Source: Candidatus Omnitrophota bacterium (GTDB taxonomy: Bacteria; Omnitrophota; Gorgyraeia; Duberdicusellales; Duberdicusellaceae). From it: 64,000 nucleotides of DNA. Each line of letters opens with the position of its first letter. Within the stretch, counting starts at the first letter, position 1. The stretch is from contig JAGGWS010000038.1 in the NCBI GenBank assembly GCA_021163425.1, positions 10,418 through 74,417 on the forward strand, read 5' to 3'. Position numbers and translations under genes: made by a program. The notes beneath the pieces are model-generated. The model did not search any database. It was not told where the DNA came from and saw only the letters and a list, made by a program, of their open reading frames with translations. Below, piece after piece: positions 1 to 64,000 of the stretch.

Positions 1-702
1 TCCTTGATATAAAGCCTTTTTTAAAGAAACATTTTCAGTCAGAGGAATAAACTCCTCCCAAAGAACAGCTTGCTTTTTACTTTCTGAAAGAATTCTGTAT
101 AAATCTAAAACTAAACCATCAGAAATGTCTATCATTGAATTTATCTGGCAATTTTTCACTAACCACCGTGCTTCTTTAATTTTAGGAGAAAACTTAAAAT
201 TCTCTCTATACCCCAGGCCTAAAGCTCCGGTTACAAAAATTCCATCTTTATCTTTTGCTTCTGACCTTAAACTGAGGTTGTTTTTTTCTACATAACCTAT
301 ACACCAGGCATCTAAAAAAATAGTTTTAGCCCTGCTCAAATCCCCTCCCACCAGATTAAAATTAAACTCTTTAGCTATCTCCTCCACTCCTTTTAATATT
401 TCCTTTATTTTAGAAGAATATTTAGGAGGTAAAGCTAAAGAAAGACCTGCGTATTTAGGATAGCCACCCATAGAAGCTACATCACTCAAAACCCTAGCTA
501 ATGCCTTATATCCCAAATCTTTAAATTTTACCTCTCTTATTCTAAAGTGGACATCTTCAATTAACATATCTCCACAAAAAAGAAGAAATTTATCTCCTCT
601 ATCTATAACTGCGCAATCATCTCCCGGTCCTACCTTGACTGTCTTATCTTGAGGAATCTTCTTAAACTCCTTTAATAATTGGGGTTCTTTATGTTTTAAC
701 AT
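1..702 (-). CDS. thiL: thiamine-monophosphate kinase, 3'-truncated by window edge (ORF not in supplied track; translated by eye from the reverse complement)
   Basis: Minus-strand ATG at 700-702, then MLKHKEPQLL...GPGDDCAVIDRGDKFLLFCGDMLIEDVHF...YKALARVLSDVASMGG...LVGGDLSRAK...DGIFVTGALG. These match AIR-synthase-fold ThiL motifs (GDDCA, KAL..LSD.A.MG, L.GGD, G..IYVTG). The reading frame runs off the window start. Confidence 0.7.
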   Translation of the reverse strand, partial: MLKHKEPQLLKEFKKIPQDKTVKVGPGDDCAVIDRGDKFLLFCGDMLIEDVHFRIREVKFKDLGYKALARVLSDVASMGGYPKYAGLSLALPPKYSSKIKEILKGVEEIAKEFNFNLVGGDLSRAKTIFLDAWCIGYVEKNNLSLRSEAKDKDGIFVTGALGLGYRENFKFSPKIKEARWLVKNCQINSMIDISDGLVLDLYRILSESKKQAVLWEEFIPLTENVSLKKALYQG

Positions 703-1738
703 CTTTAAAGAGTTTTTCTATATTCTTTCCCAAAGGTTGAGCTATTATTCCTTTATCAGTGATAATAGCAGTAATAAGTTCAGGAGGAGTAACATCAAAA
801 GCAGGATTATAGGCTTTAACCTTTTCAGGAGCCACAGATTTACCTCCAAAGGTCTTTACTTCCTGAGGATTTCTTTCTTCTATGGGGATATCCTCTCCTT
901 TATCTAAACTTAAGTCAAAGCTGGAAATTGGCCCAGCTACATAAAAAGGTATTTTGTGATATCTGGCTAAAACTGCTAAATTGTAAGTTCCAATCTTGTT
1001 GGCAGTAAAACCTTTCTTAGTTATCCTGTCAGCACCTACAATAACTTTGGTAATCTTACCCTTAGCCATTAAAGAACCAGCCATATTATCGCAGATTAAA
1101 ATCACCTCAATACCTCGACAAGAAAGCTCCCAACAAGTTAACCTTGCTCCTTGTAAAAGAGGCCTGGTTTCATCAGCATATACTTTTATATTAGGATATT
1201 TTTTATAAGCCTTATATATTATAGATAAAGCTGTTCCTTCTCCTGAAGTAGCCAAGAAACCTGTATTACAATGAGTAAGGATAGAATCTGTGGGTTTAAT
1301 CAATTTTACTCCTGCTTGGGCAATCCTTTCACAAAGCTGAATATCTTCCTTATGAATAGTCTGGGCTTCCTTTTTTATTATCTCTTTAAGACTCTCTACA
1401 TCTTTATCTAAATTCATAAGAACCTTTCTTCTTATCCTCTCCAAAGCCCAGGAAAGATTTACTGCTGTGGGTCGAGAATTTCTTAAATACTCTATATTCT
1501 TATCAAGAATCTTAAGAAAGGTCTGGGTGGATTTTACTTTTAAGTTTTTAATAGAGATAAAAAGACTATAACCGGCAAATACCCCAATCAAAGGAGCCCC
1601 TCTCACTTTCAACCTCTTCAAAGCTAAAAAAGCCTGATTTATATTCTTAATCTCTATATAACATACTTTCTGAGGCAGTTTTTCCTGGTCTAAAATTATC
1701 AGCCTCTCCTTTTTAAAAGAAAGAGAAAAGTGTTTCAT
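689..1738 (-). CDS. mtnA: S-methyl-5-thioribose-1-phosphate isomerase (eIF-2B alpha/beta/delta family)
   Basis: 349 aa with RVRGAPLIGVFAGYSL and RPTAVNLSWAL motifs typical of MtnA/eIF2B-like isomerases. Confidence 0.7.
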   Translation of the reverse strand: MKHFSLSFKKERLIILDQEKLPQKVCYIEIKNINQAFLALKRLKVRGAPLIGVFAGYSLFISIKNLKVKSTQTFLKILDKNIEYLRNSRPTAVNLSWALERIRRKVLMNLDKDVESLKEIIKKEAQTIHKEDIQLCERIAQAGVKLIKPTDSILTHCNTGFLATSGEGTALSIIYKAYKKYPNIKVYADETRPLLQGARLTCWELSCRGIEVILICDNMAGSLMAKGKITKVIVGADRITKKGFTANKIGTYNLAVLARYHKIPFYVAGPISSFDLSLDKGEDIPIEERNPQEVKTFGGKSVAPEKVKAYNPAFDVTPPELITAIITDKGIIAQPLGKNIEKLFKDVKT

Positions 1739-2036
1739 CTCTTCTGCATCCTTAAGACTTAAAAATTTTAATTATCTCTATAATTTCTCCCAGTTTCTTA
1801 TCCTGGCTAATTAAATCTGCATATTTTTTATAACTTCCTTGTTAAATTCCTGAGCATAATGAGGGTGAAAACCTAAAGAAAAAAGGGATGTTTCTAACTC
1901 TGAAGAAAAATCAGGAAAAGAAAGGTGGCAATGGCAATCTACTAACATTATTCAGAATTTAACACTGCCCACTCAGAATTCTCATTAAAATAAATCACAA
2001 TAGCTAAAAAGACTTAATTCAACTATTAAAAACTAC

Positions 2037-3581
2037 TTAGATGTTTTCTATTCTAGGAAAAAGAGGAGGAAGTTTTCTTATCTTTATACCCTCACTGAGA
2101 AGTCCCCATTTTGTCTCTTCAAAAAGATTAGCTCTTCTTAACTCTTTCTCTAAACCTAACTGGATATATATAGATTGAGCTGTGTCGGGAATAAAAGGAT
2201 AAAGATAAACAGCTATTATCCTTATAGCTTCTAACAAAGAATATATAAAATTTTCTAAGACTTCTCTCTTTTTTTCTTTGAATAAAATCCAGGGTTTTCT
2301 TTCTTCTACCGACTTATTGGCAACTTTAACTAACTCCCAGACATTTTCTAAAGCCTGAAAAAAATCTACTCTCTTCATAAAAGTAGTATATTTATCTAAA
2401 AGATTAACCACTACTTCTTTATATTCAGGTAGAGGCTCTCCTCTTGAAGGTATAAATCCGGAAAAATACTTTTCTACCATATTTAAACTTCTAAATACTA
2501 AATTTCCTAAATCGTTGGCTAAATCGCTATTTATCCTCTGAACTAAAGCTCTGGAGGAAAACTTGCCATCTAAACCAAAGGGAACCTCTCTTAAAAGGAA
2601 GAACCTTAAAGCATCTTTATCTACTTCCTTCACTAAATTTAAAGGGTTAACTATGTTTCCTTTAGATTTAGACATCTTTTCTACAACATCTTCCTGTTCA
2701 ATTAGCCACCAGCCATGAGCAAATACACACTGAGGAGGCTCGATATCTAAAGCCCTCAGGATTATCGGCCAATAGATTGCGTGCTGTCTTAAAATATCCT
2801 TACCAATAAAATGGAAATCTGCAGGCCAAAACTTTTTAAATTTACTCTCTTCATAAAAAACTCCTATACTACTTATATAATTTAAAAGAGCATCAAACCA
2901 GACATAGGTCACATAATTAGAATCAAAAGGAAACTCAATCCCCCATTCTAATCTTTGTTTAGGTCGAGAAATACACAAATCATTAAGTTTCTTACTCTTT
3001 AAAAAGGATAAAACCTCATTATACCTTGTTGAAGGCCTTACAAATTCGGGGTTAGACTCTAAATATTCTACTAACCAGCTCTGATAATGAGAGAGCCTAA
3101 AAAAATAATTCTTCTCTTTAATAAAATCTAAGGGCCGGCCACAATCAGGACACTTACCTTCTTTGATATCGGACTTAGCCCAAAAAGATTCACAGGGCAC
3201 ACAATAAAATCCTTCGTAGAGAGAATGATAAATATCTCCCTTCTGATAGAGAATTTCCAGAACTTTCTTCACTACTCTTTCGTGCCGGGCTTCAGTAGTC
3301 CTTATAAAGTCATCGTATTCAATACCTAAAACTTCCCAGAGATGATAGAAATTCTCCACCATCTTATCCACAAATTCTAAAGGAAGCAGCCCTCTTACTT
3401 CTGCTTCCTTCTTTATCTTTTGGCCATGCTCATCAGTTCCGGTTAAAAAATAAACTTCTCTTCCCGTTAATCTGAAAAACTTAGCTAAAACATCTCCAGC
3501 AACATTAGTATAAGCATGACCTATATGAGGAGAAGCATTTACATAGTAAAGAGGAGTGGTGAGGTAAATTTTATCTTTCAA
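2037..3581 (-). CDS. metG: methionyl-tRNA synthetase (short form)
   Basis: Class I HIGH motif (PHIGHAYT), KMSKS motif (KMSKSKGN) and the CPDCG zinc knuckle. Confidence 0.9.
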   Translation of the reverse strand: MKDKIYLTTPLYYVNASPHIGHAYTNVAGDVLAKFFRLTGREVYFLTGTDEHGQKIKKEAEVRGLLPLEFVDKMVENFYHLWEVLGIEYDDFIRTTEARHERVVKKVLEILYQKGDIYHSLYEGFYCVPCESFWAKSDIKEGKCPDCGRPLDFIKEKNYFFRLSHYQSWLVEYLESNPEFVRPSTRYNEVLSFLKSKKLNDLCISRPKQRLEWGIEFPFDSNYVTYVWFDALLNYISSIGVFYEESKFKKFWPADFHFIGKDILRQHAIYWPIILRALDIEPPQCVFAHGWWLIEQEDVVEKMSKSKGNIVNPLNLVKEVDKDALRFFLLREVPFGLDGKFSSRALVQRINSDLANDLGNLVFRSLNMVEKYFSGFIPSRGEPLPEYKEVVVNLLDKYTTFMKRVDFFQALENVWELVKVANKSVEERKPWILFKEKKREVLENFIYSLLEAIRIIAVYLYPFIPDTAQSIYIQLGLEKELRRANLFEETKWGLLSEGIKIRKLPPLFPRIENI

Positions 3582-4374
3582 GTTTACTCCTCCTTTCAGG
3601 AAAACTTATTCTTTCAGTGCGGGAATCTTCAAATTCTAAAACTGCCTCTCTCTTTAAGGGATTAATCTCTACAACTTTAGCTTTACCTTGAGAAGTATTA
3701 ATAAACTCACCTACCTTAGGCAGTTTTTTCAAAAGCTCCTTATAAGTGTTATATTCATAATTTAAACAGCACATAAGTCTTCCGCATATACCCGAAATCT
3801 TTGTAGGATTAAGGGGGAGATTCTGTTCTTTAGCCATCTTTATAGTTACTGGTTCAAAACTTCTTAAAAAGGTCGCACAGCATAAAGGTCTTCCACAAGG
3901 ACCTATCCCTCCAAAAATTCTGGCTTCATCTCTTACCCCTACCTGACGCATCTCAATCCGCCTCTTATAAATCTTAGCTAACTCTTTTACTAATTCTCTA
4001 AAATCTATTCTTTCCTCAGCAGTGAAATAAAAAATAATTTTGGACTTATCAAAAGAATATTCAGCATCTATAAGCTTCATAGGTAGTTTAAACTCAGAGA
4101 TTTTTTTCTCGCAAGTCTTAATTGCCCTTTTAGCCCTGACTCTATTATCTTTTACCTGCTTTAAATCATCAAGGCTCATAATTCTTACTATCTTCTTAAA
4201 AGACTGCCAGGACTTTACCGAATCTTCTTCTACCTCAGAAATAACCTGTCCATAATCTAAACCCCTTTCTGCCTCTACAACTACATAATCACCAACATTT
4301 ACTTCCAAGTCTTCACAAATAAAATAACCTGTCAACCCAACCTCTCTTAATCTTACAGCTACTATCTTCTTCAT
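3571..4374 (-). CDS. ricT: PSP1-domain protein RicT/YaaT-like
   Basis: GPCGRPLCCATFL...CGRLMCCLNYE cysteine-rich PSP1 C-terminal signature. Sits in the conserved tmk-holB-yaaT arrangement. Confidence 0.75.
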   Translation of the reverse strand: MKKIVAVRLREVGLTGYFICEDLEVNVGDYVVVEAERGLDYGQVISEVEEDSVKSWQSFKKIVRIMSLDDLKQVKDNRVRAKRAIKTCEKKISEFKLPMKLIDAEYSFDKSKIIFYFTAEERIDFRELVKELAKIYKRRIEMRQVGVRDEARIFGGIGPCGRPLCCATFLRSFEPVTIKMAKEQNLPLNPTKISGICGRLMCCLNYEYNTYKELLKKLPKVGEFINTSQGKAKVVEINPLKREAVLEFEDSRTERISFPERRSKLER

Positions 4375-4376
4375 AA

Positions 4377-5276
4377 TTAAGCTAAGACAGCCCTTATTAA
4401 ATTATTAGCCAGATTAATATTAATATTATCTAAACTCTGATAAATAATAAATAACTCTTTAATTTTTTCCTCTAAATCTCTAAGAGAAAAATTTTGAGAA
4501 TAATTTTTTATCTTAAACTCTAAATCAGAATTTATAATTTTATCTTTGAAGCCGGCTTTAAAAATTAAACAGTCTCTTAAAAAATACATTAACAAAAATA
4601 CAGCCTCTTTCAAAGAATTCCTTTCTTCTTCTTTAAAATCAGAAAACGAACCTTTTAAGAAATTCCTTTTTTCTAAATAAAACTCTCTGTCCTTTAAAAA
4701 AGAAAGTCTGCCGTCAAAAATCTTTAAAAAAAAGTCTGATTCTCTTTCAGGCATCCCAATTTTTAGACTAAGTTTTTTCACCTGGAGAAAACTCAGTTTA
4801 AAATATATCCTCTGAGACCGGGAAATTATGGCAGGAGCAATATTTTGAGGGAGAGCAGTAATTAAAAATATCAAAGTATTAACCGGCGGTTCTTCTAAAG
4901 TCTTAAGTAAGGCTGAAGAAGCTTCGGTTGTTAACTTATCAGCAGAATCAATTATTACTACCTTATAAGGCAAAGAGAAATTTTTAAACTGAATTCTTCT
5001 CTGAATTTCTCTTATCTCATCAATCCCTATAGAGTTTTTAGGATTAACTTCTATTATATCTAAAGATAACCCTTTTAAAATATTAAGACAATTAGAGCAA
5101 TTAAAACAGGGAGGCTGAGAATTTAGACAATTAATAAGAAGAGCTATATACTTGGCAACTTTCTTCTTACCTATACCTTCTTCTCCAATAAAAAGATAGA
5201 GAGAACCTAACCTCTTGTTTTTGTAGAGGAGTTTAAAATAATCTATTATCTTTTTATGCCCTATTATCTCTTCCAT
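4377..5276 (-). CDS. holB: DNA polymerase III delta-prime subunit
   Basis: AAA+ Walker A-like LFIGEEGIGKKK followed by a CxxC..CxxC zinc module (CLNSQPPCFNCSNC). Position between tmk and yaaT as in Bacillus. Confidence 0.75.
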   Translation of the reverse strand: MEEIIGHKKIIDYFKLLYKNKRLGSLYLFIGEEGIGKKKVAKYIALLINCLNSQPPCFNCSNCLNILKGLSLDIIEVNPKNSIGIDEIREIQRRIQFKNFSLPYKVVIIDSADKLTTEASSALLKTLEEPPVNTLIFLITALPQNIAPAIISRSQRIYFKLSFLQVKKLSLKIGMPERESDFFLKIFDGRLSFLKDREFYLEKRNFLKGSFSDFKEEERNSLKEAVFLLMYFLRDCLIFKAGFKDKIINSDLEFKIKNYSQNFSLRDLEEKIKELFIIYQSLDNININLANNLIRAVLA

Positions 5277-5887
5277 TTCAAAGCATCTTTTAGATATTCT
5301 ACCATTTTTTTCTGGACATAAGAAATACTCTTAGACTTTATAACCTTTATCCTCTCAGGCTCTCTTTTGGCTAAAAGCTGGTAGCCTCTCTGCAAATCTT
5401 TATGAAATTTAAGAGACCTTTTTTCAATCCTATCTTTCTTCCCTTTAATTCTCTCCAATCCTTTCTGAGGGTCTATAGCCAATACAAAAGTCAAATTCGG
5501 CTTTACCCCCTGAGAAGCAAAATCAACTAAAGGCTTAATCTTATCTATTCCTAATTTTAAAGCATAACCTTGATAAACTAAGGTAGAGTCAGAAAAGCGG
5601 TCAGAAATAACTATATCGGCCTTTTCTAAAGCCAGCTTTAACTTTTCCTCTATAAACTGAGCCCGGGCTGAAAGATAGAGAAAGAGCTCAGCTAAAGGAG
5701 AAATTTCTCCTTGAGAATAAAGCAAGAGCTTTCTTATCTTTTCTCCTAAATAAGTACAACCTGGCTCACGAAAAGTCTCCACTTTAAACCCTTTTTCTCT
5801 TAAAAACTTAGCTAAAAATTTAAGATGAGTAGACTTTCCCGCTCCTTCTCCTCCCTCTAAGCTAATAAAGAAAGCTCTCTTTCTCAT
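5264..5887 (-). CDS. tmk: thymidylate kinase
   Basis: FISLEGGEGAGKST P-loop with the DRF/Y motif. 207 aa. Confidence 0.9.
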   Translation of the reverse strand: MRKRAFFISLEGGEGAGKSTHLKFLAKFLREKGFKVETFREPGCTYLGEKIRKLLLYSQGEISPLAELFLYLSARAQFIEEKLKLALEKADIVISDRFSDSTLVYQGYALKLGIDKIKPLVDFASQGVKPNLTFVLAIDPQKGLERIKGKKDRIEKRSLKFHKDLQRGYQLLAKREPERIKVIKSKSISYVQKKMVEYLKDALKWKR

Positions 5888-7323
5888 AAGGCTCTCCAGC
5901 GGGTTTGGCCTGAAGGTAGGTCCTCTAAAACTATCCCTTTTTCTAAAAGTTCTTTTCTTATTCGGTCAGCCTGAGCAAACTTTTTAGCTTTCCGAAGCTG
6001 GATTCTTTCTTTAACTTTTTCTTCTATATAATTTAGAAATTGAGGAGGTAATTGCCTCTCTTCAGGAAAGATAGCAAATATCTCTAATATTTTAAACAAC
6101 AAAGTTTTTACTTCTGAAAAAAAGTCAGGAGCTTCATTTAGATTCTTGTTAACTAATTCTATCAAATCAAATATTAAAGAAAAACCTTTAGGCATATTAA
6201 AATCATCATCCATAAAGTTAATAAACTTCTGATAGAGCTCTTCTACCTGGGGGTAAGAAAATTTTAAAGTTCCCTTTATAGAATAAAGTCTTAATTGCTC
6301 TGTGAAAATTAAAATCCTATCTTTTACTCTTTGAGCTTCTTTAATTTTCTCTTCAGAAAAATCTAAATTATTTCGATAATGGGAAGAAAGGTAAAATATC
6401 TTTAAAACATCTGAAGAATATCTTTTTATAGCATTTCTTAAAGTGAGAAAATTCCCTAAAGACTTGGACATTTTCTCTTTGTTTACAGTGATTAAGCCGT
6501 GATGAAGCCAATAATGAGCAAAATCTTGGGAAGTCTTAGCTTTAGCTTGAGCTATTTCATTCTCGTGGTGAGGAAAAACTAAATCTCTTCCTCCTCCGTG
6601 AATATCAAAAGTCTCGCCTAAATAATTTATAGCCATAACTGAACACTCAATATGCCAGCCCGGTCTTCCTTCTCCCCAGGGAGAAGGCCAACTTACTTCT
6701 CCCTCTTTCTTCTCCTTCCATAAAGCAAAATCCAGAGGGTCTTCTTTGTGAAAATCAGGTTCTATCCTTACAAAATTTAAAAGTTCATCGATATTTTTTC
6801 CGGAAAGCTCACCATAACTTAGGAATTTCCGCTGATACTCTCTTACTCTGAAGTAAACACTCCCTCCCCTCTGATAAGCAAAACCTCTTTCTAAAAGAAC
6901 TTTAACAAAATCTATAATTTGAGGAATATGAGAAGAAGCACAAGGTTCAACATCAGCTTTATTTATTTTAAGAGCTTCTAAATCCTGATAATAACTTTGA
7001 GTATAGTTATCTACTACTTTTCTCCAGGCTTCTTCTATAGTTAAACTTTTCTTTTGAGTTAATTCTTTAGCTTTATTTAATATTTTATCGTCAATATCAG
7101 TTATATTCCTTACAAACTTTACCTTAAATCCTCTAAATTTAAAGTATCTTCTTATCACCTCAAATATATAGAGAGACCTCCCGTGTCCAATATGACAATC
7201 ATCGTAAACAGTAATCCCACAAGTATAAATTTTCACCTCTCCGGGGTTGAGGGGTTTAAATTCCTCCTTCTTCTTAGTGAGAGTATTGTATATTTTTAAC
7301 ATTTCCTGGCGGTTTAAACTCAA
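5884..7323 (-). CDS. cysS: cysteinyl-tRNA synthetase
   Basis: HIGHGRS and KMSKSLGN class I motifs. 479 aa. Confidence 0.9.
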
Positions 7324-7475
7324 ATAAAACTAAGTCAGATTATACCTTCTTTTTAACTGTTAATCAAGTCCCCAAATAATCTCTGATTTCTGAGTTTTAT
7401 TTCCTAAAATAATAGTTGAAGTTAGGCTAAAGATCTAAATATAGATAACTCAGGGAAAAGGTTAAGAGGAAGGGT

Positions 7476-7934
7476 TTAAAAAATAGTTACTACACTTATA
7501 CAAAATATAGCTTCTTTGGATAAAGGAAGCAAGCTCTCTTGAGACTTTATTTTTATGTTTATTTTATCTTTAGAGAGTTTAAGAAGATTCTTAAGGCTCT
7601 CTCTCATCTTATCTTTGTAGGGCTTAAGTCTGGGTTTATCAGAAATTAAAGTAATATCTAAGTTATTAATCTTTTTATTTTTAAGTAAAGATAAAGCCTT
7701 CTTTAAAATAACCTTACTTTCTAAACCTTTATTTTTTTTATCCTGGGGAGGAAAGTAATCTCCAATATCGCCTAATCCTAAAGCCCCTAAAATAGCGTCA
7801 GAAAGAGAATGAAAAACTACATCAGCATCAGATACTCCCGAAAGACCTTTTTTATAAGGAATCTTTACTCCGGCCAAAATAAGCTCTCTTCCTTTAACTA
7901 ACCTATGGACATCAAACCCCAAACCTACTCTCAT
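7476..7934 (-). CDS. ispF: 2-C-methyl-D-erythritol 2,4-cyclodiphosphate synthase
   Basis: MRVGLGFDVHRL N-terminus and the SDADV...HS zinc-binding motif. 152 aa. Confidence 0.85.
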   Translation of the reverse strand: MRVGLGFDVHRLVKGRELILAGVKIPYKKGLSGVSDADVVFHSLSDAILGALGLGDIGDYFPPQDKKNKGLESKVILKKALSLLKNKKINNLDITLISDKPRLKPYKDKMRESLKNLLKLSKDKINIKIKSQESLLPLSKEAIFCISVVTIF

Positions 7935-8625
7935 AAAAATCCTTCCTATAAGATAAATAAAGATTGGCTAAAAACAAGTCTTCAGAAGTAGTTATCTTAA
8001 AATTGAAAAAAGAACCAGGAACTACCTTTACTTTTTCTTTAGCCTCTATCAAACAAGCATCGTCATAGACTGGTTTTAACTTAAACTTAGGCTGATTGAT
8101 AACTTTTTTTAAAACTTCCCAGCTAAACCCCTGAGGAGTCTGGATAAGCCAGATTTTTTCTCTCAGCAGAGTCTTCTTAACTATATTTTCCTCGCCTACC
8201 TCTTTCAAAGTATCCTGAATTCTTACTCCCGGTATTACTGCCTTATATTTCTCAAGAGCTTTTAACACCCTGGTAATTAAGTTCTCATCTAAAAAGGGCC
8301 GTGCCGAATCATGGACCAAAAGATACTCAGGGTCAAAATCAATCTCTTTTAAGGCATTCCATACTGAATCTACCCTTTCTCTGCCTCCTTTTACTATCTT
8401 CCTTACTTTCTTAAACTTATATTCCCTTATTAAGGAATAGGCTTTCTCAAAATCCTGAGTTCTCACTACTAAAATTATACTTTCTATCCGGGGATGATAC
8501 TCAAAAGTTCTCAGACTGTAATATAAAAGAGGCCTTCCTCCTAAACTTACAAAAGCTTTAGATGTTTTTCTCTTCAGCCTCTTACCCTTACCTGCTCCTA
8601 AGATAATTGCAGTAATTTCACCCAT
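7912..8625 (-). CDS. ispD: 2-C-methyl-D-erythritol 4-phosphate cytidylyltransferase
   Basis: AIILGAGKGKRL nucleotide-binding loop. Overlaps ispF as in other ispDF operons. Confidence 0.85.
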   Translation of the reverse strand: MGEITAIILGAGKGKRLKRKTSKAFVSLGGRPLLYYSLRTFEYHPRIESIILVVRTQDFEKAYSLIREYKFKKVRKIVKGGRERVDSVWNALKEIDFDPEYLLVHDSARPFLDENLITRVLKALEKYKAVIPGVRIQDTLKEVGEENIVKKTLLREKIWLIQTPQGFSWEVLKKVINQPKFKLKPVYDDACLIEAKEKVKVVPGSFFNFKITTSEDLFLANLYLSYRKDFYESRFGV

Positions 8626-8633
8626 AACTTATC

Positions 8634-9617
8634 TTAAGAAGCTACCTTAGTAAAGATTATCCTTCCACTGGGATTTTGTAAAATTGAAGTCACCTCTACT
8701 TTAACGGTCTTACCAATCAACCAGCGAGCATTCTCCACAACCACCATAGTTCCATCTTCTAAATATCCTACTGCCTGATTGTACTCTTTACCCTCTCTTA
8801 AGAGCTTTAAGGAAAATTTTTCTCCGGGAAGAAGAACTGGCCTCAAAGCTTCTGACAACTCATTAATATTTAAAACTTTAACTTTCTGAAGAGTAGCTAC
8901 TCTATTTAAATTGTAATCAGTGGTCATAATCTTAGCATCTAAGAGTTGGGCTAACTTTACCAATTTAGCATCAGTATCTAACTTTCCTTCGAGTTCCTGC
9001 TCGTGAATTCTCAGCTCTACTCCAGGAAGAGACTGGAGTGCTTTTAAAATTTCTAAGCCCCGTTGGCCCCTCTGTCTTTTTATGGGATCCTGAGAATCAG
9101 AAATAGTTTGTAACTCTTTAAGAATAAAACGGGGAACAAATATCCTGGCTTCAATAAAACCTGTCTTTATAATATCTACTATCCGGCCATCAATAATAAC
9201 ACTGGTATCTAAGAGAATTATCTCCTGATACTCTTGCTGTCTCTTAAGTCTTACATAAGGAATTACTAAATGAAACTCATCCTGTCCCCTTAAACCCAAG
9301 ACTAAACCAATATAAGCAAATACTATAACAAAAACAGTATTTAAACTCTCCACCACTGCCTCATCTTTTATAGGAAGAAAATCTACAATCCCGCTTAATA
9401 TTTTAGCCATTAAAATACCCAGGAGAAAACCAAAAACTGCTGAAGAAAGCCCCCTCAGAGAAATCTTCTTGGTTAAAGCCTCAAAAAAAGCTACAAAAGA
9501 AGAAATAATAAAACCTAAAATTATTCCTAAGATTGGGTTATCAAAATTTAACCCTATCTGATAACCTATTACCAGAGAAACAGCAATAAAAAATACTCTT
9601 ACTAACCACAAACCCAT
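8634..9617 (-). CDS. yacL: membrane-anchored PIN/TRAM domain protein (YacL-like)
   Basis: N-terminal transmembrane helices, a PIN-type core (LLDTSVIIDGRI) and a C-terminal TRAM-like beta domain. Conserved position between radA and ispD. Confidence 0.65.
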   Translation of the reverse strand: MGLWLVRVFFIAVSLVIGYQIGLNFDNPILGIILGFIISSFVAFFEALTKKISLRGLSSAVFGFLLGILMAKILSGIVDFLPIKDEAVVESLNTVFVIVFAYIGLVLGLRGQDEFHLVIPYVRLKRQQEYQEIILLDTSVIIDGRIVDIIKTGFIEARIFVPRFILKELQTISDSQDPIKRQRGQRGLEILKALQSLPGVELRIHEQELEGKLDTDAKLVKLAQLLDAKIMTTDYNLNRVATLQKVKVLNINELSEALRPVLLPGEKFSLKLLREGKEYNQAVGYLEDGTMVVVENARWLIGKTVKVEVTSILQNPSGRIIFTKVAS

Positions 9618-9629
9618 ATTAAAACCCCC

Positions 9630-10973
9630 TTAGTTCTTGCCTTTTAAATTCTTAACTTTACTGATAACCTCTTTTATATCTCTACAGCCATATAATTTAA
9701 GCCCTAAAAATTCTTTTAGATTTAACTTTTCTAAGTTACTCTGAGGAATAAAAGCATATAAAAAACCTAACCTTTTTATCTCGGAAAGCCTTTGAGAAAT
9801 ATTATAAACTCTCCTCAACTCTCCGGAAAGGCCTACTTCACCAATAAATACACATTCTCTGGGTACTAAAAAATCCTCATAACTGGAGGCAACAGCTAAA
9901 ACTAAAGCTAAATCGCTACAAGGATCATCTATTCTTATACCTCCGGTAACATTTACAAATACATCCTGATTGCCTAAATTTAATCCTAATCTCTTCTCCA
10001 TCATAGCTAAAATCAAAGAAAAGCGATTAAAATCAAAACCAACACTCTTTCTTCTCACCATCCCAAAGCTTGCCCGAGTAACTAAAGCTTGAACTTCTAC
10101 TAATATTGCTCTCACTCCTTCTAAAACACAGCCTACAGCACTTCCTGAAGAAGACCTACCCTCTCCAGAGATAAATATTGAAGAAGGATTTTCCACTTCT
10201 TTTAACCCTGAAGAAGTCATCTCAAATACTCCAATCTCTCCCAGAGAACCAAATCTGTTTTTCACTGCCCTTAAAATACGAAAATTTGAATTCTTTTCTC
10301 CCTCAAAATATATTACACAGTCTACAATATGTTCTAAAGCTTTAGGACCAGAAATAACTCCTTCCTTAGTCACATGACCTACGATGAATAAAGAAACGCC
10401 CTTTTTTTTAGCAGTCTCAGTAAGAATATTTGCCGACTCTCTTATCTGAACTAAACTCCCCAGAGAAGCTCCTAAAGAAGCAATCTTTAGCACCTGAATA
10501 GAATCAATTATTATTAAGAAAAAATCTTTTTCAAATAAAAGAAGAAGAGTTTCCAAATTATCCTCATTAACCAAGAAAAGATTTTCTGCGTCTATACCTA
10601 ATCTCTTTGCTCTTAAATTTATCTGAGCTAAAGACTCTTCAGCACTTACATAAAGAACTTTCTTATTTTTAGCTATTTGTGAAGCTACTTCTAAAAGAAG
10701 TGTGGACTTTCCAATCCCTGGCTCTCCACCTACTAAGACTACTTCTCCCTTAATTAAGCCTCCTCCTAAGACCCGGTCAAATTCTTTTATCTGAGTAGGA
10801 AATCTTTCTTCTTTAATAGTAGATAACTCTCTTATATTAGTAAGAGAAGGCAACGGGTCTTCCCTTTCTTTTCGAGAAGAAACCTCTTCAGTAAAACTCT
10901 CCCAGGCTCCACACTCAGGACACTTTCCTAACCACTTAAAAGTCTTATAGCCACAATTCCTGCAGATAAACAT
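9630..10973 (-). CDS. radA: DNA repair protein RadA/Sms
   Basis: N-terminal C4 zinc finger (CRNCGYKT...CPECGAW), RecA-like Walker A GEPGIGKST and a Lon-like C-terminal domain. Confidence 0.9.
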   Translation of the reverse strand: MFICRNCGYKTFKWLGKCPECGAWESFTEEVSSRKEREDPLPSLTNIRELSTIKEERFPTQIKEFDRVLGGGLIKGEVVLVGGEPGIGKSTLLLEVASQIAKNKKVLYVSAEESLAQINLRAKRLGIDAENLFLVNEDNLETLLLLFEKDFFLIIIDSIQVLKIASLGASLGSLVQIRESANILTETAKKKGVSLFIVGHVTKEGVISGPKALEHIVDCVIYFEGEKNSNFRILRAVKNRFGSLGEIGVFEMTSSGLKEVENPSSIFISGEGRSSSGSAVGCVLEGVRAILVEVQALVTRASFGMVRRKSVGFDFNRFSLILAMMEKRLGLNLGNQDVFVNVTGGIRIDDPCSDLALVLAVASSYEDFLVPRECVFIGEVGLSGELRRVYNISQRLSEIKRLGFLYAFIPQSNLEKLNLKEFLGLKLYGCRDIKEVISKVKNLKGKN

Positions 10974-11044
10974 TTTTAAAATTCTCTTATAGTTATTATA
11001 TTTTTTAAACTCCTCTCCTAAAAGCTCCCAAATTATTACTCTTC

Positions 11045-11731
11045 TTATCTGGGCTTATGGAGAAGTTTCCAGGGGTGAGCTTTCAAATCTTTTACAAATT
11101 CTTCTATATCTCTGTAAAGAGTATCTTCATAAATAAGCCTGCCCACAGTTCCTCTCCTCTCCCTTAAATCTCTGAAAAAACCCCTCATATCAGAAGAAAC
11201 TCCCTCTAAGCTACCTACAAATTTCTTAAAAGTAGAAATTATCTCTTCTTCTCTAACTAAATTATCTAAGGTGTCTAATAATTTATAAAAACGCTCTATA
11301 CTGGCCCGCACAAACTTACCTAAAGTATATAAAGGCACTGAATCCTCACCAATTATCACATCTGCCTCTTTTAAATATTGCTTTGAACCTTCCTGAGGAA
11401 TTATCTCTAAATATTTCTCCCCTAAAACCCCTAAACTATTAACAAAGACTTGAGAATCTGAAGGTATCTTTACATCTTTTCTTATCCAGGCATAGACTAT
11501 AACCTTAGTCTTCTCACCTTCCCGGACTAAGGAAACTTTCTTAACCTCTCCTGCGTCTATCCCTGCTACTCTCACCGGAGAAGCAGGCTTTAACCCGTCC
11601 CCAAAATTAAAGACAACTTTAATTGTATAGCCGGGGTTAAAAATCCTAAAATCCCGAATAGAAAAGATGCCCACAATAAGAATAATAATTGCACCTAAGA
11701 TAAAAATTCCTAATTTAAACTCTTTAGACAT
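11045..11731 (-). CDS. mlaD: MCE-domain protein, MlaD-like
   Basis: N-terminal transmembrane helix then an MCE fold. Adjacent to the mlaE/mlaF homologues. Confidence 0.7.
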   Translation of the reverse strand: MSKEFKLGIFILGAIIILIVGIFSIRDFRIFNPGYTIKVVFNFGDGLKPASPVRVAGIDAGEVKKVSLVREGEKTKVIVYAWIRKDVKIPSDSQVFVNSLGVLGEKYLEIIPQEGSKQYLKEADVIIGEDSVPLYTLGKFVRASIERFYKLLDTLDNLVREEEIISTFKKFVGSLEGVSSDMRGFFRDLRERRGTVGRLIYEDTLYRDIEEFVKDLKAHPWKLLHKPR

Positions 11732-11746
11732 TTTCTCCTCCTGACT

Positions 11747-12550
11747 CTAAACATCCGTTTCTTTTATTGGACCGGTTCGACTTCCCTGAATAAACTGTCT
11801 AACTACAGGGTTATCTACTTTCTCTAATTCTGAAGGTATCCCGGTAAAAACAATCTTACCTCCAAAAAGCATAGAAATGTAATCACCAATTTTAAAAGCG
11901 CTGTTTAAATCATGGGTGACTACTACTGAAGTTACCCCTAGTTTATCGTGGAGTTCTCTAATCAAAGAATTTATCATATCAGCTCCTATAGGGTCTACTC
12001 CGGTTGTTGGTTCGTCGTATAAAAGTATTGAAGGGTTAAGACATAGAGCCCGGGCAATAGCCACTCTCTTTCTCATACCTCCGCTTAATTCCTGAGGAAA
12101 TTTATCTTCTACCCCCTTAAGGCCTACTAAAGAAAGTAAACCTTTAACTCGTTCTCTTATTTTTTGAGAAGGCAAATTTGAATATTCATAGAGAAGAAAC
12201 CCTACATTCTCCTCTACAGTCAAATAATCAAAAAGAGCTGAACCCTGAAAAACCATTCCAAATTGAAATCTTATCTTATCTAATTCTCTTTCAGGAAGTA
12301 GAGTAATGTCTGTGTTGTTTACTATAATCTTCCCTTTATCGGGCCGGAGAATTCCTATTATATGTTTAAGAAGCACACTCTTACCACAGCCTGAACGTCC
12401 AATTATTACATGGGTTTTACCATCTTCAATATTTAGAGTTAAACCCTTAAGAACATCTAATCCATTAAAACTCTTATATAACCCAATTATCTCAATCATT
12501 ATTAAAAAATCTAAGGTAATAACACATAAAACAGAGCAGTTAAAACACAA
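11747..12550 (-). CDS. mlaF: ABC transporter ATP-binding protein, MlaF-like
   Basis: Walker A GRSGCGKS, ABC signature LSGGMRKRVAIARAL, Walker B LLYDEPT. Confidence 0.75.
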   Translation of the reverse strand: MCFNCSVLCVITLDFLIMIEIIGLYKSFNGLDVLKGLTLNIEDGKTHVIIGRSGCGKSVLLKHIIGILRPDKGKIIVNNTDITLLPERELDKIRFQFGMVFQGSALFDYLTVEENVGFLLYEYSNLPSQKIRERVKGLLSLVGLKGVEDKFPQELSGGMRKRVAIARALCLNPSILLYDEPTTGVDPIGADMINSLIRELHDKLGVTSVVVTHDLNSAFKIGDYISMLFGGKIVFTGIPSELEKVDNPVVRQFIQGSRTGPIKETDV

Positions 12551-13272
12551 TCAGCTGTAATTATAAGAATAAATGATTTAACCACTGATTTAATTACCGC
12601 TCTCCCTACTCCCGTAGCTCCTGCTCCTGCTGAAAATCCTTCAAAACAACTCACCAATCCAATAATACCTCCAAAGATAAAAGCTTTAATCAGGCCACTA
12701 AATATATCCTTAAAGGCTAAAGCCTCCATACTCATCCTAAAATAAAGCCCCCAAGAAATATTTAACTTAGTAGTTCCGACAATATAACCTCCAATAATCC
12801 CAATTAAATCAGCGTATAAGACCAAAAGAGGCAAAGTAATTATCAAAGCCAAAAATTTAGGAACAGCCAGATAATCCACAGGATCAGTAGCCAAACTTCT
12901 CAAAGCATCTAACTGTTCAGTAACTTTCATAGAACTCACCTCAGCAGAAATTGAAGAACCACTCCTTCCAGCAATTATCAAAGAAGTAAGAACAGGTCCT
13001 AACTCCCGAGTTAAAGAAAGGGCTACTATTGAAGCAATATATATCTCTGAAGATATCTTCTGCAGCTGATAGGCTGTTTGAAAAGCTAAGATTATTCCCG
13101 TAAAAAGAGCTACCAGAGAGACTATAGGTAAACTCTCCACTCCTAAAATCATCATCTCCGAAATTAAAGCCTTAAACCTCTTCTTACCCCAAAAAATCCA
13201 CCAGACTACTTTAGCGAATAAGGTAGCTATCTTACCAAAATAAATAGCCAGATTATTTAACTTCTCAGTCAT
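12511..13272 (-). CDS. mlaE: ABC transporter permease, MlaE-like
   Basis: Multi-transmembrane permease upstream of the ATPase and MCE genes in the usual mla order. Confidence 0.7.
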   Translation of the reverse strand: MTEKLNNLAIYFGKIATLFAKVVWWIFWGKKRFKALISEMMILGVESLPIVSLVALFTGIILAFQTAYQLQKISSEIYIASIVALSLTRELGPVLTSLIIAGRSGSSISAEVSSMKVTEQLDALRSLATDPVDYLAVPKFLALIITLPLLVLYADLIGIIGGYIVGTTKLNISWGLYFRMSMEALAFKDIFSGLIKAFIFGGIIGLVSCFEGFSAGAGATGVGRAVIKSVVKSFILIITADCVLTALFYVLLP

Positions 13273-13311
13273 TGGAAAATTCAGACTCTCTCTCTATACT
13301 AAATTTATAAA

Positions 13312-14190
13312 TCAAAATTTAATCTCTGGCACTTGAAGAGGGTCTTTTTTAAGAGTGAATTTTAAAAAACTCTCACTACCCAATCTATATACAAAAACTC
13401 CTGAAGCTTTAGAATCTAAAAATCCTCTCAGAGAAGTATTTTCTTCTGGTTTTAGAAAGTCTTTTTTATACTCTGAGCCTGAAGACTTATTATAAGGTAA
13501 ATTATACAACTTAGCTAAATTAAACGTTCCCTCTAAGTCCAGATGAATATTTTCCAAAAGAACATAAGAGTCGGAAAAATAAATCCAGGGGAAACTTCCC
13601 CGGAAATTCAAAAAAACCCTCTCAATCTTATAATCTTCTAAATTAGCTCCGAAGGCTTCTAATTTACCCTCTATTAAAAGATTATCTAATCTTCCCTGTA
13701 GGGTGATTTTACCCCGAAAGTCTCCTTGAAAAGGAAAATCTTCTACCCCTAAAAATTTATTTAATTTTCTTAAACTCATTCCTTTTATATCTATATCTAA
13801 TTTTAAAACCGGCTGAGGAGAAAAATCGATATTACCACTAATAATAAATCCTTCTCCTCTGAAATAGCTAAGAGTTAAGACCCCTCCTTTATAGATAATG
13901 TAGGAAGAAAAATTCTTAGTTTTACGCTGATTAAGGGATATTCTTATAGGGTTAAGATTAAAAATAAATAAGTCTTTGTCTTTTTTAACTCTTCCTTGAA
14001 AACTAAGGCTGAGTTTCTTCCCTAAGAAAATTAAATCATCCCACTCACCCTTACAAGAATAAAAAGAATCTTCTTTTCTCAAAAAAAGAGTTGGAGAAAC
14101 TTCTTCCTGGAAAGTTCTCTTCTCAGGGTAAGAAAAACCTGAATTAAAAAGACCCACAAATATAAAAAAAAATACTAAAAATCTGGTCAT
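13312..14190 (-). CDS. secreted hypothetical protein
   Basis: N-terminal signal peptide ([20 protein letters not shown]). No recognisable catalytic motifs. Lies between the mla genes and clpC. Confidence 0.4.
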
Positions 14191-16631
14191 TCAAAAACAA
14201 GAGAATCGTTCTTTCTCTTGGCAATTATCTTTCTCCTCTCAGAAGAAGTTTTTAATTTAAACCTCCCCGAGATTATTTCCTCAGCTAAAGGGTCTTCTAA
14301 AAATCTCTGAATTACTCTCTTCAAAGGTCGGGCTCCAAAAATAGGGTCAAAACCTTTTTCAATAAAAAACTCCCTAGCTTGAGGAGTGAGCTCTATTTCT
14401 ATGCCCTGCTCATCCAATCTTTTATTTACATAACCTATCTCAATATCCACAATCTTCTCTAAATCCTCTTTAAGTAAAGGCCTAAAAACAATAATTTCAT
14501 CCAATCTATTGAGAAACTCAGGCTTGAAAGTCCTCTTTACCTCCTCTAAGAGTTTGTTTTTCATCTCCTCATAACTTATCTCTTCTTTAACTACAGTAAA
14601 TCCTAAAGACCCTTTCTTCTTTAAAATATCCACACCTACATTAGAAGTCATAATCAGAATGGTATTCCTGAAGTCAACCTTTCTTCCAAAACTATCAGTT
14701 AACCTTCCATCCTCTAATATCTGAAGTAATAAATTAAAGACATCAGGATGAGCTTTCTCAATCTCATCTAAAAGAACTACTGAATAAGGCCTTCTCCTTA
14801 CCCGTTCAGTGAGCTGGCCTCCTTCTTCGTAACCTACATAGCCGGGAGGAGCTCCAATCAATCTGGAAACATTAAACTTCTCCATATATTCGGACATATC
14901 TAACTGGACAAGAGCCTCTTCGTCTCCAAACATAAATTCAGCTAAGACCCTGGCTAAAAGAGTCTTTCCTACTCCAGTAGGACCCATAAAGATAAAAGAA
15001 CCAATAGGCCGTTTAGGATCCTTTATCCCTGCCCGGGAACGCCTTAAAGCTCTGGCTATTGACTTTATAGCTTCCCCTTGACCTACTACTCGTTTAGAAA
15101 GTTCTTCCTCAGCCTTAAGAAGTTTTTCTGACTCTTTCTCCTCCAGCTTAAATATAGGAATACCCGTCCATTGAGAAACAAGCTTAGCAATATCTTCAGC
15201 AGTTACTTTAGGTAAGACTTTATCTCGAGACTTAATCCAATCTTTACGGATTGTTTCCAGTTTAAGCCTTAATTCTCTCTCCTGGTCTCTTAATTTTGCT
15301 GCCTTTTCAAAATCTTGTTGTCTAATAAAAGCTTCCTTTTCTTTGGTTATATCCTGCAGCTTCCTCTCTATCTCTTTTATCTCAGAAGGAGTAGTAAGAA
15401 CCTGGAGTCTAGCCCGGGAACCGGCTTCATCTATCAAATCCACTGCTTTATCAGGCAGGAATCTTCCTGAAATATACCTATCTGAAAGCCTGGCTGCAGC
15501 TTCTAAGGCTTCGTCAGTAAATTTAACCCGGTGGTGAGCTTCGTATCTATCGCGTAATCCTTTTAAAATTTCTATAGTCTCTTCTACAGTAGGAGGCTCA
15601 ACTATTATCGGCTGAAACCTTCTTTCTAAAGCGGCATCTTTCTCAATATGTTTTCTGTATTCATCTAAGGTAGTGGCTCCTATACACTGGATTTCTCCCC
15701 GGGACAAAGCAGGTTTCAGAATATTAGAAGCGTCAATTGCTCCTTCAGCTGCTCCTGCTCCTACTAAGGTATGAAGTTCATCAATAAACATTATTACATC
15801 TTTTGAACGCTTAATCTCTTCCATTACTGCTTTAATCCTTTCCTCAAATTGACCTCTGTATTTTGTTCCTGCTATCATCAAGGCTAAATCTAAAACTACA
15901 ATCCTCTTGTTCCTCAAAACTTCAGGAACATTCCCCGAAACAATTGCCTGAGCTAAACCTTCTACAATAGCAGTCTTACCTACCCCGGCCTCCCCTAATA
16001 ACACAGGATTGTTCTTGGTCCGGCGGGATAAAACCTGAATAACTCTTTCTATCTCAACTTTTCTCCCAATAACTGGGTCTAATTTACCCTCTCTGGCTAA
16101 GCCAGTAAGGTCCCTCCCAAAAGAATCTAAAGCCGGGGTTTTCTTAGGCGAAGAACTGCTTTGAGAATAAGGGAAATCTCCTGAAGATGAATACCCTCCT
16201 CCTAAAAGGTCAAGAATAACCCTTCTTACTTTGTTAATATCTAAACCTAAGTTTACCAATACTTGCGAAGCTATACCCTCCTGTTCTCTGAATAATCCTA
16301 AAAGAAGGTGCTCAGTGCCAATATAGTTGTGCCCCATACTTCTTGCTTCCTCAGCAGCTAACTCTAAGACTTTTTTAGCCCGGGGAGTAAAAGGAAGTTC
16401 TCCCAACACCTGCGTTTGACCTCCGGGATGGAGAAATTTCTCCACTTCTTCCCTAATTCTTTCTAAATCCATACCTAAATTCTGTAAAACAACGCTAGCT
16501 ACTCCTTCCTGTTCAGAGATTACCCCTAAAAGAATGTGCTCAGTACCTATATAATCATGATTAAAACGCCGAGCATGTTCTTTAGCTGAAAGTAAAACTC
16601 TCCTTGCTCTCTCAGTGAATCTATTAAACAT
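14187..16631 (-). CDS. clpC: ATP-dependent Clp protease ATP-binding subunit ClpC
   Basis: Two Clp_N repeats, two AAA+ modules ([17 protein letters not shown]) and a UVR motif between them ([16 protein letters not shown]). Confidence 0.9.
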
Positions 16632-16649
16632 TGCCCCTCCTCCTTCAAA

Positions 16650-17711
16650 TTAACTTATATATACTCTTTCTAACTTTTCTCTTAAAAGCTCAGCTCTTAT
16701 AGAATCCCTTTCCTGGTGAGAAAGATTCTTTTTATATATTTTTTGTAAGTGCGCCGGTTGAATCATAATAAATAAATAATTAAGGAGTTCAGTATTTAAA
16801 TTTTTTATTATACCTAAGTCCATTCCCAAACGCAATAAAGAAAGATAGGACAAAGTCTCACTACTGCTAATAAGCCGGCAGTTTTTAAGAATTCCCAAAG
16901 CTCTACAAATCTTATCTTCTAAAGAAAGCCTGTAGCGGGAAAGCATATACTCCCGAGCCTGAAGTTCCTGGCTTTTAAGTTGTTTTATTATCCCTGAAAG
17001 ATTACTTAGAATTTCAGCTTCACTTAAACCTAAAGTCAGTTGATTGGAAACCTGAAAAAAATTACCTATAGCCTGGGTTCCTTCTCCAAAAAAACCTCGG
17101 GTGGTAAAGGAGAGTTTACTGATTAATTCTAAAACCCTATTAATCCTTTTAGTCATAATTAATCCCGGCAAATGTAACATACAGGAAGCTCGCATACCTG
17201 TACCTACATTAGTAGGGCAAGAGGTTAAAAATCCTAAATTAAAAGAAAAAGCAAAATTTAGGGTCCTGGAAAATTCCTCGTCTGCCCGGTTAGCAATCTC
17301 CCAGGTATCCTGCAAGTCAAAACCGGACTTTATTACCTGAATTCTTAAATGGTCTTCTTCATTTACCATAATTGAACAAACCTCATCTTTTCTTAAAAGG
17401 AGAGCCTTATCTTGACTATAATTAGCATACTCCTGACTTACTAAATGGCGTTCTAAAAGAAATTCTCTGTCTAAGGGAGAAAGCTCAGCCCCCTTAAGAA
17501 ACTCAAAACCCCTTAAAAAACTACTCTTTTCTTGAGCTTCTCTTATCTTCTCAAACAGTTTCTTTACTTGAAGAGGCTTCATTCTTTTGGGAAAAGGAAT
17601 ATCTACTAAATTTCTGGCTAATCTAATCCGGGAAGAAATAATGATATTAGCATCAGGACCTTTACCCTTAAACCACTCTCCGGGCTTATTGAGTAACTCC
17701 TCCAAGATCAT
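16650..17711 (-). CDS. mcsB: protein arginine kinase McsB
   Basis: ATP:guanido phosphotransferase-like core. Located between mcsA and clpC. Confidence 0.8.
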   Translation of the reverse strand: MILEELLNKPGEWFKGKGPDANIIISSRIRLARNLVDIPFPKRMKPLQVKKLFEKIREAQEKSSFLRGFEFLKGAELSPLDREFLLERHLVSQEYANYSQDKALLLRKDEVCSIMVNEEDHLRIQVIKSGFDLQDTWEIANRADEEFSRTLNFAFSFNLGFLTSCPTNVGTGMRASCMLHLPGLIMTKRINRVLELISKLSFTTRGFFGEGTQAIGNFFQVSNQLTLGLSEAEILSNLSGIIKQLKSQELQAREYMLSRYRLSLEDKICRALGILKNCRLISSSETLSYLSLLRLGMDLGIIKNLNTELLNYLFIMIQPAHLQKIYKKNLSHQERDSIRAELLREKLERVYIS

Positions 17712-18229
17712 TTTTTATTACTCCTCTTATTTTTTTTGGTTTTTTCTGCCTCTAATTGTCTTATCTCATCGCGAATTCTGGCTGCTTCTTCATATTCTTC
17801 CAACCTTACTGCCCTCTCTAAATGTTGCTTTAATTCCTTTATTCTCTCCTCCCGAGAAAGCTCTTTCCTCATCTCTAATTTAGGAACTTTACCCCTATGA
17901 CGAAGAGAACCGTGAATCTTTCTCAACAAAGGTGTGAGTTTATCTTTAAAAGCAGAATAGCACTCTGCGCATCCCAATCTTCCTTTGTTTTTAAATTCCT
18001 CATAACTAAGGCCGCAATTAGGACAGGAAAGTTCAGAAAGAGTAATCTCATCTAGAGAATCAATATCTACTAATTCCGATAAAAAATCGGCAATATTAAA
18101 TTGTTTTTGAAATTCTTCAGTTTTCTTCTTAGCACAATCCTCACAAAGATGAACTTCAATGATTTTCCCCTCGATTATTTCAGTAAGATGAACAGTAGCT
18201 GGCTTTTTTCCACAAACATCACAAAGCAA
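17708..18229 (-). CDS. mcsA: McsA (zinc-finger plus UVR-domain activator of McsB)
   Basis: Paired CxxC motifs (CDVCG...CEDC; CPNCG...CAEC) and a C-terminal UVR motif (EEYEEAARIRDEI). Confidence 0.8.
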   Translation of the reverse strand: MLCDVCGKKPATVHLTEIIEGKIIEVHLCEDCAKKKTEEFQKQFNIADFLSELVDIDSLDEITLSELSCPNCGLSYEEFKNKGRLGCAECYSAFKDKLTPLLRKIHGSLRHRGKVPKLEMRKELSREERIKELKQHLERAVRLEEYEEAARIRDEIRQLEAEKTKKNKRSNKK

Positions 18230-18265
18230 CTTTTCCTCCTTTCCTTATTCAAAATCTTCTCACCC

Positions 18266-19141
18266 TTAAAGAGAATATCTTACTCCATCTTTTTGAGTAA
18301 GTTTTCTAAATTCTCTCATTAAAAGCTTAGTTATAGGTCCGGGCTTTCCTTTTCCAATAACCCGACCATCAATCTTTACTACTGGTGCAATCTCAGCAGC
18401 TGTTCCAGTTAAAAAACATTCATCACTAATATAAAGCTCATGACGGGTAATCACATGTTCATGGACAGGCATCTTTAATCTTTTGGCTATTTCTAAAACA
18501 GTATCACGGGTTATGCCCCGAAGAGTCCCCATACACTGAGGAGGAGTATAAATATTTCTCTTCCTTACTATAAAGATATTATCACCGGTACATTCAGCTA
18601 CATATCCTAAAGAATCGAGCATTACTGCCTCAGCAAATCCAGCATTAATAGCTTCTATCTTAGCTAAAATATTATTTAAATAATTTAAAGACTTTATTTG
18701 AGGATTTAAAGCTTCAGGAAGATTTCTGATGGTAGGAACAGTTATAATCTCTAAACCTTTTTGATAATACTCTTTAGGATAGAGTGCAATTTTATCAGTG
18801 ATTATTATGAAAGTTTCTCTACCTTTACACTCTCTGGGGTCTAATCCTAAATCACCTTCACCCCGTGTAACTACCACTCTGATATAGGCATCTCTTAACT
18901 GGTTAGCCCTTAAAGTATCTATTATTGCTTTCTTAATTTGACTCTTAGTATAAGGGATATCAAGCATAAGAGTGTGGGCTGATTCAAATAATCTCTCAAT
19001 ATGCTCTTTTAATTTAAAAACTAAACAATTATAACTCCTTATCCCTTCAAAAATTCCGTCTCCATACAGGAGGCCGTGGTCAAATACAGATATTTTTGCT
19101 TCTTTCTTATCAAACAATTTTCCATTAATAAATACTTTCAT
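18266..19141 (-). CDS. ilvE: branched-chain amino acid aminotransferase (fold type IV)
   Basis: Class IV aminotransferase motifs (VFDHGLLYGDGIFEGIR, ...TGTAAEI). 291 aa. Confidence 0.8.
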   Translation of the reverse strand: MKVFINGKLFDKKEAKISVFDHGLLYGDGIFEGIRSYNCLVFKLKEHIERLFESAHTLMLDIPYTKSQIKKAIIDTLRANQLRDAYIRVVVTRGEGDLGLDPRECKGRETFIIITDKIALYPKEYYQKGLEIITVPTIRNLPEALNPQIKSLNYLNNILAKIEAINAGFAEAVMLDSLGYVAECTGDNIFIVRKRNIYTPPQCMGTLRGITRDTVLEIAKRLKMPVHEHVITRHELYISDECFLTGTAAEIAPVVKIDGRVIGKGKPGPITKLLMREFRKLTQKDGVRYSL

Positions 19142-19177
19142 TTAACCCCCTTTTATAACCAGGTTTAACCTTCCCAA

Positions 19178-19858
19178 TTAAGAGATAATTCTTCCCTCCT
19201 TAATATTTAACACTCTTGAAGCATCTTTTGCAAGCTCAAAATTATGGGTAACTAAAACTATGGTTACCCCCTCTTCCTTATTTAAATCTTTAAGGATATT
19301 CCGCACATTCTCTGAAGAATCTCTATCCAGATTACCTGTAGGCTCATCACAAAAGACTACTGAAGGCTTATTAATCAAAGCCCGGGCTATAGCTGTTTTC
19401 TGCTGTTCTCCTCCCGAAAGCTGAGCAGGGTAAAAATTCAACCTTTCTGCCAAACCCAATTTTTCAGCTAAATTCTTAGCTTCTCTTTTAGCTTCTCGGA
19501 AACTCCTCCTTTTTAATAAATAAGGAAGATAAATATTCTCTAAGACTGTGAGTTCCTTAATTAAATGGTAAAATTGAAAGACAAAACCTACTTTCCTGTT
19601 TCTTAAAAGAAAAATTTCTTTAGATTTAAGTTCTTTTAGGTTTTTTCCTTCAAAAAAAACATCACCTTCAGTAGGATAATCTAAGCCTCCCAAAATATGA
19701 ATAAGGGTAGACTTTCCCGCTCCTGAAGGCCCGATTATTGTTAAGTACTCATCCTCCCTTATAGAAATATTTACACCAGACAAAGCTAAAACTTCTTTAT
19801 CTCCATCCTTATACACTTTTTTCAAACCTTCACCTCTAATTATTATCTCTTTACTCAT
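19178..19858 (-). CDS. lolD: ABC transporter ATP-binding protein, LolD/FtsE-like
   Basis: Walker A GPSGAGKST, signature LSGGEQQKTAIARAL. Paired with a FtsX/MacB-type permease. Confidence 0.7.
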   Translation of the reverse strand: MSKEIIIRGEGLKKVYKDGDKEVLALSGVNISIREDEYLTIIGPSGAGKSTLIHILGGLDYPTEGDVFFEGKNLKELKSKEIFLLRNRKVGFVFQFYHLIKELTVLENIYLPYLLKRRSFREAKREAKNLAEKLGLAERLNFYPAQLSGGEQQKTAIARALINKPSVVFCDEPTGNLDRDSSENVRNILKDLNKEEGVTIVLVTHNFELAKDASRVLNIKEGRIIS

Positions 19859-21008
19859 AACGCAAGGCTTTAGCCTCCTCTACATTAGAGGCCTTAATAG
19901 CCGGAGATAAACTAAACAAAAGACTAAAACCCAACCCCACCAAACAGACTAAAACTACATCTCTATAATCAATGAGAACCGGCAGATAATCAATATAATA
20001 AATCTTAGAAGGTAGTTTAATAAAGTGAAACTTCTCTAAAATAAAGCATAAAAACAACCCTAAACCTGCGCCCAAACCCACTCCAATAAAGCCTAAGATC
20101 AACCCCTGAATAGAGAAAAGAAAGTTTACTGAAGTTTTATTTAATCCGACACTCTTAAGAATCCCTATGTCTTTACTCTTCTCTACTACTCGGACTGTCT
20201 GAGTAGCAAAGATATTAAAACAGGCTACCAGAATTATTAAACTCAAAATTACAAACATAGTAATCTTTTCTAATTTCAAAGCCGAAAATAAAGTCTGGTT
20301 TAACTCGGCCCAGGTTCTCGCTAAACTGATACCGGAAATACCCTGAGAAATAAGATTCGCCTTTACCTTCTCAGCCTGATAAATATTCTCTATTCTTATG
20401 CCTAATAAGGGAAGAGCTTCTGCTTCTTCTAAAAAATTATTAACTAACGAATAAGGAGAGACTATAAAAGATGAATCTAAATCGTAGATCCCAAAACTGA
20501 ACAACCCTCCAACTTTAAACTTTTGAGGCTTAAAGGTTTTAGGATTAAAAATCTCTATCTCCTCTCCTAAGTTTAAGTGTAAATTCTTAGCTAAAACTTT
20601 CCCTATCAACAATCCCCCAAAATTCCCTTTCTCTAAATATTTAGACCAGACTTTTTTTTCTTCAGAGTTAAAATCCACTGCCTCTAAAACTACCGGGACT
20701 ATAGTTTTATCTTTTCGAGCAGCAGTCTGAACCTGAGAACACAAAACTGCGTTCTCTACCAAGTTAAGCTTTCTTACTTTTTGAGCTATCTGAGAATCAG
20801 GTTCCTCAAGATAAGCTATAAGATGAAAGTTAAAACCTAAAAGTTTCTCAGTCAAATTCTTATCAAAACCGTTCATCACCCCTAAGACAACTATTAAAAC
20901 ACAAATACCTAAAGCTAATCCTAAAAAAGAAATACAGCTGATAAAAGAAATGTGTTTGCTTTTACCTCTAAATATAAATTTGTAGGCCAACCAGAATTCA
21001 ACTTTCAT
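19851..21008 (-). CDS. FtsX/MacB-type ABC permease, LolC/E-like
   Basis: N-terminal transmembrane helix, periplasmic MacB-like domain and a C-terminal FtsX 3-transmembrane bundle. Confidence 0.65.
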   Translation of the reverse strand: MKVEFWLAYKFIFRGKSKHISFISCISFLGLALGICVLIVVLGVMNGFDKNLTEKLLGFNFHLIAYLEEPDSQIAQKVRKLNLVENAVLCSQVQTAARKDKTIVPVVLEAVDFNSEEKKVWSKYLEKGNFGGLLIGKVLAKNLHLNLGEEIEIFNPKTFKPQKFKVGGLFSFGIYDLDSSFIVSPYSLVNNFLEEAEALPLLGIRIENIYQAEKVKANLISQGISGISLARTWAELNQTLFSALKLEKITMFVILSLIILVACFNIFATQTVRVVEKSKDIGILKSVGLNKTSVNFLFSIQGLILGFIGVGLGAGLGLFLCFILEKFHFIKLPSKIYYIDYLPVLIDYRDVVLVCLVGLGFSLLFSLSPAIKASNVEEAKALRYE

Positions 21009-22426
21009 TTATCCTGAGGCTTAAGTAAAGGGAAGAAAATAACTTCTTTTAAGGAAGGCTGGTTAAGAAGAAGCATAACTAACCTGTCTACACCAATACC
21101 TAATCCGGTAGCAGGAGGCATCCCGTACTCTAAAGACTCAATAAAATCCTCATCAATCTTAGAAGAAATTTCTTCAGAATCTATTTGTTTTAAAAAGCGT
21201 TCTCTCTGCTCTATGGGATCATTAAGCTCAGAATAAGCATTAGCTAACTCTATACCCCCTATAAACAGTTCAAATCTTTCTACTAAGTTAGGGTTATCTT
21301 TCTTTGTCTTAGCTAAAGGAGACATCCAGGTATAAAAATCAGTCACAAATACCGGCTCTCCTCCAAAATACTTTTCCTCTATTAAATCCTCAATTAATTT
21401 TATAATCTGAGAACGAGAAAGGTTATCTTTAATATCAAAATGCTGACGGGCTTTTTCAATAAACTCAAAAGGCCCAGCATCAAATTCTATACCTAAGTCT
21501 TCTTTCAACTTTGAAGCTAAGGAAATTTTCTTAAATTTCTGGTTAAAATTTATACTAAAACCCTGGTAGTTAATAATTCCGGTAGGAGAAACTTCTTTAA
21601 CTAAGGCTCTTATGAGCTTTTCAGTAAGTTCCATCATAAAGGTATAATCCTGGTAAGCACAATAGACCTCAAGCATAGTAAACTCAGGGTTATGCTTTAA
21701 AGAAATACCTTCATTACGAAAAGAACGACCTAATTCATAGATTTTATCAAAACCACCTACCAGAAGTCTCTTAAGATACAATTCCGGAGCAATTCTTAAA
21801 TATATATCAATATCTAAAGCATTATGATGGGTTTTAAAGGGTTTCCCTGAAGCTCCTCCAGGAATAAGATGAAGAAAAGGTGTCTCTACCTCAACAAACC
21901 CCTGATTATCTAAAAACTCCCTAATTTTACCTATAAGTTTACTTCTCTTAATAAATAGAGAGCTAACCTGAGGATTAGCTATCAAATCTAAATAACGCTT
22001 TCGAAAACGGAGTTCAGTATCTTTTAAACCATGCCACTTCTCAGGTAAAGGTCTTAAACTCTTAGAAAGAAGCTTGAATTCAGAAACAAGAACTGTAACT
22101 TCAGCTGTCTTGGTCTTAAATAAACTCCCCTTAACACCCAAGACATCTCCTATATCTAAATTTTTAAAGAAAGAAAAGTTATCTTCTCCTATTAAATCCT
22201 TCCTTAAATAACACTGAATTTTCCCTGAAAAATCTCCTAAATCAAAGAAAATACTCTTCCCATGCTCTCTGCGACTAAGAAGACGCCCTCCAACGCTAAC
22301 TTCTCTTCCTTCAGAAAAATCCTCTTTTATTTTAATAATAGGGGCTTGCTTGGGAAAAGAATGTAGAGAATAGGGAGAACCTTTTTCTCTTCTTATTTTT
22401 TCTAATTTTTCTAATCTCTCTTGCAT
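21005..22426 (-). CDS. lysS: lysyl-tRNA synthetase, class II
   Basis: OB-fold anticodon-binding domain plus class II motifs 1-3 (FRNEGIS..., GGASGKPF, GLGIGVDRL). Confidence 0.9.
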   Translation of the reverse strand: MQERLEKLEKIRREKGSPYSLHSFPKQAPIIKIKEDFSEGREVSVGGRLLSRREHGKSIFFDLGDFSGKIQCYLRKDLIGEDNFSFFKNLDIGDVLGVKGSLFKTKTAEVTVLVSEFKLLSKSLRPLPEKWHGLKDTELRFRKRYLDLIANPQVSSLFIKRSKLIGKIREFLDNQGFVEVETPFLHLIPGGASGKPFKTHHNALDIDIYLRIAPELYLKRLLVGGFDKIYELGRSFRNEGISLKHNPEFTMLEVYCAYQDYTFMMELTEKLIRALVKEVSPTGIINYQGFSINFNQKFKKISLASKLKEDLGIEFDAGPFEFIEKARQHFDIKDNLSRSQIIKLIEDLIEEKYFGGEPVFVTDFYTWMSPLAKTKKDNPNLVERFELFIGGIELANAYSELNDPIEQRERFLKQIDSEEISSKIDEDFIESLEYGMPPATGLGIGVDRLVMLLLNQPSLKEVIFFPLLKPQDK

Positions 22427-22434
22427 AGAAGCAA

Positions 22435-22463
22435 ATTATATAGAAGAAAACCCCTTCTGTCAA
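22435..22463 (-). promoter_or_regulatory. sigma70-like promoter of lysS (TTGACA-N17-TATAAT); near-leaderless
   Basis: Minus-strand TTGACA at 22463-22458, a 17-nt spacer, and TATAAT at 22440-22435. The ATG is at 22426, about 9 nt after the -10. Confidence 0.5.
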
Positions 22464-22727
22464 ATGGGTTTTCTCTAAGGTATGTGTCAAGTATTTGGGG
22501 GTAGCTTTTTTAATGTTAGTTTGTCAAAAGGTTTAATGTAGACGTTTTTGGGTAAGTCTACGCCACTTTTATTTCCAGTCAATCCCTTTTACAATTTTCC
22601 CATTATTCACAAAAAAGCTACTACTATTCTTCCCTCAACTGCCCCACTAAATTTTACACTAACCACAGAATATTTTACAGTACCCTGTAAAAATCTTTGA
22701 TAAGGGACTGATAATCTGGAGAAAGGT

Positions 22728-24143
22728 TTATAGAGAAAGGAGATTTAAAATAGATTGGGAAGCCTTTTTAGCAGTAGCCATTGCTGAGATTACTGTCCCT
22801 TCCCCACCTACTATATCTCCTCCAGCATAGACCTTTTTAAGAGAAGTCTCCATGGTTTCGGGATTAACCAAGATATCGCCAGACTTATCCAGTTGAATCT
22901 GAGGAGTAGCAGAAGTCAATACTCTATTTGCCTTTAAACCAATAGCAATTATTACTACATCAGCCTCTATCTCAAATTCACTGCCTTCAATAGGAAAAGG
23001 CTTCCTTCTTCCTGAAGAATCGGGTTTGCCTAATTTACACTTCAAAGCTCTTATTTTTTTTACAAACCCTCGCTCATCGCCAATAAACTCTACCGGCTGA
23101 ACCAGAAATTCAAAATTAACTCCTTCTTCTTTAGCATGTTCAATCTCTAATCTTCTTGCCGGCATCTCCACCTCTGTTCTTCGGTAAATTACGGTAGTAT
23201 CAGGTTTTAAACCTTGCCCGAGCTGAACTCTTAAAGAAGAACGGGCAGCATCCATGGCAGTATTCCCTCCACCAATAACCACAACCTTCTCTCCAATATT
23301 TATAGGAGTATGAAATTGGGGGAATTTAAAAGCAGACATTAAGTTAATCCGGGTTAAAAACTCATTGGCTAAATAGATATTTCCCAGATTTTCTCCCTTT
23401 ATCCCTAAAAAAGAGGGAGTACCTGCTCCTAAACCTAAAAATATAGCCGAAAAATCTTTCTCCAGCTCAGATAAAGGTTTGGTCTTCCCTACTATAAAGT
23501 TAGTTATAAATTCTACTCCCATACTTTTAAGATAGTTAATTTCAAAGTCTAAGATAGGCCGAGGCAATCGGAAAGGAGGGATACCATACCTTAAAACTCC
23601 TCCCAATTGATGAAGGGCTTCAAAAACCACTACTTTTACGCCTTGACGAGCTAATTCTCCAGCACAGCACAACCCGGCTGGACCTGAACCTACTATCGCC
23701 ACCTTTTCTTTGAATTTTGAATTTTGAATTTTGAATGTTAAGTTTTGATAATTTTTTATCCCCCAATCTCCAATAAATCTTTCTAAAAAATGTATGTTTA
23801 TTGCTTCTGGAGAAGCAAAAGGCTTATCCTTATTTCTATTTAATATACAGAATTTTCTACATTGATACTCAGCAGGACAAACTCTTCCGCAGATAGCTGG
23901 AAAGTTATTCTTCTCCCGAATAGTAAGATAAGCAGATTTATAATCTCTCTGAGTAATTTCAAAGATAAATTTTTTTATATCTATTCCTACTGGACAACCC
24001 TGGATACATTTAGGTTCTTTACACTGAAGACACCTCTTAGCTTCTTCTTGAGCTCCTTCTTCAGAATAACCTAAAGCTACCTCTTCAAAACTCCTTATTC
24101 TTTCTGAAGGTAAAAGCTCCTTAATTTTTACAGGACCTTTCAT
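22728..24143 (-). CDS. nfnB: NADPH-dependent glutamate synthase small-subunit-like oxidoreductase (NfnB/SudA/GltD family)
   Basis: N-terminal 2x[4Fe-4S] motif (CLQCKEPKCIQGCPV ... CGRVCP), FAD and NAD(P) Rossmann motifs (VAIVGSGPAGL, VVVIGGGNTAMD). The track start at 24188 is a TTG; the ATG at 24143 (MKGPVKIK) is the likely start. Confidence 0.8.
   Translation of the reverse strand: MKGPVKIKELLPSERIRSFEEVALGYSEEGAQEEAKRCLQCKEPKCIQGCPVGIDIKKFIFEITQRDYKSAYLTIREKNNFPAICGRVCPAEYQCRKFCILNRNKDKPFASPEAINIHFLERFIGDWGIKNYQNLTFKIQNSKFKEKVAIVGSGPAGLCCAGELARQGVKVVVFEALHQLGGVLRYGIPPFRLPRPILDFEINYLKSMGVEFITNFIVGKTKPLSELEKDFSAIFLGLGAGTPSFLGIKGENLGNIYLANEFLTRINLMSAFKFPQFHTPINIGEKVVVIGGGNTAMDAARSSLRVQLGQGLKPDTTVIYRRTEVEMPARRLEIEHAKEEGVNFEFLVQPVEFIGDERGFVKKIRALKCKLGKPDSSGRRKPFPIEGSEFEIEADVVIIAIGLKANRVLTSATPQIQLDKSGDILVNPETMETSLKKVYAGGDIVGGEGTVISAMATAKKASQSILNLLSL
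23708..23735. repeat. heptamer tract (TTGAATT)x3.5 inside the nfnB coding sequence
   Basis: ctttgaattttgaattttgaattttgaatg encodes FKIQNSKFK just before the FAD-binding GxGxxG. Confidence 0.6.
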
Positions 24144-24154
24144 CTCTGAAACGT

Positions 24155-24191
24155 AACTTGACAAAATGTTTTCAAAAGAAAGTGTCAAGTT
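24155..24191. repeat. palindromic element copy (minus orientation) in the nfnA-nfnB intercistronic junction
   Basis: Minus-strand reading AACTTGACActttcttttgaaaacatttTGTCAAGTT. It shares its spacer with the 42719 copy at 17 of 19 positions, includes the nfnA stop codon, and ends 11 nt before the nfnB ATG. Confidence 0.7.
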
Positions 24192-25030
24192 ACGAGTTTA
24201 TAAAGTTTACAAATATGTTTTTCTTTATCCTCATAGATTTTATTGCGCAAACTGAGTTCAGTCCAGTCTATTAAATGAGCTTCAAATTCTGGGCCATCTA
24301 CACAACAAAATTTAATTTCACCTCCTACACTCACCCTACAACAGCCACACATCCCAGTCCCATCCACCATCAAAGCATTTAAAGAAACTAATGTCTTTAT
24401 CTTAAATCTTTGGGTAATTTCAGAAACCTTCTTCATCATTGGAATAGGACCAACTGCATAAATTAGTTTGTATCTATCGCCCTGACTTTCTGAACTTTCT
24501 AATAATTCTTTTAATACATCAGTAGTAAACCCCTTCCTGCCATAAGAACCATCATCAGTAGTAATATAAAACTCATCAGACATCTTTCTTAAATCTTCTT
24601 CTAAAATTAACAAATCTTTATTTCTTGCTCCTAATATAGTGGTTAAGTGGTTTCCTTCTTCTTTAAAAGCCCTGGCTAAAGGAAAAATCTCGGCAATCCC
24701 TACCCCTCCTCCTACTAAAATTACTCTTCCATAATTTTTAATTTCTGCAGGGTTGCCTAAAGGACCGACCAAACTATATAAACCATCTCCTTTGTTCAAT
24801 CTCCCTAAAAGTTTTGTAGTTAAACCTACTTCCTGAAAAATTAAACTAATACTTTGATTTTTTAAATTTTTATCTACAATAGTTAAGGGAATCCTTTCTC
24901 CTACTTCCGAAACCATCAAGATTACAAACTGACCAGGCTTAAAAGCTTTACAGATTTCTTCAGCTAAAACTTCTAAGTAAACTATACGGGGCTCTCTTTC
25001 AGCTAAAACTTTTTTATCTAATATCTTCAT
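24185..25030 (-). CDS. nfnA: ferredoxin-NADP reductase-like subunit (NfnA/SudB, PyrK-like)
   Basis: FAD/NAD-binding fold with a C-terminal CGCC...C 2Fe-2S motif (GMCGCCRV). Adjacent to the GltD-like partner. Confidence 0.75.
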   Translation of the reverse strand: MKILDKKVLAEREPRIVYLEVLAEEICKAFKPGQFVILMVSEVGERIPLTIVDKNLKNQSISLIFQEVGLTTKLLGRLNKGDGLYSLVGPLGNPAEIKNYGRVILVGGGVGIAEIFPLARAFKEEGNHLTTILGARNKDLLILEEDLRKMSDEFYITTDDGSYGRKGFTTDVLKELLESSESQGDRYKLIYAVGPIPMMKKVSEITQRFKIKTLVSLNALMVDGTGMCGCCRVSVGGEIKFCCVDGPEFEAHLIDWTELSLRNKIYEDKEKHICKLYKLVT

Positions 25031-25039
25031 TATTTAAAA

Positions 25040-26872
25040 CTACTCTACGGTAACGCTCTTAGCTAAATTTCTGGGCTTATCTACATCGTAACCCTTAAGT
25101 TCAGCAATATAATAAGCTAAAAGTTGTAAGGGGATTATGGTAATAAGAGGCGAGAGTTCTTCTTTAATTTTAGGGATATAAATAATTTGCCGAGAATATT
25201 TTTTAACTTGCTCATCTTCCTCAGTAGCCAAGATTATAATCCTTCCCCGACGAGCGAAAATCTCTTCTACATTAGAAAGCATCTTTGAATATACCGAAGA
25301 GTTATTTGCAATACAGACTACAGCTCTATATTCATCAATTAAAGCAATCGGACCGTGTTTCATTTCTCCGGCAGGATAGCCTTCAGCAGGAATATAAGAA
25401 ATCTCTTTTAACTTTAAAGCCCCTTCTAAGGCAGTAGGATAATTTATATTTCTGCCCAAATAGAGAAAAGCTCCAAAGTTAAGATATTTCTGAGCAATTT
25501 TTCTTATCTCATCTTTACTTTTAACTATCTTTAGTTGACAAGAAGGAATCTTTCTAAGAAGATTAAGATAAGAATTAATAAGGGAGTCAGGAAGAGTTCT
25601 TCTTAATTTCGCTAAATACAAAGAAAGTATCACCAAAACCATAATTTGAGCAGAATAAGCCTTGGTAGAAGCAACACTTATCTCCGGGCCAGCTAAAGTA
25701 TAGAGAACCTTGTCTGATTCTCTAACCAAGGTTGAACCTAAAACATTACAGATAGAAAGAATTTTTGCCCCTCTTTTTTTAGCTAACCTCACCCCAGCTA
25801 AGGTATCAGCTGTTTCTCCGGATTGACTTATAGCTATAAGTAAATCTCCCTTTCTTATTGTAGGCTGTTTGTAACGAAACTCACTGCCCAAATCTACTTC
25901 TACCGGTATATTTAAAAATTTTTCCATTAAGTATTTACCTACTAACCCGGCGTGGTAAGCGGTTCCACAGGCTACTATGTTAATTTTTTGAAGCTTTTTA
26001 AAAAAATCTCTAAAAGCAGTTAATTCTTTTAAGTTAAAATCCTTCTCTTTTAAATAATAAGAGAGAATTTTTTCTAAAACCTTAGGCTGCTCCAATATCT
26101 CTTTAAGCATAAAATGTTTAAAAACACCTTTCTTAACCTCTTCCTTACTAAAGCTTAAAAGCTCTTCTTTAAAAGAAACTTTCCTTCCCTGAAAATCAAT
26201 TACCTTAACTGAATCAGGAGTTAAAACTGCTATTTCTCTATCTTTTAGATAGACTACTCTGCGAGTATCTTCAATAAAGGCTGAACTATCTGAAGCTAAA
26301 AACTTTTCCTCATCTTTTATCCCTACAATTAAAGGAGAATCTAATCTTACCCCTACTAATTTACCTGGCTCATCTTTACTTATCACTGCTAAAGAAAAAG
26401 AACCCTTAAGGAGCAAGACAGTTTTTCTTACAGCTTCTTCTAAATTCTGATGATAATTTCTCTCTATTAAATGAGAAATTATTTCAGTATCAGTGTCAGA
26501 AGAAAACTTACAGCCTTTTTTAAGAAGGTCCTTCTTTAGACTTTCAAAATTTTCAATTATCCCGTTGTGGACTACGGCTATCCTTTTTTTACAGCCTAGG
26601 TGAGGATGGGCATTTTTGTCTGAAGGCACACCATGAGTTGCCCAGCGGGTATGAGCTATCCCTGAGCTCCCGGAAAAAGAAGTCTTACTTACTAATTCTT
26701 CTAAATTTTTTATTTTTCCCTTACGCTTTATAACCTTTAATCTATTCTTATCTAAAACAGCTATTCCTGCTGAATCGTATCCCCGATACTCTAAATTTTT
26801 AAGCCCCTTAATAAGGATTTCTTTAGCTTCTCTTTTTCCAGTATATCCAACTATACCACACATCTTCAGCAC
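25040..26872 (-). CDS. glmS: glutamine--fructose-6-phosphate aminotransferase
   Basis: N-terminal MCGIVGY catalytic Cys and two SIS domains. 610 aa. Confidence 0.9.
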
Positions 26873-27627
26873 ATTCTTATTGGAATACCCTTCTCTTTCA
26901 AATATTTTTTAGCTTCTCTTAAAGAATATTCTCCATAATGAAAGATAGAAGCAACTAACACCGCACTAGCCAAACCCTGAGCAAAAGCCTGATAAAGATG
27001 CTCTAAATTCCCTGCTCCTCCTGAAGCAATTACCGGGATATTCACTCTTTGAGAAACCTTACGGGTAAGTTCTAAATCATAGCCTTGTTTTGTCCCATCT
27101 CTATCCATACTGGTTAAAAGAATTTCTCCTCCTCCTAAAGCCTGAACTTCTTCAGCCCATTCTAAAACATCAATACCTGTAGGTTTTCTTCCTCCGTAGG
27201 TGTAAACTTCCCACTGAGAATCCTCAGTAAGCTTAGCATCAATAGCTACTACAATACACTGACTACCAAATTCCTGAGAAGCCATTTTTATAAAGTCGGG
27301 GTTCTCTACAGCAGAAGTATTAATAGAAACTTTATCTGCACCTGCTCTTAAAAGAGCTCTTATGTCTTCTAAGTTGCTTATCCCTCCTCCCACTGTAAAA
27401 GGGATAAAAACCTGTTCACAGGTTTCTCTTACTACCTCAATTATGGTTTTGCGAGCTTCAAAACTGGCAGTTATATCCAGAAAGACGAGTTCATCAGCGC
27501 CTTCTTTAGCATAGACTTTAGCCTGTTCTACTGGAGAGCCGGCATCTCTTAAATTAAGAAAATTTATCCCTTTTACTACCCGGCCTTCCTTAACATCTAA
27601 ACACGGTATTATCCTCTTGGCTAACAT
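26866..27627 (-). CDS. hisF: imidazole glycerol phosphate synthase cyclase subunit (HisF family)
   Basis: [17 protein letters not shown]-terminal motif and a (beta/alpha)8 fold. No other his genes are present in the window. Confidence 0.8.
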
Positions 27628-28232
27628 ATACTTATAAAATTTTTAATGAGCTTCAACCCCAATTCTGAACTCTTTTCAGGATGAAACTGAACTGCCCAAA
27701 GATTGTCTTTATTTATGGCTGAAACAAATTCTTCTCCGTAATCAGTAGTAGAAATCACAATATCTTTATCTTCAGGCTCTACATAATAAGAGTGGACAAA
27801 ATAAAAAAAACTTTTATCAGGAATCTCCTTAAATAAATTATTATCTTTTTTAAACTCAACCTGGTTCCAGCCCATATGAGGAATCTTAATTTTTTTAGAA
27901 AATCTTACTGCCTTCCCCCTTAATATCTCTAAACCCTTAACCTCTCCCCCTTCCTCAGACTCAGTAAAAAGAAGTTGAAATCCCAGGCATATTCCTAAAA
28001 AGGGTATACCTCTATTCAAAGATTTCTGAAGAAAATCTTTAAGCCCTAACTTTTCTAAATTCTCCATCCCCCTCTTAAAGGCACCAACTCCAGGAAGGAT
28101 TAACCCCCCAGCTTCTGAAAGCTTCTTAGCATCAGAAGAAAGAATAACTTTTGCTCCCAAAACTTCTAAAGCCTTGGAAACACTCCTTAAATTACCTAAG
28201 CCGTAATCAACAACTCCAATGACTTTTTCCAT
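27621..28232 (-). CDS. hisH: imidazole glycerol phosphate synthase glutaminase subunit (HisH family)
   Basis: Class I glutamine amidotransferase with catalytic GICLGFQ Cys and HPE. Confidence 0.8.
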
Positions 28233-30403
28233 AACCTGAAAGCCCTTTCTAAATCTAAATCAATTAAAGCAAATTTATCTTTTAAAATAACTAATTTAGG
28301 CTCTTTAATCACTCTTCCAATCACTCTTAAAGGAAGTCTGTATTTTTTAGCTATCTTCTCAATTTCTGAAAGATTATTTTTAGGTAAAGAGATTATTACC
28401 CTGGCAGTAGACTCTGAAAATAGAAGAAAATCCTCTCTCAGGTTAAACTCTAAATTATCTATGAAAGCACCTTTTATTTCTCTCCCCGTAACACACCCTT
28501 CAAACAAAGCTAAACTCACACCTCCTTCTGAACAATCAACACAGGAAGAAATTAAATCTTTCTCTATAGCTGCAAGGACAACTTTTTGCAGAGAAAGTTC
28601 CTTGTTTAAATCTAAAGCTGGAGGTTTCCCTCTAACCTGATTATGAATCTCCTTTAAATACTCAGAACCTCCTAATTCCGGAAGAGTTTCTCCTAAAAGA
28701 ACTATCAAATCACCCTCTTTTTTAAAGAAAGGAGTCTTTATAAATTTTAAATCTTTAATTATACCTACCATTCCAATAGCAGGAGTAGGTTTAATTACTG
28801 TTTGCGGAGACTCATTATAAAAGGAGACATTACCGCTGACTACTGGAATATTAAAAAACTTACAAGCAGAAATTAACCCCTCTATACAATTTTTAAAATA
28901 CCAAAATCTATCTGGTTTTTCGGGATTGCCAAAATTAAGACAGTCAGTCACTCCTGCTGGCTCTGCTCCCACAGATACAAGATTTCGACAGGCTTCACTT
29001 ACAGCAATCTGGGCTCCTACAAAAGGGTCTAAGTAGCAATAAATACTATTACAATCAGTAGTTAAAGCTAAAGCTTTGTTCTTTCCTTTTATCCTCAAAA
29101 CTGCTGAACCTAAGCCAGGAAGAAGAACAGTATTAGTCTGGACCATATAGTCATACTGCTCATAAACCCAATTTCTACTGGAAAGATTTTCTGAAGATAA
29201 AAGTTTTAACATAACCTGGTTAAAATCTTCAGGCAAAGGAAGGCTATTGATATCTAACTTATTAATTTCTTTTAAATACTCAGGTTCCTGGTAAGGCATA
29301 TTGTAAAGAGGAGCAGAAGTTAAATCCTTTGCTTTTAACTTAGCCACTATTTCTCCTTTTTCTTTAACTATTACTTCTTTAGTTTTTACAACTTTGCCAA
29401 TAATTACACAGTTTAAGCCCCATTTCCTGTAGATATCTATAATCTCCCTAGCTTTCTCCTTTTTAACACAAAGAAGCATTCTTTCCTGAGATTCGGACAT
29501 CATTACTTCCCATGCTAACATTCCTTCTTCTCTCCGGGGGACTAAATCTAAATCTATTTCTACCCCTGTATCACCTGCTGAAGCCATCTCACTAGTAGCA
29601 CAGGTTAAACCTGCTGCTCCCATATCCTTTATCCCTACTACTCCCTGAGTAGCTATTGCTTCTAAGGTAGCTTCAATAAGACACTTCTCAGTAAAAGGGT
29701 CACCTATCTGAACTGTAGGTCTTTTTTCTTCATCCTCCTTAAACTCCTTAGAAGCTAAAATACTGCACCCTCCAATTCCGTCTCTTCCGGTAGAAGCGCC
29801 AGCATAAATTATTAAATTTCCTTCTCCTTTAGCCTGAGCCCGCATAAGTTTATCTTTAGGAGCTATTCCTACACACATAACGTTTACTAAACAATTCCTG
29901 CTATAGGAAGGGTCAAAATATATTTCTCCTCCTACTGTAGGCACTCCTACACAATTACCATAACTCTGTATCCCATCAACTACTCCTCTGAATAAGTACT
30001 GATTATAGGGCTTAGTTAACTGACCAAAGCGTAAAGAATCGAGTAAAGCCACAGGCCTTGCTCCGGTAGTAAAAACATCCCGGATTATTCCTCCTACTCC
30101 AGTAGCTGCTCCTTGTCTAGGCTCAACGTAAGAGGGGTGATTGTGGCTTTCCATCTTAAAAACAATAGCTAAGTCTTCTAAAATAATACCTCCAGCATCT
30201 TCTCCTACTAAAGGCTTAAACTTTCCCTTCCTGGGAAGAAGTTTTAAATAAGCCCGAGAACGAGGATAGCCACAATGTTCAGACCACTCCACAGAAAACA
30301 TTGCTAATTCAGTAAGAGTAGGCTCTCTTCCCAAAAGTTTTAAAATTTTCTGGTATTCCTCCTTAGATAACCCTAACCCTCGATAAATTTCTTCAGTTAT
30401 CAT
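28196..30403 (-). CDS. purL: phosphoribosylformylglycinamidine synthase subunit II
   Basis: 735 aa with duplicated AIR-synthase-related domains. Followed by purQ/purS. Confidence 0.9.
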
Positions 30404-31092
30404 CTTTTAAACCAGTTAACTATAGACTTAAAAACTAACAACCCATCTTGAGAATTCAAAATCCCTTCTGAAGCTCTCTCTGGATGTGGCATCATCCCCA
30501 AAACATTTCCTTCTTTGTTGATTATTCCGGCAATAAACTCTTTTGCTCCATTGGGATTAAATTCAGGAGCTAACCTTCCTTCTTCATCTGAATAGCGAAA
30601 GATAATCTGTTTATTATTCTTCAATTCCACCAAACCTTCATCTTCAATATAGTAATTTCCCTCATTATGGGCTATGGGAATTCTAACAACCTGGCCTTCT
30701 TTAAAAAGGTTAGTAAAGGGAGTATGGATATTTTCTACTCTTAAATAAACATACTTACAGATAAAATGAATATTTTTATTTCTAAGCATAGCCCCGGGTA
30801 ATAACCCGGCTTCTAAAAGAATTTGAAATCCATTACAGATGCCCATTATCAAACCACCTTTTTTAGCAAAATCAACTAAAGCTTCCATTACTGGAGAAAA
30901 GCAGGCAATAGCTCCTGCTCTCAAGTAGTCTCCATAACTGAATCCTCCAGGCAAAATCAGACAATCTAAATCTCTTAAATCTGTCTCTTTATGCCAGACA
31001 TACCTTACCTCTTCTCCCAACACATCCTTAATCACATAAAAACAATCCTGGTCACAATTTGAACCTGGAAAAATAACTACGCCCCACTTCAT
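30400..31092 (-). CDS. purQ: phosphoribosylformylglycinamidine synthase glutaminase subunit
   Basis: Class I glutamine amidotransferase with GICNGFQ. Confidence 0.85.
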
Positions 31093-31388
31093 TTTATCTT
31101 AAAAGTAAAATCCTCAATAATAGGGTTAGCCAATAACTTCTTACACATCTCTTCTATCCTTTGAGAAGCTTTTTCTCTATCTTCTAAATCAAGTCTAAGC
31201 TGGATGAATTTTCCCACTCTTACCTCTTTTACCTCAGAATAACCTAAACTTTCTAAAGAGCGCTTAACCGCCAATCCCTGAGGGTCAGAAACAGTTTTTT
31301 TAAGACTTACATAAACCTCAACTTCTAACATCTTAACTCCTTTTTCATTCCCACTCAATAGTACTGGGTGGTTTAGAAGAAATATCAT
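31089..31388 (-). CDS. purS: FGAM synthase PurS subunit
   Basis: About 80-100 aa ferredoxin-like protein immediately upstream of purQ. Confidence 0.65.
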
Positions 31389-32889
31389 AAACTACCCTGT
31401 TTACCCCTTTTACCTCATTTATAATCCGATTGGAGATCTTTTCTAATAATTCATAAGGAAGGTGAGCCCAGGAAGCAGTCATTGCATCCTGACTTTCTAC
31501 AGCTCTTATAGCTATAACATTCTCATAAGTTCTCTCATCACCCATAACCCCCACACTCTTAACTGGCAAAAATACACAGAAACTCTGCCAGAGTTTTTCG
31601 TAAAACTTTGCCTTCTTAATCTCTTCAATAAGAATAGCGTCGGCTTCTCTTAAAATATCTAACTTTTCTTTATCCACCTCTCCAATTACTCTAACTGCTA
31701 ACCCTGGACCAGGAAAAGGATGACGGAAAACTACTTCCTCTGGCAACCCCAGCTCTCTTCCCAAAGCCCTTACCTCATCTTTAAATAAAAATTTAAAAGG
31801 TTCTATAAGTTTAAATCCCAATTTTTCGGGAAGCCCTCCTACATTATGGTGGGTCTTTATGGTAGATGAGGGTCCTCCCCAAGCAGATTTAGATTCAATC
31901 ACATCCGGATACAAAGTTCCCTGAGCTAAAAACTTAATTTTACCCAGCTTCTTTGCCTCTTTCTCAAAAACCTTTATAAAAAGATTACCTATTATCTTCC
32001 TCTTTTTTTCAGGGTCAATCACTCCTTTTAAATTCTTCAGGAATAAATCTTCTGCTCTTACTACTTTTAAATTCATCCGGTAATAATTCTTAAACCTCCT
32101 TACCACAGTTTCTCTTTCTCCCTTTCTCAACAAACCATTATCAATAAATATACAGATAAGTTGTTTCCTGATTGCCTTATGAAGTAAGACCGCCAAAACT
32201 GAGGAATCTACTCCTCCGCTTAAAGCGCACAAGACTCTTTCTTTACCAACAGCTCCCCGAATCTCTTTAATTTTAGTCTTTATAAAAGAACTCATCGTCC
32301 AGCTCTTTTTACAACCAGAAATACCCACAACAAAGTTTTCTAAAATCTTTTCACCTTTAGGAGTGTGGACAACTTCAGGATGGAACTGAACTCCGTAAAG
32401 TTTTTTCTTCCTGTTTTCAATCCCGGCATAAAGAGAATTATCTGTTGAGCTAATTACTGAGAAACCTTCAGGTAGCTTAGTAATTTTATCAGCATGACTC
32501 ATCCAGACCACTTCCTGAGAATTTAAGCCCTTAAAAAGGGTTCTTTTTGATTTTACCCTCAAGATAGCTTTACCGTACTCATGGGCTTTTGCTCTTTCAA
32601 CCTCTCCTCCCAAAAGTTTAGCCATAAGTTGAGCTCCATAACATATTCCTAAAACTGGTATACCCAGATTAAAAATATCCCTATCACAAACAGGAGCTGT
32701 TCTTAAAGTTAAACTGGCTGGGCCTCCGGAAAGAATTATAGCTTTAGGATTCCTTTCCCTAAGTTCAGAAGGGGTGATACGGAAATCTACAATCTCCGAA
32801 TACACCCCCAACTCCCTTATCCGGCGAGCAATAAGGTGAGTATATTGAGAACCTAAATCTAAGATAGCCACCCAATCTCTATGCCACAT
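31345..32889 (-). CDS. guaA: GMP synthase (glutamine-hydrolysing)
   Basis: N-terminal glutamine amidotransferase (GICYGAQ), ATP-PPase SGGVDSS motif and a C-terminal dimerisation domain. Confidence 0.9.
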
Positions 32890-34036
32890 TCTTGTTTGAA
32901 ACTGAAATGTTACTTACTTGTTCAGCCAAAATAACTGCTTCAGAAACCTCTTTCATACTCTTTCTCAAATCCATACTCTTCTTCTGAAGAATGCGGTAAG
33001 CTTCTTCCTCTCCTACCTTTAGCTTCCTTATCAAGATTCCTTTTGCCCGTTCTATAAGTTTTCTGACTTCTAAAGCCTCTTTAGAAGCAAGAAGTTCTGC
33101 AGATAAATTGGTATTCTCAATAGCCACTGCTGATTGATTAGCCACAGCTAAAAGAGTAGCTATCTCCTCAGAAGTAAAGATGTGGGGGGAGTCAGTATAT
33201 AAATTAATTACCCCAATAGCCCTATCTTTTATCATCATTGGCACAGAAAGCATAGAGATTATCCCTTCCCTTCTGGCAATTTCCGGATACATATAACCAG
33301 GTTCTTTAGTTACATCTAAAACAGTAATTGGCCTCTTCTCTTTAACCACCTTCCCGCTTATAGATTGACCAACTTTTAAATTGGGCTTATTCCGATATAA
33401 AGGGCTTAAACTCTGAGTAGCTACTATGAATAACTCCTCTTTCTCTTCATCTAAAAGCATTACCGAACATATCTTAGAATTTAAAACCTGGCTGGTCAAC
33501 ACTACTATTAAATCTAAGATTTCTTTAAGATAGCGGTTAGAAACAACTGTAGAGCTTACTTCCGAAAGAAGGCTGAGTCTTTCTTCTTTCTTTCTTAAAC
33601 TATCTTCAGCTTGCTTATTCTTTATCCCCAGAGCTAAAAATTTAACCCCTGCTTCTAATATCTTCCTCTTTTTAAGAGACAATTTCTTAGTCTCTTTCTC
33701 CACAACAACTAACTTCCCTATTTCCTTACCATATAATTTAATTGACAAAGAAGAAAGAGAAAAGAGAGTATTCTTAACTTTCACTCTCTTAATTTTAAAA
33801 ATCTCTTTAGACTCAGCCTTCTCTTCAAGCCAGGAAAACTCAGAAGGAAAACTTTCAGGATAAATCAGCTTAAGCTGAAAAGACTCAGAAGAAAGATAAA
33901 CAAGAAAAAGAAAGTCTCTCGATAGCTCAGAAAAAATCTTAAAAGATTTTTTAAAAATAGCTTCTTTGTCCTTAACTGAAGATAAAGCACTGGCTAATCT
34001 TACTAACAGCTCCTCCTTCATAAGCTTATTTATCAT
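32879..34036 (-). CDS. GAF-ANTAR RNA-binding antiterminator-type regulator
   Basis: Central GAF domain and a C-terminal ANTAR helix bundle ([34 protein letters not shown]). First gene of the long amidotransferase operon. Confidence 0.65.
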
Positions 34037-34124
34037 ACCATATTTTTCAAAAAATTAAATTTTTTTATTGTTAAATTATATCTTTTTCTGTTAAAATAAT
34101 TTAAAGCAGAAAGGAGGAGGAATA

Positions 34125-34439
34125 ATGGTTAAAAAAACAGAGATACAGCAAGTTTTAAAGAAACTCTGGCAAACTTCTCAGAAAGACTTTGAAAAACTAA
34201 CTAAAGAAACTTCCCAGCTCCTGAAAAAAGGTGAAAAAGCTCTAAAAGAAGCATCATTAAAAAGTAAAGAAAAATTAGAATTAGTGAGCTTAGCCCTAAA
34301 AAGAGAAAAACTCTATTATCAACTGGGAAAAACTCTCTCCACGCTTTCTAAAAGCAACTGGGTAAAAAGCAAAAAAGTAGAATCTCTAATTAAAGAAATA
34401 ACTAATCTTACCAAACAAATAAAAAGACTCAAAAAATAA
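34125..34439 (+). CDS. small lysine-rich coiled-coil protein, hypothetical
   Basis: Strong RBS (GGAGGAGGAATAATG). 104 aa with predicted all-helical heptad pattern. One of only four plus-strand genes; divergent from the GAF-ANTAR gene. Confidence 0.5.
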   Translation: MVKKTEIQQVLKKLWQTSQKDFEKLTKETSQLLKKGEKALKEASLKSKEKLELVSLALKREKLYYQLGKTLSTLSKSNWVKSKKVESLIKEITNLTKQIKRLKK

Positions 34440-34440
34440 C

Positions 34441-35856
34441 CTAAATCTTCAGAGAAAAATATAAGGCTTTATCTTCCAAGGTTTTAAAAGTAGCGTAACT
34501 TATTTTTCTTAGAGTGGATAAATTTTCTAAAGCTCTTTCTTCTGATAAAAACTTACTCTCTACTTTCTCTCTAAAAGGTGGAACAATTAAATAGAGGCTC
34601 TTTTCATCTTTAAAAGCAGATTGATAAGAATGGTGATTCCAATCACTCCCTAAAAATAAAGAAAAAACCTTATCAGGAAATTCCTGGGAAAAGTAATTTT
34701 TTAACTTTTCTGTAAGTCCTTTTGAAGGCCAAAAATAGAGTATACAATCTACAAATTCTAATTCTTTAAAAGGAGGATTATTTATTCTATCTTTAAGGTC
34801 ATCTAAACTTAATAATGGAGGCTGAGGAAAATCTTCTCTTAAATTCTTCAATTCTTTCTTATAAACTTCTACATAAGGCTGACTTACAAAATTTATCTTC
34901 TTATAGTAAGAAAGGAATGCAATAAATAGTTGAAGATAATACATTAAACCTGCTAAATACTCAAATTTTCCTTCTATATTAAGCCCAGTATCTAAAGAAA
35001 TAAAATCTTTAAGGAAGACTTTAGAACTTTCCACAATTGTCTTAATCCAAAAACTATCTTTTGAACCTAAACTCTCCTGAAAAAGCTGTCTTATCCAGTT
35101 AGAAAGTCCTGAAGAATTGCTCCTGTTAATTCCTAAAAAAATCTTAAGTTCATCTTTAAGCTCTACTTTTTCTACTTCCTCCCAGGCTTTATCTATAAGG
35201 TAATTTCGGTAAGCTGTATAATTAGTCCAGAAATTTTTAAGCTTCTCTAAGTCTTTTCCAAAAATAAGGAACAAAGGAATAAGAAATATTAAAGTATGGG
35301 GGCAACTGAACCTTCCTCCAATATCTTCCCCAGAATTTACTTGAATAGAAAGACGTCTTATTCTCTGCCAGGTTAGCTTGTCTAATATTTCAAAAGAAGA
35401 AGGGTCAGAAAGCCACAAAAAATTATCCTCATTATTAAAAAAATCTCTTAAAGTTCTGGAAATAAGCTGAGTCTCTAAAGTAGTAGCGGATTTACTTATA
35501 GAAATAACCAGAGCTTTAGAAGGATTTTTAATTTGAGAAAGGACTTCTTCTATTGCCTGAGGGTCTAAGCTATCTAAGGTATAGAATTTTTTTCTTTCTT
35601 CTAAACTAATCAAAGCCTTAATCCCATTTATTGAACCACCCATCCCTACAAAAATAAATTCTTCTTTATCCTTTGCTACTTCTAAAAATTTAGAAAGAGC
35701 TTTCTCAATTAAAGAGAAATCTGGAGGGATAAACCAGCCTAAACGGGGTTTATCCTGGTCAAACCCAATCTCTCCAAAAATATTCTCTGAACTTAAAGAA
35801 GATTTCTCTGAAAACGCTGCTTCTTTTAAAAAACCTAAAATTTCTTCCTTATTCAT
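34441..35856 (-). CDS. pgi: divergent glucose-6-phosphate isomerase-like protein
   Basis: SIS-fold motifs [12 protein letters not shown] and DIGGRFS (phosphoglucose isomerase signature 1). Otherwise diverged. Confidence 0.5.
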
Positions 35857-36626
35857 TTTAACTTTTTAATGATTTCTGAAGCTGCCTTTTTTCCCGAAAG
35901 AAGCATCCCTCCAAATATAGGCCCCATCCGGGGAGAACCAAATACAGCATTAGCTGCCATTCCACAAACATATAAACCCGGACAAACCTCTTTAGTATTT
36001 TTAAGAATAGTAGTCTCAGCAACTTCAGCCCACATAGATTTTTCTCCTAAAATTTTTCCTGTAGAAGTCTTAAGTTTAATATCTGCCTTTTTCTCTGCCA
36101 CTCTTACTACTTCTGCAGCATGGCCTGTAGCATCCACTACATACTTTGCTCTTAAAGTTAAAGGGTCTACATCTAAATTAGCCAATTCCACTGCAGTCCA
36201 GTTTAAAACCAGACCACAAACCCTATTTTTCCTTATTAAAACATCTTCAGCCGATATTAAATTGAAAATCTTAACTCCTGCTTGCATACATCTATAACCC
36301 AAACCACAAACAGCCTCTATTGCCTCAGCCAAGTAATAGTCCTCTTTATAAGGGTGAGTGGCTATTCTCAACTCATCTAATATAAGTCTGGCTTTCTTTT
36401 GAACTACAATCTCGTTAAACATCATACCCCCACCCCACATACCTCCTCCTATAGAAAGCTTCCTCTCCAGTAAAACAATACTCCTTTTAGCTTTAGCTAA
36501 ATAGTAAGCACAGCTAAGCCCTGAAGGCCCTCCTCCCACTATAGCTACATCTACATCCAGAACTTTTAGAAGTTTTTTCTTATAAGAATTAATAATTGCT
36601 TGAGAGATTTTTATCTCATCTAACAT
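35853..36626 (-). CDS. thi4: thiazole synthase Thi4 family (sulfide-dependent ADP-thiazole synthase type)
   Basis: FAD Rossmann motif [21 protein letters not shown]. Thi4 length and motifs (GMMFN, cysteine-free active site). Confidence 0.75.
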
Positions 36627-36642
36627 CCTAACCCCCCTTTAT

Positions 36643-38046
36643 TTACTTATACCAAGGTAAAAGATAAAATACCACAAAACTTAAAAAAAGTAAAAGAATT
36701 GTCGAAGAAAAACCAAAAATCAACCACCTTCTTAATCCTATCTTAGTAGCCTTTTCTTTTTCCAGAATCCCCAAAGCCACGATGTTGGCAGTTGAACCAA
36801 TGTGAGTAAAATTTCCTCCCAAACAGGCTCCATACAAAAGAGCCCACCAACAAACTCCCGAAAACTCCGGATGAAAAACTAAAACTTCCTTTATTATTGG
36901 GATAAAGGCAGCCACTACCACTACATTATCTACTAACCCTGAAAATAAAGAAGCAAAGAGAATAACTGCTATTATAAAAATCATTCTGTTGCCGGCTATA
37001 ATATTGTAGAAACAGGAAGCAAAAGCTTTAGCTACGCCGGTATGCTGAAGAACCCCTGCTTGAGCAAAAAGAAATAGAAAGAAAAGAATAGTCCACCATT
37101 CCACATCTCTCTCTATATAGAGACGGGCTTTCTTCCTCCTCCAGATAATTAAAATTCCTGAAATTACTAAAGGAGAGATTAAGAGAATGGTATTTTCTTT
37201 AAGGCCTAATAATAATTCTATCCGGTAATGAAAAGCAATTATCAAGATTGTAGATATAAAAAAGAGCATACTTACTTTTAAATTAAAATCAGCAGGAATT
37301 ATAACTAATTGGGAGAACATTTCTGAAGGCCCAAATTTTTTAATTTGTCTGTCTAAAAGTTTAAGGTGCTTTCTAAATAGGAATAAAGATACAAAGTAAA
37401 ATAAAAATAATAAGACTATCATTAAGATAAAAGAATGTTTCAAAAAATCCTCAAAATGAAGACCAACTTTTGTAGCTATAAGGATACCTACAGGATTGCC
37501 CAATACTGTACCTGTAGAACCAATATTTGTAGCTAAAACAGCTATTAAAACATAAGGCCAGGGTTCTACTTCAAAGTAGTCAGCTATACTAAAGATAAAG
37601 ACTATTATAAAGATTATTGAAGAAACCTCACCCATAAGACAGGAAGATATAGCTGAAAGAAAAATTATTATAAAAAGAAGTTTCTTAGCTGTGAAGGCTT
37701 TAATTTTCAACAATTTAGAAAGAGACCAGTCAAAAAAACCCATCTCTTTCAAATTTCCCAAGAGAATCATCATCCCGATAAGAAAAAGGATAATCTCTAA
37801 AGAAGAAAAAAATAGAAACTTTTCTAAATCCACTATCTTAAAAATGATAAGTAAAGCTGAGCCTAAGAGAGCAAAACTCAGTCGAAACTCCCAAAAAAGC
37901 AAAGCCCCCATTACTGAAAGGATAAACACTACTAAAGAAAAACCTTGAGAGAAAGAAAAATTAAATAAGGAATAACTCCCGTAACCAGTTAATAGGGCAA
38001 ACCCTAAAAGAAAAAGATATTTTAAGAAAAGTTCTTTTCTATGCAT
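36643..38046 (-). CDS. ArsB/NhaD-superfamily ion permease
   Basis: 12 or more transmembrane helices with a duplicated NIGSTGTVLGNPVGILIA / HIGSTANIVALGI motif, characteristic of the ArsB/NhaD/CitMHS ion transporter superfamily. Confidence 0.6.
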   Translation of the reverse strand: MHRKELFLKYLFLLGFALLTGYGSYSLFNFSFSQGFSLVVFILSVMGALLFWEFRLSFALLGSALLIIFKIVDLEKFLFFSSLEIILFLIGMMILLGNLKEMGFFDWSLSKLLKIKAFTAKKLLFIIIFLSAISSCLMGEVSSIIFIIVFIFSIADYFEVEPWPYVLIAVLATNIGSTGTVLGNPVGILIATKVGLHFEDFLKHSFILMIVLLFLFYFVSLFLFRKHLKLLDRQIKKFGPSEMFSQLVIIPADFNLKVSMLFFISTILIIAFHYRIELLLGLKENTILLISPLVISGILIIWRRKKARLYIERDVEWWTILFFLFLFAQAGVLQHTGVAKAFASCFYNIIAGNRMIFIIAVILFASLFSGLVDNVVVVAAFIPIIKEVLVFHPEFSGVCWWALLYGACLGGNFTHIGSTANIVALGILEKEKATKIGLRRWLIFGFSSTILLLFLSFVVFYLLPWYK

Positions 38047-38782
38047 CTTTATTTAATAGTTTCTTAAACTTTAAAGCAGACTCTTTCATATAAATATTAT
38101 TAAAAAGAATGTAAGAAGGCCTATCTAAAATAGCTTTTAACTCTTTTAGTTCTTTCAAAGTGTATTTATAATTATAACTTCCTTTACCGTGAAGCCGAAA
38201 ATAATAAAACTCACAGTCTAAGGGCTTCTTCTTGAAAGGGTCAATCCCGATAATTAAATGTAAGTCTTTATAAATCTTCTTTAAGGTCAGGTAAGAAAAA
38301 TTTGCTCTCTCCTCCCAAACAAATTTTAAATTATCTCTTTCTATCTTAGTAAAAAATTTGTAAAGATTATCGATATTCTCCTTATTCTCCTTAAAACTGG
38401 GGGGAGTTTGAAAAACTACTACTTTTACTTTTAAAATTTTGGCTATCTTAAAAATTCTCTCCCAAGCAGAAAATACTTCCTTACTACCTTTAAAAAATCC
38501 ATAATTTTCTCTTCTGCCGATATTTTCTTTAAGTCTTCGGTAAGTAGGTAAGTTAGCAGGGTGAGTGATTATCTGCCAAGCTTTGAGAGTAAATTCAAAA
38601 TGCTGGGGAGCAAGTCTTCTTAATTTCTCTGCTGAAGAAAATTTCTGAGGAGGCTGATAGAAGGTATTTTGAAGCTCTACTAAGTTGAATTTTTCAAAAT
38701 ACTTCTCTCTCATTAAACAAAACCCACAACAGCCAACTTTTATATTTTTTCTCATATTTTTTAGAATTATACCACATAACAT
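38039..38782 (-). CDS. DUF72 (UPF0759) family protein
   Basis: Conserved DUF72 pattern (...VELQNTFYQPP...FEFTLKAWQ..TH...). Confidence 0.6.
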   Translation of the reverse strand: MLCGIILKNMRKNIKVGCCGFCLMREKYFEKFNLVELQNTFYQPPQKFSSAEKLRRLAPQHFEFTLKAWQIITHPANLPTYRRLKENIGRRENYGFFKGSKEVFSAWERIFKIAKILKVKVVVFQTPPSFKENKENIDNLYKFFTKIERDNLKFVWEERANFSYLTLKKIYKDLHLIIGIDPFKKKPLDCEFYYFRLHGKGSYNYKYTLKELKELKAILDRPSYILFNNIYMKESALKFKKLLNKDA

Positions 38783-38970
38783 GATAAAATATTAGAAAAA
38801 AATGGAATAAAACCTTAATAAAAAGCGTCTAATAGTATGGTGGAAAGAAAAGATAAAGAGATTTTAAAACTTTATTAAAATAAACCTGCTTTTAACAGAA
38901 TATCCTGAATTAGCAAACCTCTCCTCCCTAGACTTCTTTGAGTGACTATTTTACTCCCCCTTTAAGAGAA

Positions 38971-39642
38971 TTAAAAAGCAGAAATCTGATGAGCTATTCT
39001 TAAAATCTCAGGCATTCTGAATTTGCCTAAGAGAGGTAATAAAACATTTAAACAATCCTTAATAGTTAATAAATTACCAGGAGAAATAAATAAAGGTCTG
39101 GTATTATCTTTTGTTCTTAAGACTATACCTATTTTCTCTTTAGTCTGGGGATGATAGATAAAAGAAAAACTCCCCCTTCTTAAAGGAAGTTGCTTATAAT
39201 AACCATAAAGATTAGTTTTACTTACCCCTAAAGAGGGAATATTTAAAACTAATCCTACCTGAGAAGCTAGACCCACACCCTGAGGATGAGCTATTCCCTG
39301 AGCGTCTAAGATTAGTAAATCAGGTTTATTTTTTAAAGAGTAAAAAAGTTCAATTATTACTGGGCCCTCTCTGAAAGCAAATAATCCCGGAATATAAGGA
39401 AACCTTGTTTTTCTTATTAAAGACTTTTCTTCTAATACTTTTTTACTCTTAAAGTCTATAACTGCTGCTCCTCCTTTAATAAGTCCTTCTTTAAAACTGG
39501 CATCAAAACCAGCAATTTTTTCAATCTTTCTCTCTAAAGGTTCTATCTTCAGCTTTCTTCTTAATTCTTCTTGAATTTTTAAGGCTTCTTCTAAATTTTT
39601 AGGAGAAAAATAGTTTTTGATGAGATAACTACTTCTTTTCAC
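38971..39642 (-). CDS. nfi: endonuclease V
   Basis: IAGFDASF...FPYIPGLFAFREGP...DLLILDAQGIAHPQGVGLASQVGLVLNIPSLGVSKT aligns closely with the E. coli Nfi catalytic core. Confidence 0.85.
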   Translation of the reverse strand: MKRSSYLIKNYFSPKNLEEALKIQEELRRKLKIEPLERKIEKIAGFDASFKEGLIKGGAAVIDFKSKKVLEEKSLIRKTRFPYIPGLFAFREGPVIIELFYSLKNKPDLLILDAQGIAHPQGVGLASQVGLVLNIPSLGVSKTNLYGYYKQLPLRRGSFSFIYHPQTKEKIGIVLRTKDNTRPLFISPGNLLTIKDCLNVLLPLLGKFRMPEILRIAHQISAF

Positions 39643-39647
39643 CTAAA

Positions 39648-39863
39648 TTAGAGAAGAATTAATAGTAAAAACGCTATTATCACTATAATACTTACCCAGA
39701 TTATCCATCTGGGTCTCTCAACTAAAGAATTTCCGCAGTAAAGGCAGGAGAGAGAATTTTGAGGGATAGGTTTTTTACAATGTGGACACTGTTTAAGGTT
39801 ATCAAAATCTAAATCCTCAGGCTGTTCATCTACAGTCTGAAAATCAAAATAATCCTCACTCAT
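39648..39863 (-). CDS. small zinc-ribbon membrane protein
   Basis: CPHCKK...CLYCGN zinc ribbon followed by a C-terminal transmembrane helix. 71 aa. Confidence 0.45.
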   Translation of the reverse strand: MSEDYFDFQTVDEQPEDLDFDNLKQCPHCKKPIPQNSLSCLYCGNSLVERPRWIIWVSIIVIIAFLLLILL

Positions 39864-39865
39864 AG

Positions 39866-40195
39866 CTATTCCGATTTAATTACTCTATCAACCGGAAGAG
39901 TAAAGATAATTCCTGCTCCCGGCTTAGTAAAATCAATGCCTTCCTTTAATAAAAGTTTATTTAACTCTGAAAGAACCCCAGGGTTGTCTATCACTGCTAA
40001 GATAGTCCGATTAGCCTTTCTTTTTTCACCTACCAGTTGTCTTAACCCAGCAAATATAGGAACTTCATAAGCTAAAAAGTGACCTAAACCTTCACTCTCT
40101 AAAATAGTAGCTCTACCAATACCTGCTTCTACTAGCAAAGAAACAACTCTCTCAAAATATTCTTCTTTACTAATGATAATAACTAATAACTCCAT
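39866..40195 (-). CDS. P-II-like (GlnB-fold) small regulatory protein
   Basis: 109 aa with a P-II-like beta-alpha-beta pattern. Immediately upstream of two cation/proton antiporter genes, like SbtB-type P-II partners of transporters. Confidence 0.4.
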   Translation of the reverse strand: MELLVIIISKEEYFERVVSLLVEAGIGRATILESEGLGHFLAYEVPIFAGLRQLVGEKRKANRTILAVIDNPGVLSELNKLLLKEGIDFTKPGAGIIFTLPVDRVIKSE

Positions 40196-40210
40196 CTCTC
40201 CCCCTCCTTA

Positions 40211-41410
40211 TTATAGATTTATTTCTCTACTCTTCAATAGAGAGAAACGGGTAGCTAAAGCTCCCAGAGTCTCAGTAAAAATAGTAGTAAATAAAAGAAT
40301 ATTTATTGCCAGATTAGAAATAAGAACTCCTTCTTTACCTAAAGAAGAAAAGTCTCTTTCAATAACAATGGCTAAGGCTAAAGCCACCCCTATCTGGGGC
40401 CAAAGGCAAAACCCTATATACTTTCTGATATTTAAACCAGCTCCCCCTATTTTTGCTCCTAACCTTGCTCCTAAATACTTACCCAGAATCCGGAAAAAGA
40501 GATACACAAAACCTAAAAAGCCAATCTGAGAAATTAAGTGAATATCCAAACGAGTAGAAGCCAAGCAGAAAAAACTGGCAATTATGGGAAATCCTGCTAT
40601 ATTCAAACTTCCCAGACTTTGTTCAACTTTACGAAAAGAAAGATTTACTCCTACCATAGCCATAACCATAACCACCAGAAGTTCAGAAAGATTAAACTCC
40701 CAGCTTAAACCTTCTCCTATCAAAAGAAACCCTACAATTAAAGAAAAATAATCCTGCCTCTCCTTACATTTATTTAAAAGATAACTTAAAACTATTCCTA
40801 AACCTGCTCCTAAAATTAGAGAGAGAGAAATTTCCTTAAAAGGATAAATAATTGCCTGTTTAAAAGAAATACCCTGATGGGCCATAAAACTATAGGCTAT
40901 AGAAGAAGCAAAAGCATAAATTATCAAAGCTATAGCATCGTCACTACCTACAACTCCTAACAAAGTAGAAGTAAGCTCACCTCTTGCTCTATACTGGTTT
41001 ACCACTGCCACAGTGACTGCAGGAGCAGTAGCTGAAGCTACAGCTCCTAAAATTAAACCTAAATATAACTTATGAGTTAAAAGAGAAACTGATAAAAAAA
41101 CTAAAAAGAATGCTCCTAAAGACTCAAATAAAGCTATTAGAATAATAAGCTTACCCAAGTTTCTTAATCTAGTGAAATTAAATTCTGCTCCTATAAGAAA
41201 AGCAATTACTCCTAAAGCTAAGTCATTTATAAGAGAAGCTCTCTCTACTACCTGAGGAGTTAATATCTTTAAAAAAGATTTGCCCAGAATTATTCCAGCC
41301 AAAACATAACCAATAACTACTGGGAGCTTAAACCGGTTCAAAGACTTCCCGGCCCACAGAGAAATAACTATTGCCGAACCAATTACTAAAAGAATGCTTA
41401 CATCTTCCAT
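40211..41410 (-). CDS. cation/proton antiporter (CPA family)
   Basis: About 12 transmembrane helices in a Na+/H+ exchanger fold. Paralogous to the next gene. Confidence 0.7.
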   Translation of the reverse strand: MEDVSILLVIGSAIVISLWAGKSLNRFKLPVVIGYVLAGIILGKSFLKILTPQVVERASLINDLALGVIAFLIGAEFNFTRLRNLGKLIILIALFESLGAFFLVFLSVSLLTHKLYLGLILGAVASATAPAVTVAVVNQYRARGELTSTLLGVVGSDDAIALIIYAFASSIAYSFMAHQGISFKQAIIYPFKEISLSLILGAGLGIVLSYLLNKCKERQDYFSLIVGFLLIGEGLSWEFNLSELLVVMVMAMVGVNLSFRKVEQSLGSLNIAGFPIIASFFCLASTRLDIHLISQIGFLGFVYLFFRILGKYLGARLGAKIGGAGLNIRKYIGFCLWPQIGVALALAIVIERDFSSLGKEGVLISNLAINILLFTTIFTETLGALATRFSLLKSREINL

Positions 41411-41420
41411 TGTCGGTAAT

Positions 41421-42617
41421 CTATCTCTTCCTACCTGCTTCCCCAGCCTTATAGATAGCTACCTTAGTAGTAATAGGACCAACTATCTCAAAGATAATGG
41501 TAGTAGCAGCAATTACATTTATAACCAATAAAGACAAATCTTGGCCTGCTTCTCCTAAAGAAGAGAATTCTCTACTTACCAAAATTGCTAAACCTATTGC
41601 TACTCCAGCTTGAGAAAGTATTCCTAAGCCCAAGTATTTACGGATAACTTTCTCTGCTCCTGAAATTAAAGCCCCTAAGTAAGAACCTCCCATAAGCCCT
41701 AAGCTCCTGCAAATTATATAAATCAATCCTAACAAACCCATACTCTTTAAGAGGCTGATTTTTAAATAGGCGCCAGCAATAACAAAGAAAATAATGTAGA
41801 TAGGCAAAACAACTAAATTAATTGTATCTACTAACCTTCTATTTGTAAATGGAAAAAGATTGGAAAAAACCATGCCTAAAGTAAGATTAGAAAGTATTAA
41901 AGAAAAATGTAAAAAATTAGATAAGCCTGCACAAACAATAATTGTTCCCATAGAAACAGCTAAAAGATCTTCCTTTCTTCTTATCTTCTGAACAAAAAAG
42001 CCTAATCCCCCTCCTAAAACTCCTCCCAAAAATATTGCCCCTAAAATCTCTATTAAAGGACCTTTCATAAAAGAAAAAAGAGAAAAACTCTGATGAGTAA
42101 TAAGAAGTTTGGCTAAAGCTGAAGCTAAAGCATAGATAATAATGGCTAAACCATCATCTAAACCCACTACCGCATATAAAGCAGAAGTTAGAGGTCCTTT
42201 TGCTCTATATTCCTGAAGAACAACTGCTGTCCCTGCAGGAGCAGAAGCAGGAGCTAAAGCCCCAAATATTAAAGCTAAATAGAGTTTCTTAGTTAAAAGA
42301 TAGGCTCCTAAACCTACTAATAAAAATGCTCCCAGTGATTCAGAAAAGATAATGGTGATTATTTGTTTACCTACTTTTCTTAAAGAAGAAAGTTGAAGTT
42401 CACTGCCAATTATAAACGCTACTAAAGACAAAGCTAAATCATTAAAAACTACTAATTTCTCTAATAAAGAAGGACTCAATATATTGAAGAAGGAATGTCC
42501 TAATAAAAGTCCGCAAATAAGATAACCTACTACTCCGGGAAGCTTCAACCTGTTAGAAAACTTTCCAGATATAAACCCCAGAATAATAACTATTCCTACG
42601 AAAAATAAAGGCTCCAT
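41421..42617 (-). CDS. cation/proton antiporter (CPA family), tandem paralogue
   Basis: 398 aa, co-linear with 40211-41410 along its length. Confidence 0.7.
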   Translation of the reverse strand: MEPLFFVGIVIILGFISGKFSNRLKLPGVVGYLICGLLLGHSFFNILSPSLLEKLVVFNDLALSLVAFIIGSELQLSSLRKVGKQIITIIFSESLGAFLLVGLGAYLLTKKLYLALIFGALAPASAPAGTAVVLQEYRAKGPLTSALYAVVGLDDGLAIIIYALASALAKLLITHQSFSLFSFMKGPLIEILGAIFLGGVLGGGLGFFVQKIRRKEDLLAVSMGTIIVCAGLSNFLHFSLILSNLTLGMVFSNLFPFTNRRLVDTINLVVLPIYIIFFVIAGAYLKISLLKSMGLLGLIYIICRSLGLMGGSYLGALISGAEKVIRKYLGLGILSQAGVAIGLAILVSREFSSLGEAGQDLSLLVINVIAATTIIFEIVGPITTKVAIYKAGEAGRKR

Positions 42618-42718
42618 CTTATTTCTTACCTACAGGCATTATACAATAGATTTTCTCTCTTATCCCTAAAATTTTTTAACCTCTTCTTCAGAAAAGGCAG
42701 AAATCATTATAGTTCCTT

Positions 42719-42755
42719 AACTTGACACTTTATTTTCAAAACATTTTGTCAAGTT
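42719..42755. repeat. 37-bp palindromic intergenic element AACTTGACA-N19-TGTCAAGTT (reference copy)
   Basis: AACTTGACActttattttcaaaacatttTGTCAAGTT. The right arm supplies the TGA stop of the radical-SAM gene. Related copies are listed as separate features. Confidence 0.7.
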
Positions 42756-43753
42756 AGCCAGCATAAGGGGTCAGAAGCCAGATAATCCCCTTTTAAGGCA
42801 TAACTTAAAGCCCTGCATCCTGAACATCCTTGAACATTACAATTTCCACACTTACCTTTAAGGTTTCTTCTCTCTCTAAGAAGGTTTAAAACCGGAGAAC
42901 TCTCCCAGATTTTAGAAAGCCTATCTTTAAGAAGATTACCAATTTCTAAAGGAAATCTTCGACAGGGAAAGACTCCAGCCCCCGGCATTAAAGCACAGCC
43001 AAATTTACCTACCACACATTCTGCTCCAAATAATTCCTCCTGGAAATTTTTAAATTCTACTTTTAAAGCAGGAAATTTGACTGCTTCCTCAAAGAAATCC
43101 ACCCCTACTTTAGAAAATATTCTCTGATACACGCTTTTAAGTTCCAAAGGAGAAATCATCTGAGTATCTTTAATCTTCAAAGAATTCCCTAAAGGAATAA
43201 ATCTCTCTAAGATAACCCCCTTTATACCTAAGTCTTTAGAGAAATCCACCAGATAGTCTACTTCCTTTAAGTTTTTCTTAAGGAGAGTAAACATTAAAAT
43301 TAAGTTAAAACCTTCTCTCTGTAAAATTTTCACATTCTTTAAAACCTTATTAAACACCCCTTCTCCCCGGAAATAGTCATTAACCTCAGGAGTTACTCCT
43401 TCTAAGGAGAAAAAAATTGTATCTATCTTATCTTTAACCTTCCTCAAAGGGCCTATAAATCTATCTACGAGAGTTAAATTAGTAATTATATTTAAAGAAG
43501 ATAAAACTTCTGAAGAAGAAAGATAATCTATAAGTTTAAATAATTCTTTCTTCAAAAAAGGCTCTCCGCCAGTAAGAGAAAGACTTAAACTACTTCCCCA
43601 TAATTTCATAGTCTCTATTAAATTATCAGCCACCATTTTAAGATCCTGCCAGTTTAATTCTCTCTTTTGAGAAAAATCATCCTGATAACAATGTTTACAG
43701 AGTAAATTACAATTATCGGTTATATGCCACTGAATATGAAAGTCTTTCTCCAT
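42749..43753 (-). CDS. radical SAM enzyme with C-terminal SPASM/twitch Fe-S domain
   Basis: CNLLCKHC (CxxxCxxC) radical-SAM motif near the N-terminus. C-terminal Cys cluster CGNCNVQGCSGC... typical of SPASM maturases. Confidence 0.75.
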   Translation of the reverse strand: MEKDFHIQWHITDNCNLLCKHCYQDDFSQKRELNWQDLKMVADNLIETMKLWGSSLSLSLTGGEPFLKKELFKLIDYLSSSEVLSSLNIITNLTLVDRFIGPLRKVKDKIDTIFFSLEGVTPEVNDYFRGEGVFNKVLKNVKILQREGFNLILMFTLLKKNLKEVDYLVDFSKDLGIKGVILERFIPLGNSLKIKDTQMISPLELKSVYQRIFSKVGVDFFEEAVKFPALKVEFKNFQEELFGAECVVGKFGCALMPGAGVFPCRRFPLEIGNLLKDRLSKIWESSPVLNLLRERRNLKGKCGNCNVQGCSGCRALSYALKGDYLASDPLCWLT

Positions 43754-43810
43754 TATTCGGAAAACTTCCTGTATCGGAAAAATCTTTTTTGTTGGGGTTA
43801 ATTTAACAAG

Positions 43811-46081
43811 TTAATGCTCAACCTGAGAAAAACCTAAGAACCCCAAACTCATTACTTTTAAAATAATTATTAACAAGAGAGTACTCTTTAAACCTAAGAG
43901 AGGGAAAAAAATCACTCCTCCTAATATCCCTCCTAAAAACCCTCCTAAAAGGTCAGCTGAGTAAAGAAAGCCTGCTGAATACCCTAAGTTAACTATACTG
44001 TATTTATCCTGGTATAATTTATTGGCTAAAGGAAATTCTGCTCCGATAAGAAGACCAGAAAAAAAACAAATTCCCAAATATAGACCCTTGAGAATAAAAA
44101 AACTTTGCGACTTTTCTAAATAAGGATAAAGATAATTAAAGAAGAAAATTAAAAATAAAGAATAGGTAATTATTAAAAATTCAAGGAATAAGAAAAATAA
44201 AAAAACTTTCCTGAGTTTAGTTAAAGAAAGAGAAGAAGTTAACCCTCCTGCAGCTAAACCAGCCATAAACAGAGAGACCAACACGCCTATCCAGTAATAG
44301 AGATAACCGTAAAGAACCTGAAAAGAAAAGATTAAGATTAAACTGAAAACCATCCCGGCTAAACCACTACTAAAAATAGAATAAAAAATACTGAAACTAA
44401 AGTTAGGTTTAAATTTAAAAAAGAGTAAAGTCAGAATAAAAAGTGAGGATAAGAATATAGAGATTTTCTTCAAATTCAACCCTTTAAGTTTAAATAAAAT
44501 CTTATTAACTTGCGAAGAAAAAGAAGAACCAAAATAACTTAAGCCGTAAAAAAGACCCAGAGGTTTAAAATCCTTATTGACATCTTTTGTTCCTACCTGT
44601 AACTGCTGAGTAATCCAATCTTCCCAGTAAGAAGAGAGCCGGTATTTAATATGGCCACAGCTTAAGAGAAGGGTCTTTATTTTTCTCTCTTTAAATCTTT
44701 CAATTAAAATATCTGAACTTACAAAACTTTGCTGAGAAGCTAAAAAGATATTATAACCATCAGAAGCGATTATCTTCACAAAAGGAAAGACTTTCTGGAG
44801 AGTAGAAAATATACAGGAATTTAAATCTTTTAACTCCTTACTCAAATAAGTCAAAGACCCAGGAAGCTTAAATACCAAAATCCCTCCCTTTCTTAACTTA
44901 GAACTACTGATTTTAAAAAACTCTTCAGTAAAAAGACGATCAGATTGTAAATCTAAAGGAATACCCACTCCTAACCAGATTAAATCATATTTTTTCCTGG
45001 TAGTCTTTAAGTAAAGCCTTCCATCAAGATTTTTAAGAAAAACTTTTTTATTTTTAAGCTCATCCTTAATAAGGGAGAAAAGTTTTTTTTCAGCTACTTC
45101 AAAAATAAGAGGGTCAAGTTCAGCATAATCTACTCTTTTAATCTGAGGATACTTTAAAACCTCCCTTATAAACCCGCCCAAACCTCCACTTATAATAAGG
45201 ACATCTCGGGGGTAAGGATGAAAAAGTAAAGGAAAATGCACAAGTTCTTCTATTTGAACGATATCAGAATAAGGCAGAGAAAATAAATTAACTCCATTAT
45301 AAAAAAGGTTAAATTGAGTTTTATATTGAGTAAGACAGATATTTCCGTAGATAGAATTTTTATAGTAAATAATTTTTTGATAAGGCCATTGCTTTCTTAA
45401 AGAGAATTGCTTCAAGGCTTCAACTTGGACAAGAGAAAAAGAAAAAATCAAGAAAAAAATAAAAGTTAAAAACTGCAAGAAACTAAAAGAAAAACTTTTC
45501 TCTTTAAACTTTAAGAAGAAAAAACATAAAATCATATTGACCAAACCCAAGAAAAGAGAAATCTGGAAAGAACCCCAGTAAGGAAGAAGTAAATAAGTAA
45601 GGATAAACCCTCCTAAAATTGTTCCCGAAGTTTCTAAAAAATAAACTTTGCCCAGAGTTGCATCTTCTTTAAAAAATCTTGAATATAATCTACAACTCAG
45701 AGAAAATAAGGCTCCATGAGGAAGACTTACCGGAATAAGAATTAAGAGAGAACTTAAGAAAGCTTTTTCTACTGTTATTGCTTCTGAAGGAAGAACCCCT
45801 ATTAAAAGCTTTAAATCCCTTACTAAGAAGATAGCTAAAGGAAAAGAAAGAGAAAAAATAAAGGTAAATACTACAAAATTTAAAACTTCCTTTTTTTTAG
45901 AAAAAAGCCTTCCTCCTAAGAAACTTCCCAAAGCCTCCAGGATAAGCCAGTTAGAAAGGATTATGCCGATAGTTAATTCATTACCTAAAAAAACTATAAG
46001 AAATTCCCTTAAGATAAGGATTTGGGCTAAAATCCCTCCTAAACCAGTAATCAAAATTACTATATTAAGTCTCTTTTTCAT
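43811..46081 (-). CDS. polytopic membrane protein fused to a spermidine-synthase-like (PABS) SAM-dependent aminopropyl/methyl-transferase domain
   Basis: About 7 N-terminal transmembrane helices, a central soluble domain with PABS-like motifs (VLIISGGLGG..., YAELDP.., NLDGRLYL, YDLIWLG) and further C-terminal transmembrane helices. 756 aa. Confidence 0.65.
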   Translation of the reverse strand: MKKRLNIVILITGLGGILAQILILREFLIVFLGNELTIGIILSNWLILEALGSFLGGRLFSKKKEVLNFVVFTFIFSLSFPLAIFLVRDLKLLIGVLPSEAITVEKAFLSSLLILIPVSLPHGALFSLSCRLYSRFFKEDATLGKVYFLETSGTILGGFILTYLLLPYWGSFQISLFLGLVNMILCFFFLKFKEKSFSFSFLQFLTFIFFLIFSFSLVQVEALKQFSLRKQWPYQKIIYYKNSIYGNICLTQYKTQFNLFYNGVNLFSLPYSDIVQIEELVHFPLLFHPYPRDVLIISGGLGGFIREVLKYPQIKRVDYAELDPLIFEVAEKKLFSLIKDELKNKKVFLKNLDGRLYLKTTRKKYDLIWLGVGIPLDLQSDRLFTEEFFKISSSKLRKGGILVFKLPGSLTYLSKELKDLNSCIFSTLQKVFPFVKIIASDGYNIFLASQQSFVSSDILIERFKERKIKTLLLSCGHIKYRLSSYWEDWITQQLQVGTKDVNKDFKPLGLFYGLSYFGSSFSSQVNKILFKLKGLNLKKISIFLSSLFILTLLFFKFKPNFSFSIFYSIFSSGLAGMVFSLILIFSFQVLYGYLYYWIGVLVSLFMAGLAAGGLTSSLSLTKLRKVFLFFLFLEFLIITYSLFLIFFFNYLYPYLEKSQSFFILKGLYLGICFFSGLLIGAEFPLANKLYQDKYSIVNLGYSAGFLYSADLLGGFLGGILGGVIFFPLLGLKSTLLLIIILKVMSLGFLGFSQVEH

Positions 46082-46130
46082 CAGGAGAAAGAATTCAGTT
46101 TTGAGCTGAAATATTAAATAAGATAATTTC

Positions 46131-47159
46131 TCATAAAATTAACATTGCGTCTCCAAAGCTGTAAAATCTGAACTTATTCTTAATAGCATAATCATAGGCT
46201 TGAAATAGAAATTCTTTTCCAGCGAAAGCTGATACTAACAGAAGATTTGTAGATTTAGGAAGATGGAAATTGGTAATTAAAGAATCTATAATCTTAAATT
46301 TAAATCCGGGATAGATAAATAAGTCAGTAAATCCTGAAAAAGGTTTAATCTGGGCTAACTCCTCTTTTAAAAAAGCAATTGATTCTAAAGCCCTAACTGT
46401 ACTTGTCCCGCAGGCAAAGATTCTCTTTTTCTCTCTTTTAGCTAAATTTATAATTTGAACAGCTTCCGGAGAAACCTCAATGTATTCCTCATCCATTTTA
46501 TGAGCTTCAACTTCTTCAACTTTTACCGGGCGAAATGTTCCTAATCCGATATGAAGACAAATATAAACTATCTTTATTCCTAAAGAAGATAATTCTGACA
46601 AAAGCTGAGGAGTAAAATGTAAACCGGCAGTAGGAGAAGCTACTGCACCTTCCTTTTTAGCAAAAACAGTCTGGTATCTTTGAGGTTCTTTCAATTCTTT
46701 CTTTATATAGGGAGGAATAGGAATCAAGCCCTGTTTAGAAATTAAATCTTTAATTTCTAAAGGGAAAAACTCTACTAACCACTTACCTTCAGGGCTTCTT
46801 TCTAAAACTTTGACCTTAAAACTATTATTCTTAAAAAATAGTTCTTCATAAAGCCTTATTCTCCGGGCAGGCCTTATCAAGGCTTGCCACTTACCCCTGG
46901 AAATCTCTCTTAAAAGAAGAATTTCTATCTTTGCTCCAGTCTTTCTCTGAACAAAAAGCCGGGCAGGAAATACCTTAGTATTATTTAAAACTAAAACATC
47001 TCCTTTATTGAAAAATCTAACTATATCTTTAAAAACAGTTTCAGTAATATTACCTGAATCTCTATGGAGAATAAGAAGCCGGGAAGAATCTCTCTGAGAA
47101 AGGGGCTCCTGGGCTATAAGTTGAGAGGGAAGATAATAATCAAAATCTTTTATTTCCAC
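46131..47159 (-). CDS. queA: S-adenosylmethionine:tRNA ribosyltransferase-isomerase
   Basis: MEIKDFDYYLPSQLIAQEP N-terminus and QueA length. Confidence 0.85.
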   Translation of the reverse strand: MEIKDFDYYLPSQLIAQEPLSQRDSSRLLILHRDSGNITETVFKDIVRFFNKGDVLVLNNTKVFPARLFVQRKTGAKIEILLLREISRGKWQALIRPARRIRLYEELFFKNNSFKVKVLERSPEGKWLVEFFPLEIKDLISKQGLIPIPPYIKKELKEPQRYQTVFAKKEGAVASPTAGLHFTPQLLSELSSLGIKIVYICLHIGLGTFRPVKVEEVEAHKMDEEYIEVSPEAVQIINLAKREKKRIFACGTSTVRALESIAFLKEELAQIKPFSGFTDLFIYPGFKFKIIDSLITNFHLPKSTNLLLVSAFAGKEFLFQAYDYAIKNKFRFYSFGDAMLIL

Positions 47160-47223
47160 TAAATTCTCCCTTAGTCCTCACTGCTCAGGATTAAACCTGC
47201 AATTCCTCAAAGATTTTAAAACC

Positions 47224-47637
47224 TCATTCTCCAATAATTTTTACTAAAACTCTCTTGGGGCGTTGGCCATCGAATTCTCCATAAAAAACCTGCTCCCACG
47301 GACCAAAATCAAGTTTACCTCCAGTTATAGCAATTACCACCTCTCTACCCATAATTGTCCGTTTAAGATGAGCAGGGGCATTATCTTCTCCGGATAAGTT
47401 GTGTTTGTATCTCTTTCCCGAAGGAACGAGCTCCTCAAGCCACCTTTTAAAATCTTCCTTTAAGCCTTCTTCTTCATCATTAATAAAAACAGAAGAAGTA
47501 ATATGCATAGCATTAACTAAACACAAACCCTCTTTTACTTTACTTTTTTCTACTAACTCTTCTATCTGGGAGGTTATATTTATAAACTCAACCTTACTCT
47601 TAGTATTAAACCATAGATATTCAGTAAATGACCTCAT
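47224..47637 (-). CDS. yjbQ: YjbQ/UPF0047 family (secondary thiamine-phosphate synthase-like)
   Basis: 137 aa with the conserved YjbQ fold signature (...HITSS..INDEE...). Confidence 0.7.
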
Positions 47638-47804
47638 ACCCCCCCTTCTTAGAAACTAATTTTATCACAAAGCCTAAAATCTGTAAAAGGAGATTCCTAT
47701 CTTGGTTATTATATCTTGACTATTGTATCTTGGTTATTAGTTATAGTTACACCGCCAGGTCTAATTAAACTTATTCATTGGAAATTGGAAATTTACATAG
47801 CTGT

Positions 47805-47841
47805 AACTTGACATTTTACTTTCGAAGTATTTTGTCAAGTT
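47805..47841. repeat. palindromic element copy (plus orientation, variant spacer) with AAATTTACATAGCT 5' extension
   Basis: AACTTGACAttttactttcgaagtatttTGTCAAGTT, preceded by GGAAATTGGAAATTTACATAGCTGT and followed by a short octamer array. Confidence 0.65.
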
Positions 47842-47878
47842 TACACGTTTTAACGTTTATATGTTTTCACGTTTCTAT
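47842..47878. repeat. short YACGTTYW octamer array (about 4 units)
   Basis: tacacgtt ttaacgtt tatatgtt ttcacgtt tc, directly abutting the palindromic element. Confidence 0.5.
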
Positions 47879-47887
47879 AACTTTAAA

Positions 47888-48838
47888 CTATCTTTTTCTA
47901 AACAAAGCCAAGAAAAACCCCTCCATAACTTCTGTGGGAAGAATCCTCTTGGTAAACTTCAAGCTCTGAGAAAAACTCTTATTTCTCCATTTAGTTAAGC
48001 CGTTTTGATAATTGGGAATAGGCAAATTTATCTCTTCTAAATAAACCTGGGGCTTAAACTTCTCTAAAGTCCAGTTTACTACTTCTTCGTTCTCTTCAGG
48101 AGAAAAAGTACAGGTAGAATATAAAAGCGAACCTCCCTTTTTTAAAGACTCAATCCCCGAAAAAAGTAAGCGTCTCTGTTTGTACTGAGCTTCTTTAATT
48201 TTCCTATAAGACCAATAAGAAAAAGTTTTCCAATCACTAACTAAAAAGTTAGCCTCTGAAGAACAGGGAGCATCTAATAAAACTTTATCAAAATACTGAG
48301 GATACTTTCTATAGATTAAGGCCCCTTCTCCCAGATAAATCTTAAGAAGTCTTTCCTGAGCCTGTTTTCTTAGATTAGCCAGAAGTTTATAATAGCGGGG
48401 CTTTATCTTTTCTACAGCTAAAACTTCAGCCTTTCCTTGAGTATCAGAGATTATTTGAGTAGTCTTTCCTCCAGGAGCTGAACACAAATCTAATATCTTA
48501 TCCTGTGGCTCAGGAGATAAAACCCAGACTGCCAATATACTGGAAAGATTTTGAAAATAAACCCAACCTTCCCGGTAAAAAATCTTCTCCTCAAACTCTC
48601 TTTGAGAAGGTTTAATAAGAACAAAACCTCCTTTATACCAGCTTACCTCTTTAAATTTTATATTTTGCTTCTTTAATTCTCCTGCAAGTATCTCATAACT
48701 TACTTTTATCTTGTTTATCCGAAAAGTAGGTAGCTTGGGGGTTAAAAAAGAATTCAGGATAGAAAAGTATTTATGAGGATAAATCTCTTTTATCCTTTCT
48801 CTAAACTCAGAAGGAAGTCTGTAAATAAGTTTATCCAT
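47888..48838 (-). CDS. NOL1/NOP2/Sun-family RNA cytosine-C5 methyltransferase (RsmB/RsmF-like)
   Basis: SAM-binding motif LDLCSAPGGKT and catalytic motifs DAPCSSEA (motif IV) and YSTCT (motif VI). Confidence 0.75.
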   Translation of the reverse strand: MDKLIYRLPSEFRERIKEIYPHKYFSILNSFLTPKLPTFRINKIKVSYEILAGELKKQNIKFKEVSWYKGGFVLIKPSQREFEEKIFYREGWVYFQNLSSILAVWVLSPEPQDKILDLCSAPGGKTTQIISDTQGKAEVLAVEKIKPRYYKLLANLRKQAQERLLKIYLGEGALIYRKYPQYFDKVLLDAPCSSEANFLVSDWKTFSYWSYRKIKEAQYKQRRLLFSGIESLKKGGSLLYSTCTFSPEENEEVVNWTLEKFKPQVYLEEINLPIPNYQNGLTKWRNKSFSQSLKFTKRILPTEVMEGFFLALFRKR

Positions 48839-49751
48839 AAGGATGAGAAAAGCCCCTTCCTAAACCCCTCTTTAAAGCATAATCTACTACCTCTTTATAT
48901 TCCTTAAGAGTTATTTTTCGAGAAAGTTCAGAGAAATTATAAGCCTTATAACAAGGCCAGTATTGGTCCATTATATTCAGGTAAGTATTTTTAGAAATCT
49001 TTTCAGCAATAAAATCTATAACTTTAAAAGAGCCTGAAATATTATTAGGAAGAACTAAATGCCTTATAATCAAACCTCTCTGAGCAACTCCCTGGCTATC
49101 TATTACTAAATCCCCCACCTGTCTATGCATCTCTAAAACTGCTTCTTGACAAACTTCCCAATAATCCTCTACTAAAGAATATTTTTTAGCAAGTTTATTA
49201 TCCGAATATTTCATATCAGGCATATATATATCAAAAACTCCTTCCACAATCTTTAAAACTTGTTTAGAATCATAACCTCCGCTATTATAGACCAAGGGAA
49301 GCCTTAAGCCTTTATTGCGAGCAATAACTAAGGCTTCAATTATCTGGGGTAAAATATGGGTAGGGCTAACCAGGTTCATGTTGTGAGCTCCCTGACTTTG
49401 AAGATAGAGCATAATCTTAGCCAATCTCTCAGAATCCATCTCTTCTCCTTCTCCTAACTGAGAAATAGTGTAATTCTGACAATACTGACAGGCTAAATTA
49501 CAAAAAGAAAAAAATATTGCACCTGACCCTCCCCTTCCTACAAGTTCAGGTTCTTCTCCAAAATGAAGGTTAAAACTGGAAACCAGAGCAGATTTTCCTG
49601 TCCGGCAAAAGCCTTTCTCTCCTCTGAGCCTGTTCACCTTACAGCTGCGAGGACAAATTACACATTCTCCAAGAAGTTCTAAGAGACTATCTTTAATCTT
49701 TTCTAAGGAGGCTGAAGATAACTGGAGGTAAGAAGGGGTAAAATTTTCCAT
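48831..49751 (-). CDS. radical SAM protein, PflX-like (putative glycyl-radical activating-type enzyme)
   Basis: CNLACQYCQN radical-SAM motif preceded by a CPRSC...C cluster. About 300 aa, as in the PflX/YjjW family. Confidence 0.6.
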   Translation of the reverse strand: MENFTPSYLQLSSASLEKIKDSLLELLGECVICPRSCKVNRLRGEKGFCRTGKSALVSSFNLHFGEEPELVGRGGSGAIFFSFCNLACQYCQNYTISQLGEGEEMDSERLAKIMLYLQSQGAHNMNLVSPTHILPQIIEALVIARNKGLRLPLVYNSGGYDSKQVLKIVEGVFDIYMPDMKYSDNKLAKKYSLVEDYWEVCQEAVLEMHRQVGDLVIDSQGVAQRGLIIRHLVLPNNISGSFKVIDFIAEKISKNTYLNIMDQYWPCYKAYNFSELSRKITLKEYKEVVDYALKRGLGRGFSHPYG

Positions 49752-49761
49752 ATTTAGATTG

Positions 49762-51726
49762 CTAAATCTCCTGCCTCAGCTGTTTCTCAGCGTCTACTAC
49801 ATCTCTGTTTATCCGAGTTAAGATATTTTTAACTTTCTTTTTAAAGTCTTCTTTAAAGCCTTCAAAAGAAAGAAGTTCTCTTAAGATTTGAATATCCATC
49901 CGAAAATACCTTACTAATTCGCCTTCATCGATTTCAGAAAATTTAGAAAGTTTTGAAAATCTTATTCCCTCAAACCAGAGAGAGTTCACTTCGGCTAAGT
50001 GGTAAAAAAAGCGTTTAGATAGGGGGAATATTTTGCAACTTCTCTCTTTCTTATGGATTCTTCTGATTACCGGGTCCAAAACCTTCTGTAACCTTTTTAA
50101 ATTCTTAGTAAGCTTGGGCTTTTTCTCTCCCTTGCGGGGTTCATATACTAAAGAAGAAATAATAATTAAGAGTTCCTCCTCTTTAACTTCTTCTAAAACA
50201 CCTTCCTGATAAAGTTCACCCAGAGGAAGTTCATAACTGTAAAGCCGGGAGGCTAATTCTCCTTTCCAGGTAAGGACTTTCTCTTTACTTATATACCCCA
50301 ATTCCTTAAGAAGTTCTATTTTTCTCTTAATTAAATTAAGGGCTTCTTCCTTTTCTTGCTTCTGGGAGGAGAAAAAATGAAAGGATAAAGGATAAATCTG
50401 ATATATTTTTTCTCCCATATCCTTATAAAGATTAAGGAGAGTAGCATAATTGCTTCTCAACTGGCTTTTTATCTCTTCAGGGTTAGCGTAGAGTATCCTT
50501 TCTAATTCTTTCAGTTCTATTGCAAAAGGATTAACTTTTACAAAAACATAGCCTTTTTTATCAATACCTCTCCTTCCTGCCCGCCCAGCCATCTGGTAGA
50601 AGTCTCGGGTCTTTACGTTCCGGTGAAACCGACCATAAAATTTTCTTAAATCATCAAAGGCTACACTCTTTGCCGGCATATTTATCCCCAAAGCAAAAGT
50701 TTCGGTAGTAAATATTACCTTTAGAAGCCTGGAAGTAAAAAGCCTTTCTATTACTTCTTTAAGGGTAGGGAGAAGGCCGGCATGGTGGAAAGCTACCCCT
50801 CTCTTTATTAAGTCATAGAGGTATAAAGAAGTAGGTTCTCTTTCTAAATCAAAAGTCTTAAGGAGACGGGTATAAAGACTGATTATTTTCTTCTTTTCCT
50901 CTTTATTGAGAAAATCAAAAACCGCCACCTCTTGAGCAAAAAGTTCAGACCTTGCCCGGGAGAAACTAAAATATATGCAGGGTAAAAGCTGATTTTCTCT
51001 TAAGTATCTAAATAGTGTACTTATCCTGTTGGGTCGAGTATGGAGGATTTCTTTTAGCCTCCTCCTTCTTATTCTCCGAATATCTTCTAAGAGAAAATTA
51101 CTTCTTTTTAATTCTTTAAACCCCGAGAATATCTTATCATTACACTGAAAGTAAAACTTTAAAGGAACAGGCCTCTTGTCTTCTTTTATCACCTCTACAG
51201 GGATACGATGAATCTTATTTATCCAGGAAGCTATCTCCTCTATATTAGGAACAGTTGCTGATAAAGCTAAAATCTTAAGATGTCGGGGCATAAGCATAAT
51301 AGCCTCCTCCCAGACTGTTCCTCTTTCGGGATCATCTAAATAGTGTATCTCATCAAAAATTACCCATTCTTTGTTTTTAAGTCTTTCCGGTTCAGTTAAA
51401 ATTACATTTCTGAATATTTCAGTAGTCATTATTAAAACTTCAGCCTGAGGGTTTATACTAACGTCTCCAGTTAAAATACCTACTTTCTCTTTATAAGCCC
51501 TGCGAAAATCTCTATACTTCTGATTACTCAATGCTTTTATCGGTGCTGTATAAATCACTTCTTTTTGGGAATTTTGAGCTTTTTCTATGGCATATTCAGC
51601 AATCAGGGTTTTTCCTGCACCGGTAGGAGCAGAAACTATTACTGATTTTCCTTCCTCTATAGCCTTGATAGCCTCTTCTTGAAACCTATCTAAAATTAAC
51701 TCTTTATAAATTTTCATATTACTCAT
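49762..51726 (-). CDS. Ski2/HelY-like DExH-box superfamily-2 helicase with a DSHCT-like C-terminal domain
   Basis: Q motif/motif I (FQEEAI...APTGAGKT), motif II DEIHYLDDPERGTVWEE (Ski2-type DEvH...RG.VWEE), motif VI QMAGRAGRRG. C-terminal EGELVRYFRMDIQILRELL resembles DSHCT. Confidence 0.7.
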   Translation of the reverse strand: MSNMKIYKELILDRFQEEAIKAIEEGKSVIVSAPTGAGKTLIAEYAIEKAQNSQKEVIYTAPIKALSNQKYRDFRRAYKEKVGILTGDVSINPQAEVLIMTTEIFRNVILTEPERLKNKEWVIFDEIHYLDDPERGTVWEEAIMLMPRHLKILALSATVPNIEEIASWINKIHRIPVEVIKEDKRPVPLKFYFQCNDKIFSGFKELKRSNFLLEDIRRIRRRRLKEILHTRPNRISTLFRYLRENQLLPCIYFSFSRARSELFAQEVAVFDFLNKEEKKKIISLYTRLLKTFDLEREPTSLYLYDLIKRGVAFHHAGLLPTLKEVIERLFTSRLLKVIFTTETFALGINMPAKSVAFDDLRKFYGRFHRNVKTRDFYQMAGRAGRRGIDKKGYVFVKVNPFAIELKELERILYANPEEIKSQLRSNYATLLNLYKDMGEKIYQIYPLSFHFFSSQKQEKEEALNLIKRKIELLKELGYISKEKVLTWKGELASRLYSYELPLGELYQEGVLEEVKEEELLIIISSLVYEPRKGEKKPKLTKNLKRLQKVLDPVIRRIHKKERSCKIFPLSKRFFYHLAEVNSLWFEGIRFSKLSKFSEIDEGELVRYFRMDIQILRELLSFEGFKEDFKKKVKNILTRINRDVVDAEKQLRQEI

Positions 51727-51858
51727 TATTATGGAGTATTTTTCCTTTTTTCAAATAAAATCTTCTAAACTAAATTACCTGTATGAACTATAAACCATAA
51801 ACTACTCCCAGGAGTATTCAAACCGTCTTGCGAATTACTCTCGGTTTCGTCTGTCGTC

Positions 51859-51930
51859 TTTACACGTTTATACGTTTACACGTTCACACGTTTCTACGTT
51901 CACACGTTTCTACGTTTTTACGTTCATACG
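51859..51930. repeat. tandem array of about 9 copies of the 8-bp unit YACGTTYW
   Basis: tacacgtt tatacgtt tacacgtt cacacgtt tctacgtt cacacgtt tctacgtt tttacgtt catacgtt, read off directly. Confidence 0.8.
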
Positions 51931-51966
51931 TTTTAACATATTATTTTGAAAACATTTTGTCAAGTT
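51931..51966. repeat. palindromic element copy with degenerate left arm (TTTAACA) and conserved spacer/right arm
   Basis: ttttaacatattattttgaaaacatttTGTCAAGTT, 7 nt after the stop of the Cas4-like nuclease gene and abutting the octamer array. Confidence 0.6.
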
Positions 51967-51972
51967 AGGGGG

Positions 51973-52620
51973 TTAAAAAAGATTGTTTACCTGGCGGGCC
52001 CAATTACAGAATTCACAATTCTCAGAAGAAGGAGGCATTTCCTTTTTTAGAAGCCTGACTGCCTCAATAAATACTTTTTCGGCTCGTTGAGGGTTGGTTT
52101 CTACTTCTTTTACTTCTGCTTTAAAAGGGAAACCATTATGCAAAACTCCCTCTTCAGGAATATAGTAAACTAAAAAAGCTAAATTCCTGCTCTTAAAATT
52201 ATTCTTTTCCAGTAGAAAAGTGTAGACATCTAACTGAAACTGAAAAGCCTCGTGAATCAAAGAAGGAGCTGAACTGCGGGTCTTATGGTCTAAGGCTAAG
52301 TAAAAACCCTCCTCATCTACTATACATTCGTCTAACTTTCCCTGCAAAGAAGCATTGAGTTCTAAAGAATTATACCATAAAGTCTTGGGGAGAATATCTA
52401 TTAACCTCCCTTTAATCTTTTCCTGCAAGATAGGAGGTAAAATATTCTTTCCTCTATAACTATCAAAATACTTTTTAACTACCAAATCTAAACCAGTTGC
52501 TATGGAAGGAAAAGGGGCTCTTGGCCTTCTTAAACCTCTATTAATAGTAAGCCAGAAACACCTTGGACATTCTAAGTAAAGATTTAAAGATGAAGCTGAA
52601 AGGACTATCTTTCTATCCAC
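51973..52620 (-). CDS. PD-(D/E)XK nuclease with a 4-Cys cluster, Cas4/RecB-family-like
   Basis: N-terminal CPRC and C-terminal CEFC cysteines. Core IVDEEG...LALDHK (D...D-x-K) and a QxxxY motif (QLDVY) typical of the RecB/Cas4 nuclease family. 215 aa. Confidence 0.5.
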   Translation of the reverse strand: MDRKIVLSASSLNLYLECPRCFWLTINRGLRRPRAPFPSIATGLDLVVKKYFDSYRGKNILPPILQEKIKGRLIDILPKTLWYNSLELNASLQGKLDECIVDEEGFYLALDHKTRSSAPSLIHEAFQFQLDVYTFLLEKNNFKSRNLAFLVYYIPEEGVLHNGFPFKAEVKEVETNPQRAEKVFIEAVRLLKKEMPPSSENCEFCNWARQVNNLF

Positions 52621-53128
52621 CCCAACTTTCCCACTTAACTATATCTTCTAAAGAAAGCCTATCCCGGAAAGAAGGCTCCTCATCAGGATAGCCCAAGGTG
52701 AGCAATTCTACTACTTTAATTTCCTCAGGGATATTAAGAATCTCTTTTACCTTATCTTCATAAAAAGCCCCTATCCAGCAAGTCCCTAAACCTTCTTCTA
52801 CTGCAGTCAAAACCATATGTTCTATAGCAATAGCTACATCTATAGGATAAGAAAGCTGCCCACAAGTCAGTCGGTATTCATTATTCTGGGCACAACAGGC
52901 AATTACTACCGGAGCTTCTTCTACAAATTTCTGGTTTCTGGCTGCTTCTGATAACTTCTTTCTCTTCTCTTTATCTCTCACTACTATAAACCTCCACTCC
53001 TGAAGGTTCTTAGCCGAAGGAGCAAGCCTGGCTGATTCTAAAATCTTTAAAATCTTTTCTTCCTCAACCTCTCTATCTTTATATTTTCTTATACTTCTTC
53101 TCTTTTTTATTGCCTCAAAAATATCCAT
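52613..53128 (-). CDS. nitroreductase family protein
   Basis: RRSIRKY...ARLAPSAKNLQEWRFIVV, the classic nitroreductase FMN-binding N-terminus. The stop overlaps the start of the nuclease gene. Confidence 0.8.
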   Translation of the reverse strand: MDIFEAIKKRRSIRKYKDREVEEEKILKILESARLAPSAKNLQEWRFIVVRDKEKRKKLSEAARNQKFVEEAPVVIACCAQNNEYRLTCGQLSYPIDVAIAIEHMVLTAVEEGLGTCWIGAFYEDKVKEILNIPEEIKVVELLTLGYPDEEPSFRDRLSLEDIVKWESWGG

Positions 53129-53140
53129 CTTACTTAAAAA

Positions 53141-53455
53141 GTCCTCTTTAGCAAAGTCTTCTCTTTACCACCACAATACCTTCTTTTACAAAATAATTTT
53201 TCTTATCTTCAGTAATATTAAAACGGTCAATAATTGCCTTCTTTATTTTACAACTTCCTTCTATCTCTGTAAAGTCCATAATAATAGAATCAATAATCTG
53301 GCTTTCTTTTATTATTACCCCTCTTCCTATAATAGAGTTTTTATATAAGAATTTTCAACCTGACAGCCTTCACTAATTAAAGAATTAACAAAAGGATAAA
53401 GCCTTTCTCTCCCGCCTCCAGCCATTACCATAGCTAAAACTTTATTTTCCATCTT
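53141..53455 (-). pseudogene. glgC: decayed, internally deleted and frameshifted remnant of glucose-1-phosphate adenylyltransferase
   Basis: Minus-strand ATG at 53455 gives MENKVLAMVMAGGGRERLYPF (GlgC N-terminal nucleotide-binding loop). About 20 aa later it joins LbH-domain-like sequence ...SLISEGCQVENSYI and reaches a stop. A +2 frame continues NSIIGRGVIIKESQIIDSIIM...KKAIIDRFNITEDKKNYFVKEGIVVVKRRLC, matching the GlgC C-terminus. About 300 aa of the middle are missing. Confidence 0.45.
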
Positions 53456-53465
53456 ACAATCTACA

Positions 53466-53604
53466 TTTTACGTTCACACGTTCATACGTTTACACGTTTA
53501 CACGTTTTTACGTTTACACGTTTTTACGTTTACACGTTTTCACGTTTACACGTTCATACGTTTTTACGTTCATACGTTTACACGTTCATACGTTTACACG
53601 TTTT
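53466..53604. repeat. tandem array of about 17 copies of the 8-bp unit YACGTTYW
   Basis: tacgttca cacgttca tacgttta cacgttta cacgtttt tacgttta cacgtttt ... Continuous 8-bp periodicity over about 140 bp, immediately upstream of the glgC remnant start. Confidence 0.85.
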
Positions 53605-53636
53605 AACATATTATTTTGAAAACATTTTACCAAGTT
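53600..53636. repeat. degenerate palindromic element copy (TTTAACA ... TACCAAGTT)
   Basis: ttttaacatattattttgaaaacatttTACCAAGTT. Same spacer as the 51931 copy; both arms are mutated. About 18 nt after the stop of the 1002-aa gene. Confidence 0.5.
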
Positions 53637-53653
53637 ACGCTGGTTATTGGTTA

Positions 53654-56600
53654 TTATCTCTCTATAACAGTCTCTAACCTGTGTTTTACTGCCCTTACTC
53701 CTGAATATTCTGCCTCGGTTATTACTTCATAAACATCCGAACGGGTAGTAATAAAAGGGCAAATCAATTTAAAATTATTAATCTTTTGAAACTCAGTTAA
53801 GCCTAAAGCTGTGGTTTCTAACAAATCTCCTATACCCAGCCTACGTTTGCTTCTTTCTCCAAAGGGCCTCTGTGAAATTATTCCAGAATTAGAGGGTAAT
53901 AGAAGATTCAAAATCTCTTTTCTTGCTGTATTTATATTTATCCTCCCACTGACTATAAATTCTGGCTCCAATATAAAATTTATAATCTTAAGAGGTCCGT
54001 CTTCTTCATTTCTCACTTTAATTTCTAAACTACCTCCAGACTCAATCTCAATATTTCCGTAATAAAGGCAACCCTTATGAAAATAAAAAGGGCCTAAATA
54101 GTCAAAAGTATCTGCCTGCTCGGTTTTTACTGCTATACTTACAGAAGAACTATCTTCCTCGGCTAAAATTTTAAGAAAATAACTCCCTTGAGGAATATTA
54201 GAAAATCTCCACAATCCCCATTCCCCTCTGCGAAAAGAAAAGAAACTATCGTCTTCTTCTTTAAAATTGCCTTCTACAAAAGAAGATATCCCTAAATGCT
54301 TTACAAAAGAAGTAAATCTATCTGAAAGAAGAGCTATATCCCTTAAACTAAATCTCTTCCAGGGAAGACTGGAGGGAATTTTCTCGGCATAGCCAATATT
54401 TATAAGAGGCTGATTTAAAACGACTTGTTCTCTTACATTATGATAAAAAACCTCCAGAGTTTTGGGGTCAATCTCTTTTATCCCTGAGTTATCATTATGC
54501 TCTGAAGGTGTAGCTTTTGCCTCAGCTTCAGAAAAAAACCAGCCATCGAATATTCCATCTCCATCAGCATCAGTAAGAAGAGTGGGATCTGAACGCTCTA
54601 AACTTACATAATTTCTTATCTGAGAAGAAGTATATTCTACTATATCCACAATTTCTCCCTGAGGATTCTTTAAAGCAATAGTGGCTGAGCTGTCAGGGAT
54701 AATATCATCACACCCTTCTATCTTACCGCTAAACTCAAGTTGAACTGCTTTCGTTCCCCAGCTCTCCTGGAAAGAAATCCCATTACTTCTTAAATAAGAA
54801 GGAGAGCTTCGGTCATCTTTATCTATAGCCAGGATTAAATGTTCATAGGGCCTGATTTTTGTGCCTTGAGGAATAATTGCCGGCCAGCCTAAGACCGCTT
54901 TTTTTTCTTGAGTTACCTCTATACTGAAATTGCCTATATCTATCTCTCGGGGAGTAATATTCAGAATTTCGATGAATTCGGCATCGGGTTCTTGAGAAAC
55001 AACTATTTTTTTAAAAGTAGAAACTTCAGTAAGAGAATTATTCTGAATTTTTATTAATAAATCTCCATCTATATATACCGGGTAAGGAAAAACCATCCCA
55101 TCTCTAACCCCCTTTAAAGATCTTCCGGAAATAACTACATCTCCAATATAACCTCCTGTTGTATTAGCAAAAAATTTTATATAGAAATAACCCCTTCTCC
55201 CTACTGAAAAAACCCATCTTCCCTCACCCTCAATTCCACTGGCTAAATCTTTATTCTCGTAATATCCACCCTTCCAGACCCAGCTTCCTCCAGGATTCTG
55301 AGATTTCTCTACCAGAAATTCTAAAGAAGGCTTAATCATCACCTCGTTTATCACTAAAGATTCTCTTCCTCTTAAAGAGGTATGAACCAGCCCTTCTCTA
55401 TTTTCAGGACTTACAAGCTCTATATATTCCAGAGCACAATCTCTATCTTCAAAAGGTTTTATCCTAAATTCTAATTCACCTCCCTCTACCTTAACAGGCA
55501 AATACAACCCCTCTCCATTGTAAACATCACAATCTTCTATATCCTGAACTGAAACATAACCTATACCTAAATCCTCAAAAGGAGAATAAAAAAAGCAAAA
55601 ATATTCTCCATCGGGGATATTTAAGTTCTGGAATTTAAAAGTAGAAGGGGCTCCTCCCCGGGGAGCATAAAAATAATTCCCGCTCTTTCTAAAACTTCCT
55701 CCTGAAGAAGAAACAGGCTTTATCCTCTTATAAAACTTGTCTAAAACAGTCTGGGATAAATCTTTATCCTGAAAATCAATAAAATTAGCTGCTTTTTGGA
55801 AAGGAAACCTTACTCCTGAGCTCAAAAAACCCATAAGAACATCCTGAAAAGAAGCAGATAAAGCAATCCTCCTCCTTCCAAAACTATCTAATTCCTTATC
55901 TTTAGAATAGACCGTAAAATAATTCCTGAATCTTAAACCTGAAGGTAAAGTTAAAAACTCCCGAGTCTCCTCGGGAGCTAAAAATAACCTATCGTCACCA
56001 AAACCTTCCTCATCAGGCTCATCTATTCCTTCATCTTTTTCATCAACAACTCCATCTAAATCATTATCAATCCCATCAGAAATTAATATCAAATTATCAG
56101 AATCATCATCGTAATCTTCCAATCCTGGTTTCTCATCAGAACCCCGCCTTAACCTTATTAAAGAAGTGCTTTTAGAAATTCCCAGAAAAGAAAATAGAGA
56201 ATTTATATTAAGTTCAGAAAGGTCCAAGCCATAGCGGAAAGAGCTTTCTCCACAATAATTCAAATTAAGCTTGGAAGCCTCATCTAAAATTTGAACACCA
56301 AATCGGCCGTAAAGCCTTCCCTCGAAATTTTTAACTTCAAAGTATCTACTTTCTTTTATCCCATCCTTATCTAAATCTAAATCTTCACCTTTCAGCTGAG
56401 TGTAAAAAGAATCTTCAAGGCTATCAGAAAAATTTTCTTTTTTATCCTGCTTCAAGAGTTCTCTGCCCAGAGTTAAACCTGCCTCTGCTAAATACTGAGC
56501 TTTAACATTATCTAAGTAGATGCGGGAATATCTTACTTCATAAAGGCTAAAAAGAAGAAGAGAAAACCCAGTAATAGCAAGAACAGAGAGAACAGTTATA

Positions 56601-56662
56601 GTAATAAGAAGTGCTTGAGCCTTTCTAATCACTTTTTTCCTCAAAAGGTAAGTAAGTAACAA
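53654..56662 (-). CDS. giant GspK-like minor pseudopilin / secreted multidomain protein
   Basis: N-terminal pilin-like hydrophobic segment without Glu5 (KAQALLITITVLSVLAITGF), as in GspK. Contains a GspK-like DEASKLNLNY motif and an acidic Ca-binding-like repeat (DGIDNDLDGVVDEKDEGIDEPDEEG). 1002 aa versus about 330 aa for canonical GspK. Confidence 0.45.
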   Translation of the reverse strand: MLLTYLLRKKVIRKAQALLITITVLSVLAITGFSLLLFSLYEVRYSRIYLDNVKAQYLAEAGLTLGRELLKQDKKENFSDSLEDSFYTQLKGEDLDLDKDGIKESRYFEVKNFEGRLYGRFGVQILDEASKLNLNYCGESSFRYGLDLSELNINSLFSFLGISKSTSLIRLRRGSDEKPGLEDYDDDSDNLILISDGIDNDLDGVVDEKDEGIDEPDEEGFGDDRLFLAPEETREFLTLPSGLRFRNYFTVYSKDKELDSFGRRRIALSASFQDVLMGFLSSGVRFPFQKAANFIDFQDKDLSQTVLDKFYKRIKPVSSSGGSFRKSGNYFYAPRGGAPSTFKFQNLNIPDGEYFCFFYSPFEDLGIGYVSVQDIEDCDVYNGEGLYLPVKVEGGELEFRIKPFEDRDCALEYIELVSPENREGLVHTSLRGRESLVINEVMIKPSLEFLVEKSQNPGGSWVWKGGYYENKDLASGIEGEGRWVFSVGRRGYFYIKFFANTTGGYIGDVVISGRSLKGVRDGMVFPYPVYIDGDLLIKIQNNSLTEVSTFKKIVVSQEPDAEFIEILNITPREIDIGNFSIEVTQEKKAVLGWPAIIPQGTKIRPYEHLILAIDKDDRSSPSYLRSNGISFQESWGTKAVQLEFSGKIEGCDDIIPDSSATIALKNPQGEIVDIVEYTSSQIRNYVSLERSDPTLLTDADGDGIFDGWFFSEAEAKATPSEHNDNSGIKEIDPKTLEVFYHNVREQVVLNQPLINIGYAEKIPSSLPWKRFSLRDIALLSDRFTSFVKHLGISSFVEGNFKEEDDSFFSFRRGEWGLWRFSNIPQGSYFLKILAEEDSSSVSIAVKTEQADTFDYLGPFYFHKGCLYYGNIEIESGGSLEIKVRNEEDGPLKIINFILEPEFIVSGRININTARKEILNLLLPSNSGIISQRPFGERSKRRLGIGDLLETTALGLTEFQKINNFKLICPFITTRSDVYEVITEAEYSGVRAVKHRLETVIER

Positions 56663-57014
56663 ATTCTTCTGAAAGCTTAGGAGTAGTTGAAGAATTAGAT
56701 TCTACCTTCAGGATAAGTTTTTTTAAATTCACTCCTTCTAAGACTTCCTCTTCTCCTAAAGAAATCTGCCAATCGAAATTTCCTTCTTTGCCTTCTGCTT
56801 CTTCAACTATATTATAAGTCTTTAACTCTTCTAACTTCTTCTTTGCTAAGAAAGCAGTATCCATCAATAGTTTTGATAATCTAAGTTGTTTCAGAGCCAG
56901 AGGAAACATATAGAAAACAGAGAGAAGCCCTCCAGCCAGGATAGCTATAGCAACCAAAATCTCAATAAGGGTAAAACTCCGCTGGCTCCTAAATCTTATC
57001 TTCCCCATCCTCAT
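56625..57014 (-). CDS. prepilin-type N-terminal domain pseudopilin (GspI-like)
   Basis: RSFTLIEILVAIAILAGG class III signal/methylation motif. 129 aa. Confidence 0.6.
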   Translation of the reverse strand: MRMGKIRFRSQRSFTLIEILVAIAILAGGLLSVFYMFPLALKQLRLSKLLMDTAFLAKKKLEELKTYNIVEEAEGKEGNFDWQISLGEEEVLEGVNLKKLILKVESNSSTTPKLSEEFVTYLPFEEKSD

Positions 57015-57072
57015 CTCATCCGATAAAGGCCTTAAGTAAATGGGCTAGGATAAACTCTCTAAAGAGAACTCC

Positions 57073-58101
57073 CTAACGAATTAAACTACCCATAGAAAAT
57101 ATAGGAAAGAATAAACCAACTACGATAAAACCCACTATCACCCCCATAAATACAATTAGAAGAGGTTCAAGTAAAGAAATAATTCCCGATAAAGAAGCAG
57201 TAACATCCTCCTCATAATCCTGAGCTATTTCTAAAAATACTGAAGAAAGTCTTCCTGAATCTTCAGCCACTTCTACAATCTTAACTAAAGAACCTGGGAA
57301 AATCTTTGCTTCTTCCATACTTTCCGAAAGGCTACTACCCGATTCAATCTTCTCTATTAAAAAATCTATAGACTCTTTAAGAAGAGGGTCTACTACCACT
57401 TCTCTAGTGGCTAATAAAGATTTAACTAAAGGGACCCCTGAAGAAAGCATCACTCCCAAAGAATGAGAAAATCTCTCAATTGCTATATCTTTTAAAAACT
57501 TACCTATTACAGGGAGTTTCCATCTATAAATATTAATCTTGTAAGCTCCGGCAGGAGTTCTTTTAATTAAATTATAACCAGCTATCATAAGCACTACTAA
57601 CAGAATAAAAAGATAACTCCACCGGGCTAAAAACTTAGAAGTATTTATCAAAAATAAAGTAAGTGGCGGAAGTTCTCCTCCTAAGTCTTTAAATATATTA
57701 GTTAAAGTAGGAACGACAAAAATCATTAACACCGCCAATACAATAACTGCAGTCACCAGAATAAGTATTGGGTACATTAAAGAAGTGATTATCTTCTGCT
57801 TAAGCCTCCGACTGCGCTGAAGAAAATCCGAAAGCTCCCGAAGGGCAGGTGCTAATTTTCCGCTAATTTCTCCTGCCTTCACCATATTTATATAAATTTG
57901 AGGGAAAATATTTTTGTGATGTTCTAAAGCTTCTGAAAGAGGCTCACCTTCCTGAATATCTTCAACCAATCTTTTAACTACTTTCTTAATTCGTGAAGGG
58001 TCCATCTGCTCATAAAGAGTCTCTAAACTCTTTAATATAGGTATGCCTGATTTCATAAGCATAGAAAAGCTTCTGGTAAAATCTATTACATCTTTTCTCA
58101 T
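57073..58101 (-). CDS. type II secretion / type IV pilus platform protein (GspF/PilC family)
   Basis: Two T2SF domains separated by transmembrane helices (…MLMKSGIPILKSLE…, …MLSSGVPLVKSL…). Confidence 0.8.
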   Translation of the reverse strand: MRKDVIDFTRSFSMLMKSGIPILKSLETLYEQMDPSRIKKVVKRLVEDIQEGEPLSEALEHHKNIFPQIYINMVKAGEISGKLAPALRELSDFLQRSRRLKQKIITSLMYPILILVTAVIVLAVLMIFVVPTLTNIFKDLGGELPPLTLFLINTSKFLARWSYLFILLVVLMIAGYNLIKRTPAGAYKINIYRWKLPVIGKFLKDIAIERFSHSLGVMLSSGVPLVKSLLATREVVVDPLLKESIDFLIEKIESGSSLSESMEEAKIFPGSLVKIVEVAEDSGRLSSVFLEIAQDYEEDVTASLSGIISLLEPLLIVFMGVIVGFIVVGLFFPIFSMGSLIR

Positions 58102-58658
58102 CTTCCCACAGGAATATTTATTAGTTCCTGATAATTCTCTCTACGGCCTTTATAACTTAAAGTAAGCTCTGTCTTGACTGCTAAAGGTAATTCTTTATAA
58201 GAATTTTCCCATTTTTCTCCATCAAAAAAACTAAAGTTCAGACTCTCTATACTGGAGCTTAATACCTCTTCTTTATCAAAAGTATTGAAGTTAAAATCAC
58301 ATTTTGATTCTCTTCTTACTAAACTTTTTTTCTCAGGAAGAAAAATATAGCCTATCTCCCTAAGTCCTTCGGAATCAGGATAAACAAAAAATAAAGCCTG
58401 CTTATCTCCTTTAAATATTTCTCCTTCCCCCCGGATAATCTCTTCATTTGCTCTTAGAGCAGAAGAAAGTTCTCTGGATATCACCCAGAATACCCTCTTT
58501 AGATTCTGGTATCTCTGGGCTAAAACTTGAGCCTCCTGATAAGAAAGAAGGGCACTTCTAAAAATTGTGCCCACAATAGTTATCACCGCAACAAAAATCC
58601 CTATAGCAATTAGAACCTCTATTAAGGTGAAACTAATCTTTCTCAGAAAAATACTCAT
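58098..58658 (-). CDS. prepilin-type pseudopilin (GspJ/GspH-like)
   Basis: MSIFLRKISFTLIEVLIAIGIF prepilin motif. The track start at 58679 is a TTG; the ATG at 58658 is the likely start. Confidence 0.6.
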   Translation of the reverse strand: MSIFLRKISFTLIEVLIAIGIFVAVITIVGTIFRSALLSYQEAQVLAQRYQNLKRVFWVISRELSSALRANEEIIRGEGEIFKGDKQALFFVYPDSEGLREIGYIFLPEKKSLVRRESKCDFNFNTFDKEEVLSSSIESLNFSFFDGEKWENSYKELPLAVKTELTLSYKGRRENYQELINIPVGR

Positions 58659-58667
58659 AGCTAAGGA

Positions 58668-58695
58668 TATAACTTTCAAAACATTTTGTCAAATT
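58668..58695. repeat. partial palindromic element (conserved spacer plus right arm TGTCAAATT)
   Basis: tataactttcaaaacatttTGTCAAATT between the stop of the 510-aa gene (58700) and the start of the pseudopilin gene (58658). The left arm is not recognisable. Confidence 0.45.
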
Positions 58696-58699
58696 ACGC

Positions 58700-60232
58700 T
58701 TATTTTCTCTTAAAGAAAAGTATTTTCTGGAGTTTTTCTATAAAGGTCTCTTCTTTCACAGTCCAACTCCATTGAGCAGGGGTGGGGTCTTCCTCATAGA
58801 GAGAAATTAACCCATCTCCATCTATATCTAAGCCAGCTTTGACTTTGAATAAGTGAACTCCCAAACTTAGACCAGAAAAACTCACGCTTTTTTCTTTCTT
58901 CCAGGAAGACCACTCCGAACCATCTAAAGAATAACTGAACAAACACCCCTCACGGGAAGCCTGATAATAAAATGTAGCTTCTTTCTCAGGAGTTAAACTG
59001 GAAGGACCACTTATTATTCGAGTATCAGGAGCCAATACTACTAAGTCAATATCATCAGAAAATACAGGAGATACATTTCCAGCATAATCTTCAAACTTAA
59101 TATAAACTGTCTTCTTCCCGGATATATCCGGCTCTTTCAGAAGCCAATCCTCTATTAAAGCCTTGAATTCCAGCGGATTATCCATCTCCGTATCAAAAAC
59201 ACCATCATTGGATATGTAGATATACTTTATTCCACTTACCTCATCAGAAGCTGTAATTTTTAGAGTAACATAAGGAGAATTAGTTACAGGGTCATCATTA
59301 TTTATCACCACACTACCCTGAGGGGAATGAGTATCTACAATAAAGCTCCAGGCTTTGCTAACCTGGTTTCCTATGTTGTCCTCTGCCTTTATTAAAACTA
59401 TATTTTCTCCATCGGGCAAACTTCCCTTATAGGAATAAATATTCTTATCCTCAGCAAACTTTCCAGAGACTTCTTCTCCATTCAGGAAAAACTGTAAACT
59501 ACTTAAGTTGACCCCTGAATGTAAATCTTCTACCTTACAACTTATCTCCACAAAGCTCTGGTTAATAAGCTCAGAAACAGCCGGGGTTAACTCAGTTACA
59601 GAAGGATGAGTAGTATCTACCCAAATCTCAAAGCTTAGAGGTTGCCCCCAGACTTTTCCTCCTCCATAAGGGGCTACATAAAAGATATGTTTTCCATCAG
59701 AGAGGCTGTCCTGAGGATACTGATAAAAAGAAAACTCTGTATCTACCTCCCCATCAGGAAGACTATCTAAAGAGAAACTAAACCCTTTTATTAAAACAGG
59801 TGGGTTAATAACAACAATCCAGTAAAAATAGGGGTCATTATCTTTCTGCCATACTGACGGAGAAATTTCAAAGCCACCCAGATGAGTTTTTGCACGAAGT
59901 TCAGCTATTTCATAGAGCACTTCTCCTACCAGGACAGGCCAGTAACAACTAAAATTAATCCCTATCTGAGTACTTGCAACTTCTACAGGCACTGAAAACA
60001 ACTGTCCGACAACAAAGTAAGTAAGGCGGCGCTCACTAAAAGAAGCAAAACCCAGACTGGTGCCTATACTTATAAGCTCAATCTCATAATTAGAAGAGGC
60101 AGCCTGCTCAGCATATACCCCTGATACAATATAAAGGATAAAGAATAAAATAATAATTTGAAATTTGAAATTTGAAATTTGAAATTTATTACTTTGAAAT
60201 TTGAAATTTGAAATTTGAAATTTATTACTCAT
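58700..60232 (-). CDS. secreted protein of unknown function with a repeat-encoded N-terminus
   Basis: The N-terminus MSNKFQISNFKFQ-SNKFQISNFKFQ is encoded by a 36-bp tandem duplication, then a hydrophobic signal-like segment IIILFFILYIVSGVYA-EQ. The ATG overlaps the TGA of the upstream ATPase gene (ATGA). Confidence 0.45.
   Translation of the reverse strand: MSNKFQISNFKFQSNKFQISNFKFQIIILFFILYIVSGVYAEQAASSNYEIELISIGTSLGFASFSERRLTYFVVGQLFSVPVEVASTQIGINFSCYWPVLVGEVLYEIAELRAKTHLGGFEISPSVWQKDNDPYFYWIVVINPPVLIKGFSFSLDSLPDGEVDTEFSFYQYPQDSLSDGKHIFYVAPYGGGKVWGQPLSFEIWVDTTHPSVTELTPAVSELINQSFVEISCKVEDLHSGVNLSSLQFFLNGEEVSGKFAEDKNIYSYKGSLPDGENIVLIKAEDNIGNQVSKAWSFIVDTHSPQGSVVINNDDPVTNSPYVTLKITASDEVSGIKYIYISNDGVFDTEMDNPLEFKALIEDWLLKEPDISGKKTVYIKFEDYAGNVSPVFSDDIDLVVLAPDTRIISGPSSLTPEKEATFYYQASREGCLFSYSLDGSEWSSWKKEKSVSFSGLSLGVHLFKVKAGLDIDGDGLISLYEEDPTPAQWSWTVKEETFIEKLQKILFFKRK
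60156..60227. repeat. perfect 36-bp tandem duplication, each unit containing (TTTGAAA)x4 + TTTATTAC
   Basis: tttgaaatttgaaatttgaaatttgaaatttattac occurs twice back-to-back. It encodes the first 24 residues of the 58700-60232 protein. Confidence 0.85.
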
Positions 60233-61881
60233 CCTCCCAACACCCTTAAAACTTCCTGAAGAGAAGTTTTAGCTTCTACTATTTTGGAGAAGCCATCTTC
60301 TTTCAAGGTTCTAAATCCTTTCTTCTGAGCATAAACTCTAATCTCATCGGAAGAGGCTTTCTCCACAATTAAATTGTCAAAACCTGAATCAAGCTCTAAC
60401 ACCTCAAATATAGCTACTCTGCCCTTAAAACCTGTCCGGCTACATTCCTGACATCCTGAAGGTTCAAAAATACCCACCTGTTTGTCAGAAGGTAAAGGCT
60501 CCAATCCCAGAGATTTCCTCAATTGACTCAAAGATATACTCCTTTCTCTTTTACAGTTAGAACATAAAACCCTCACTAATCTCTGGGCTATAACCCCTTT
60601 TAAAGAAGAAGCTACCAGAAATGGTTCAAGGCCCATATCTATAAGTCTTGTTACTGCTGAAGGGGCATCGTTGGTATGAAGGGTTGATAAAACTAAGTGT
60701 CCGGTTAGACTTGCCTGAATAGCAATCTGGGCTGTTTCTCTATCTCTAATTTCGCCAACCATCACAATATCAGGGTCATGCCTTAAAATTGAACGCAACC
60801 CGGAAGCAAAAGTAAGCCCTACAGCAGGATTAACCTGAATCTGTTTGGCAAAATCTAAATGATATTCTACAGGGTCTTCAATAGTAATTATGTTTTTTTC
60901 CACACTCCTTATTTTTAAAAGAGAGGCATAGAGAGTGGTGGTTTTTCCTGAACCAGTAGGACCGGTAACTAAGATTATTCCTGCGGTCTGCTTTAAAAGC
61001 TGTTTATATTTAGTTAAGTTTTCCTTAGAAAAACCTAACTCCTCAAGGGAAAATAAACCTTTCTCTCTCTCTAAAAGCCTTAAAACAATACTCTCTCCTT
61101 CTACCAGAGGGATAACTGAGATTCTTACATCAATAGGCCGATTGGAAACTTGAACCTGAAATCTTCCATCCTGAGGCCGTCTCCTCTCAGCAATATCTAA
61201 GTTTGCCATAATTTTCAAGCGGGCAATTATGGCATTATAAAGATAAAGAGGAGGCGCTTTAAAAGAATGAAGAACCCCATCAATCCTGAAACGGATACTT
61301 ACCTTATCTCCTCGGGGCTCAATATGGATATCTGAGGCTCTTAAATTCACTGCTTCAGCAATCAATAAGTCTACCAGCTTTATTACTGAAGGCTTCTCTT
61401 TCTGGACTTTAACTTCTTCTAACTGGCTTTCTTCTGAGGGGGCAAAAAATGTCTTAATAAACGAATCTAAATTATCCTTATTAACAAGGTATAACTTAAT
61501 AAACAACCCAGTATGAAACCGCAACTCTTCTAAAGGCTCCAGTTTGAAGGGGTCAGATAAGCCCACTTTCAAAATATTTCCTTCCTGCTGAAGAGGAATG
61601 ATCCTGAATTTAGTTATAAACTCCTGAGGAACCAGTTCTAAAACCTCCTTGGCGGGAATAAAATCCTTCAAGGAAAAAATCTCTATATGAAGTTTGCTCG
61701 ACAAAAAATTTATTAAAGTTTCTTCGTCCATAAGCCCCAGGGTTCTTATAGAATCGGCTAAAGTAGTCTGACTCCTCTCTTTTTCTATCTCTAAAGTTAT
61801 TGCCTGTTCCTGAGTGATAAGGCCTTCGGAAACTAAACTCTTAACCAGAGAATCTCTCAACTCTCTTTTTTCTAACTCCAT
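60229..61881 (-). CDS. type II secretion / type IV pilus assembly ATPase (GspE/PilB family)
   Basis: N-terminal T2SE_N-like domain, Walker A GPTGSGKTTT, Asp/His boxes and a tetracysteine motif (CSNCK...CQEC). Confidence 0.9.
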   Translation of the reverse strand: MELEKRELRDSLVKSLVSEGLITQEQAITLEIEKERSQTTLADSIRTLGLMDEETLINFLSSKLHIEIFSLKDFIPAKEVLELVPQEFITKFRIIPLQQEGNILKVGLSDPFKLEPLEELRFHTGLFIKLYLVNKDNLDSFIKTFFAPSEESQLEEVKVQKEKPSVIKLVDLLIAEAVNLRASDIHIEPRGDKVSIRFRIDGVLHSFKAPPLYLYNAIIARLKIMANLDIAERRRPQDGRFQVQVSNRPIDVRISVIPLVEGESIVLRLLEREKGLFSLEELGFSKENLTKYKQLLKQTAGIILVTGPTGSGKTTTLYASLLKIRSVEKNIITIEDPVEYHLDFAKQIQVNPAVGLTFASGLRSILRHDPDIVMVGEIRDRETAQIAIQASLTGHLVLSTLHTNDAPSAVTRLIDMGLEPFLVASSLKGVIAQRLVRVLCSNCKRERSISLSQLRKSLGLEPLPSDKQVGIFEPSGCQECSRTGFKGRVAIFEVLELDSGFDNLIVEKASSDEIRVYAQKKGFRTLKEDGFSKIVEAKTSLQEVLRVLGG

Positions 61882-61934
61882 TGCACTTACTCCTTTCTAC
61901 GAAACCCGGGTAATTGTTCATCTCTGAAAACCTA

Positions 61935-61964
61935 TTGACAAAGAATAAAAATTAATACTATACT
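61935..61964 (+). promoter_or_regulatory. sigma70-like promoter (TTGACA-N18-TATACT) upstream of a small ORF
   Basis: TTGACA at 61935-61940, TATACT at 61959-61964, followed by AAGGAG and an ATG at 62036. Confidence 0.4.
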
Positions 61965-62035
61965 TTTTGCTAATATGAAAATAAGTGATAATATTTTTAT
62001 CTCTCAGTTACTTTTTTCAAAAGGAGTATAAACCT

Positions 62036-62128
62036 ATGTGGTACGGAATCGCTGCTTTTTTAGCTACTATCGTTTTAGCTATCTTTGCCTATCTTACAAC
62101 ACACAAGTCTCATACTACCAAACATTAA
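62036..62128 (+). CDS. 30-aa hydrophobic small protein (hypothetical)
   Basis: MWYGIAAFLATIVLAIFAYLTTHKSHTTKH, a single transmembrane helix. Good SD (AAGGAG, 7 nt spacing) and an upstream promoter. Not in the ORF track because of its length. Confidence 0.3.
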   Translation: MWYGIAAFLATIVLAIFAYLTTHKSHTTKH

Positions 62129-62173
62129 ACTAAAAGTATAGGCCGTCTCTTCTCCTGCTCAACGTCGGCAGAT

Positions 62174-62322
62174 TCACACGTTCACACGTTCTCACGTTCA
62201 CACGTTCATACGTTCTCACATTCACACGTTCACACGTTCTCACGTTCATACGTTCTCACGTTCATACGTTCTCACGTTCATACGTTCACACGTTCACACG
62301 TTTTTACATTTATACGTTCTAC
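62174..62322. repeat. tandem array of about 19 copies of the 8-bp unit YACGTTYW
   Basis: cacgttca cacgttct cacgttca cacgttca tacgttct cacattca ... The longest array in the window. Lies in the 800-bp non-coding region between the PilB-like gene and hup. Confidence 0.85.
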
Positions 62323-62525
62323 GAAACCGCTTTAAACTTTTATCCCAATTATTATAATACGAGTTCTATTTTTTGAAAAGTGCTTAGTTTTTGGATACAG
62401 AAAAAAAGACGCCGGCATACACTTAAACTCAAACTCCGGAGTATTCTACCAACTATTAGTTATTGATTATTGATATTGATTGAGGATCGCCCTCGATTCC
62501 TCAAAAATTTATTGAAAATTTACAT

Positions 62526-62561
62526 AGCTTGACATTTATTCTGAAAAAATTCTGTCAAATT
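62526..62561. repeat. palindromic element variant AGCTTGACA-N18-TGTCAAATT with AAATTTACATAGCT 5' extension
   Basis: gaaaatttacatAGCTTGACAtttattctgaaaaaattcTGTCAAATTacgttct. It shares the 5' extension with the 47805 copy and is followed by one ACGTT unit. Confidence 0.55.
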
Positions 62562-62598
62562 ACGTTCTTAGACTATTAGCAAAAAATATAATAAATTC

Positions 62599-62628
62599 TT
62601 GACAAAATAAAGAGGCTAATATATAAAT
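62599..62628 (+). promoter_or_regulatory. candidate promoter of hup (TTGACA-N18-TATAAA)
   Basis: TTGACA at 62599-62604 and TATAAA at 62623-62628. RBS AAGGAGG at 62668-62674 before the ATG at 62679. Confidence 0.4.
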
Positions 62629-62678
62629 ATTCTACAGGGCTTAAAAGATTGGTAGTTTAAAGCAAGAAAGGAGGAAGA

Positions 62679-62948
62679 ATGAATAAAGCCCAGTTGATAG
62701 CTAAGGTGGCTGAAAAAACTGAAACTAAAAAACAAGCCCAGGAAATAGTAGAACTTATCTTAGATACTATTAAGAGTACTCTTAAGAAAAGAGAGCCAGT
62801 AGCAATTTCAGGATTCGGGACTTTCAGAGTAAAAGAGACTAAGCCCCGAACCGGAAGAAATCCTAAGACTGGTGAAACTATTCAGATCCCTGCTAAGAAG
62901 AAATTATCCTTCAGAGCCTCTAAGGAACTTAAATCAATTATTATCTAA
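62679..62948 (+). CDS. hup: DNA-binding protein HU
   Basis: MNKAQLIAKVAEKT...GFGTFRVKETKPRTGRNPKTGETIQIPAKKKLSFRASKELK, the canonical HU/IHF fold sequence. 89 aa. Confidence 0.9.
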   Translation: MNKAQLIAKVAEKTETKKQAQEIVELILDTIKSTLKKREPVAISGFGTFRVKETKPRTGRNPKTGETIQIPAKKKLSFRASKELKSIII

Positions 62949-62958
62949 ACAGGTTTTA

Positions 62959-63009
62959 GCCCCTTCTATCTCTTTAGATATCTTAAATAGGTAGAAGGGG
63001 TTTATTTTT
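62959..63009 (+). terminator. rho-independent terminator after hup
   Basis: GCCCCTTCTA ... TAGAAGGGG stem followed by TTTATTTTT. Confidence 0.55.
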
Positions 63010-63031
63010 AAACTAAATAGGGAGCCAAACG

Positions 63032-63505
63032 ATGGGAAGGATTTATCTTACAAAAGAAGGCTACGAAAAACTCTTTCAGGAATTAGAATATTTAAAAAAA
63101 GTCAAACGCAAAGAGCTAAGCAAACGGATAGAAGAAGCCCGCTCCTTAGGAGATATCTCTGAAAACGCTGAATATGACTCAGCAAAAGAGGCCCAGCTCA
63201 ATCTGGAGAAAAAGATTAGAGAGCTGGAAACTAAGCTATCTTCAGCAATTATTATCTCACCTCAAGATGTAAACTTAGAAAAGGTAAGTATAGGAACAAA
63301 AATCCTCTTAAGAGACTTAGATACTGGCGAAGAATTCTTTTACATAATCTTAAGTGATGAAGAGGCAGATTTTGAAAGAAATGAAATTGGAATAAGTTCT
63401 CCGGTAGCTTGTGCTCTCTTAGGTAAAAAGAAAGAAGATGTAGTAGAAATTAAAGTTCCTCGCGGAATTTTAAGGTATAAAATATTAGACATTAGCCTGC
63501 CTTAA
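63032..63505 (+). CDS. greA: transcription elongation factor GreA
   Basis: N-terminal coiled coil (LTKEGYEKL..EL..L) and a C-terminal FKBP-like domain. 157 aa. Confidence 0.9.
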   Translation: MGRIYLTKEGYEKLFQELEYLKKVKRKELSKRIEEARSLGDISENAEYDSAKEAQLNLEKKIRELETKLSSAIIISPQDVNLEKVSIGTKILLRDLDTGEEFFYIILSDEEADFERNEIGISSPVACALLGKKKEDVVEIKVPRGILRYKILDISLP

Positions 63506-63528
63506 CTTTCAAAATATCCCCTGTTTTT

Positions 63529-64000
63529 TCAAGTGCCTATCTTCAGAGAAGAAAACATTTTTCTTAAAAGAGCCTGAGCTGAAGCTATGGCTAAACTGCT
63601 GGTCTTAGGATTCAGAGAAGAAGGGATATTTTCTACTTCAACCTCTATTTTTCCTATCTGAGAAAGTAGATAAATTTTGTGAGTATTTCTTTTAAGTTTA
63701 GGCTCAAGAACAATTTCTACCTGCAAATCTTTAAATTTAGAAGCAAAAAGTAAGGTAGAAGCTACATTAATATTCTGAGGAAAATATTTAAAAGCCTGTT
63801 CTGCCTTCCCCCTGAATAAAATCTTCTTCTGGGAAGTATTGAGGTTTATTTTCTTATTTTTTATATATTCAACACCCTTAAAACCCTGAAGAGGTTTAGA
63901 AGTAATTAGTAAACATTTCTTTATCTTAGCACAAGAAGAAGCCAATATCCCGTCAACCCCACAGATAGCTCCTGAAGGAAGATAAATGTTTATACCTTTC
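63529..64000 (-). CDS. C-terminal part of an aspartate-dehydrogenase-like (NadX-type) oxidoreductase, 5'-truncated by window edge
   Basis: The frame stays open to the window end (…KGIKHYLPSGAICGVDGILASS…). The C-terminal …NPKTSSLAIASAQALLRKM resembles NadX C-terminal motifs. The track start is only a TTG. Confidence 0.35.
   Translation of the reverse strand, partial: KGINIYLPSGAICGVDGILASSCAKIKKCLLITSKPLQGFKGVEYIKNKKINLNTSQKKILFRGKAEQAFKYFPQNINVASTLLFASKFKDLQVEIVLEPKLKRNTHKIYLLSQIGKIEVEVENIPSSLNPKTSSLAIASAQALLRKMFSSLKIGT

What the first reader, a model, noticed from the sequence alone, without database searches (positions are those of the whole stretch)
53654..61881. Non-canonical type II secretion / type IV pilus-like cluster: ATPase - repeat-headed secreted protein - pseudopilin - platform - pseudopilin - 1002-aa GspK-like giant
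The gene order, in minus-strand transcription order, is E(ATPase)-X-J(like)-F(platform)-I(like)-K(giant). No secretin, GspG major pseudopilin, GspC/L/M or prepilin peptidase lies in the window, although the genome is clearly diderm (mla, lol). Both pseudopilins have Ser rather than Gly at the -1 position of the prepilin motif (..RSFTLIEIL.., ..KISFTLIEVL..). The K-like protein carries the GspK hallmarks (Glu-less pilin-like N-terminus, DEASKLNLN-like motif) but is three times normal length, with an acidic DxDxDG-like Ca-binding repeat, which suggests a pilus-tip adhesin or effector fused to the tip pseudopilin. This may be a reduced or novel fibre or secretion apparatus.
Basis: partly seen in the sequence, partly recalled or inferred. 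Interest (0 to 1): 0.6.

Follow-up and report, generated by a model that had tools for sequence, protein, structure and literature searches.

The report
Omnitrophota pilus/secretion operon with giant GspK
This is a real, selectively maintained six-gene operon from an uncultivated Omnitrophota bacterium that encodes the motor, platform and tip subunits of a type II secretion / type IV pilus-like fibre, whose tip subunit carries about 600 extra residues of binding-type domains; it is a rearranged copy of a system that in most relatives sits next to its outer-membrane pore, so it is a lineage-specific variant and not a new kind of machine.

Summary
Six co-oriented, overlapping minus-strand genes occupy 53654-61881: a GspE/PilB-type ATPase, X (a signal-peptide protein made of four Ig-like domains), a GspJ-like pseudopilin, a short GspF/PilC platform, a GspI-like pseudopilin, and a giant GspK-like protein. 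The giant is 992 aa from its likely GTG start, not 1002.

The window holds no secretin, major pilin, GspL/M/C or prepilin peptidase.

The reading as a reduced or novel apparatus is only partly supported. K homologues with a lamin-tail domain occur in about 63 Omnitrophota species genomes. K is usually followed by X, then a PilM/PilN-like (GspL-like) protein, a second bitopic protein, and one or two secretins. Of 28 loci with at least 8 kb downstream of K, 20 carry a secretin.

Only the window's own clade has the compact E-X-J-F-I-K order. Whether that clade keeps a secretin elsewhere could not be tested.

All six genes are under purifying selection (dN/dS 0.09-0.30).

The most likely function is the motor plus priming/tip complex of a type IV filament. 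K would be a modular tip pseudopilin carrying binding domains, and X a tip-associated or secreted Ig-rod partner.

Verdict: new variant of a known kind, moderate interest.

The parts
60229..61881 (-). E: GspE/PilB-type assembly ATPase, 550 aa. Has an N-terminal MshEN/T2SSE_N domain, Walker A GPTGSGKTT, and two CxxC pairs.
   Evidence: Pfam T2SSE 6e-136 and MshEN 4e-16. TIGR02533 scores 578.8 bits (cut-off 630) and TIGR02538 scores 564 bits (cut-off 675). 94% aa identity and dN/dS 0.09 against L089.
58700..60232 (-). X: Sec-exported protein of 510 aa. It has a signal peptide (..VYA|EQ), a disordered segment at residues 35-104, four tandem Ig-like beta-sandwich domains at 105-495 with an EF-hand/dockerin-like DIDGDGLISLYEED loop, and a conserved C-terminal tail (consensus ILFWRR). 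It is found only in Omnitrophota.
   Evidence: 76 homologues, nearly all named ones from Omnitrophota. Alignment A2. AF2 model with pLDDT above 90 for residues 105-495. Foldseek hits are adhesin stalks such as GhpA, SiiE and cadherins. X lies next to K in 24 of 39 informative loci, or next to J.
58098..58679 (-). J-like minor pseudopilin, 193 aa ORF. The likely start is Met8. The leader ends ..RKIS|FTLIEVL (Ser at -1, Glu at +5).
   Evidence: TIGR01711 gspJ 3.3e-9 (36.8 bits, cut-off 64.85), Pfam T2SSJ 0.0028, N_methyl 8e-4. Orthologues in L005 and L008 hit T2SSJ.
57073..58101 (-). F: GspF/PilC platform protein, 342 aa, with two T2SSF domains. It lacks the N-terminal ~60 aa of canonical GspF. 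This is a family-wide trait (339-342 aa in relatives).
   Evidence: Pfam T2SSF 2.3e-58. TIGR02120 scores 325 bits, matching profile positions 63-401 of 401. Relatives are 339-342 aa.
56625..57014 (-). I-like minor pseudopilin, 129 aa. The leader is MRMGKIRFRSQRS|FTLIEIL (Ser at -1, Glu at +5).
   Evidence: N_methyl 27.2 bits (cut-off 21.2), TIGR02532 above cut-off, weak XpsI, PilV and GspI matches.
53654..56632 (-). K: giant GspK-family tip pseudopilin, 992 aa from the GTG at 56632 (the ORF runs up to a TTG at 56662). Layout in 1002-aa ORF numbering: pilin helix and sheet at 1-135, alpha region with a disordered acidic insert at 174-224, beta-sandwich modules at about 306-900 including LTD at 556-678, HhH GRININTA at about 905-970, and a terminal beta-hairpin at 977-1001.
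   Evidence: NF037980 GspK 6e-8 (residues 17-135) and LTD 2e-8. 14/19 relatives hit T2SSK, 19/19 hit LTD, 6/19 hit HHH_3. AF2 model pLDDT 75.5, pTM 0.68. CBM6-like match at TM 0.6. Start codon context. dN/dS 0.15.
62173..62320 (.). Upstream tandem array of about 18 copies of an 8-bp unit (TTYACACG on the + strand), roughly 300 bp 5' of E.
   Evidence: TRF and pattern search with 33 matches against 0 expected. Absent from close relatives L009 and L010.
53470..53603 (.). Downstream tandem array of about 17 copies of the same 8-bp unit in the same orientation, immediately 3' of K.
   Evidence: TRF and pattern search. Aligning with L009 shows the array is an insertion relative to that relative.
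53133..53452 (-). Remnant (pseudogene) of the NTP_transferase gene that follows K intact in relatives. About 870 bp are deleted internally.
   Evidence: tblastn and blastn of L089 against the window. The intact 408-aa gene is present in L003 and L089-L091.

Best explanation
The six genes form one translationally coupled operon. It encodes the cytoplasmic and inner-membrane engine and the priming/tip complex of an Omnitrophota-specific type IV filament system of the T2SS / type IV pilus superfamily.

Proposed mechanism:
1. E, a hexameric GspE/PilB-type ATPase, drives F, the platform, to insert pilin subunits into a growing helical fibre.
2. I, J and K are cleaved by a prepilin peptidase encoded elsewhere. 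They form the GspI-J-K-type trimer that nucleates the fibre and ends up at its tip.
3. K is a genuine GspK homologue. Its pilin domain is closed by its own C-terminal beta-hairpin, the T2SS-like 'in cis' arrangement. About 600 residues of beta-sandwich modules (LTD, CBM6-like, prealbumin-like) are inserted into it. The fibre tip therefore carries a built-in binding head, most likely for a surface glycan or polymer of a host or prey cell, or for a cargo protein.
4. X, a Sec-exported rod of four Ig-like domains with a conserved floppy C-terminal peptide, is always encoded beside K or J. It most likely docks on the tip complex, in the gene position that PilY1 and MshQ hold in other systems, or it is the system's dedicated exported adhesin.

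The envelope-spanning parts (a GspL/PilMN-like protein, a second bitopic protein, and secretins), the major pilin and the prepilin peptidase are encoded next to these genes in most Omnitrophota. In this lineage they have been separated by rearrangement and are presumed to lie elsewhere in the genome.

Shown here: gene identities, conservation, synteny in relatives, purifying selection, domain architecture.

Inferred: tip location of K, what the head binds, the role of X, and the existence of the unlinked parts.
For: The K family has 35 homologues, and the source names that exist are Omnitrophota or Ratteibacteria. T2SSK is hit in 14/19 members and LTD in 19/19. Conserved N- and C-terminal GspK hallmarks are visible in the alignment. 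The AF2 model has an N-terminal helix and sheet, internal beta-sandwiches, and a C-terminal HhH plus hairpin.

The same six genes in the same order occur at 59% and ~90% K identity in other MAGs.

More distant relatives carry orthologues of all six genes contiguous with a PilN-domain PilM/N-like protein, a second bitopic protein and a secretin: F-I-K-M-N-D-E-T-J-X in L005, M-N-D-E-J-X in L008, and K-X-M-N-D-D in many others.

dN/dS is 0.09-0.30 for all six genes.

Start and stop codons overlap for E/X, J/F and I/K.

X is a high-confidence four-Ig rod that resembles adhesin stalks.

Published framework: the GspK/PilK sheet is completed in cis in T2SS or in trans by the last ~10 residues of PilY1/MshQ-type proteins encoded just downstream, and CpaL is a large pilin-like protein with a dispensable middle region (PMC13533445). 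T2SS-like loci are reported as conserved across Omnitrophota (bioRxiv 10.1101/2023.11.21.568195).
Against: - No secretin, GspL/M-like protein, major pilin or prepilin peptidase was found for the window's genome or its clade. The 64-kb window and the sequence held for the relative's 72-kb contig (10 kb on each side of the cassette) lack them.
- The I, J and K matches to curated Gsp models are all below the family cut-offs. The window K itself does not hit Pfam T2SSK at E<=0.1.
- A profile of K with the insert removed reaches the solved GspK homologue XcpX only at E=0.61.
- No complex modelling could be done, so the I-J-K trimer and any X docking remain inferences.
- Ser at -1 is a poorly documented substrate for prepilin peptidases. 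The cited literature gives Gly or Ala (PMC3244431).
- The window strain shows local decay around the operon: a pseudogene and repeat arrays.
Confidence: 0.7

Rival explanations
1. Secretion piston (classical T2SS function). The fibre stays periplasmic as an endopilus. K's inserted LTD and CBM-like modules, and perhaps X, bind folded cargo and push it through the secretin. Candidate cargo is the large fibre-like or giant proteins encoded next to the cassette in relatives.
For: - K appears to supply its terminal strands in cis, as T2SS GspK does, judged from the secondary structure against the framework.
- No PilT-type retraction ATPase is in the cluster or the window.
- GIGTTSP-repeat / Peptidase_S74 fibre proteins lie directly upstream of E in the window's closest relatives, and after X or the secretin in L008 and L021.
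- Published reports place T2SS-like loci next to Omnitrophota giant genes.
Against: - Fibre genes adjoin the cassette in only 6 of 93 loci held. They are absent from the window itself.
- No GspC was recognised.
- A tip subunit of about 110 kDa is unprecedented for a periplasmic endopilus.
- This rival overlaps the best explanation, because the machine is the same and only its output differs.
Confidence: 0.3
2. A truly reduced, secretin-less apparatus. In the window's clade the PilMN-like, N and secretin genes were lost when the operon was rearranged. E, F, I, J, K and X now work as a minimal inner-membrane fibre machine, or use a different outer-membrane conduit.
For: - The compact order occurs only in this clade, and no M, N or D gene lies within the flanks seen in six contigs.
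- None of the 120 listed Omnitrophota-type secretins carries a locus tag of the annotated MAGs of this clade.
Against: - That listing is demonstrably incomplete. The L008 secretin (1232 aa) and the secretins of several other genomes that encode X are also missing from it, so absence from it carries no weight.
- MAGs are incomplete.
- Unlinked secretin operons are the norm in type IV pilus systems (established knowledge, e.g. pilMNOPQ versus pilBCD in Pseudomonas).
- The organism is diderm, with mlaD/E/F and a lolCDE-type ABC transporter in the window, so a surface fibre needs an outer-membrane pore.
Confidence: 0.12
3. DNA-uptake (competence) pilus. The tip subunit K would bind extracellular DNA through its LTD and helix-hairpin-helix elements, as proposed for large tip pilins of competence pili.
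For: - K carries an HHH_3/ComEA-like GRININTA motif. Its best PDB sequence match is to tandem HhH repeats of an endonuclease/exonuclease/phosphatase-domain protein.
- From my own recollection, not tested here, LTD domains occur in bacterial extracellular nucleases.
- Thermus ComZ is a precedent for a large tip pilin proposed as a DNA receptor (PMC6561018, listed).
Against: - The HhH element is a structural part of every GspK and is not evidence of DNA binding.
- No ComEA, ComEC or DprA was seen beside the cluster in any locus.
- The other inserted modules look like carbohydrate-binding or adhesin folds.
Confidence: 0.08
4. Decaying remnant. The operon is a rearranged fragment that is no longer functional.
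For: - The flanks differ from close relatives. The upstream fibre genes are lost, the downstream NTP_transferase is reduced to a pseudogene, and 8-bp repeat arrays sit at both junctions.
Against: - All six ORFs are intact.
- dN/dS is 0.09-0.30 against a relative at dS of about 0.3.
- The order is conserved down to 59% K identity.
Confidence: 0.03

Closest known systems
Type II secretion system (Gsp/Pul/Eps/Xcp), especially the GspI-GspJ-GspK tip complex with GspE and GspF
   Same: It has a GspE-type ATPase with zinc-binding CxxC pairs, a GspF platform with two T2SSF domains, and I-, J- and K-like pseudopilins with class III signal peptides. K lacks Glu5, has the D-E-x-x-K-L-N-L-N motif and a C-terminal HhH, and appears to provide its last beta-strands in cis. 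Relatives have a secretin and a GspL-like PilM/PilN fusion.
   Different: - The gene order is E-X-J-F-I-K instead of C-D-E-F-G-H-I-J-K-L-M.
- No G, H, C, L, M, D or O gene lies in cis.
- K is three times the normal size because of inserted LTD and CBM-like modules.
- An extra conserved Ig-rod protein, X, is present.
- F lacks its N-terminal ~60 aa.
- All curated equivalog cut-offs are missed.
Type IVa pilus priming complex: minor pilins FimU-PilV-PilW-PilX plus PilY1 (Pseudomonas, Myxococcus), and MshD-O-P plus MshQ (Vibrio MSHA pilus)
   Same: A large, non-pilin, Sec-exported protein is encoded immediately beside the GspK-family minor pilin. It has a conserved extreme C-terminal peptide and a calcium-loop-like motif. 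The tip complex doubles as primer and adhesin.
   Different: X has no PilY1/PilC beta-propeller (no Pfam hit) and is much smaller. K seems to close its own sheet, so strand donation by X is not required. No PilT is present. Docking of X on the tip has not been tested.
CpaL/TadG of Tad pili and other modular or oversized pilins (Thermus ComZ, Streptococcus sanguinis modular pilins)
   Same: A pilin-like N-terminal domain, a large functional middle region, and a C-terminal strand that returns to complete the pilin sheet. The adhesive or binding module is built into a tip pilin.
   Different: K is a GspK-family protein and not a TadG-family protein. Its inserted modules (LTD, CBM6-like, prealbumin-like) are different. 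The surrounding machinery is GspE/F-type, not TadA/B/C.
T2SS-like loci reported next to giant genes in Omnitrophota (West-Roberts et al. 2023 preprint; 2026 complete-genome preprint)
   Same: Same phylum, and the same general statement of conserved gspD/E/F-containing loci with many class III signal-peptide proteins. In L008 the M-N-D-E-J-X locus is followed directly by a 3008-aa protein.
   Different: In the passages read, those papers describe loci with rcpC/Tad-type genes and a rotamase. They do not describe the LTD-bearing GspK, protein X or the compact E-X-J-F-I-K operon. The window has no giant gene.

Membership tests
Type II secretion system / type IV filament superfamily | GspE/PilB-family assembly ATPase | tested here: met
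   Pfam T2SSE 6e-136 (453 bits, cut-off 24.9). The GspE and PilB equivalog models score 579 and 564 bits, both slightly under their cut-offs, so subtype assignment stays open.
Type II secretion system / type IV filament superfamily | GspF/PilC-family polytopic platform protein | tested here: met
   Pfam T2SSF 2.3e-58 in two stretches. TIGR02120 scores 325 bits (cut-off 424) and the N-terminal 62 profile positions are unmatched.
Type II secretion system / type IV filament superfamily | Pilin-like subunits with a class III signal peptide (short basic leader, small residue at -1, hydrophobic helix, Glu5) | tested here: met
   The I-like protein passes N_methyl and TIGR02532. The J-like protein has the motif but sits just under the cut-off. 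Both have Ser at -1 and Glu5.
Type II secretion system / type IV filament superfamily | Outer-membrane secretin (in diderms) | tested here: not met
   None in the 64-kb window. Present next to orthologous genes in 20 of 28 relatives with enough flank. The rest of this genome could not be searched.
Type II secretion system / type IV filament superfamily | Major (pseudo)pilin of GspG/PilA type and a prepilin peptidase (Peptidase_A24) | tested here: not met
   Not in the window: the motif scan and Pfam scans found neither. Genome-wide presence is not testable with these tools.
GspK / PilX minor pseudopilin family (Pfam PF03934, NCBIfam NF037980) | Match to the curated family models at their cut-offs | tested here: not met
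   NF037980 scores 32.5 bits against a cut-off of 130 and covers only the N-terminal third. The window protein has no PF03934 hit at E<=0.1. 14 of 19 close homologues hit PF03934 at E<=0.01, the best at 2.3e-8.
GspK / PilX minor pseudopilin family (Pfam PF03934, NCBIfam NF037980) | Class III N-terminus lacking Glu5, a D-E-x-x-K/R-h-N-h-N strand motif, and a C-terminal HhH region followed by terminal beta-strands | tested here: met
   Read from alignment A1: K[GA]|QAL.. with no Glu5, DEASKLNLN, GRININTA, and an ..IRxVIER end. There is a weak colinear match to XcpX (5vtm_X) at the same two motifs.
GspJ (TIGR01711 / PF11612) | Match at the curated cut-off | tested here: not met
   36.8 bits against 64.85, and 18.4 against 28. 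GspJ is nevertheless the best-scoring family.
GspI (TIGR01707) | Match at the curated cut-off | tested here: not met
   19.7 bits against 44.35. XpsI, PilV and GspI all match weakly.
PilY1/PilC tip adhesins (considered for X) | C-terminal PilY1/PilC beta-propeller domain | tested here: not met
   Pfam gave only weak Big_13 and DUF7743 hits. The model is four Ig-like sandwiches with no propeller.
PilY1/PilC tip adhesins (considered for X) | The extreme C-terminal ~10 residues add a beta-strand to the GspK-family pilin | not testable with these tools
   X has a conserved C-terminal ILFWRR tail that is low-confidence in the monomer model. No multimer prediction was available.
Verru_Chthon cassette (TIGR02596-02600) | Match to the cassette protein B, C or D models at their cut-offs | tested here: not met
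   Protein C scores 21.5 bits against 256.5 and protein B 18.3 against 51.4. There is no hit to protein D for K.

The most novel reading that the evidence does not exclude
K and X together would form a previously undescribed kind of fibre tip. K is a GspK whose alpha-domain has been expanded into a ~600-residue multi-module binding head. X is a dedicated Ig-rod partner that docks through its conserved C-terminal peptide. Ultra-small Omnitrophota cells would use this tip to grapple host or prey cells. In the window's clade the machine would have been streamlined to a six-gene operon working without its ancestral PilMN-like, N and secretin partners.
Probability: 0.15. Interest if true: 0.65.

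Novelty: new variant of a known kind. Interest (0 to 1): 0.42.

Why it matters
Omnitrophota are abundant, uncultivated, ultra-small bacteria suspected of living on or preying upon other cells, and how they attach is unknown. Across roughly 60 species in the phylum, one type IV filament system has a tip subunit with built-in LTD and carbohydrate-binding-like modules and a dedicated Ig-rod partner. That gives a concrete candidate for the attachment or export device. It also adds a GspK-family case to the recent finding that tip complexes are licensed by a terminal beta-strand supplied in cis or in trans.

K and X could serve as markers for this system. The window's compact operon is mainly of evolutionary interest as an example of how such loci are reshuffled.

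Tried and rejected
- Exact look-up of the 1002-aa ORF failed because public calls start 10 codons later.
- Search for the clade's missing secretin. A homologue search with a relative's secretin returned 140 hits, none attributable to the compact-cassette MAGs. The list also omits known secretins such as L008's, so it is uninformative. Three divergent secretins were traced to unrelated samples.
- Profile searches of PDB sequences with K, and with K minus its insert, gave no significant GspK hit.
- c-di-GMP binding by E's N-terminus was rejected. The NCBIfam motif model scores 15.4 bits against a cut-off of 38, and by my reading of the sequence the Arg/Gly positions of the motif are not conserved.
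- Membership of the Verru_Chthon cassette was rejected.
- Promoter and terminator scans gave counts no higher than in shuffled sequence. Rfam found nothing in the window. No tRNA genes are present.
- The idea that X's N-terminal repeat is functional was rejected. It is a strain-specific 36-bp duplication in the signal-peptide n-region.

Full report
**What is there**

The last 10 kb of the window carries six co-oriented minus-strand ORFs with overlapping or nearly abutting ends.
- E (60229-61881) is an unambiguous GspE/PilB-type ATPase. Pfam T2SSE gives 6e-136, with an MshEN/T2SSE_N domain. The GspE and PilB equivalog models score 579 and 564 bits, both just below cut-off.
- F (57073-58101) is a GspF/PilC platform with two T2SSF domains. 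It lacks the first ~60 residues of canonical GspF.
- The 129-aa and 193-aa proteins carry class III signal peptides with Ser at -1 and Glu at +5. Their best but sub-threshold matches are GspI/XpsI/PilV and GspJ respectively.
- The giant ORF matches the NCBIfam GspK model over residues 17-135 (6e-8) and Pfam LTD over residues 556-678. Its real start is almost certainly the GTG at 56632, eight bases before the stop of the I gene and preceded by GAGGA. That gives 992 aa, as in public gene calls.
- X (58700-60232) has only weak Ig-like hits.

**Absence of other components from the window**

Pfam scans of about 40 other window ORFs found only housekeeping genes. These include MlaD/E/F and a LolCDE-type ABC transporter, so the organism is diderm. 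tblastn with a relative's secretin, PilMN-like and second bitopic proteins found nothing. A six-frame prepilin-motif scan found only the two pseudopilins.

**Origin**

The exact E protein occurs on ENA metagenome contigs. Every homologue of K and nearly every homologue of X that a source names comes from Candidatus Omnitrophota or a neighbouring candidate phylum. The closest species genome in the GTDB-based collection is a Guaymas Basin Omnitrophota MAG, QNCG01, at 90% K identity.

**K is a GspK homologue with a large insertion**

- Alignment of 19 family members shows a conserved class III N-terminus (K-[GA]|Q-A-L...) without Glu5. It also shows the strand motif DEASK(L/I/V)N(L/I)N, a C-terminal GRININTA helix-hairpin-helix, and a conserved terminal ...IRxVIER.
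- Each member was scanned separately. 14 of 19 hit Pfam T2SSK, 19 of 19 hit LTD, and 6 of 19 hit HHH_3.
- The AlphaFold2 model (pLDDT 75.5, pTM 0.68) has a long N-terminal helix and a small sheet at residues 1-135. An alpha region follows, with a disordered acidic loop at 174-224. A string of beta-sandwich domains spans about 306-900, then come HhH helices and a final beta-hairpin at 977-1001.
- Foldseek recognises a CBM6-like sandwich (TM about 0.6). The other top hits are spurious global alignments.
- A profile of K with the insert removed finds the solved GspK homologue XcpX only weakly (E=0.61), but colinearly at the two hallmark motifs.
- The acidic 'DxDxDG' segment is an indel present in two subclades.
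- K is thus a family member by motifs and by its relatives, but it is not an equivalog by curated thresholds.

**X**

- X has 76 homologues of about 500 aa, and almost all of the named ones are from Omnitrophota.
- The alignment shows a Sec signal peptide and a variable Ser/Gly-rich segment. Highly conserved domains follow, with an EF-hand/dockerin-like D-x-N-G-D-G-x-I-x-x-D-E-E-D loop. The protein ends in a conserved extreme C-terminus (consensus ILFWRR).
- The model gives four tandem Ig-like sandwiches at pLDDT above 90, a disordered N-terminal segment and a floppy C-terminal tail.
- The best structural neighbours are stalks of bacterial adhesins such as GhpA and SiiE, and cadherins.
- The N-terminal SNKFQISNFKFQ x2 is an exact 36-bp duplication in the signal peptide's n-region. 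It is shorter in relatives.

**Context in relatives, which is the decisive evidence**

- A scan of one genome per species returned 79 loci. I labelled their ORFs by BLASTP against the window proteins and their orthologues.
- 63 loci carry a full-size K. Of 39 with at least 3 kb downstream, the next recognisable gene is X in 24 and a 470-530-aa PilM/PilN-like protein in 7. Of 28 with at least 8 kb downstream, 20 contain a secretin, often two in tandem.
- Representative orders are F-I-K-(MerR)-M-N-D-E-TPR-J-X (L005), M-N-D-E-J-X (L008), F-I-J-K-X-M-D-D and K-X-M-N-D-D.
- M passes the Pfam PilN cut-off at its C-terminus and resembles a GspL-like PilM-PilN fusion. D passes Secretin at 6.6e-40.
- All six window proteins have orthologues in L005 at 32-51% identity.
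- The window genes therefore belong to a phylum-wide, secretin-containing type IV filament system.
- The compact E-X-J-F-I-K order is confined to the window's clade: the window, L009, L003/L010 and L089-L091. The locus tags of the fifth member imply the same order.
- Position -1 of the pseudopilins is Gly, Ala or Ser across the family. The literature read here names Gly or Ala as prepilin peptidase sites (PMC3244431). That Ser can also be processed is my recollection and was not verified.

**Functionality**

Against a relative at dS of about 0.3, dN/dS is 0.09 (E), 0.14 (F), 0.15 (K), 0.17 (J), 0.20 (I) and 0.30 (X). The operon is under purifying selection, with the exported protein X evolving fastest.

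**Mechanism**

By homology, E and F drive assembly. I, J and K form the priming/tip complex.

A recent study (PMC13533445) reports three relevant findings:
- The last strand of the GspK/PilK sheet is supplied in cis in T2SS.
- Tad CpaL is a large pilin-like protein whose middle region is dispensable for assembly.

K fits the cis class, since it has two terminal strands, and it has a CpaL-like topology. X occupies the PilY1/MshQ gene position and has a conserved terminal peptide but no propeller. I therefore propose a fibre whose tip carries K's binding head, with X as a tip partner or exported adhesin.

Whether the output is an external adhesive pilus or a periplasmic secretion piston is unresolved. 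Points favouring secretion:
- No PilT is present.
- K supplies its terminal strand in cis.
- GIGTTSP-repeat / Peptidase_S74 fibre proteins lie next to the cassette in the closest relatives and in two other architectures.
- T2SS-like loci near Omnitrophota giant genes have been reported.

Points favouring an adhesive pilus: the adhesin-like folds of K's insert and of X.

**What could not be settled**

**Novelty**

The presence of T2SS-like loci in Omnitrophota is published in general terms, and NCBI already labels some K homologues as GspK or LTD-containing. Four features are not described in the papers I could read:
- an LTD/CBM-laden GspK conserved across the phylum;
- its obligate Ig-rod neighbour X;
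- the short F;
- the clade-specific compact operon.

This is a new variant of a known kind, not a new category.

Noticed in passing
window 51859-51933, 53470-53603, 62173-62320: Three tandem arrays of an 8-bp unit, TTYACACG on the + strand, all in the same orientation, with 9, ~17 and ~18 copies. All are intergenic and all lie in the last 12 kb of the window. The two long arrays bracket the operon as direct repeats and sit exactly where synteny with close relatives breaks. They are present in the same-strain ENA contig L001 but absent from L009 and L010. The pattern search gave 33 matches against 0 expected. Their function or origin is unknown; candidates are slippage-prone spacers, protein-binding arrays or rearrangement scars.
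   Followed up: partly
window 53133-53452 (-): The 408-aa NTP_transferase gene that follows K intact in relatives (L003, L089-L091) is reduced here to a pseudogene. About 870 bp are deleted internally. The 41-aa and 43-aa ORFs are its remnants.
   Followed up: yes
L089 3-4261; L009 2-1177; L090 and L091 5' ends; L008 11594-20722; L021 18931-23052: Large proteins with repeated NVGIGTTSP motifs and a C-terminal Peptidase_S74 (tail-spike chaperone-like) domain lie directly upstream of E in the window's closest relatives. In other architectures they lie directly after X or the secretin. The window has no such gene (no tblastn hit). They are possible cargo or fibre partners of the system.
   Followed up: partly
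window 57073-58101 (-), and F orthologues in L003 and L005: The platform protein of this system is consistently 339-342 aa and lacks the N-terminal ~60 residues of GspF/PilC. The PilC of a separate canonical pilus locus in L054 is 404 aa.
   Followed up: partly
L016, L022, L031, L032, L035, L036, L047, L054, L057, L058 (downstream of K-X-M-N): Many species carry two secretin genes in tandem, one of about 830-970 aa and one of about 500 aa, at the end of the locus. The short ones correspond to the group at ~52-55% identity in the secretin search.
   Followed up: no
L054 6-7692: One Omnitrophota-like genome has a complete canonical type IV pilus locus immediately upstream of its K-X-M-D-D locus. 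It comprises PilB, a 404-aa PilC, a 149-aa PilA/GspG-like pilin, two minor pilins, a PilX_N-like 398-aa protein, a PilM/N fusion, and PilO- and PilP-like proteins. These genomes therefore hold several type IV filament systems that might share pilins or the peptidase.
   Followed up: no
window 60157-60229: An exact 36-bp duplication, built from a 7-bp AATTTGA sub-repeat, produces the doubled SNKFQISNFKFQ in the n-region of X's signal peptide. L009 has a shorter run of the 7-mer.
   Followed up: yes
window 14187-17711 (-): A ClpC-type AAA+ chaperone (with Clp_N and UVR domains) lies next to an ATP:guanido phosphotransferase (McsB-like protein arginine kinase). To my knowledge this pairing is best known from Gram-positive bacteria, yet here it occurs in a diderm genome.
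   Followed up: no
window 13312-14190 (-): A 292-aa ORF immediately upstream of (5' to) the MlaE-MlaF-MlaD genes has no Pfam family at E<=0.01.
   Followed up: no
L006 8662-12328: A second, smaller K-like paralogue family (~770 aa, HHH_3/T2SSK hits, no LTD) follows three small pilin-like genes in an H-I-J-K-like order. It is followed by rotamase and SurA_N genes, which recalls the rotamase-containing T2SS-like locus described near Omnitrophota giant genes.
   Followed up: no

What the first reader, a model, noticed from the sequence alone, without database searches (positions are those of the whole stretch)
60156..60227. 36-bp perfect tandem duplication with TTTGAAA heptamer tracts at the 5' end of a secreted protein gene: candidate contingency locus
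The first 24 codons of the 510-aa secreted protein (58700-60232) are two identical 36-bp units, each with four TTTGAAA heptamers. A heptamer gain or loss by slipped-strand mispairing shifts the frame and would switch the protein off. Gain or loss of a whole 36-bp unit keeps the frame but changes the N-region of the signal peptide (SNKFQISNFKFQ). The gene lies inside a type II secretion / type IV pilus-like cluster and encodes a likely surface or secreted product, the classic setting for phase variation. Related GAAATTT motifs recur next to two palindromic element copies (47781-47802, 62505-62525), and a TTGAATT x3.5 tract sits inside nfnB.
Basis: partly seen in the sequence, partly recalled or inferred. 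Interest (0 to 1): 0.55.

Follow-up and report, generated by a model that had tools for sequence, protein, structure and literature searches.

The report
Heptamer repeat inside a signal peptide
The perfect 36-bp duplication is real and codes for the cleaved-off front end of an exported pilus-operon protein in an uncultured Omnitrophota bacterium, but comparison with relatives points to a fixed, frame-preserving expansion of a repeat type common in these genomes rather than an on/off switch.

Summary
Observation confirmed. Window 60158-60229 is a 36-bp unit repeated twice at 100% identity. Each unit holds four AAATTTC heptamers (gene strand). The repeat forms codons 2-25 of a 510-aa protein with tandem Ig-like domains. 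Its ATG overlaps the TGA of a T2SSE/PilB-type ATPase in a type II secretion / type IV pilus-like operon of Candidatus Omnitrophota.

Gain or loss of one heptamer would truncate the protein. The comparative data do not support a contingency locus:
- Six assemblies of this lineage carry the identical state. One of them differs in a nearby octamer array.
- Relatives have one unit (82% identity), ten heptamers in 21-nt super-units (96%), or a decayed array (76%). All are in frame.
- No slippage-type OFF allele exists in the protein clusters.
- A five-heptamer intergenic copy in the 82% lineage has the same length in eight contigs.

The tract belongs to a wider class. Period-7 arrays dominate the tandem repeats of some Omnitrophota genomes and lie mostly between genes or at gene 5' ends. 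In a distant lineage, 84-nt heptamer-array hairpin modules are inserted in frame into two pseudopilin leader sequences of the same operon.

Best reading: a frame-constrained, evolutionarily unstable repeat element tolerated in the signal-peptide n-region. Read-level heterogeneity is untested.

The parts
60194..60229 (-). 36-bp unit 1 (codons 2-13, SNKFQISNFKFQ). Heptamer tract (AAATTTC)x4 at 60196-60223.
60158..60193 (-). 36-bp unit 2 (codons 14-25), identical to unit 1. Heptamer tract (AAATTTC)x4 at 60160-60187.
60229..60238 (-). Gene junction GGGAGGATGA. It holds a Shine-Dalgarno-like GGGAGG (60233-60238). The ATG start of the 510-aa gene (60230-60232) overlaps the TGA stop of the ATPase gene (60229-61231 read as 60229-60231). 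The ATGA/GTGA overlap is kept in all related lineages.
60110..60157 (-). Rest of the predicted signal peptide (codons 26-41): h-region IIILFFILYIV and c-region SGVYA, with cleavage-type motif VYA|EQ. It is partly coded by a second, weaker heptamer array TTTATYC x about 3 (60131-60149). It is complementary to the SD/start region in the predicted mRNA hairpin.
58700..60232 (-). Gene for the 510-aa exported protein with four tandem Ig-like/FN3-like beta-sandwich domains. The family was found only in Omnitrophota-labelled sequences.
60229..61881 (-). T2SSE/PilB-type secretion ATPase gene (MshEN + T2SSE domains), immediately upstream. Translationally coupled by the ATGA overlap (coupling is inferred).
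56625..58679 (-). Downstream operon genes: GspJ-like pseudopilin (58098-58679), GspF platform protein (57073-58101) and a pseudopilin (56625-57014).
23709..23748 (-). Related heptamer tract (TTTGAAT x4 perfect, 5.7 imperfect) in the inter-domain linker of the nfnB/gltD-like gene. It encodes FKIQNSKFK. The linker length is identical in all homologues.
47777..47843 (+). Intergenic module (ATTGGAA)x2.4-ATTTACATAGC followed by the palindrome TAACTTGACA-N-TGTCAAGTT. This is the same array-plus-ATTTA(C) motif class.
62460..62570 (+). Intergenic module upstream of the operon: (TTATTGA)x3.3, a GC hairpin, TTATTGAAAATTTACATAGC, and a degenerate TTGACA...TGTCAA palindrome.

Best explanation
The tract is a heptanucleotide microsatellite, (AAATTTC)n on the gene strand. 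It lies in the sequence coding for the n-region of a Sec-type signal peptide.

In an ancestor of this clade, four heptamers were inserted or expanded between the initial M-S-N-K and the hydrophobic core. In the window's lineage, a 36-bp segment (codons 2-13) was then duplicated once, in frame. That duplication became fixed.

The n-region is tolerant of length: it ranges from 0 to about 30 residues across the family. It is removed by signal peptidase, so such changes are close to neutral, provided the frame and the Lys-rich character are kept. Selection removes out-of-frame variants.

The tract is one member of a lineage-typical class of period-7 arrays. These arrays populate intergenic spacers and gene junctions in some Omnitrophota genomes. 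They are absorbed into coding sequence where genes abut, which is the case in this secretion/pilus operon.

Shown: the anatomy, fixation in 6 assemblies, the in-frame allelic series, and the existence of the wider class.

Inferred: origin by slippage or hairpin-mediated template switching, near-neutrality, and cleavage of the signal peptide.
For: 1. The two-unit state is identical in the window and five other assemblies. One of these, L058, was found through the neighbouring ATPase, not through the repeat-bearing protein. On L058 the octamer array about 300 nt upstream differs by two units. Repeat-length differences are therefore detectable in these data.

2. The allelic series is entirely in frame:
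- 39 nt from the start codon to the h-region in the 82% lineage (at least 15 contigs)
- 75 nt here
- 81 nt in the 96% lineage, where A/G variants form a 21-nt super-unit
- a decayed ARGTATC version in the 76% lineage
- no repeat in the 59% homologue

3. The 90%-identity clusters hold no slippage-type truncated allele. The only short member, P0079, is a join to another locus through a second copy of the array.

4. An intergenic (TTTCAAA)x5 array between yfiO/SPOR and miaA in the 82% lineage has the same length in 8 contigs from at least 7 samples. The nfnB tract sits in a linker of invariant length.

5. Period 7 accounts for 36 of 52 tandem arrays (period at least 5, at least 3 copies) in the Omnitrophota loci, and for 14 of 16 perfect arrays with period 5-11. 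Most are intergenic or within 120 nt of an ORF start.

6. All five length differences at coding arrays are multiples of 3: +36 and +42 nt in this clade, and +84, +84 and +51 nt in L029 versus L060. Chance expectation is (1/3)^5 = 0.004.

7. The family's n-region length ranges from 0 to about 30 residues, with a conserved cleavage-type motif.
Against: Only consensus assemblies were compared. A minority of length variants inside populations would be invisible.

Several contigs were found by exact protein identity, which biases the sample toward the same allele.

The region has changed length at least three times among lineages that differ by 24% or less in protein sequence. It is therefore unusually mutable.

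Heptamer arrays arose independently at the 5' ends of genes of the same operon in a distant lineage. That recurrence hints at a selected role rather than pure tolerance.

Near-neutrality and signal-peptide cleavage are inferred, not measured. No signal-peptide predictor was available.
Confidence: 0.58

Rival explanations
1. Contingency locus. Slipped-strand mispairing adds or removes single heptamers at high frequency. This reversibly switches the exported protein OFF and ON, as in neuO, opa or autA/autB.
For: - The frame arithmetic is correct.
- The position in the signal-sequence coding region of an exported protein in a pilus/secretion operon matches known switches. Examples are the autA/autB AAGC repeats just after the start codon (PMC5118866) and the neuO heptamers at the 5' end (PMC13001214).
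- Array length differs among related lineages.
- Arrays recur at the 5' ends of four genes of the same operon in L029.
- One pair of contigs (L037/L038) has the gene cut off from its start codon, with an ATG one heptamer out of frame.
Against: - No OFF allele and no within-lineage length variant were found in about 25 contigs.
- neuO shows 3-53 copies and 65.6% OFF genomes.
- There are only 4 perfect units per tract.
- Changes between lineages are in-frame events of 36, 42, 51 and 84 nt, not single-unit steps.
- The 96% lineage's array is interrupted by A/G variants.
- The unconstrained intergenic 5-unit array is invariant in 8 contigs.
- A similar tract lies in the housekeeping gene nfnB.
- L037/L038 is a join through another array copy, not a slip.
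Confidence: 0.12
2. Functional RNA hairpin at the cistron junction. The self-complementary array (AAAUUU palindromes), together with pairing between the SD/AUG region and the h-region codons, sequesters the start site. Translation of the 510-aa gene would then depend on ribosomes terminating at the overlapping UGA of the ATPase gene (strict translational coupling). Alternatively the hairpin modulates mRNA stability. The duplication lengthens and stabilises the hairpin.
For: - The window sequence folds at -29.1 kcal/mol with z = -4.6. Unit 1 pairs with unit 2, and the SD/AUG lies in the basal stem.
- The analogous L029 modules, with start codons in the 5' arm, fold at -36 to -53 kcal/mol with z = -4 to -6. 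They sit exactly at gene junctions.
- The ATGA/GTGA overlap is conserved across the family.
Against: - The one-unit and 10-heptamer relatives do not fold better than shuffles (z = -0.6 and -1.7).
- The helix is A-U only, with a mismatch every seventh position.
- Covariation across four lineages is inconclusive: 1 compensatory pair of 20, and a covariation term of +0.69.
- K-rich n-regions and F/I/L-rich h-regions are complementary by the nature of the genetic code in AT-rich genomes.
- No Rfam family matches.
Confidence: 0.18
3. Footprint of a small mobile or copy-paste palindromic element (MITE/RPE-like) built from heptamer arrays. Such an element would insert at gene junctions and survive only when in frame. 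The tract would be selfish DNA taken up as leader sequence. This concerns origin and is compatible with the best explanation.
For: - Presence/absence polymorphism between close relatives. Two nearly identical 84-nt modules lie in the pseudopilin 5' ends of L029 and are absent from L060, which is about 92% identical.
- Inserts of about 200 nt carrying (ATTGAAA)4 arrays and TAACTTGACA palindromes are in L059 but not at the orthologous window sites.
- Inverted heptamer arrays flank a PF05635 (23S rRNA IVS protein) gene that replaces a serine recombinase gene.
Against: - The window holds only one such locus and no PF05635 gene.
- Heptamer sequences differ from locus to locus.
- No target-site duplication or transposase was identified.
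- In-situ expansion by slippage explains the same data.
Confidence: 0.3

Closest known systems
neuO heptanucleotide VNTR (E. coli K1, CUS-3 prophage O-acetyltransferase)
   Same: A 7-nt unit at the 5' end of the coding sequence. The repeat is translated. The protein is full length only when the copy number keeps the frame. (PMC13001214)
   Different: neuO has 3-53 copies and 65.6% of complete genomes are OFF. Minority alleles with one repeat more or fewer are measurable in culture. Here there are 4+4 copies, no variation in 6 assemblies and no OFF allele. The peptide encoded here is part of a cleaved signal peptide, not of the mature enzyme.
Neisseria autA/autB AAGC repeats. Also the opa CTCTT repeats (the latter from my own knowledge).
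   Same: [quoted passage not shown] (PMC5118866)
   Different: Those have a 4-5-nt unit, 3-40 copies that vary within clonal complexes, and most strains are OFF. None of these properties was found here.
Rickettsia palindromic elements inserted in frame in protein-coding genes (own knowledge: Ogata et al. 2000)
   Same: A hairpin-forming repeated element that is translated as part of a host protein. It is tolerated only in permissive positions and shows presence/absence differences between relatives. The same pattern is seen for the L029 modules.
   Different: RPEs are 100-150-bp non-microsatellite sequences with conserved family consensus. The elements here are short arrays of lineage-specific heptamers. 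Mobility is not shown.
Dispersed TAACTGA heptamer direct repeats of marine Beggiatoaceae and cyanobacteria
   Same: Lineage-restricted arrays of 2-6 heptamers concentrated just upstream of start codons. A role in translation is suspected but unproven. (PMC4679880)
   Different: The heptamer is different. TAACTGA carries stop codons and stays intergenic. The arrays here are stop-free on the gene strand and can be read through.
Long simple sequence repeats of prokaryotic genomes (Mrazek and co-workers, as summarised in PMC4679880)
   Same: Heptanucleotide repeats are the commonest long-unit class in many genomes. A link to polymerase slippage has been proposed.
   Different: That is a general statistical category. 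It does not predict placement in signal or leader peptides of one operon.

Membership tests
SSR-driven phase-variable (contingency) locus | Tract of identical short units placed so that a one-unit change alters the reading frame or the promoter spacing | tested here: met
   One heptamer more or less gives products of 16-51 aa. The tract is inside codons 2-25.
SSR-driven phase-variable (contingency) locus | Tract length polymorphic among closely related strains or populations, including out-of-frame (OFF) alleles | tested here: not met
   6 of 6 assemblies of this lineage are identical, as are at least 15 contigs of the one-unit lineage and 2 of 2 of the 10-heptamer lineage. No slippage-type truncated member exists in the 90% clusters. 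Consensus level only.
SSR-driven phase-variable (contingency) locus | Copy number high enough for high-rate slippage | tested here: inconclusive
   There are 4 perfect units per tract. Proven loci usually carry more: neuO 3-53 with a mode of 20, autB 3-19. No rate data exist for 4 heptamers.
SSR-driven phase-variable (contingency) locus | Reversible switching of expression within a clonal population | not testable with these tools
   Needs raw reads, single-cell or culture data. The organism is uncultured.
Sec-type (signal peptidase I) signal peptide | Positively charged n-region, hydrophobic h-region of about 10-15 residues, small residues at -3/-1 | tested here: met
   4 Lys and no acidic residue in residues 1-25. 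IIILFFILYIV follows. V-Y-A|E-Q aligns with AYG|LE and similar motifs in 40 homologues. Checked by inspection; no dedicated predictor was run.
Type II secretion / type IV pilus-like operon | Secretion ATPase, GspF/PilC platform protein and prepilin-type (N_methyl) pseudopilins in one gene cluster | tested here: met
   T2SSE E = 6e-136, T2SSF E = 2e-58, N_methyl plus weak T2SSJ hits. The gene order is conserved in relatives.
In-frame palindromic insertion elements (RPE/MITE-like) | Multi-copy dispersed family with insertion polymorphism between close relatives | tested here: inconclusive
   Met for the L029 modules versus L060 and for the L059 inserts versus the window. For the window's own array there is only one locus in 64 kb. 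In the 82% lineage there is a second, intergenic copy.
In-frame palindromic insertion elements (RPE/MITE-like) | Hairpin-forming sequence translated within a host ORF | tested here: met
   Window fold z = -4.6. L029 modules z = -4 to -6, with intact ORFs running through them.
TAACTGA-type dispersed heptamer repeats | The heptamer TAACTGA in direct repeats upstream of start codons | tested here: not met
   The units here are AAATTTC, ATTGAAA, AAAATGG and others.

The most novel reading that the evidence does not exclude
Heptamer-array hairpin modules may be an undescribed class of gene-junction element in Omnitrophota. They spread or expand at cistron boundaries of the type IV pilus-like operon. 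They donate start codons, since (AAAATGG)n carries an ATG in every frame. Their A-rich arm encodes a Lys-rich n-region and the complementary T-rich arm a hydrophobic core, so they natively encode leader or signal peptides. On this reading they would act as translational-coupling hairpins or as population-level switches of pilus components. The window's 36-bp duplication would then be a step that turns a single quasi-palindromic array into a full 28-nt-arm hairpin.
Probability: 0.15. Interest if true: 0.65.

Novelty: new member of a known kind. Interest (0 to 1): 0.35.

Why it matters
The tract itself is a modest result. It shows that a textbook-looking "contingency locus" can be a fixed, frame-constrained repeat. 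It also shows that comparison of orthologues and independent assemblies can separate the two readings before any wet work.

The wider pattern is more useful. Some Omnitrophota genomes are peppered with period-7 arrays at gene junctions. In their pilus/secretion operons these arrays are read through as signal or prepilin leader peptides, and whole 84-nt hairpin modules are gained in frame.

If these modules have a role in coupling, switching or creating export signals, they would bear on two questions. One is how an uncultured, possibly host-associated phylum regulates its surface machinery. The other is how new signal peptides arise from palindromic DNA.

Tried and rejected
1. Known RNA families. 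Rfam at E up to 1 on 58000-64000 gave only two sub-threshold chance hits, none at the tract.

2. Promoter reading. The consensus scan places no promoter-like site in the tract. The nearest is a weak 9/12 match at 60306-60278.

3. P0079 as an OFF allele. This 432-aa truncated cluster member looked like one. Its contigs (L037/L038) turned out to join the gene, exactly at the array, to the yfiO/SPOR-miaA locus, which carries its own (TTTCAAA)x5 array. It is a chimera or a recombinant, not a slip.

4. Different gene calls among L060, L061 and L062 suggested indels at gene starts. The DNA is identical.

5. phmmer with the 43-aa N-terminus against 1.8 billion representative proteins found nothing. 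The query is too short and too low in complexity, so the result is uninformative.

6. The exact 28-mer occurs in 5 viral contigs, including two giant-virus MAGs. I took it to be a generic AT-rich microsatellite and did not follow it.

7. Covariation test of the SD/h-region stem. Only four distinct sequences were available, so it is inconclusive.

8. The fold search gives only generic tandem Ig/FN3 adhesin-like matches such as GhpA, SiiE and cadherins. No specific function can be assigned.

9. A -1 ribosomal frameshift on A_AAU_UUC was considered. Both alternative frames stop within about 25 codons after the tract and nothing supports it, so it was dropped.
Full report
**What is there**

On the minus strand the sequence reads GGGAGG ATG [AGTAAT AAATTTC AAATTTC AAATTTC AAATTTC AA] x2 ATT ATT ATT TTA TTC.... 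Tandem Repeats Finder gives a 36-bp period, 2.0 copies, 100% identity and score 146 at 60157-60229. It also gives a period-7 array of 9.7 copies. The 14-mer TTTGAAATTTGAAA, with one mismatch allowed, occurs 7 times in the window against 0.44 expected.

The repeat is codons 2-25 of a 510-aa ORF (58700-60232). Its ATG overlaps the TGA of the upstream ORF. The upstream ORF is a T2SSE/MshEN secretion ATPase. Downstream lie a GspJ-like pseudopilin, GspF, another pseudopilin and a 1002-aa LTD-domain protein.

The 510-aa protein has a Lys-rich n-region (MSNKFQISNFKFQSNKFQISNFKFQ), a hydrophobic core (IIILFFILYIV) and a VYA|EQ motif. That motif aligns with AYG|LE-type motifs in 40 homologues. An AlphaFold model (pLDDT 80.6) shows a helix over the h-region, a poorly predicted stretch, and then four beta-sandwich domains. 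These resemble tandem Ig/FN3 adhesin modules. The named homologues are nearly all labelled Candidatus Omnitrophica/Omnitrophota (one is labelled Deltaproteobacteria).

**Is the duplication real and fixed?**

The exact protein occurs on four metagenome contigs from four samples. Look-ups through the neighbouring GspF and ATPase proteins do not depend on the repeat. They returned the same contigs plus L058, from a fifth sample. All carry the two-unit state base for base.

On L058 the octamer array about 300 nt upstream differs from the window by a 16-nt (two-unit) indel and one unit variant. This difference is near the contig end. It still shows that repeat-length differences can be seen among these assemblies, yet none occurs at the heptamer tract.

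**Orthologues**

- The 82% lineage (P0002, at least 15 contigs) has a single unit (MSNKFQISNFKFQ-IIIL).
- The 96% lineage (P0001/P0078, two contigs) has a GTG start and ten contiguous heptamers. In them AGATTTC and AAATTTC alternate in a 21-nt super-unit (MSSK(FQISNFR)3FQ).
- The 76% lineage (P0080) has a decayed version (AAGTATC AAGTATC ... AGGTATC, giving KYQVSPVRYQV).
- The 59% homologue has MRKIKIIILF with no such repeat.

The region is therefore evolutionarily unstable. Even so, every state is in frame, and the lineage-specific gains are 36 nt and 42 nt (2 x 21). They are not single heptamers.

The 90%-identity clusters contain no truncated member attributable to slippage. The one short member, P0079 (432 aa), comes from two contigs. 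In these the sequence upstream of the array is replaced by a miaB-yfiO/SPOR locus. That locus normally carries its own intergenic array, TGATATG-TTCAAA(TTTCAAA)3TTTCAA, before miaA. The contigs are therefore joined through about 26 nt of shared array. This is either an assembly chimera or a recombination event, and I could not tell which.

That intergenic array is free of any frame constraint. It has the same length in eight contigs from at least seven samples.

**Benchmarks**

In neuO, a proven heptamer switch at a gene's 5' end, 64 complete genomes show 3-53 copies and 65.6% are OFF. A culture shows a few per cent of alleles with one repeat more or fewer (PMC13001214). In autB, AAGC repeats in the signal-sequence region vary within clonal complexes, and most strains are OFF (PMC5118866). 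Nothing comparable is seen here.

**The wider class**

Among perfect arrays of at least 3 copies with period 5-12, the window holds only the two tracts and TTTGAAT x4 in the nfnB/gltD-like gene. The nfnB tract encodes FKIQNSKFK, in a linker whose length is the same in all homologues.

Across 27 Omnitrophota-centred loci, period 7 accounts for 36 of 52 arrays (period at least 5, at least 3 copies). Across 26 loci it accounts for 14 of 16 perfect arrays with period 5-11. Roughly half are intergenic, about ten lie within 120 nt of an ORF start, and few are internal.

Other instances:
- A 92%-identical relative of window 22.7-33.6 kb (L059) has (ATTGAAA)4 arrays beside TAACTTGACA...TGTCAAGTTA palindromes. 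They lie inside inserts of about 200 nt that are absent from the window. The window has the same motif class at about 47.8 kb and 62.5 kb.
- In the 82% lineage, inverted degenerate arrays (AAATTGC/AGATTAC/AAATTTC) flank a PF05635 gene. That gene replaces the body of a large serine recombinase gene upstream of miaB.

The most telling case is L029, a lineage in which the homologue is 41% identical. There every junction of the same operon carries an array:
- (AAAATGG)5-loop-(CCATTCT)4 modules form the leaders of two pseudopilins (MENGKWKMENGFRNLFFPFSILHSPFSKRG|FSLIEV).
- (ACGTACG)4 precedes the LTD protein's hydrophobic segment.
- The homologue of the 510-aa protein starts with an inverted pair of GGAAAAT/CCATTTT arrays.

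The sister contig L060 is about 92% identical in DNA. It has canonical short leaders (VKGG|FSLIEV and VKRA|FTLLEL) and lacks both 84-nt modules. Its homologue is 51 nt shorter at the array.

Together with +36 and +42 nt in the window clade, all five length differences at coding arrays are multiples of three. The chance of that is (1/3)^5 = 0.004. This is the signature of selection for an intact frame.

**RNA structure**

The window's junction folds at -29.1 kcal/mol (z = -4.6). Unit 1 pairs with unit 2, and the SD/AUG pairs with the h-region codons. The one-unit and ten-heptamer relatives are not better than shuffles (z = -0.6 and -1.7). The L029 modules fold at -36 to -53 kcal/mol (z = -4 to -6), with their start codons in the 5' arm. 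Covariation across four lineages is inconclusive.

An A-rich arm translates to a Lys-rich polar peptide, and its complement translates to Phe/Ile/Leu/Ser. A translated palindrome of this kind therefore resembles a signal peptide by construction. This follows from the genetic code. It may explain why such elements persist at these positions.

**Conclusion**

The tract could in principle switch the gene off. The comparative evidence instead favours a fixed, in-frame duplication inside a frame-constrained heptamer array. The array is tolerated because it encodes the dispensable n-region of a cleaved signal peptide. It is one instance of a lineage-typical class of gene-junction heptamer arrays.

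Rough probabilities:
- About 0.6 for this reading.
- About 0.12 for a true contingency locus.
- About 0.18 for a functional coupling or stability hairpin.

The decisive test is read-level length heterogeneity at 60150-60235, judged against control tracts. It could not be run here.

Noticed in passing
window 62173-62320, 53470-53603, 51859-51933, 47839-47878: Long intergenic arrays of ACGT-containing octamers (CGTGTGAA/CGTATGAA/CGTGAGAA and similar, up to about 18 copies). They lie next to TTGACA...TGTCAA palindromes, between co-directional genes. The array upstream of the pilus operon differs by two units between the window and contig L058.
   Followed up: partly
window 24157-24192, 42721-42757, 47807-47843, 51933-51968, 62528-62570: Dispersed palindromic element of about 40 nt, TAACTTGACA-N(about 20)-TGTCAAGTTA. 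It carries the -35 consensus TTGACA on both strands. One copy sits at the nfnA/nfnB junction. A copy also follows the 504-aa gene in the 82% lineage (L037 4130-4174).
   Followed up: partly
L037 193-661 (also L044, L049, L050): A PF05635 (23S rRNA intervening-sequence protein, four-helix bundle) gene flanked by inverted degenerate heptamer arrays. It replaces the body of a 552-aa serine recombinase gene that is intact in L042/L038, and it supplies a new 5' end for miaB. The left array differs between contigs: (AAATTGC)2... versus (TCCAAAT)3...
   Followed up: partly
L006-L011, the 6 nt before the ATG of the 504-aa gene: G5 versus G6 homopolymer polymorphism, three contigs each, in contigs that encode the identical 504-aa protein. 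It changes the ATPase C-terminus (LGG* versus LGDE*) and the geometry of the stop/start overlap. The window has GGGAGG instead.
   Followed up: no
L037/L038 (ERZ27227314 k141_155263, ERZ27227317 k141_757045): Two contigs from different samples, with different upstream alleles, join the yfiO/SPOR locus to the 504-aa gene exactly through the shared heptamer array. This leaves an ATG one heptamer out of frame. It is either an assembly chimera or array-mediated recombination, and this is unresolved. L037 also begins with 77 nt of Nextera adapter.
   Followed up: partly
L029 6438-6468 versus L060 about 3250-3300: At the same gspJ/LTD gene junction, two sister lineages carry different small elements. 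L029 has (ACGTACG)4. L060 has the GC-rich hairpin CCCTCCCCC-TTAAA-GGGGGAGGG.
   Followed up: no
L059 12986-17050 versus window 14187-16631: The PEP-utilising enzyme (PPDK-like) gene of the 92% relative is 1354 aa, with intein/LAGLIDADG Pfam hits. The window ORF at 14187-16631 (814 aa) may be its counterpart. Correspondence was inferred from gene order only and was not aligned. If it holds, this is an intein presence/absence difference.
   Followed up: no
L042 2929-3516 (miaB coding region): Four short arrays of period 7 or 8 (GTCACAAA, ACCAAGTC, ACGCAAT, CAAATTC) lie inside the miaB ORF of one lineage. Only one of them (CAAATTC) was also detected in the related contig L044.
   Followed up: no
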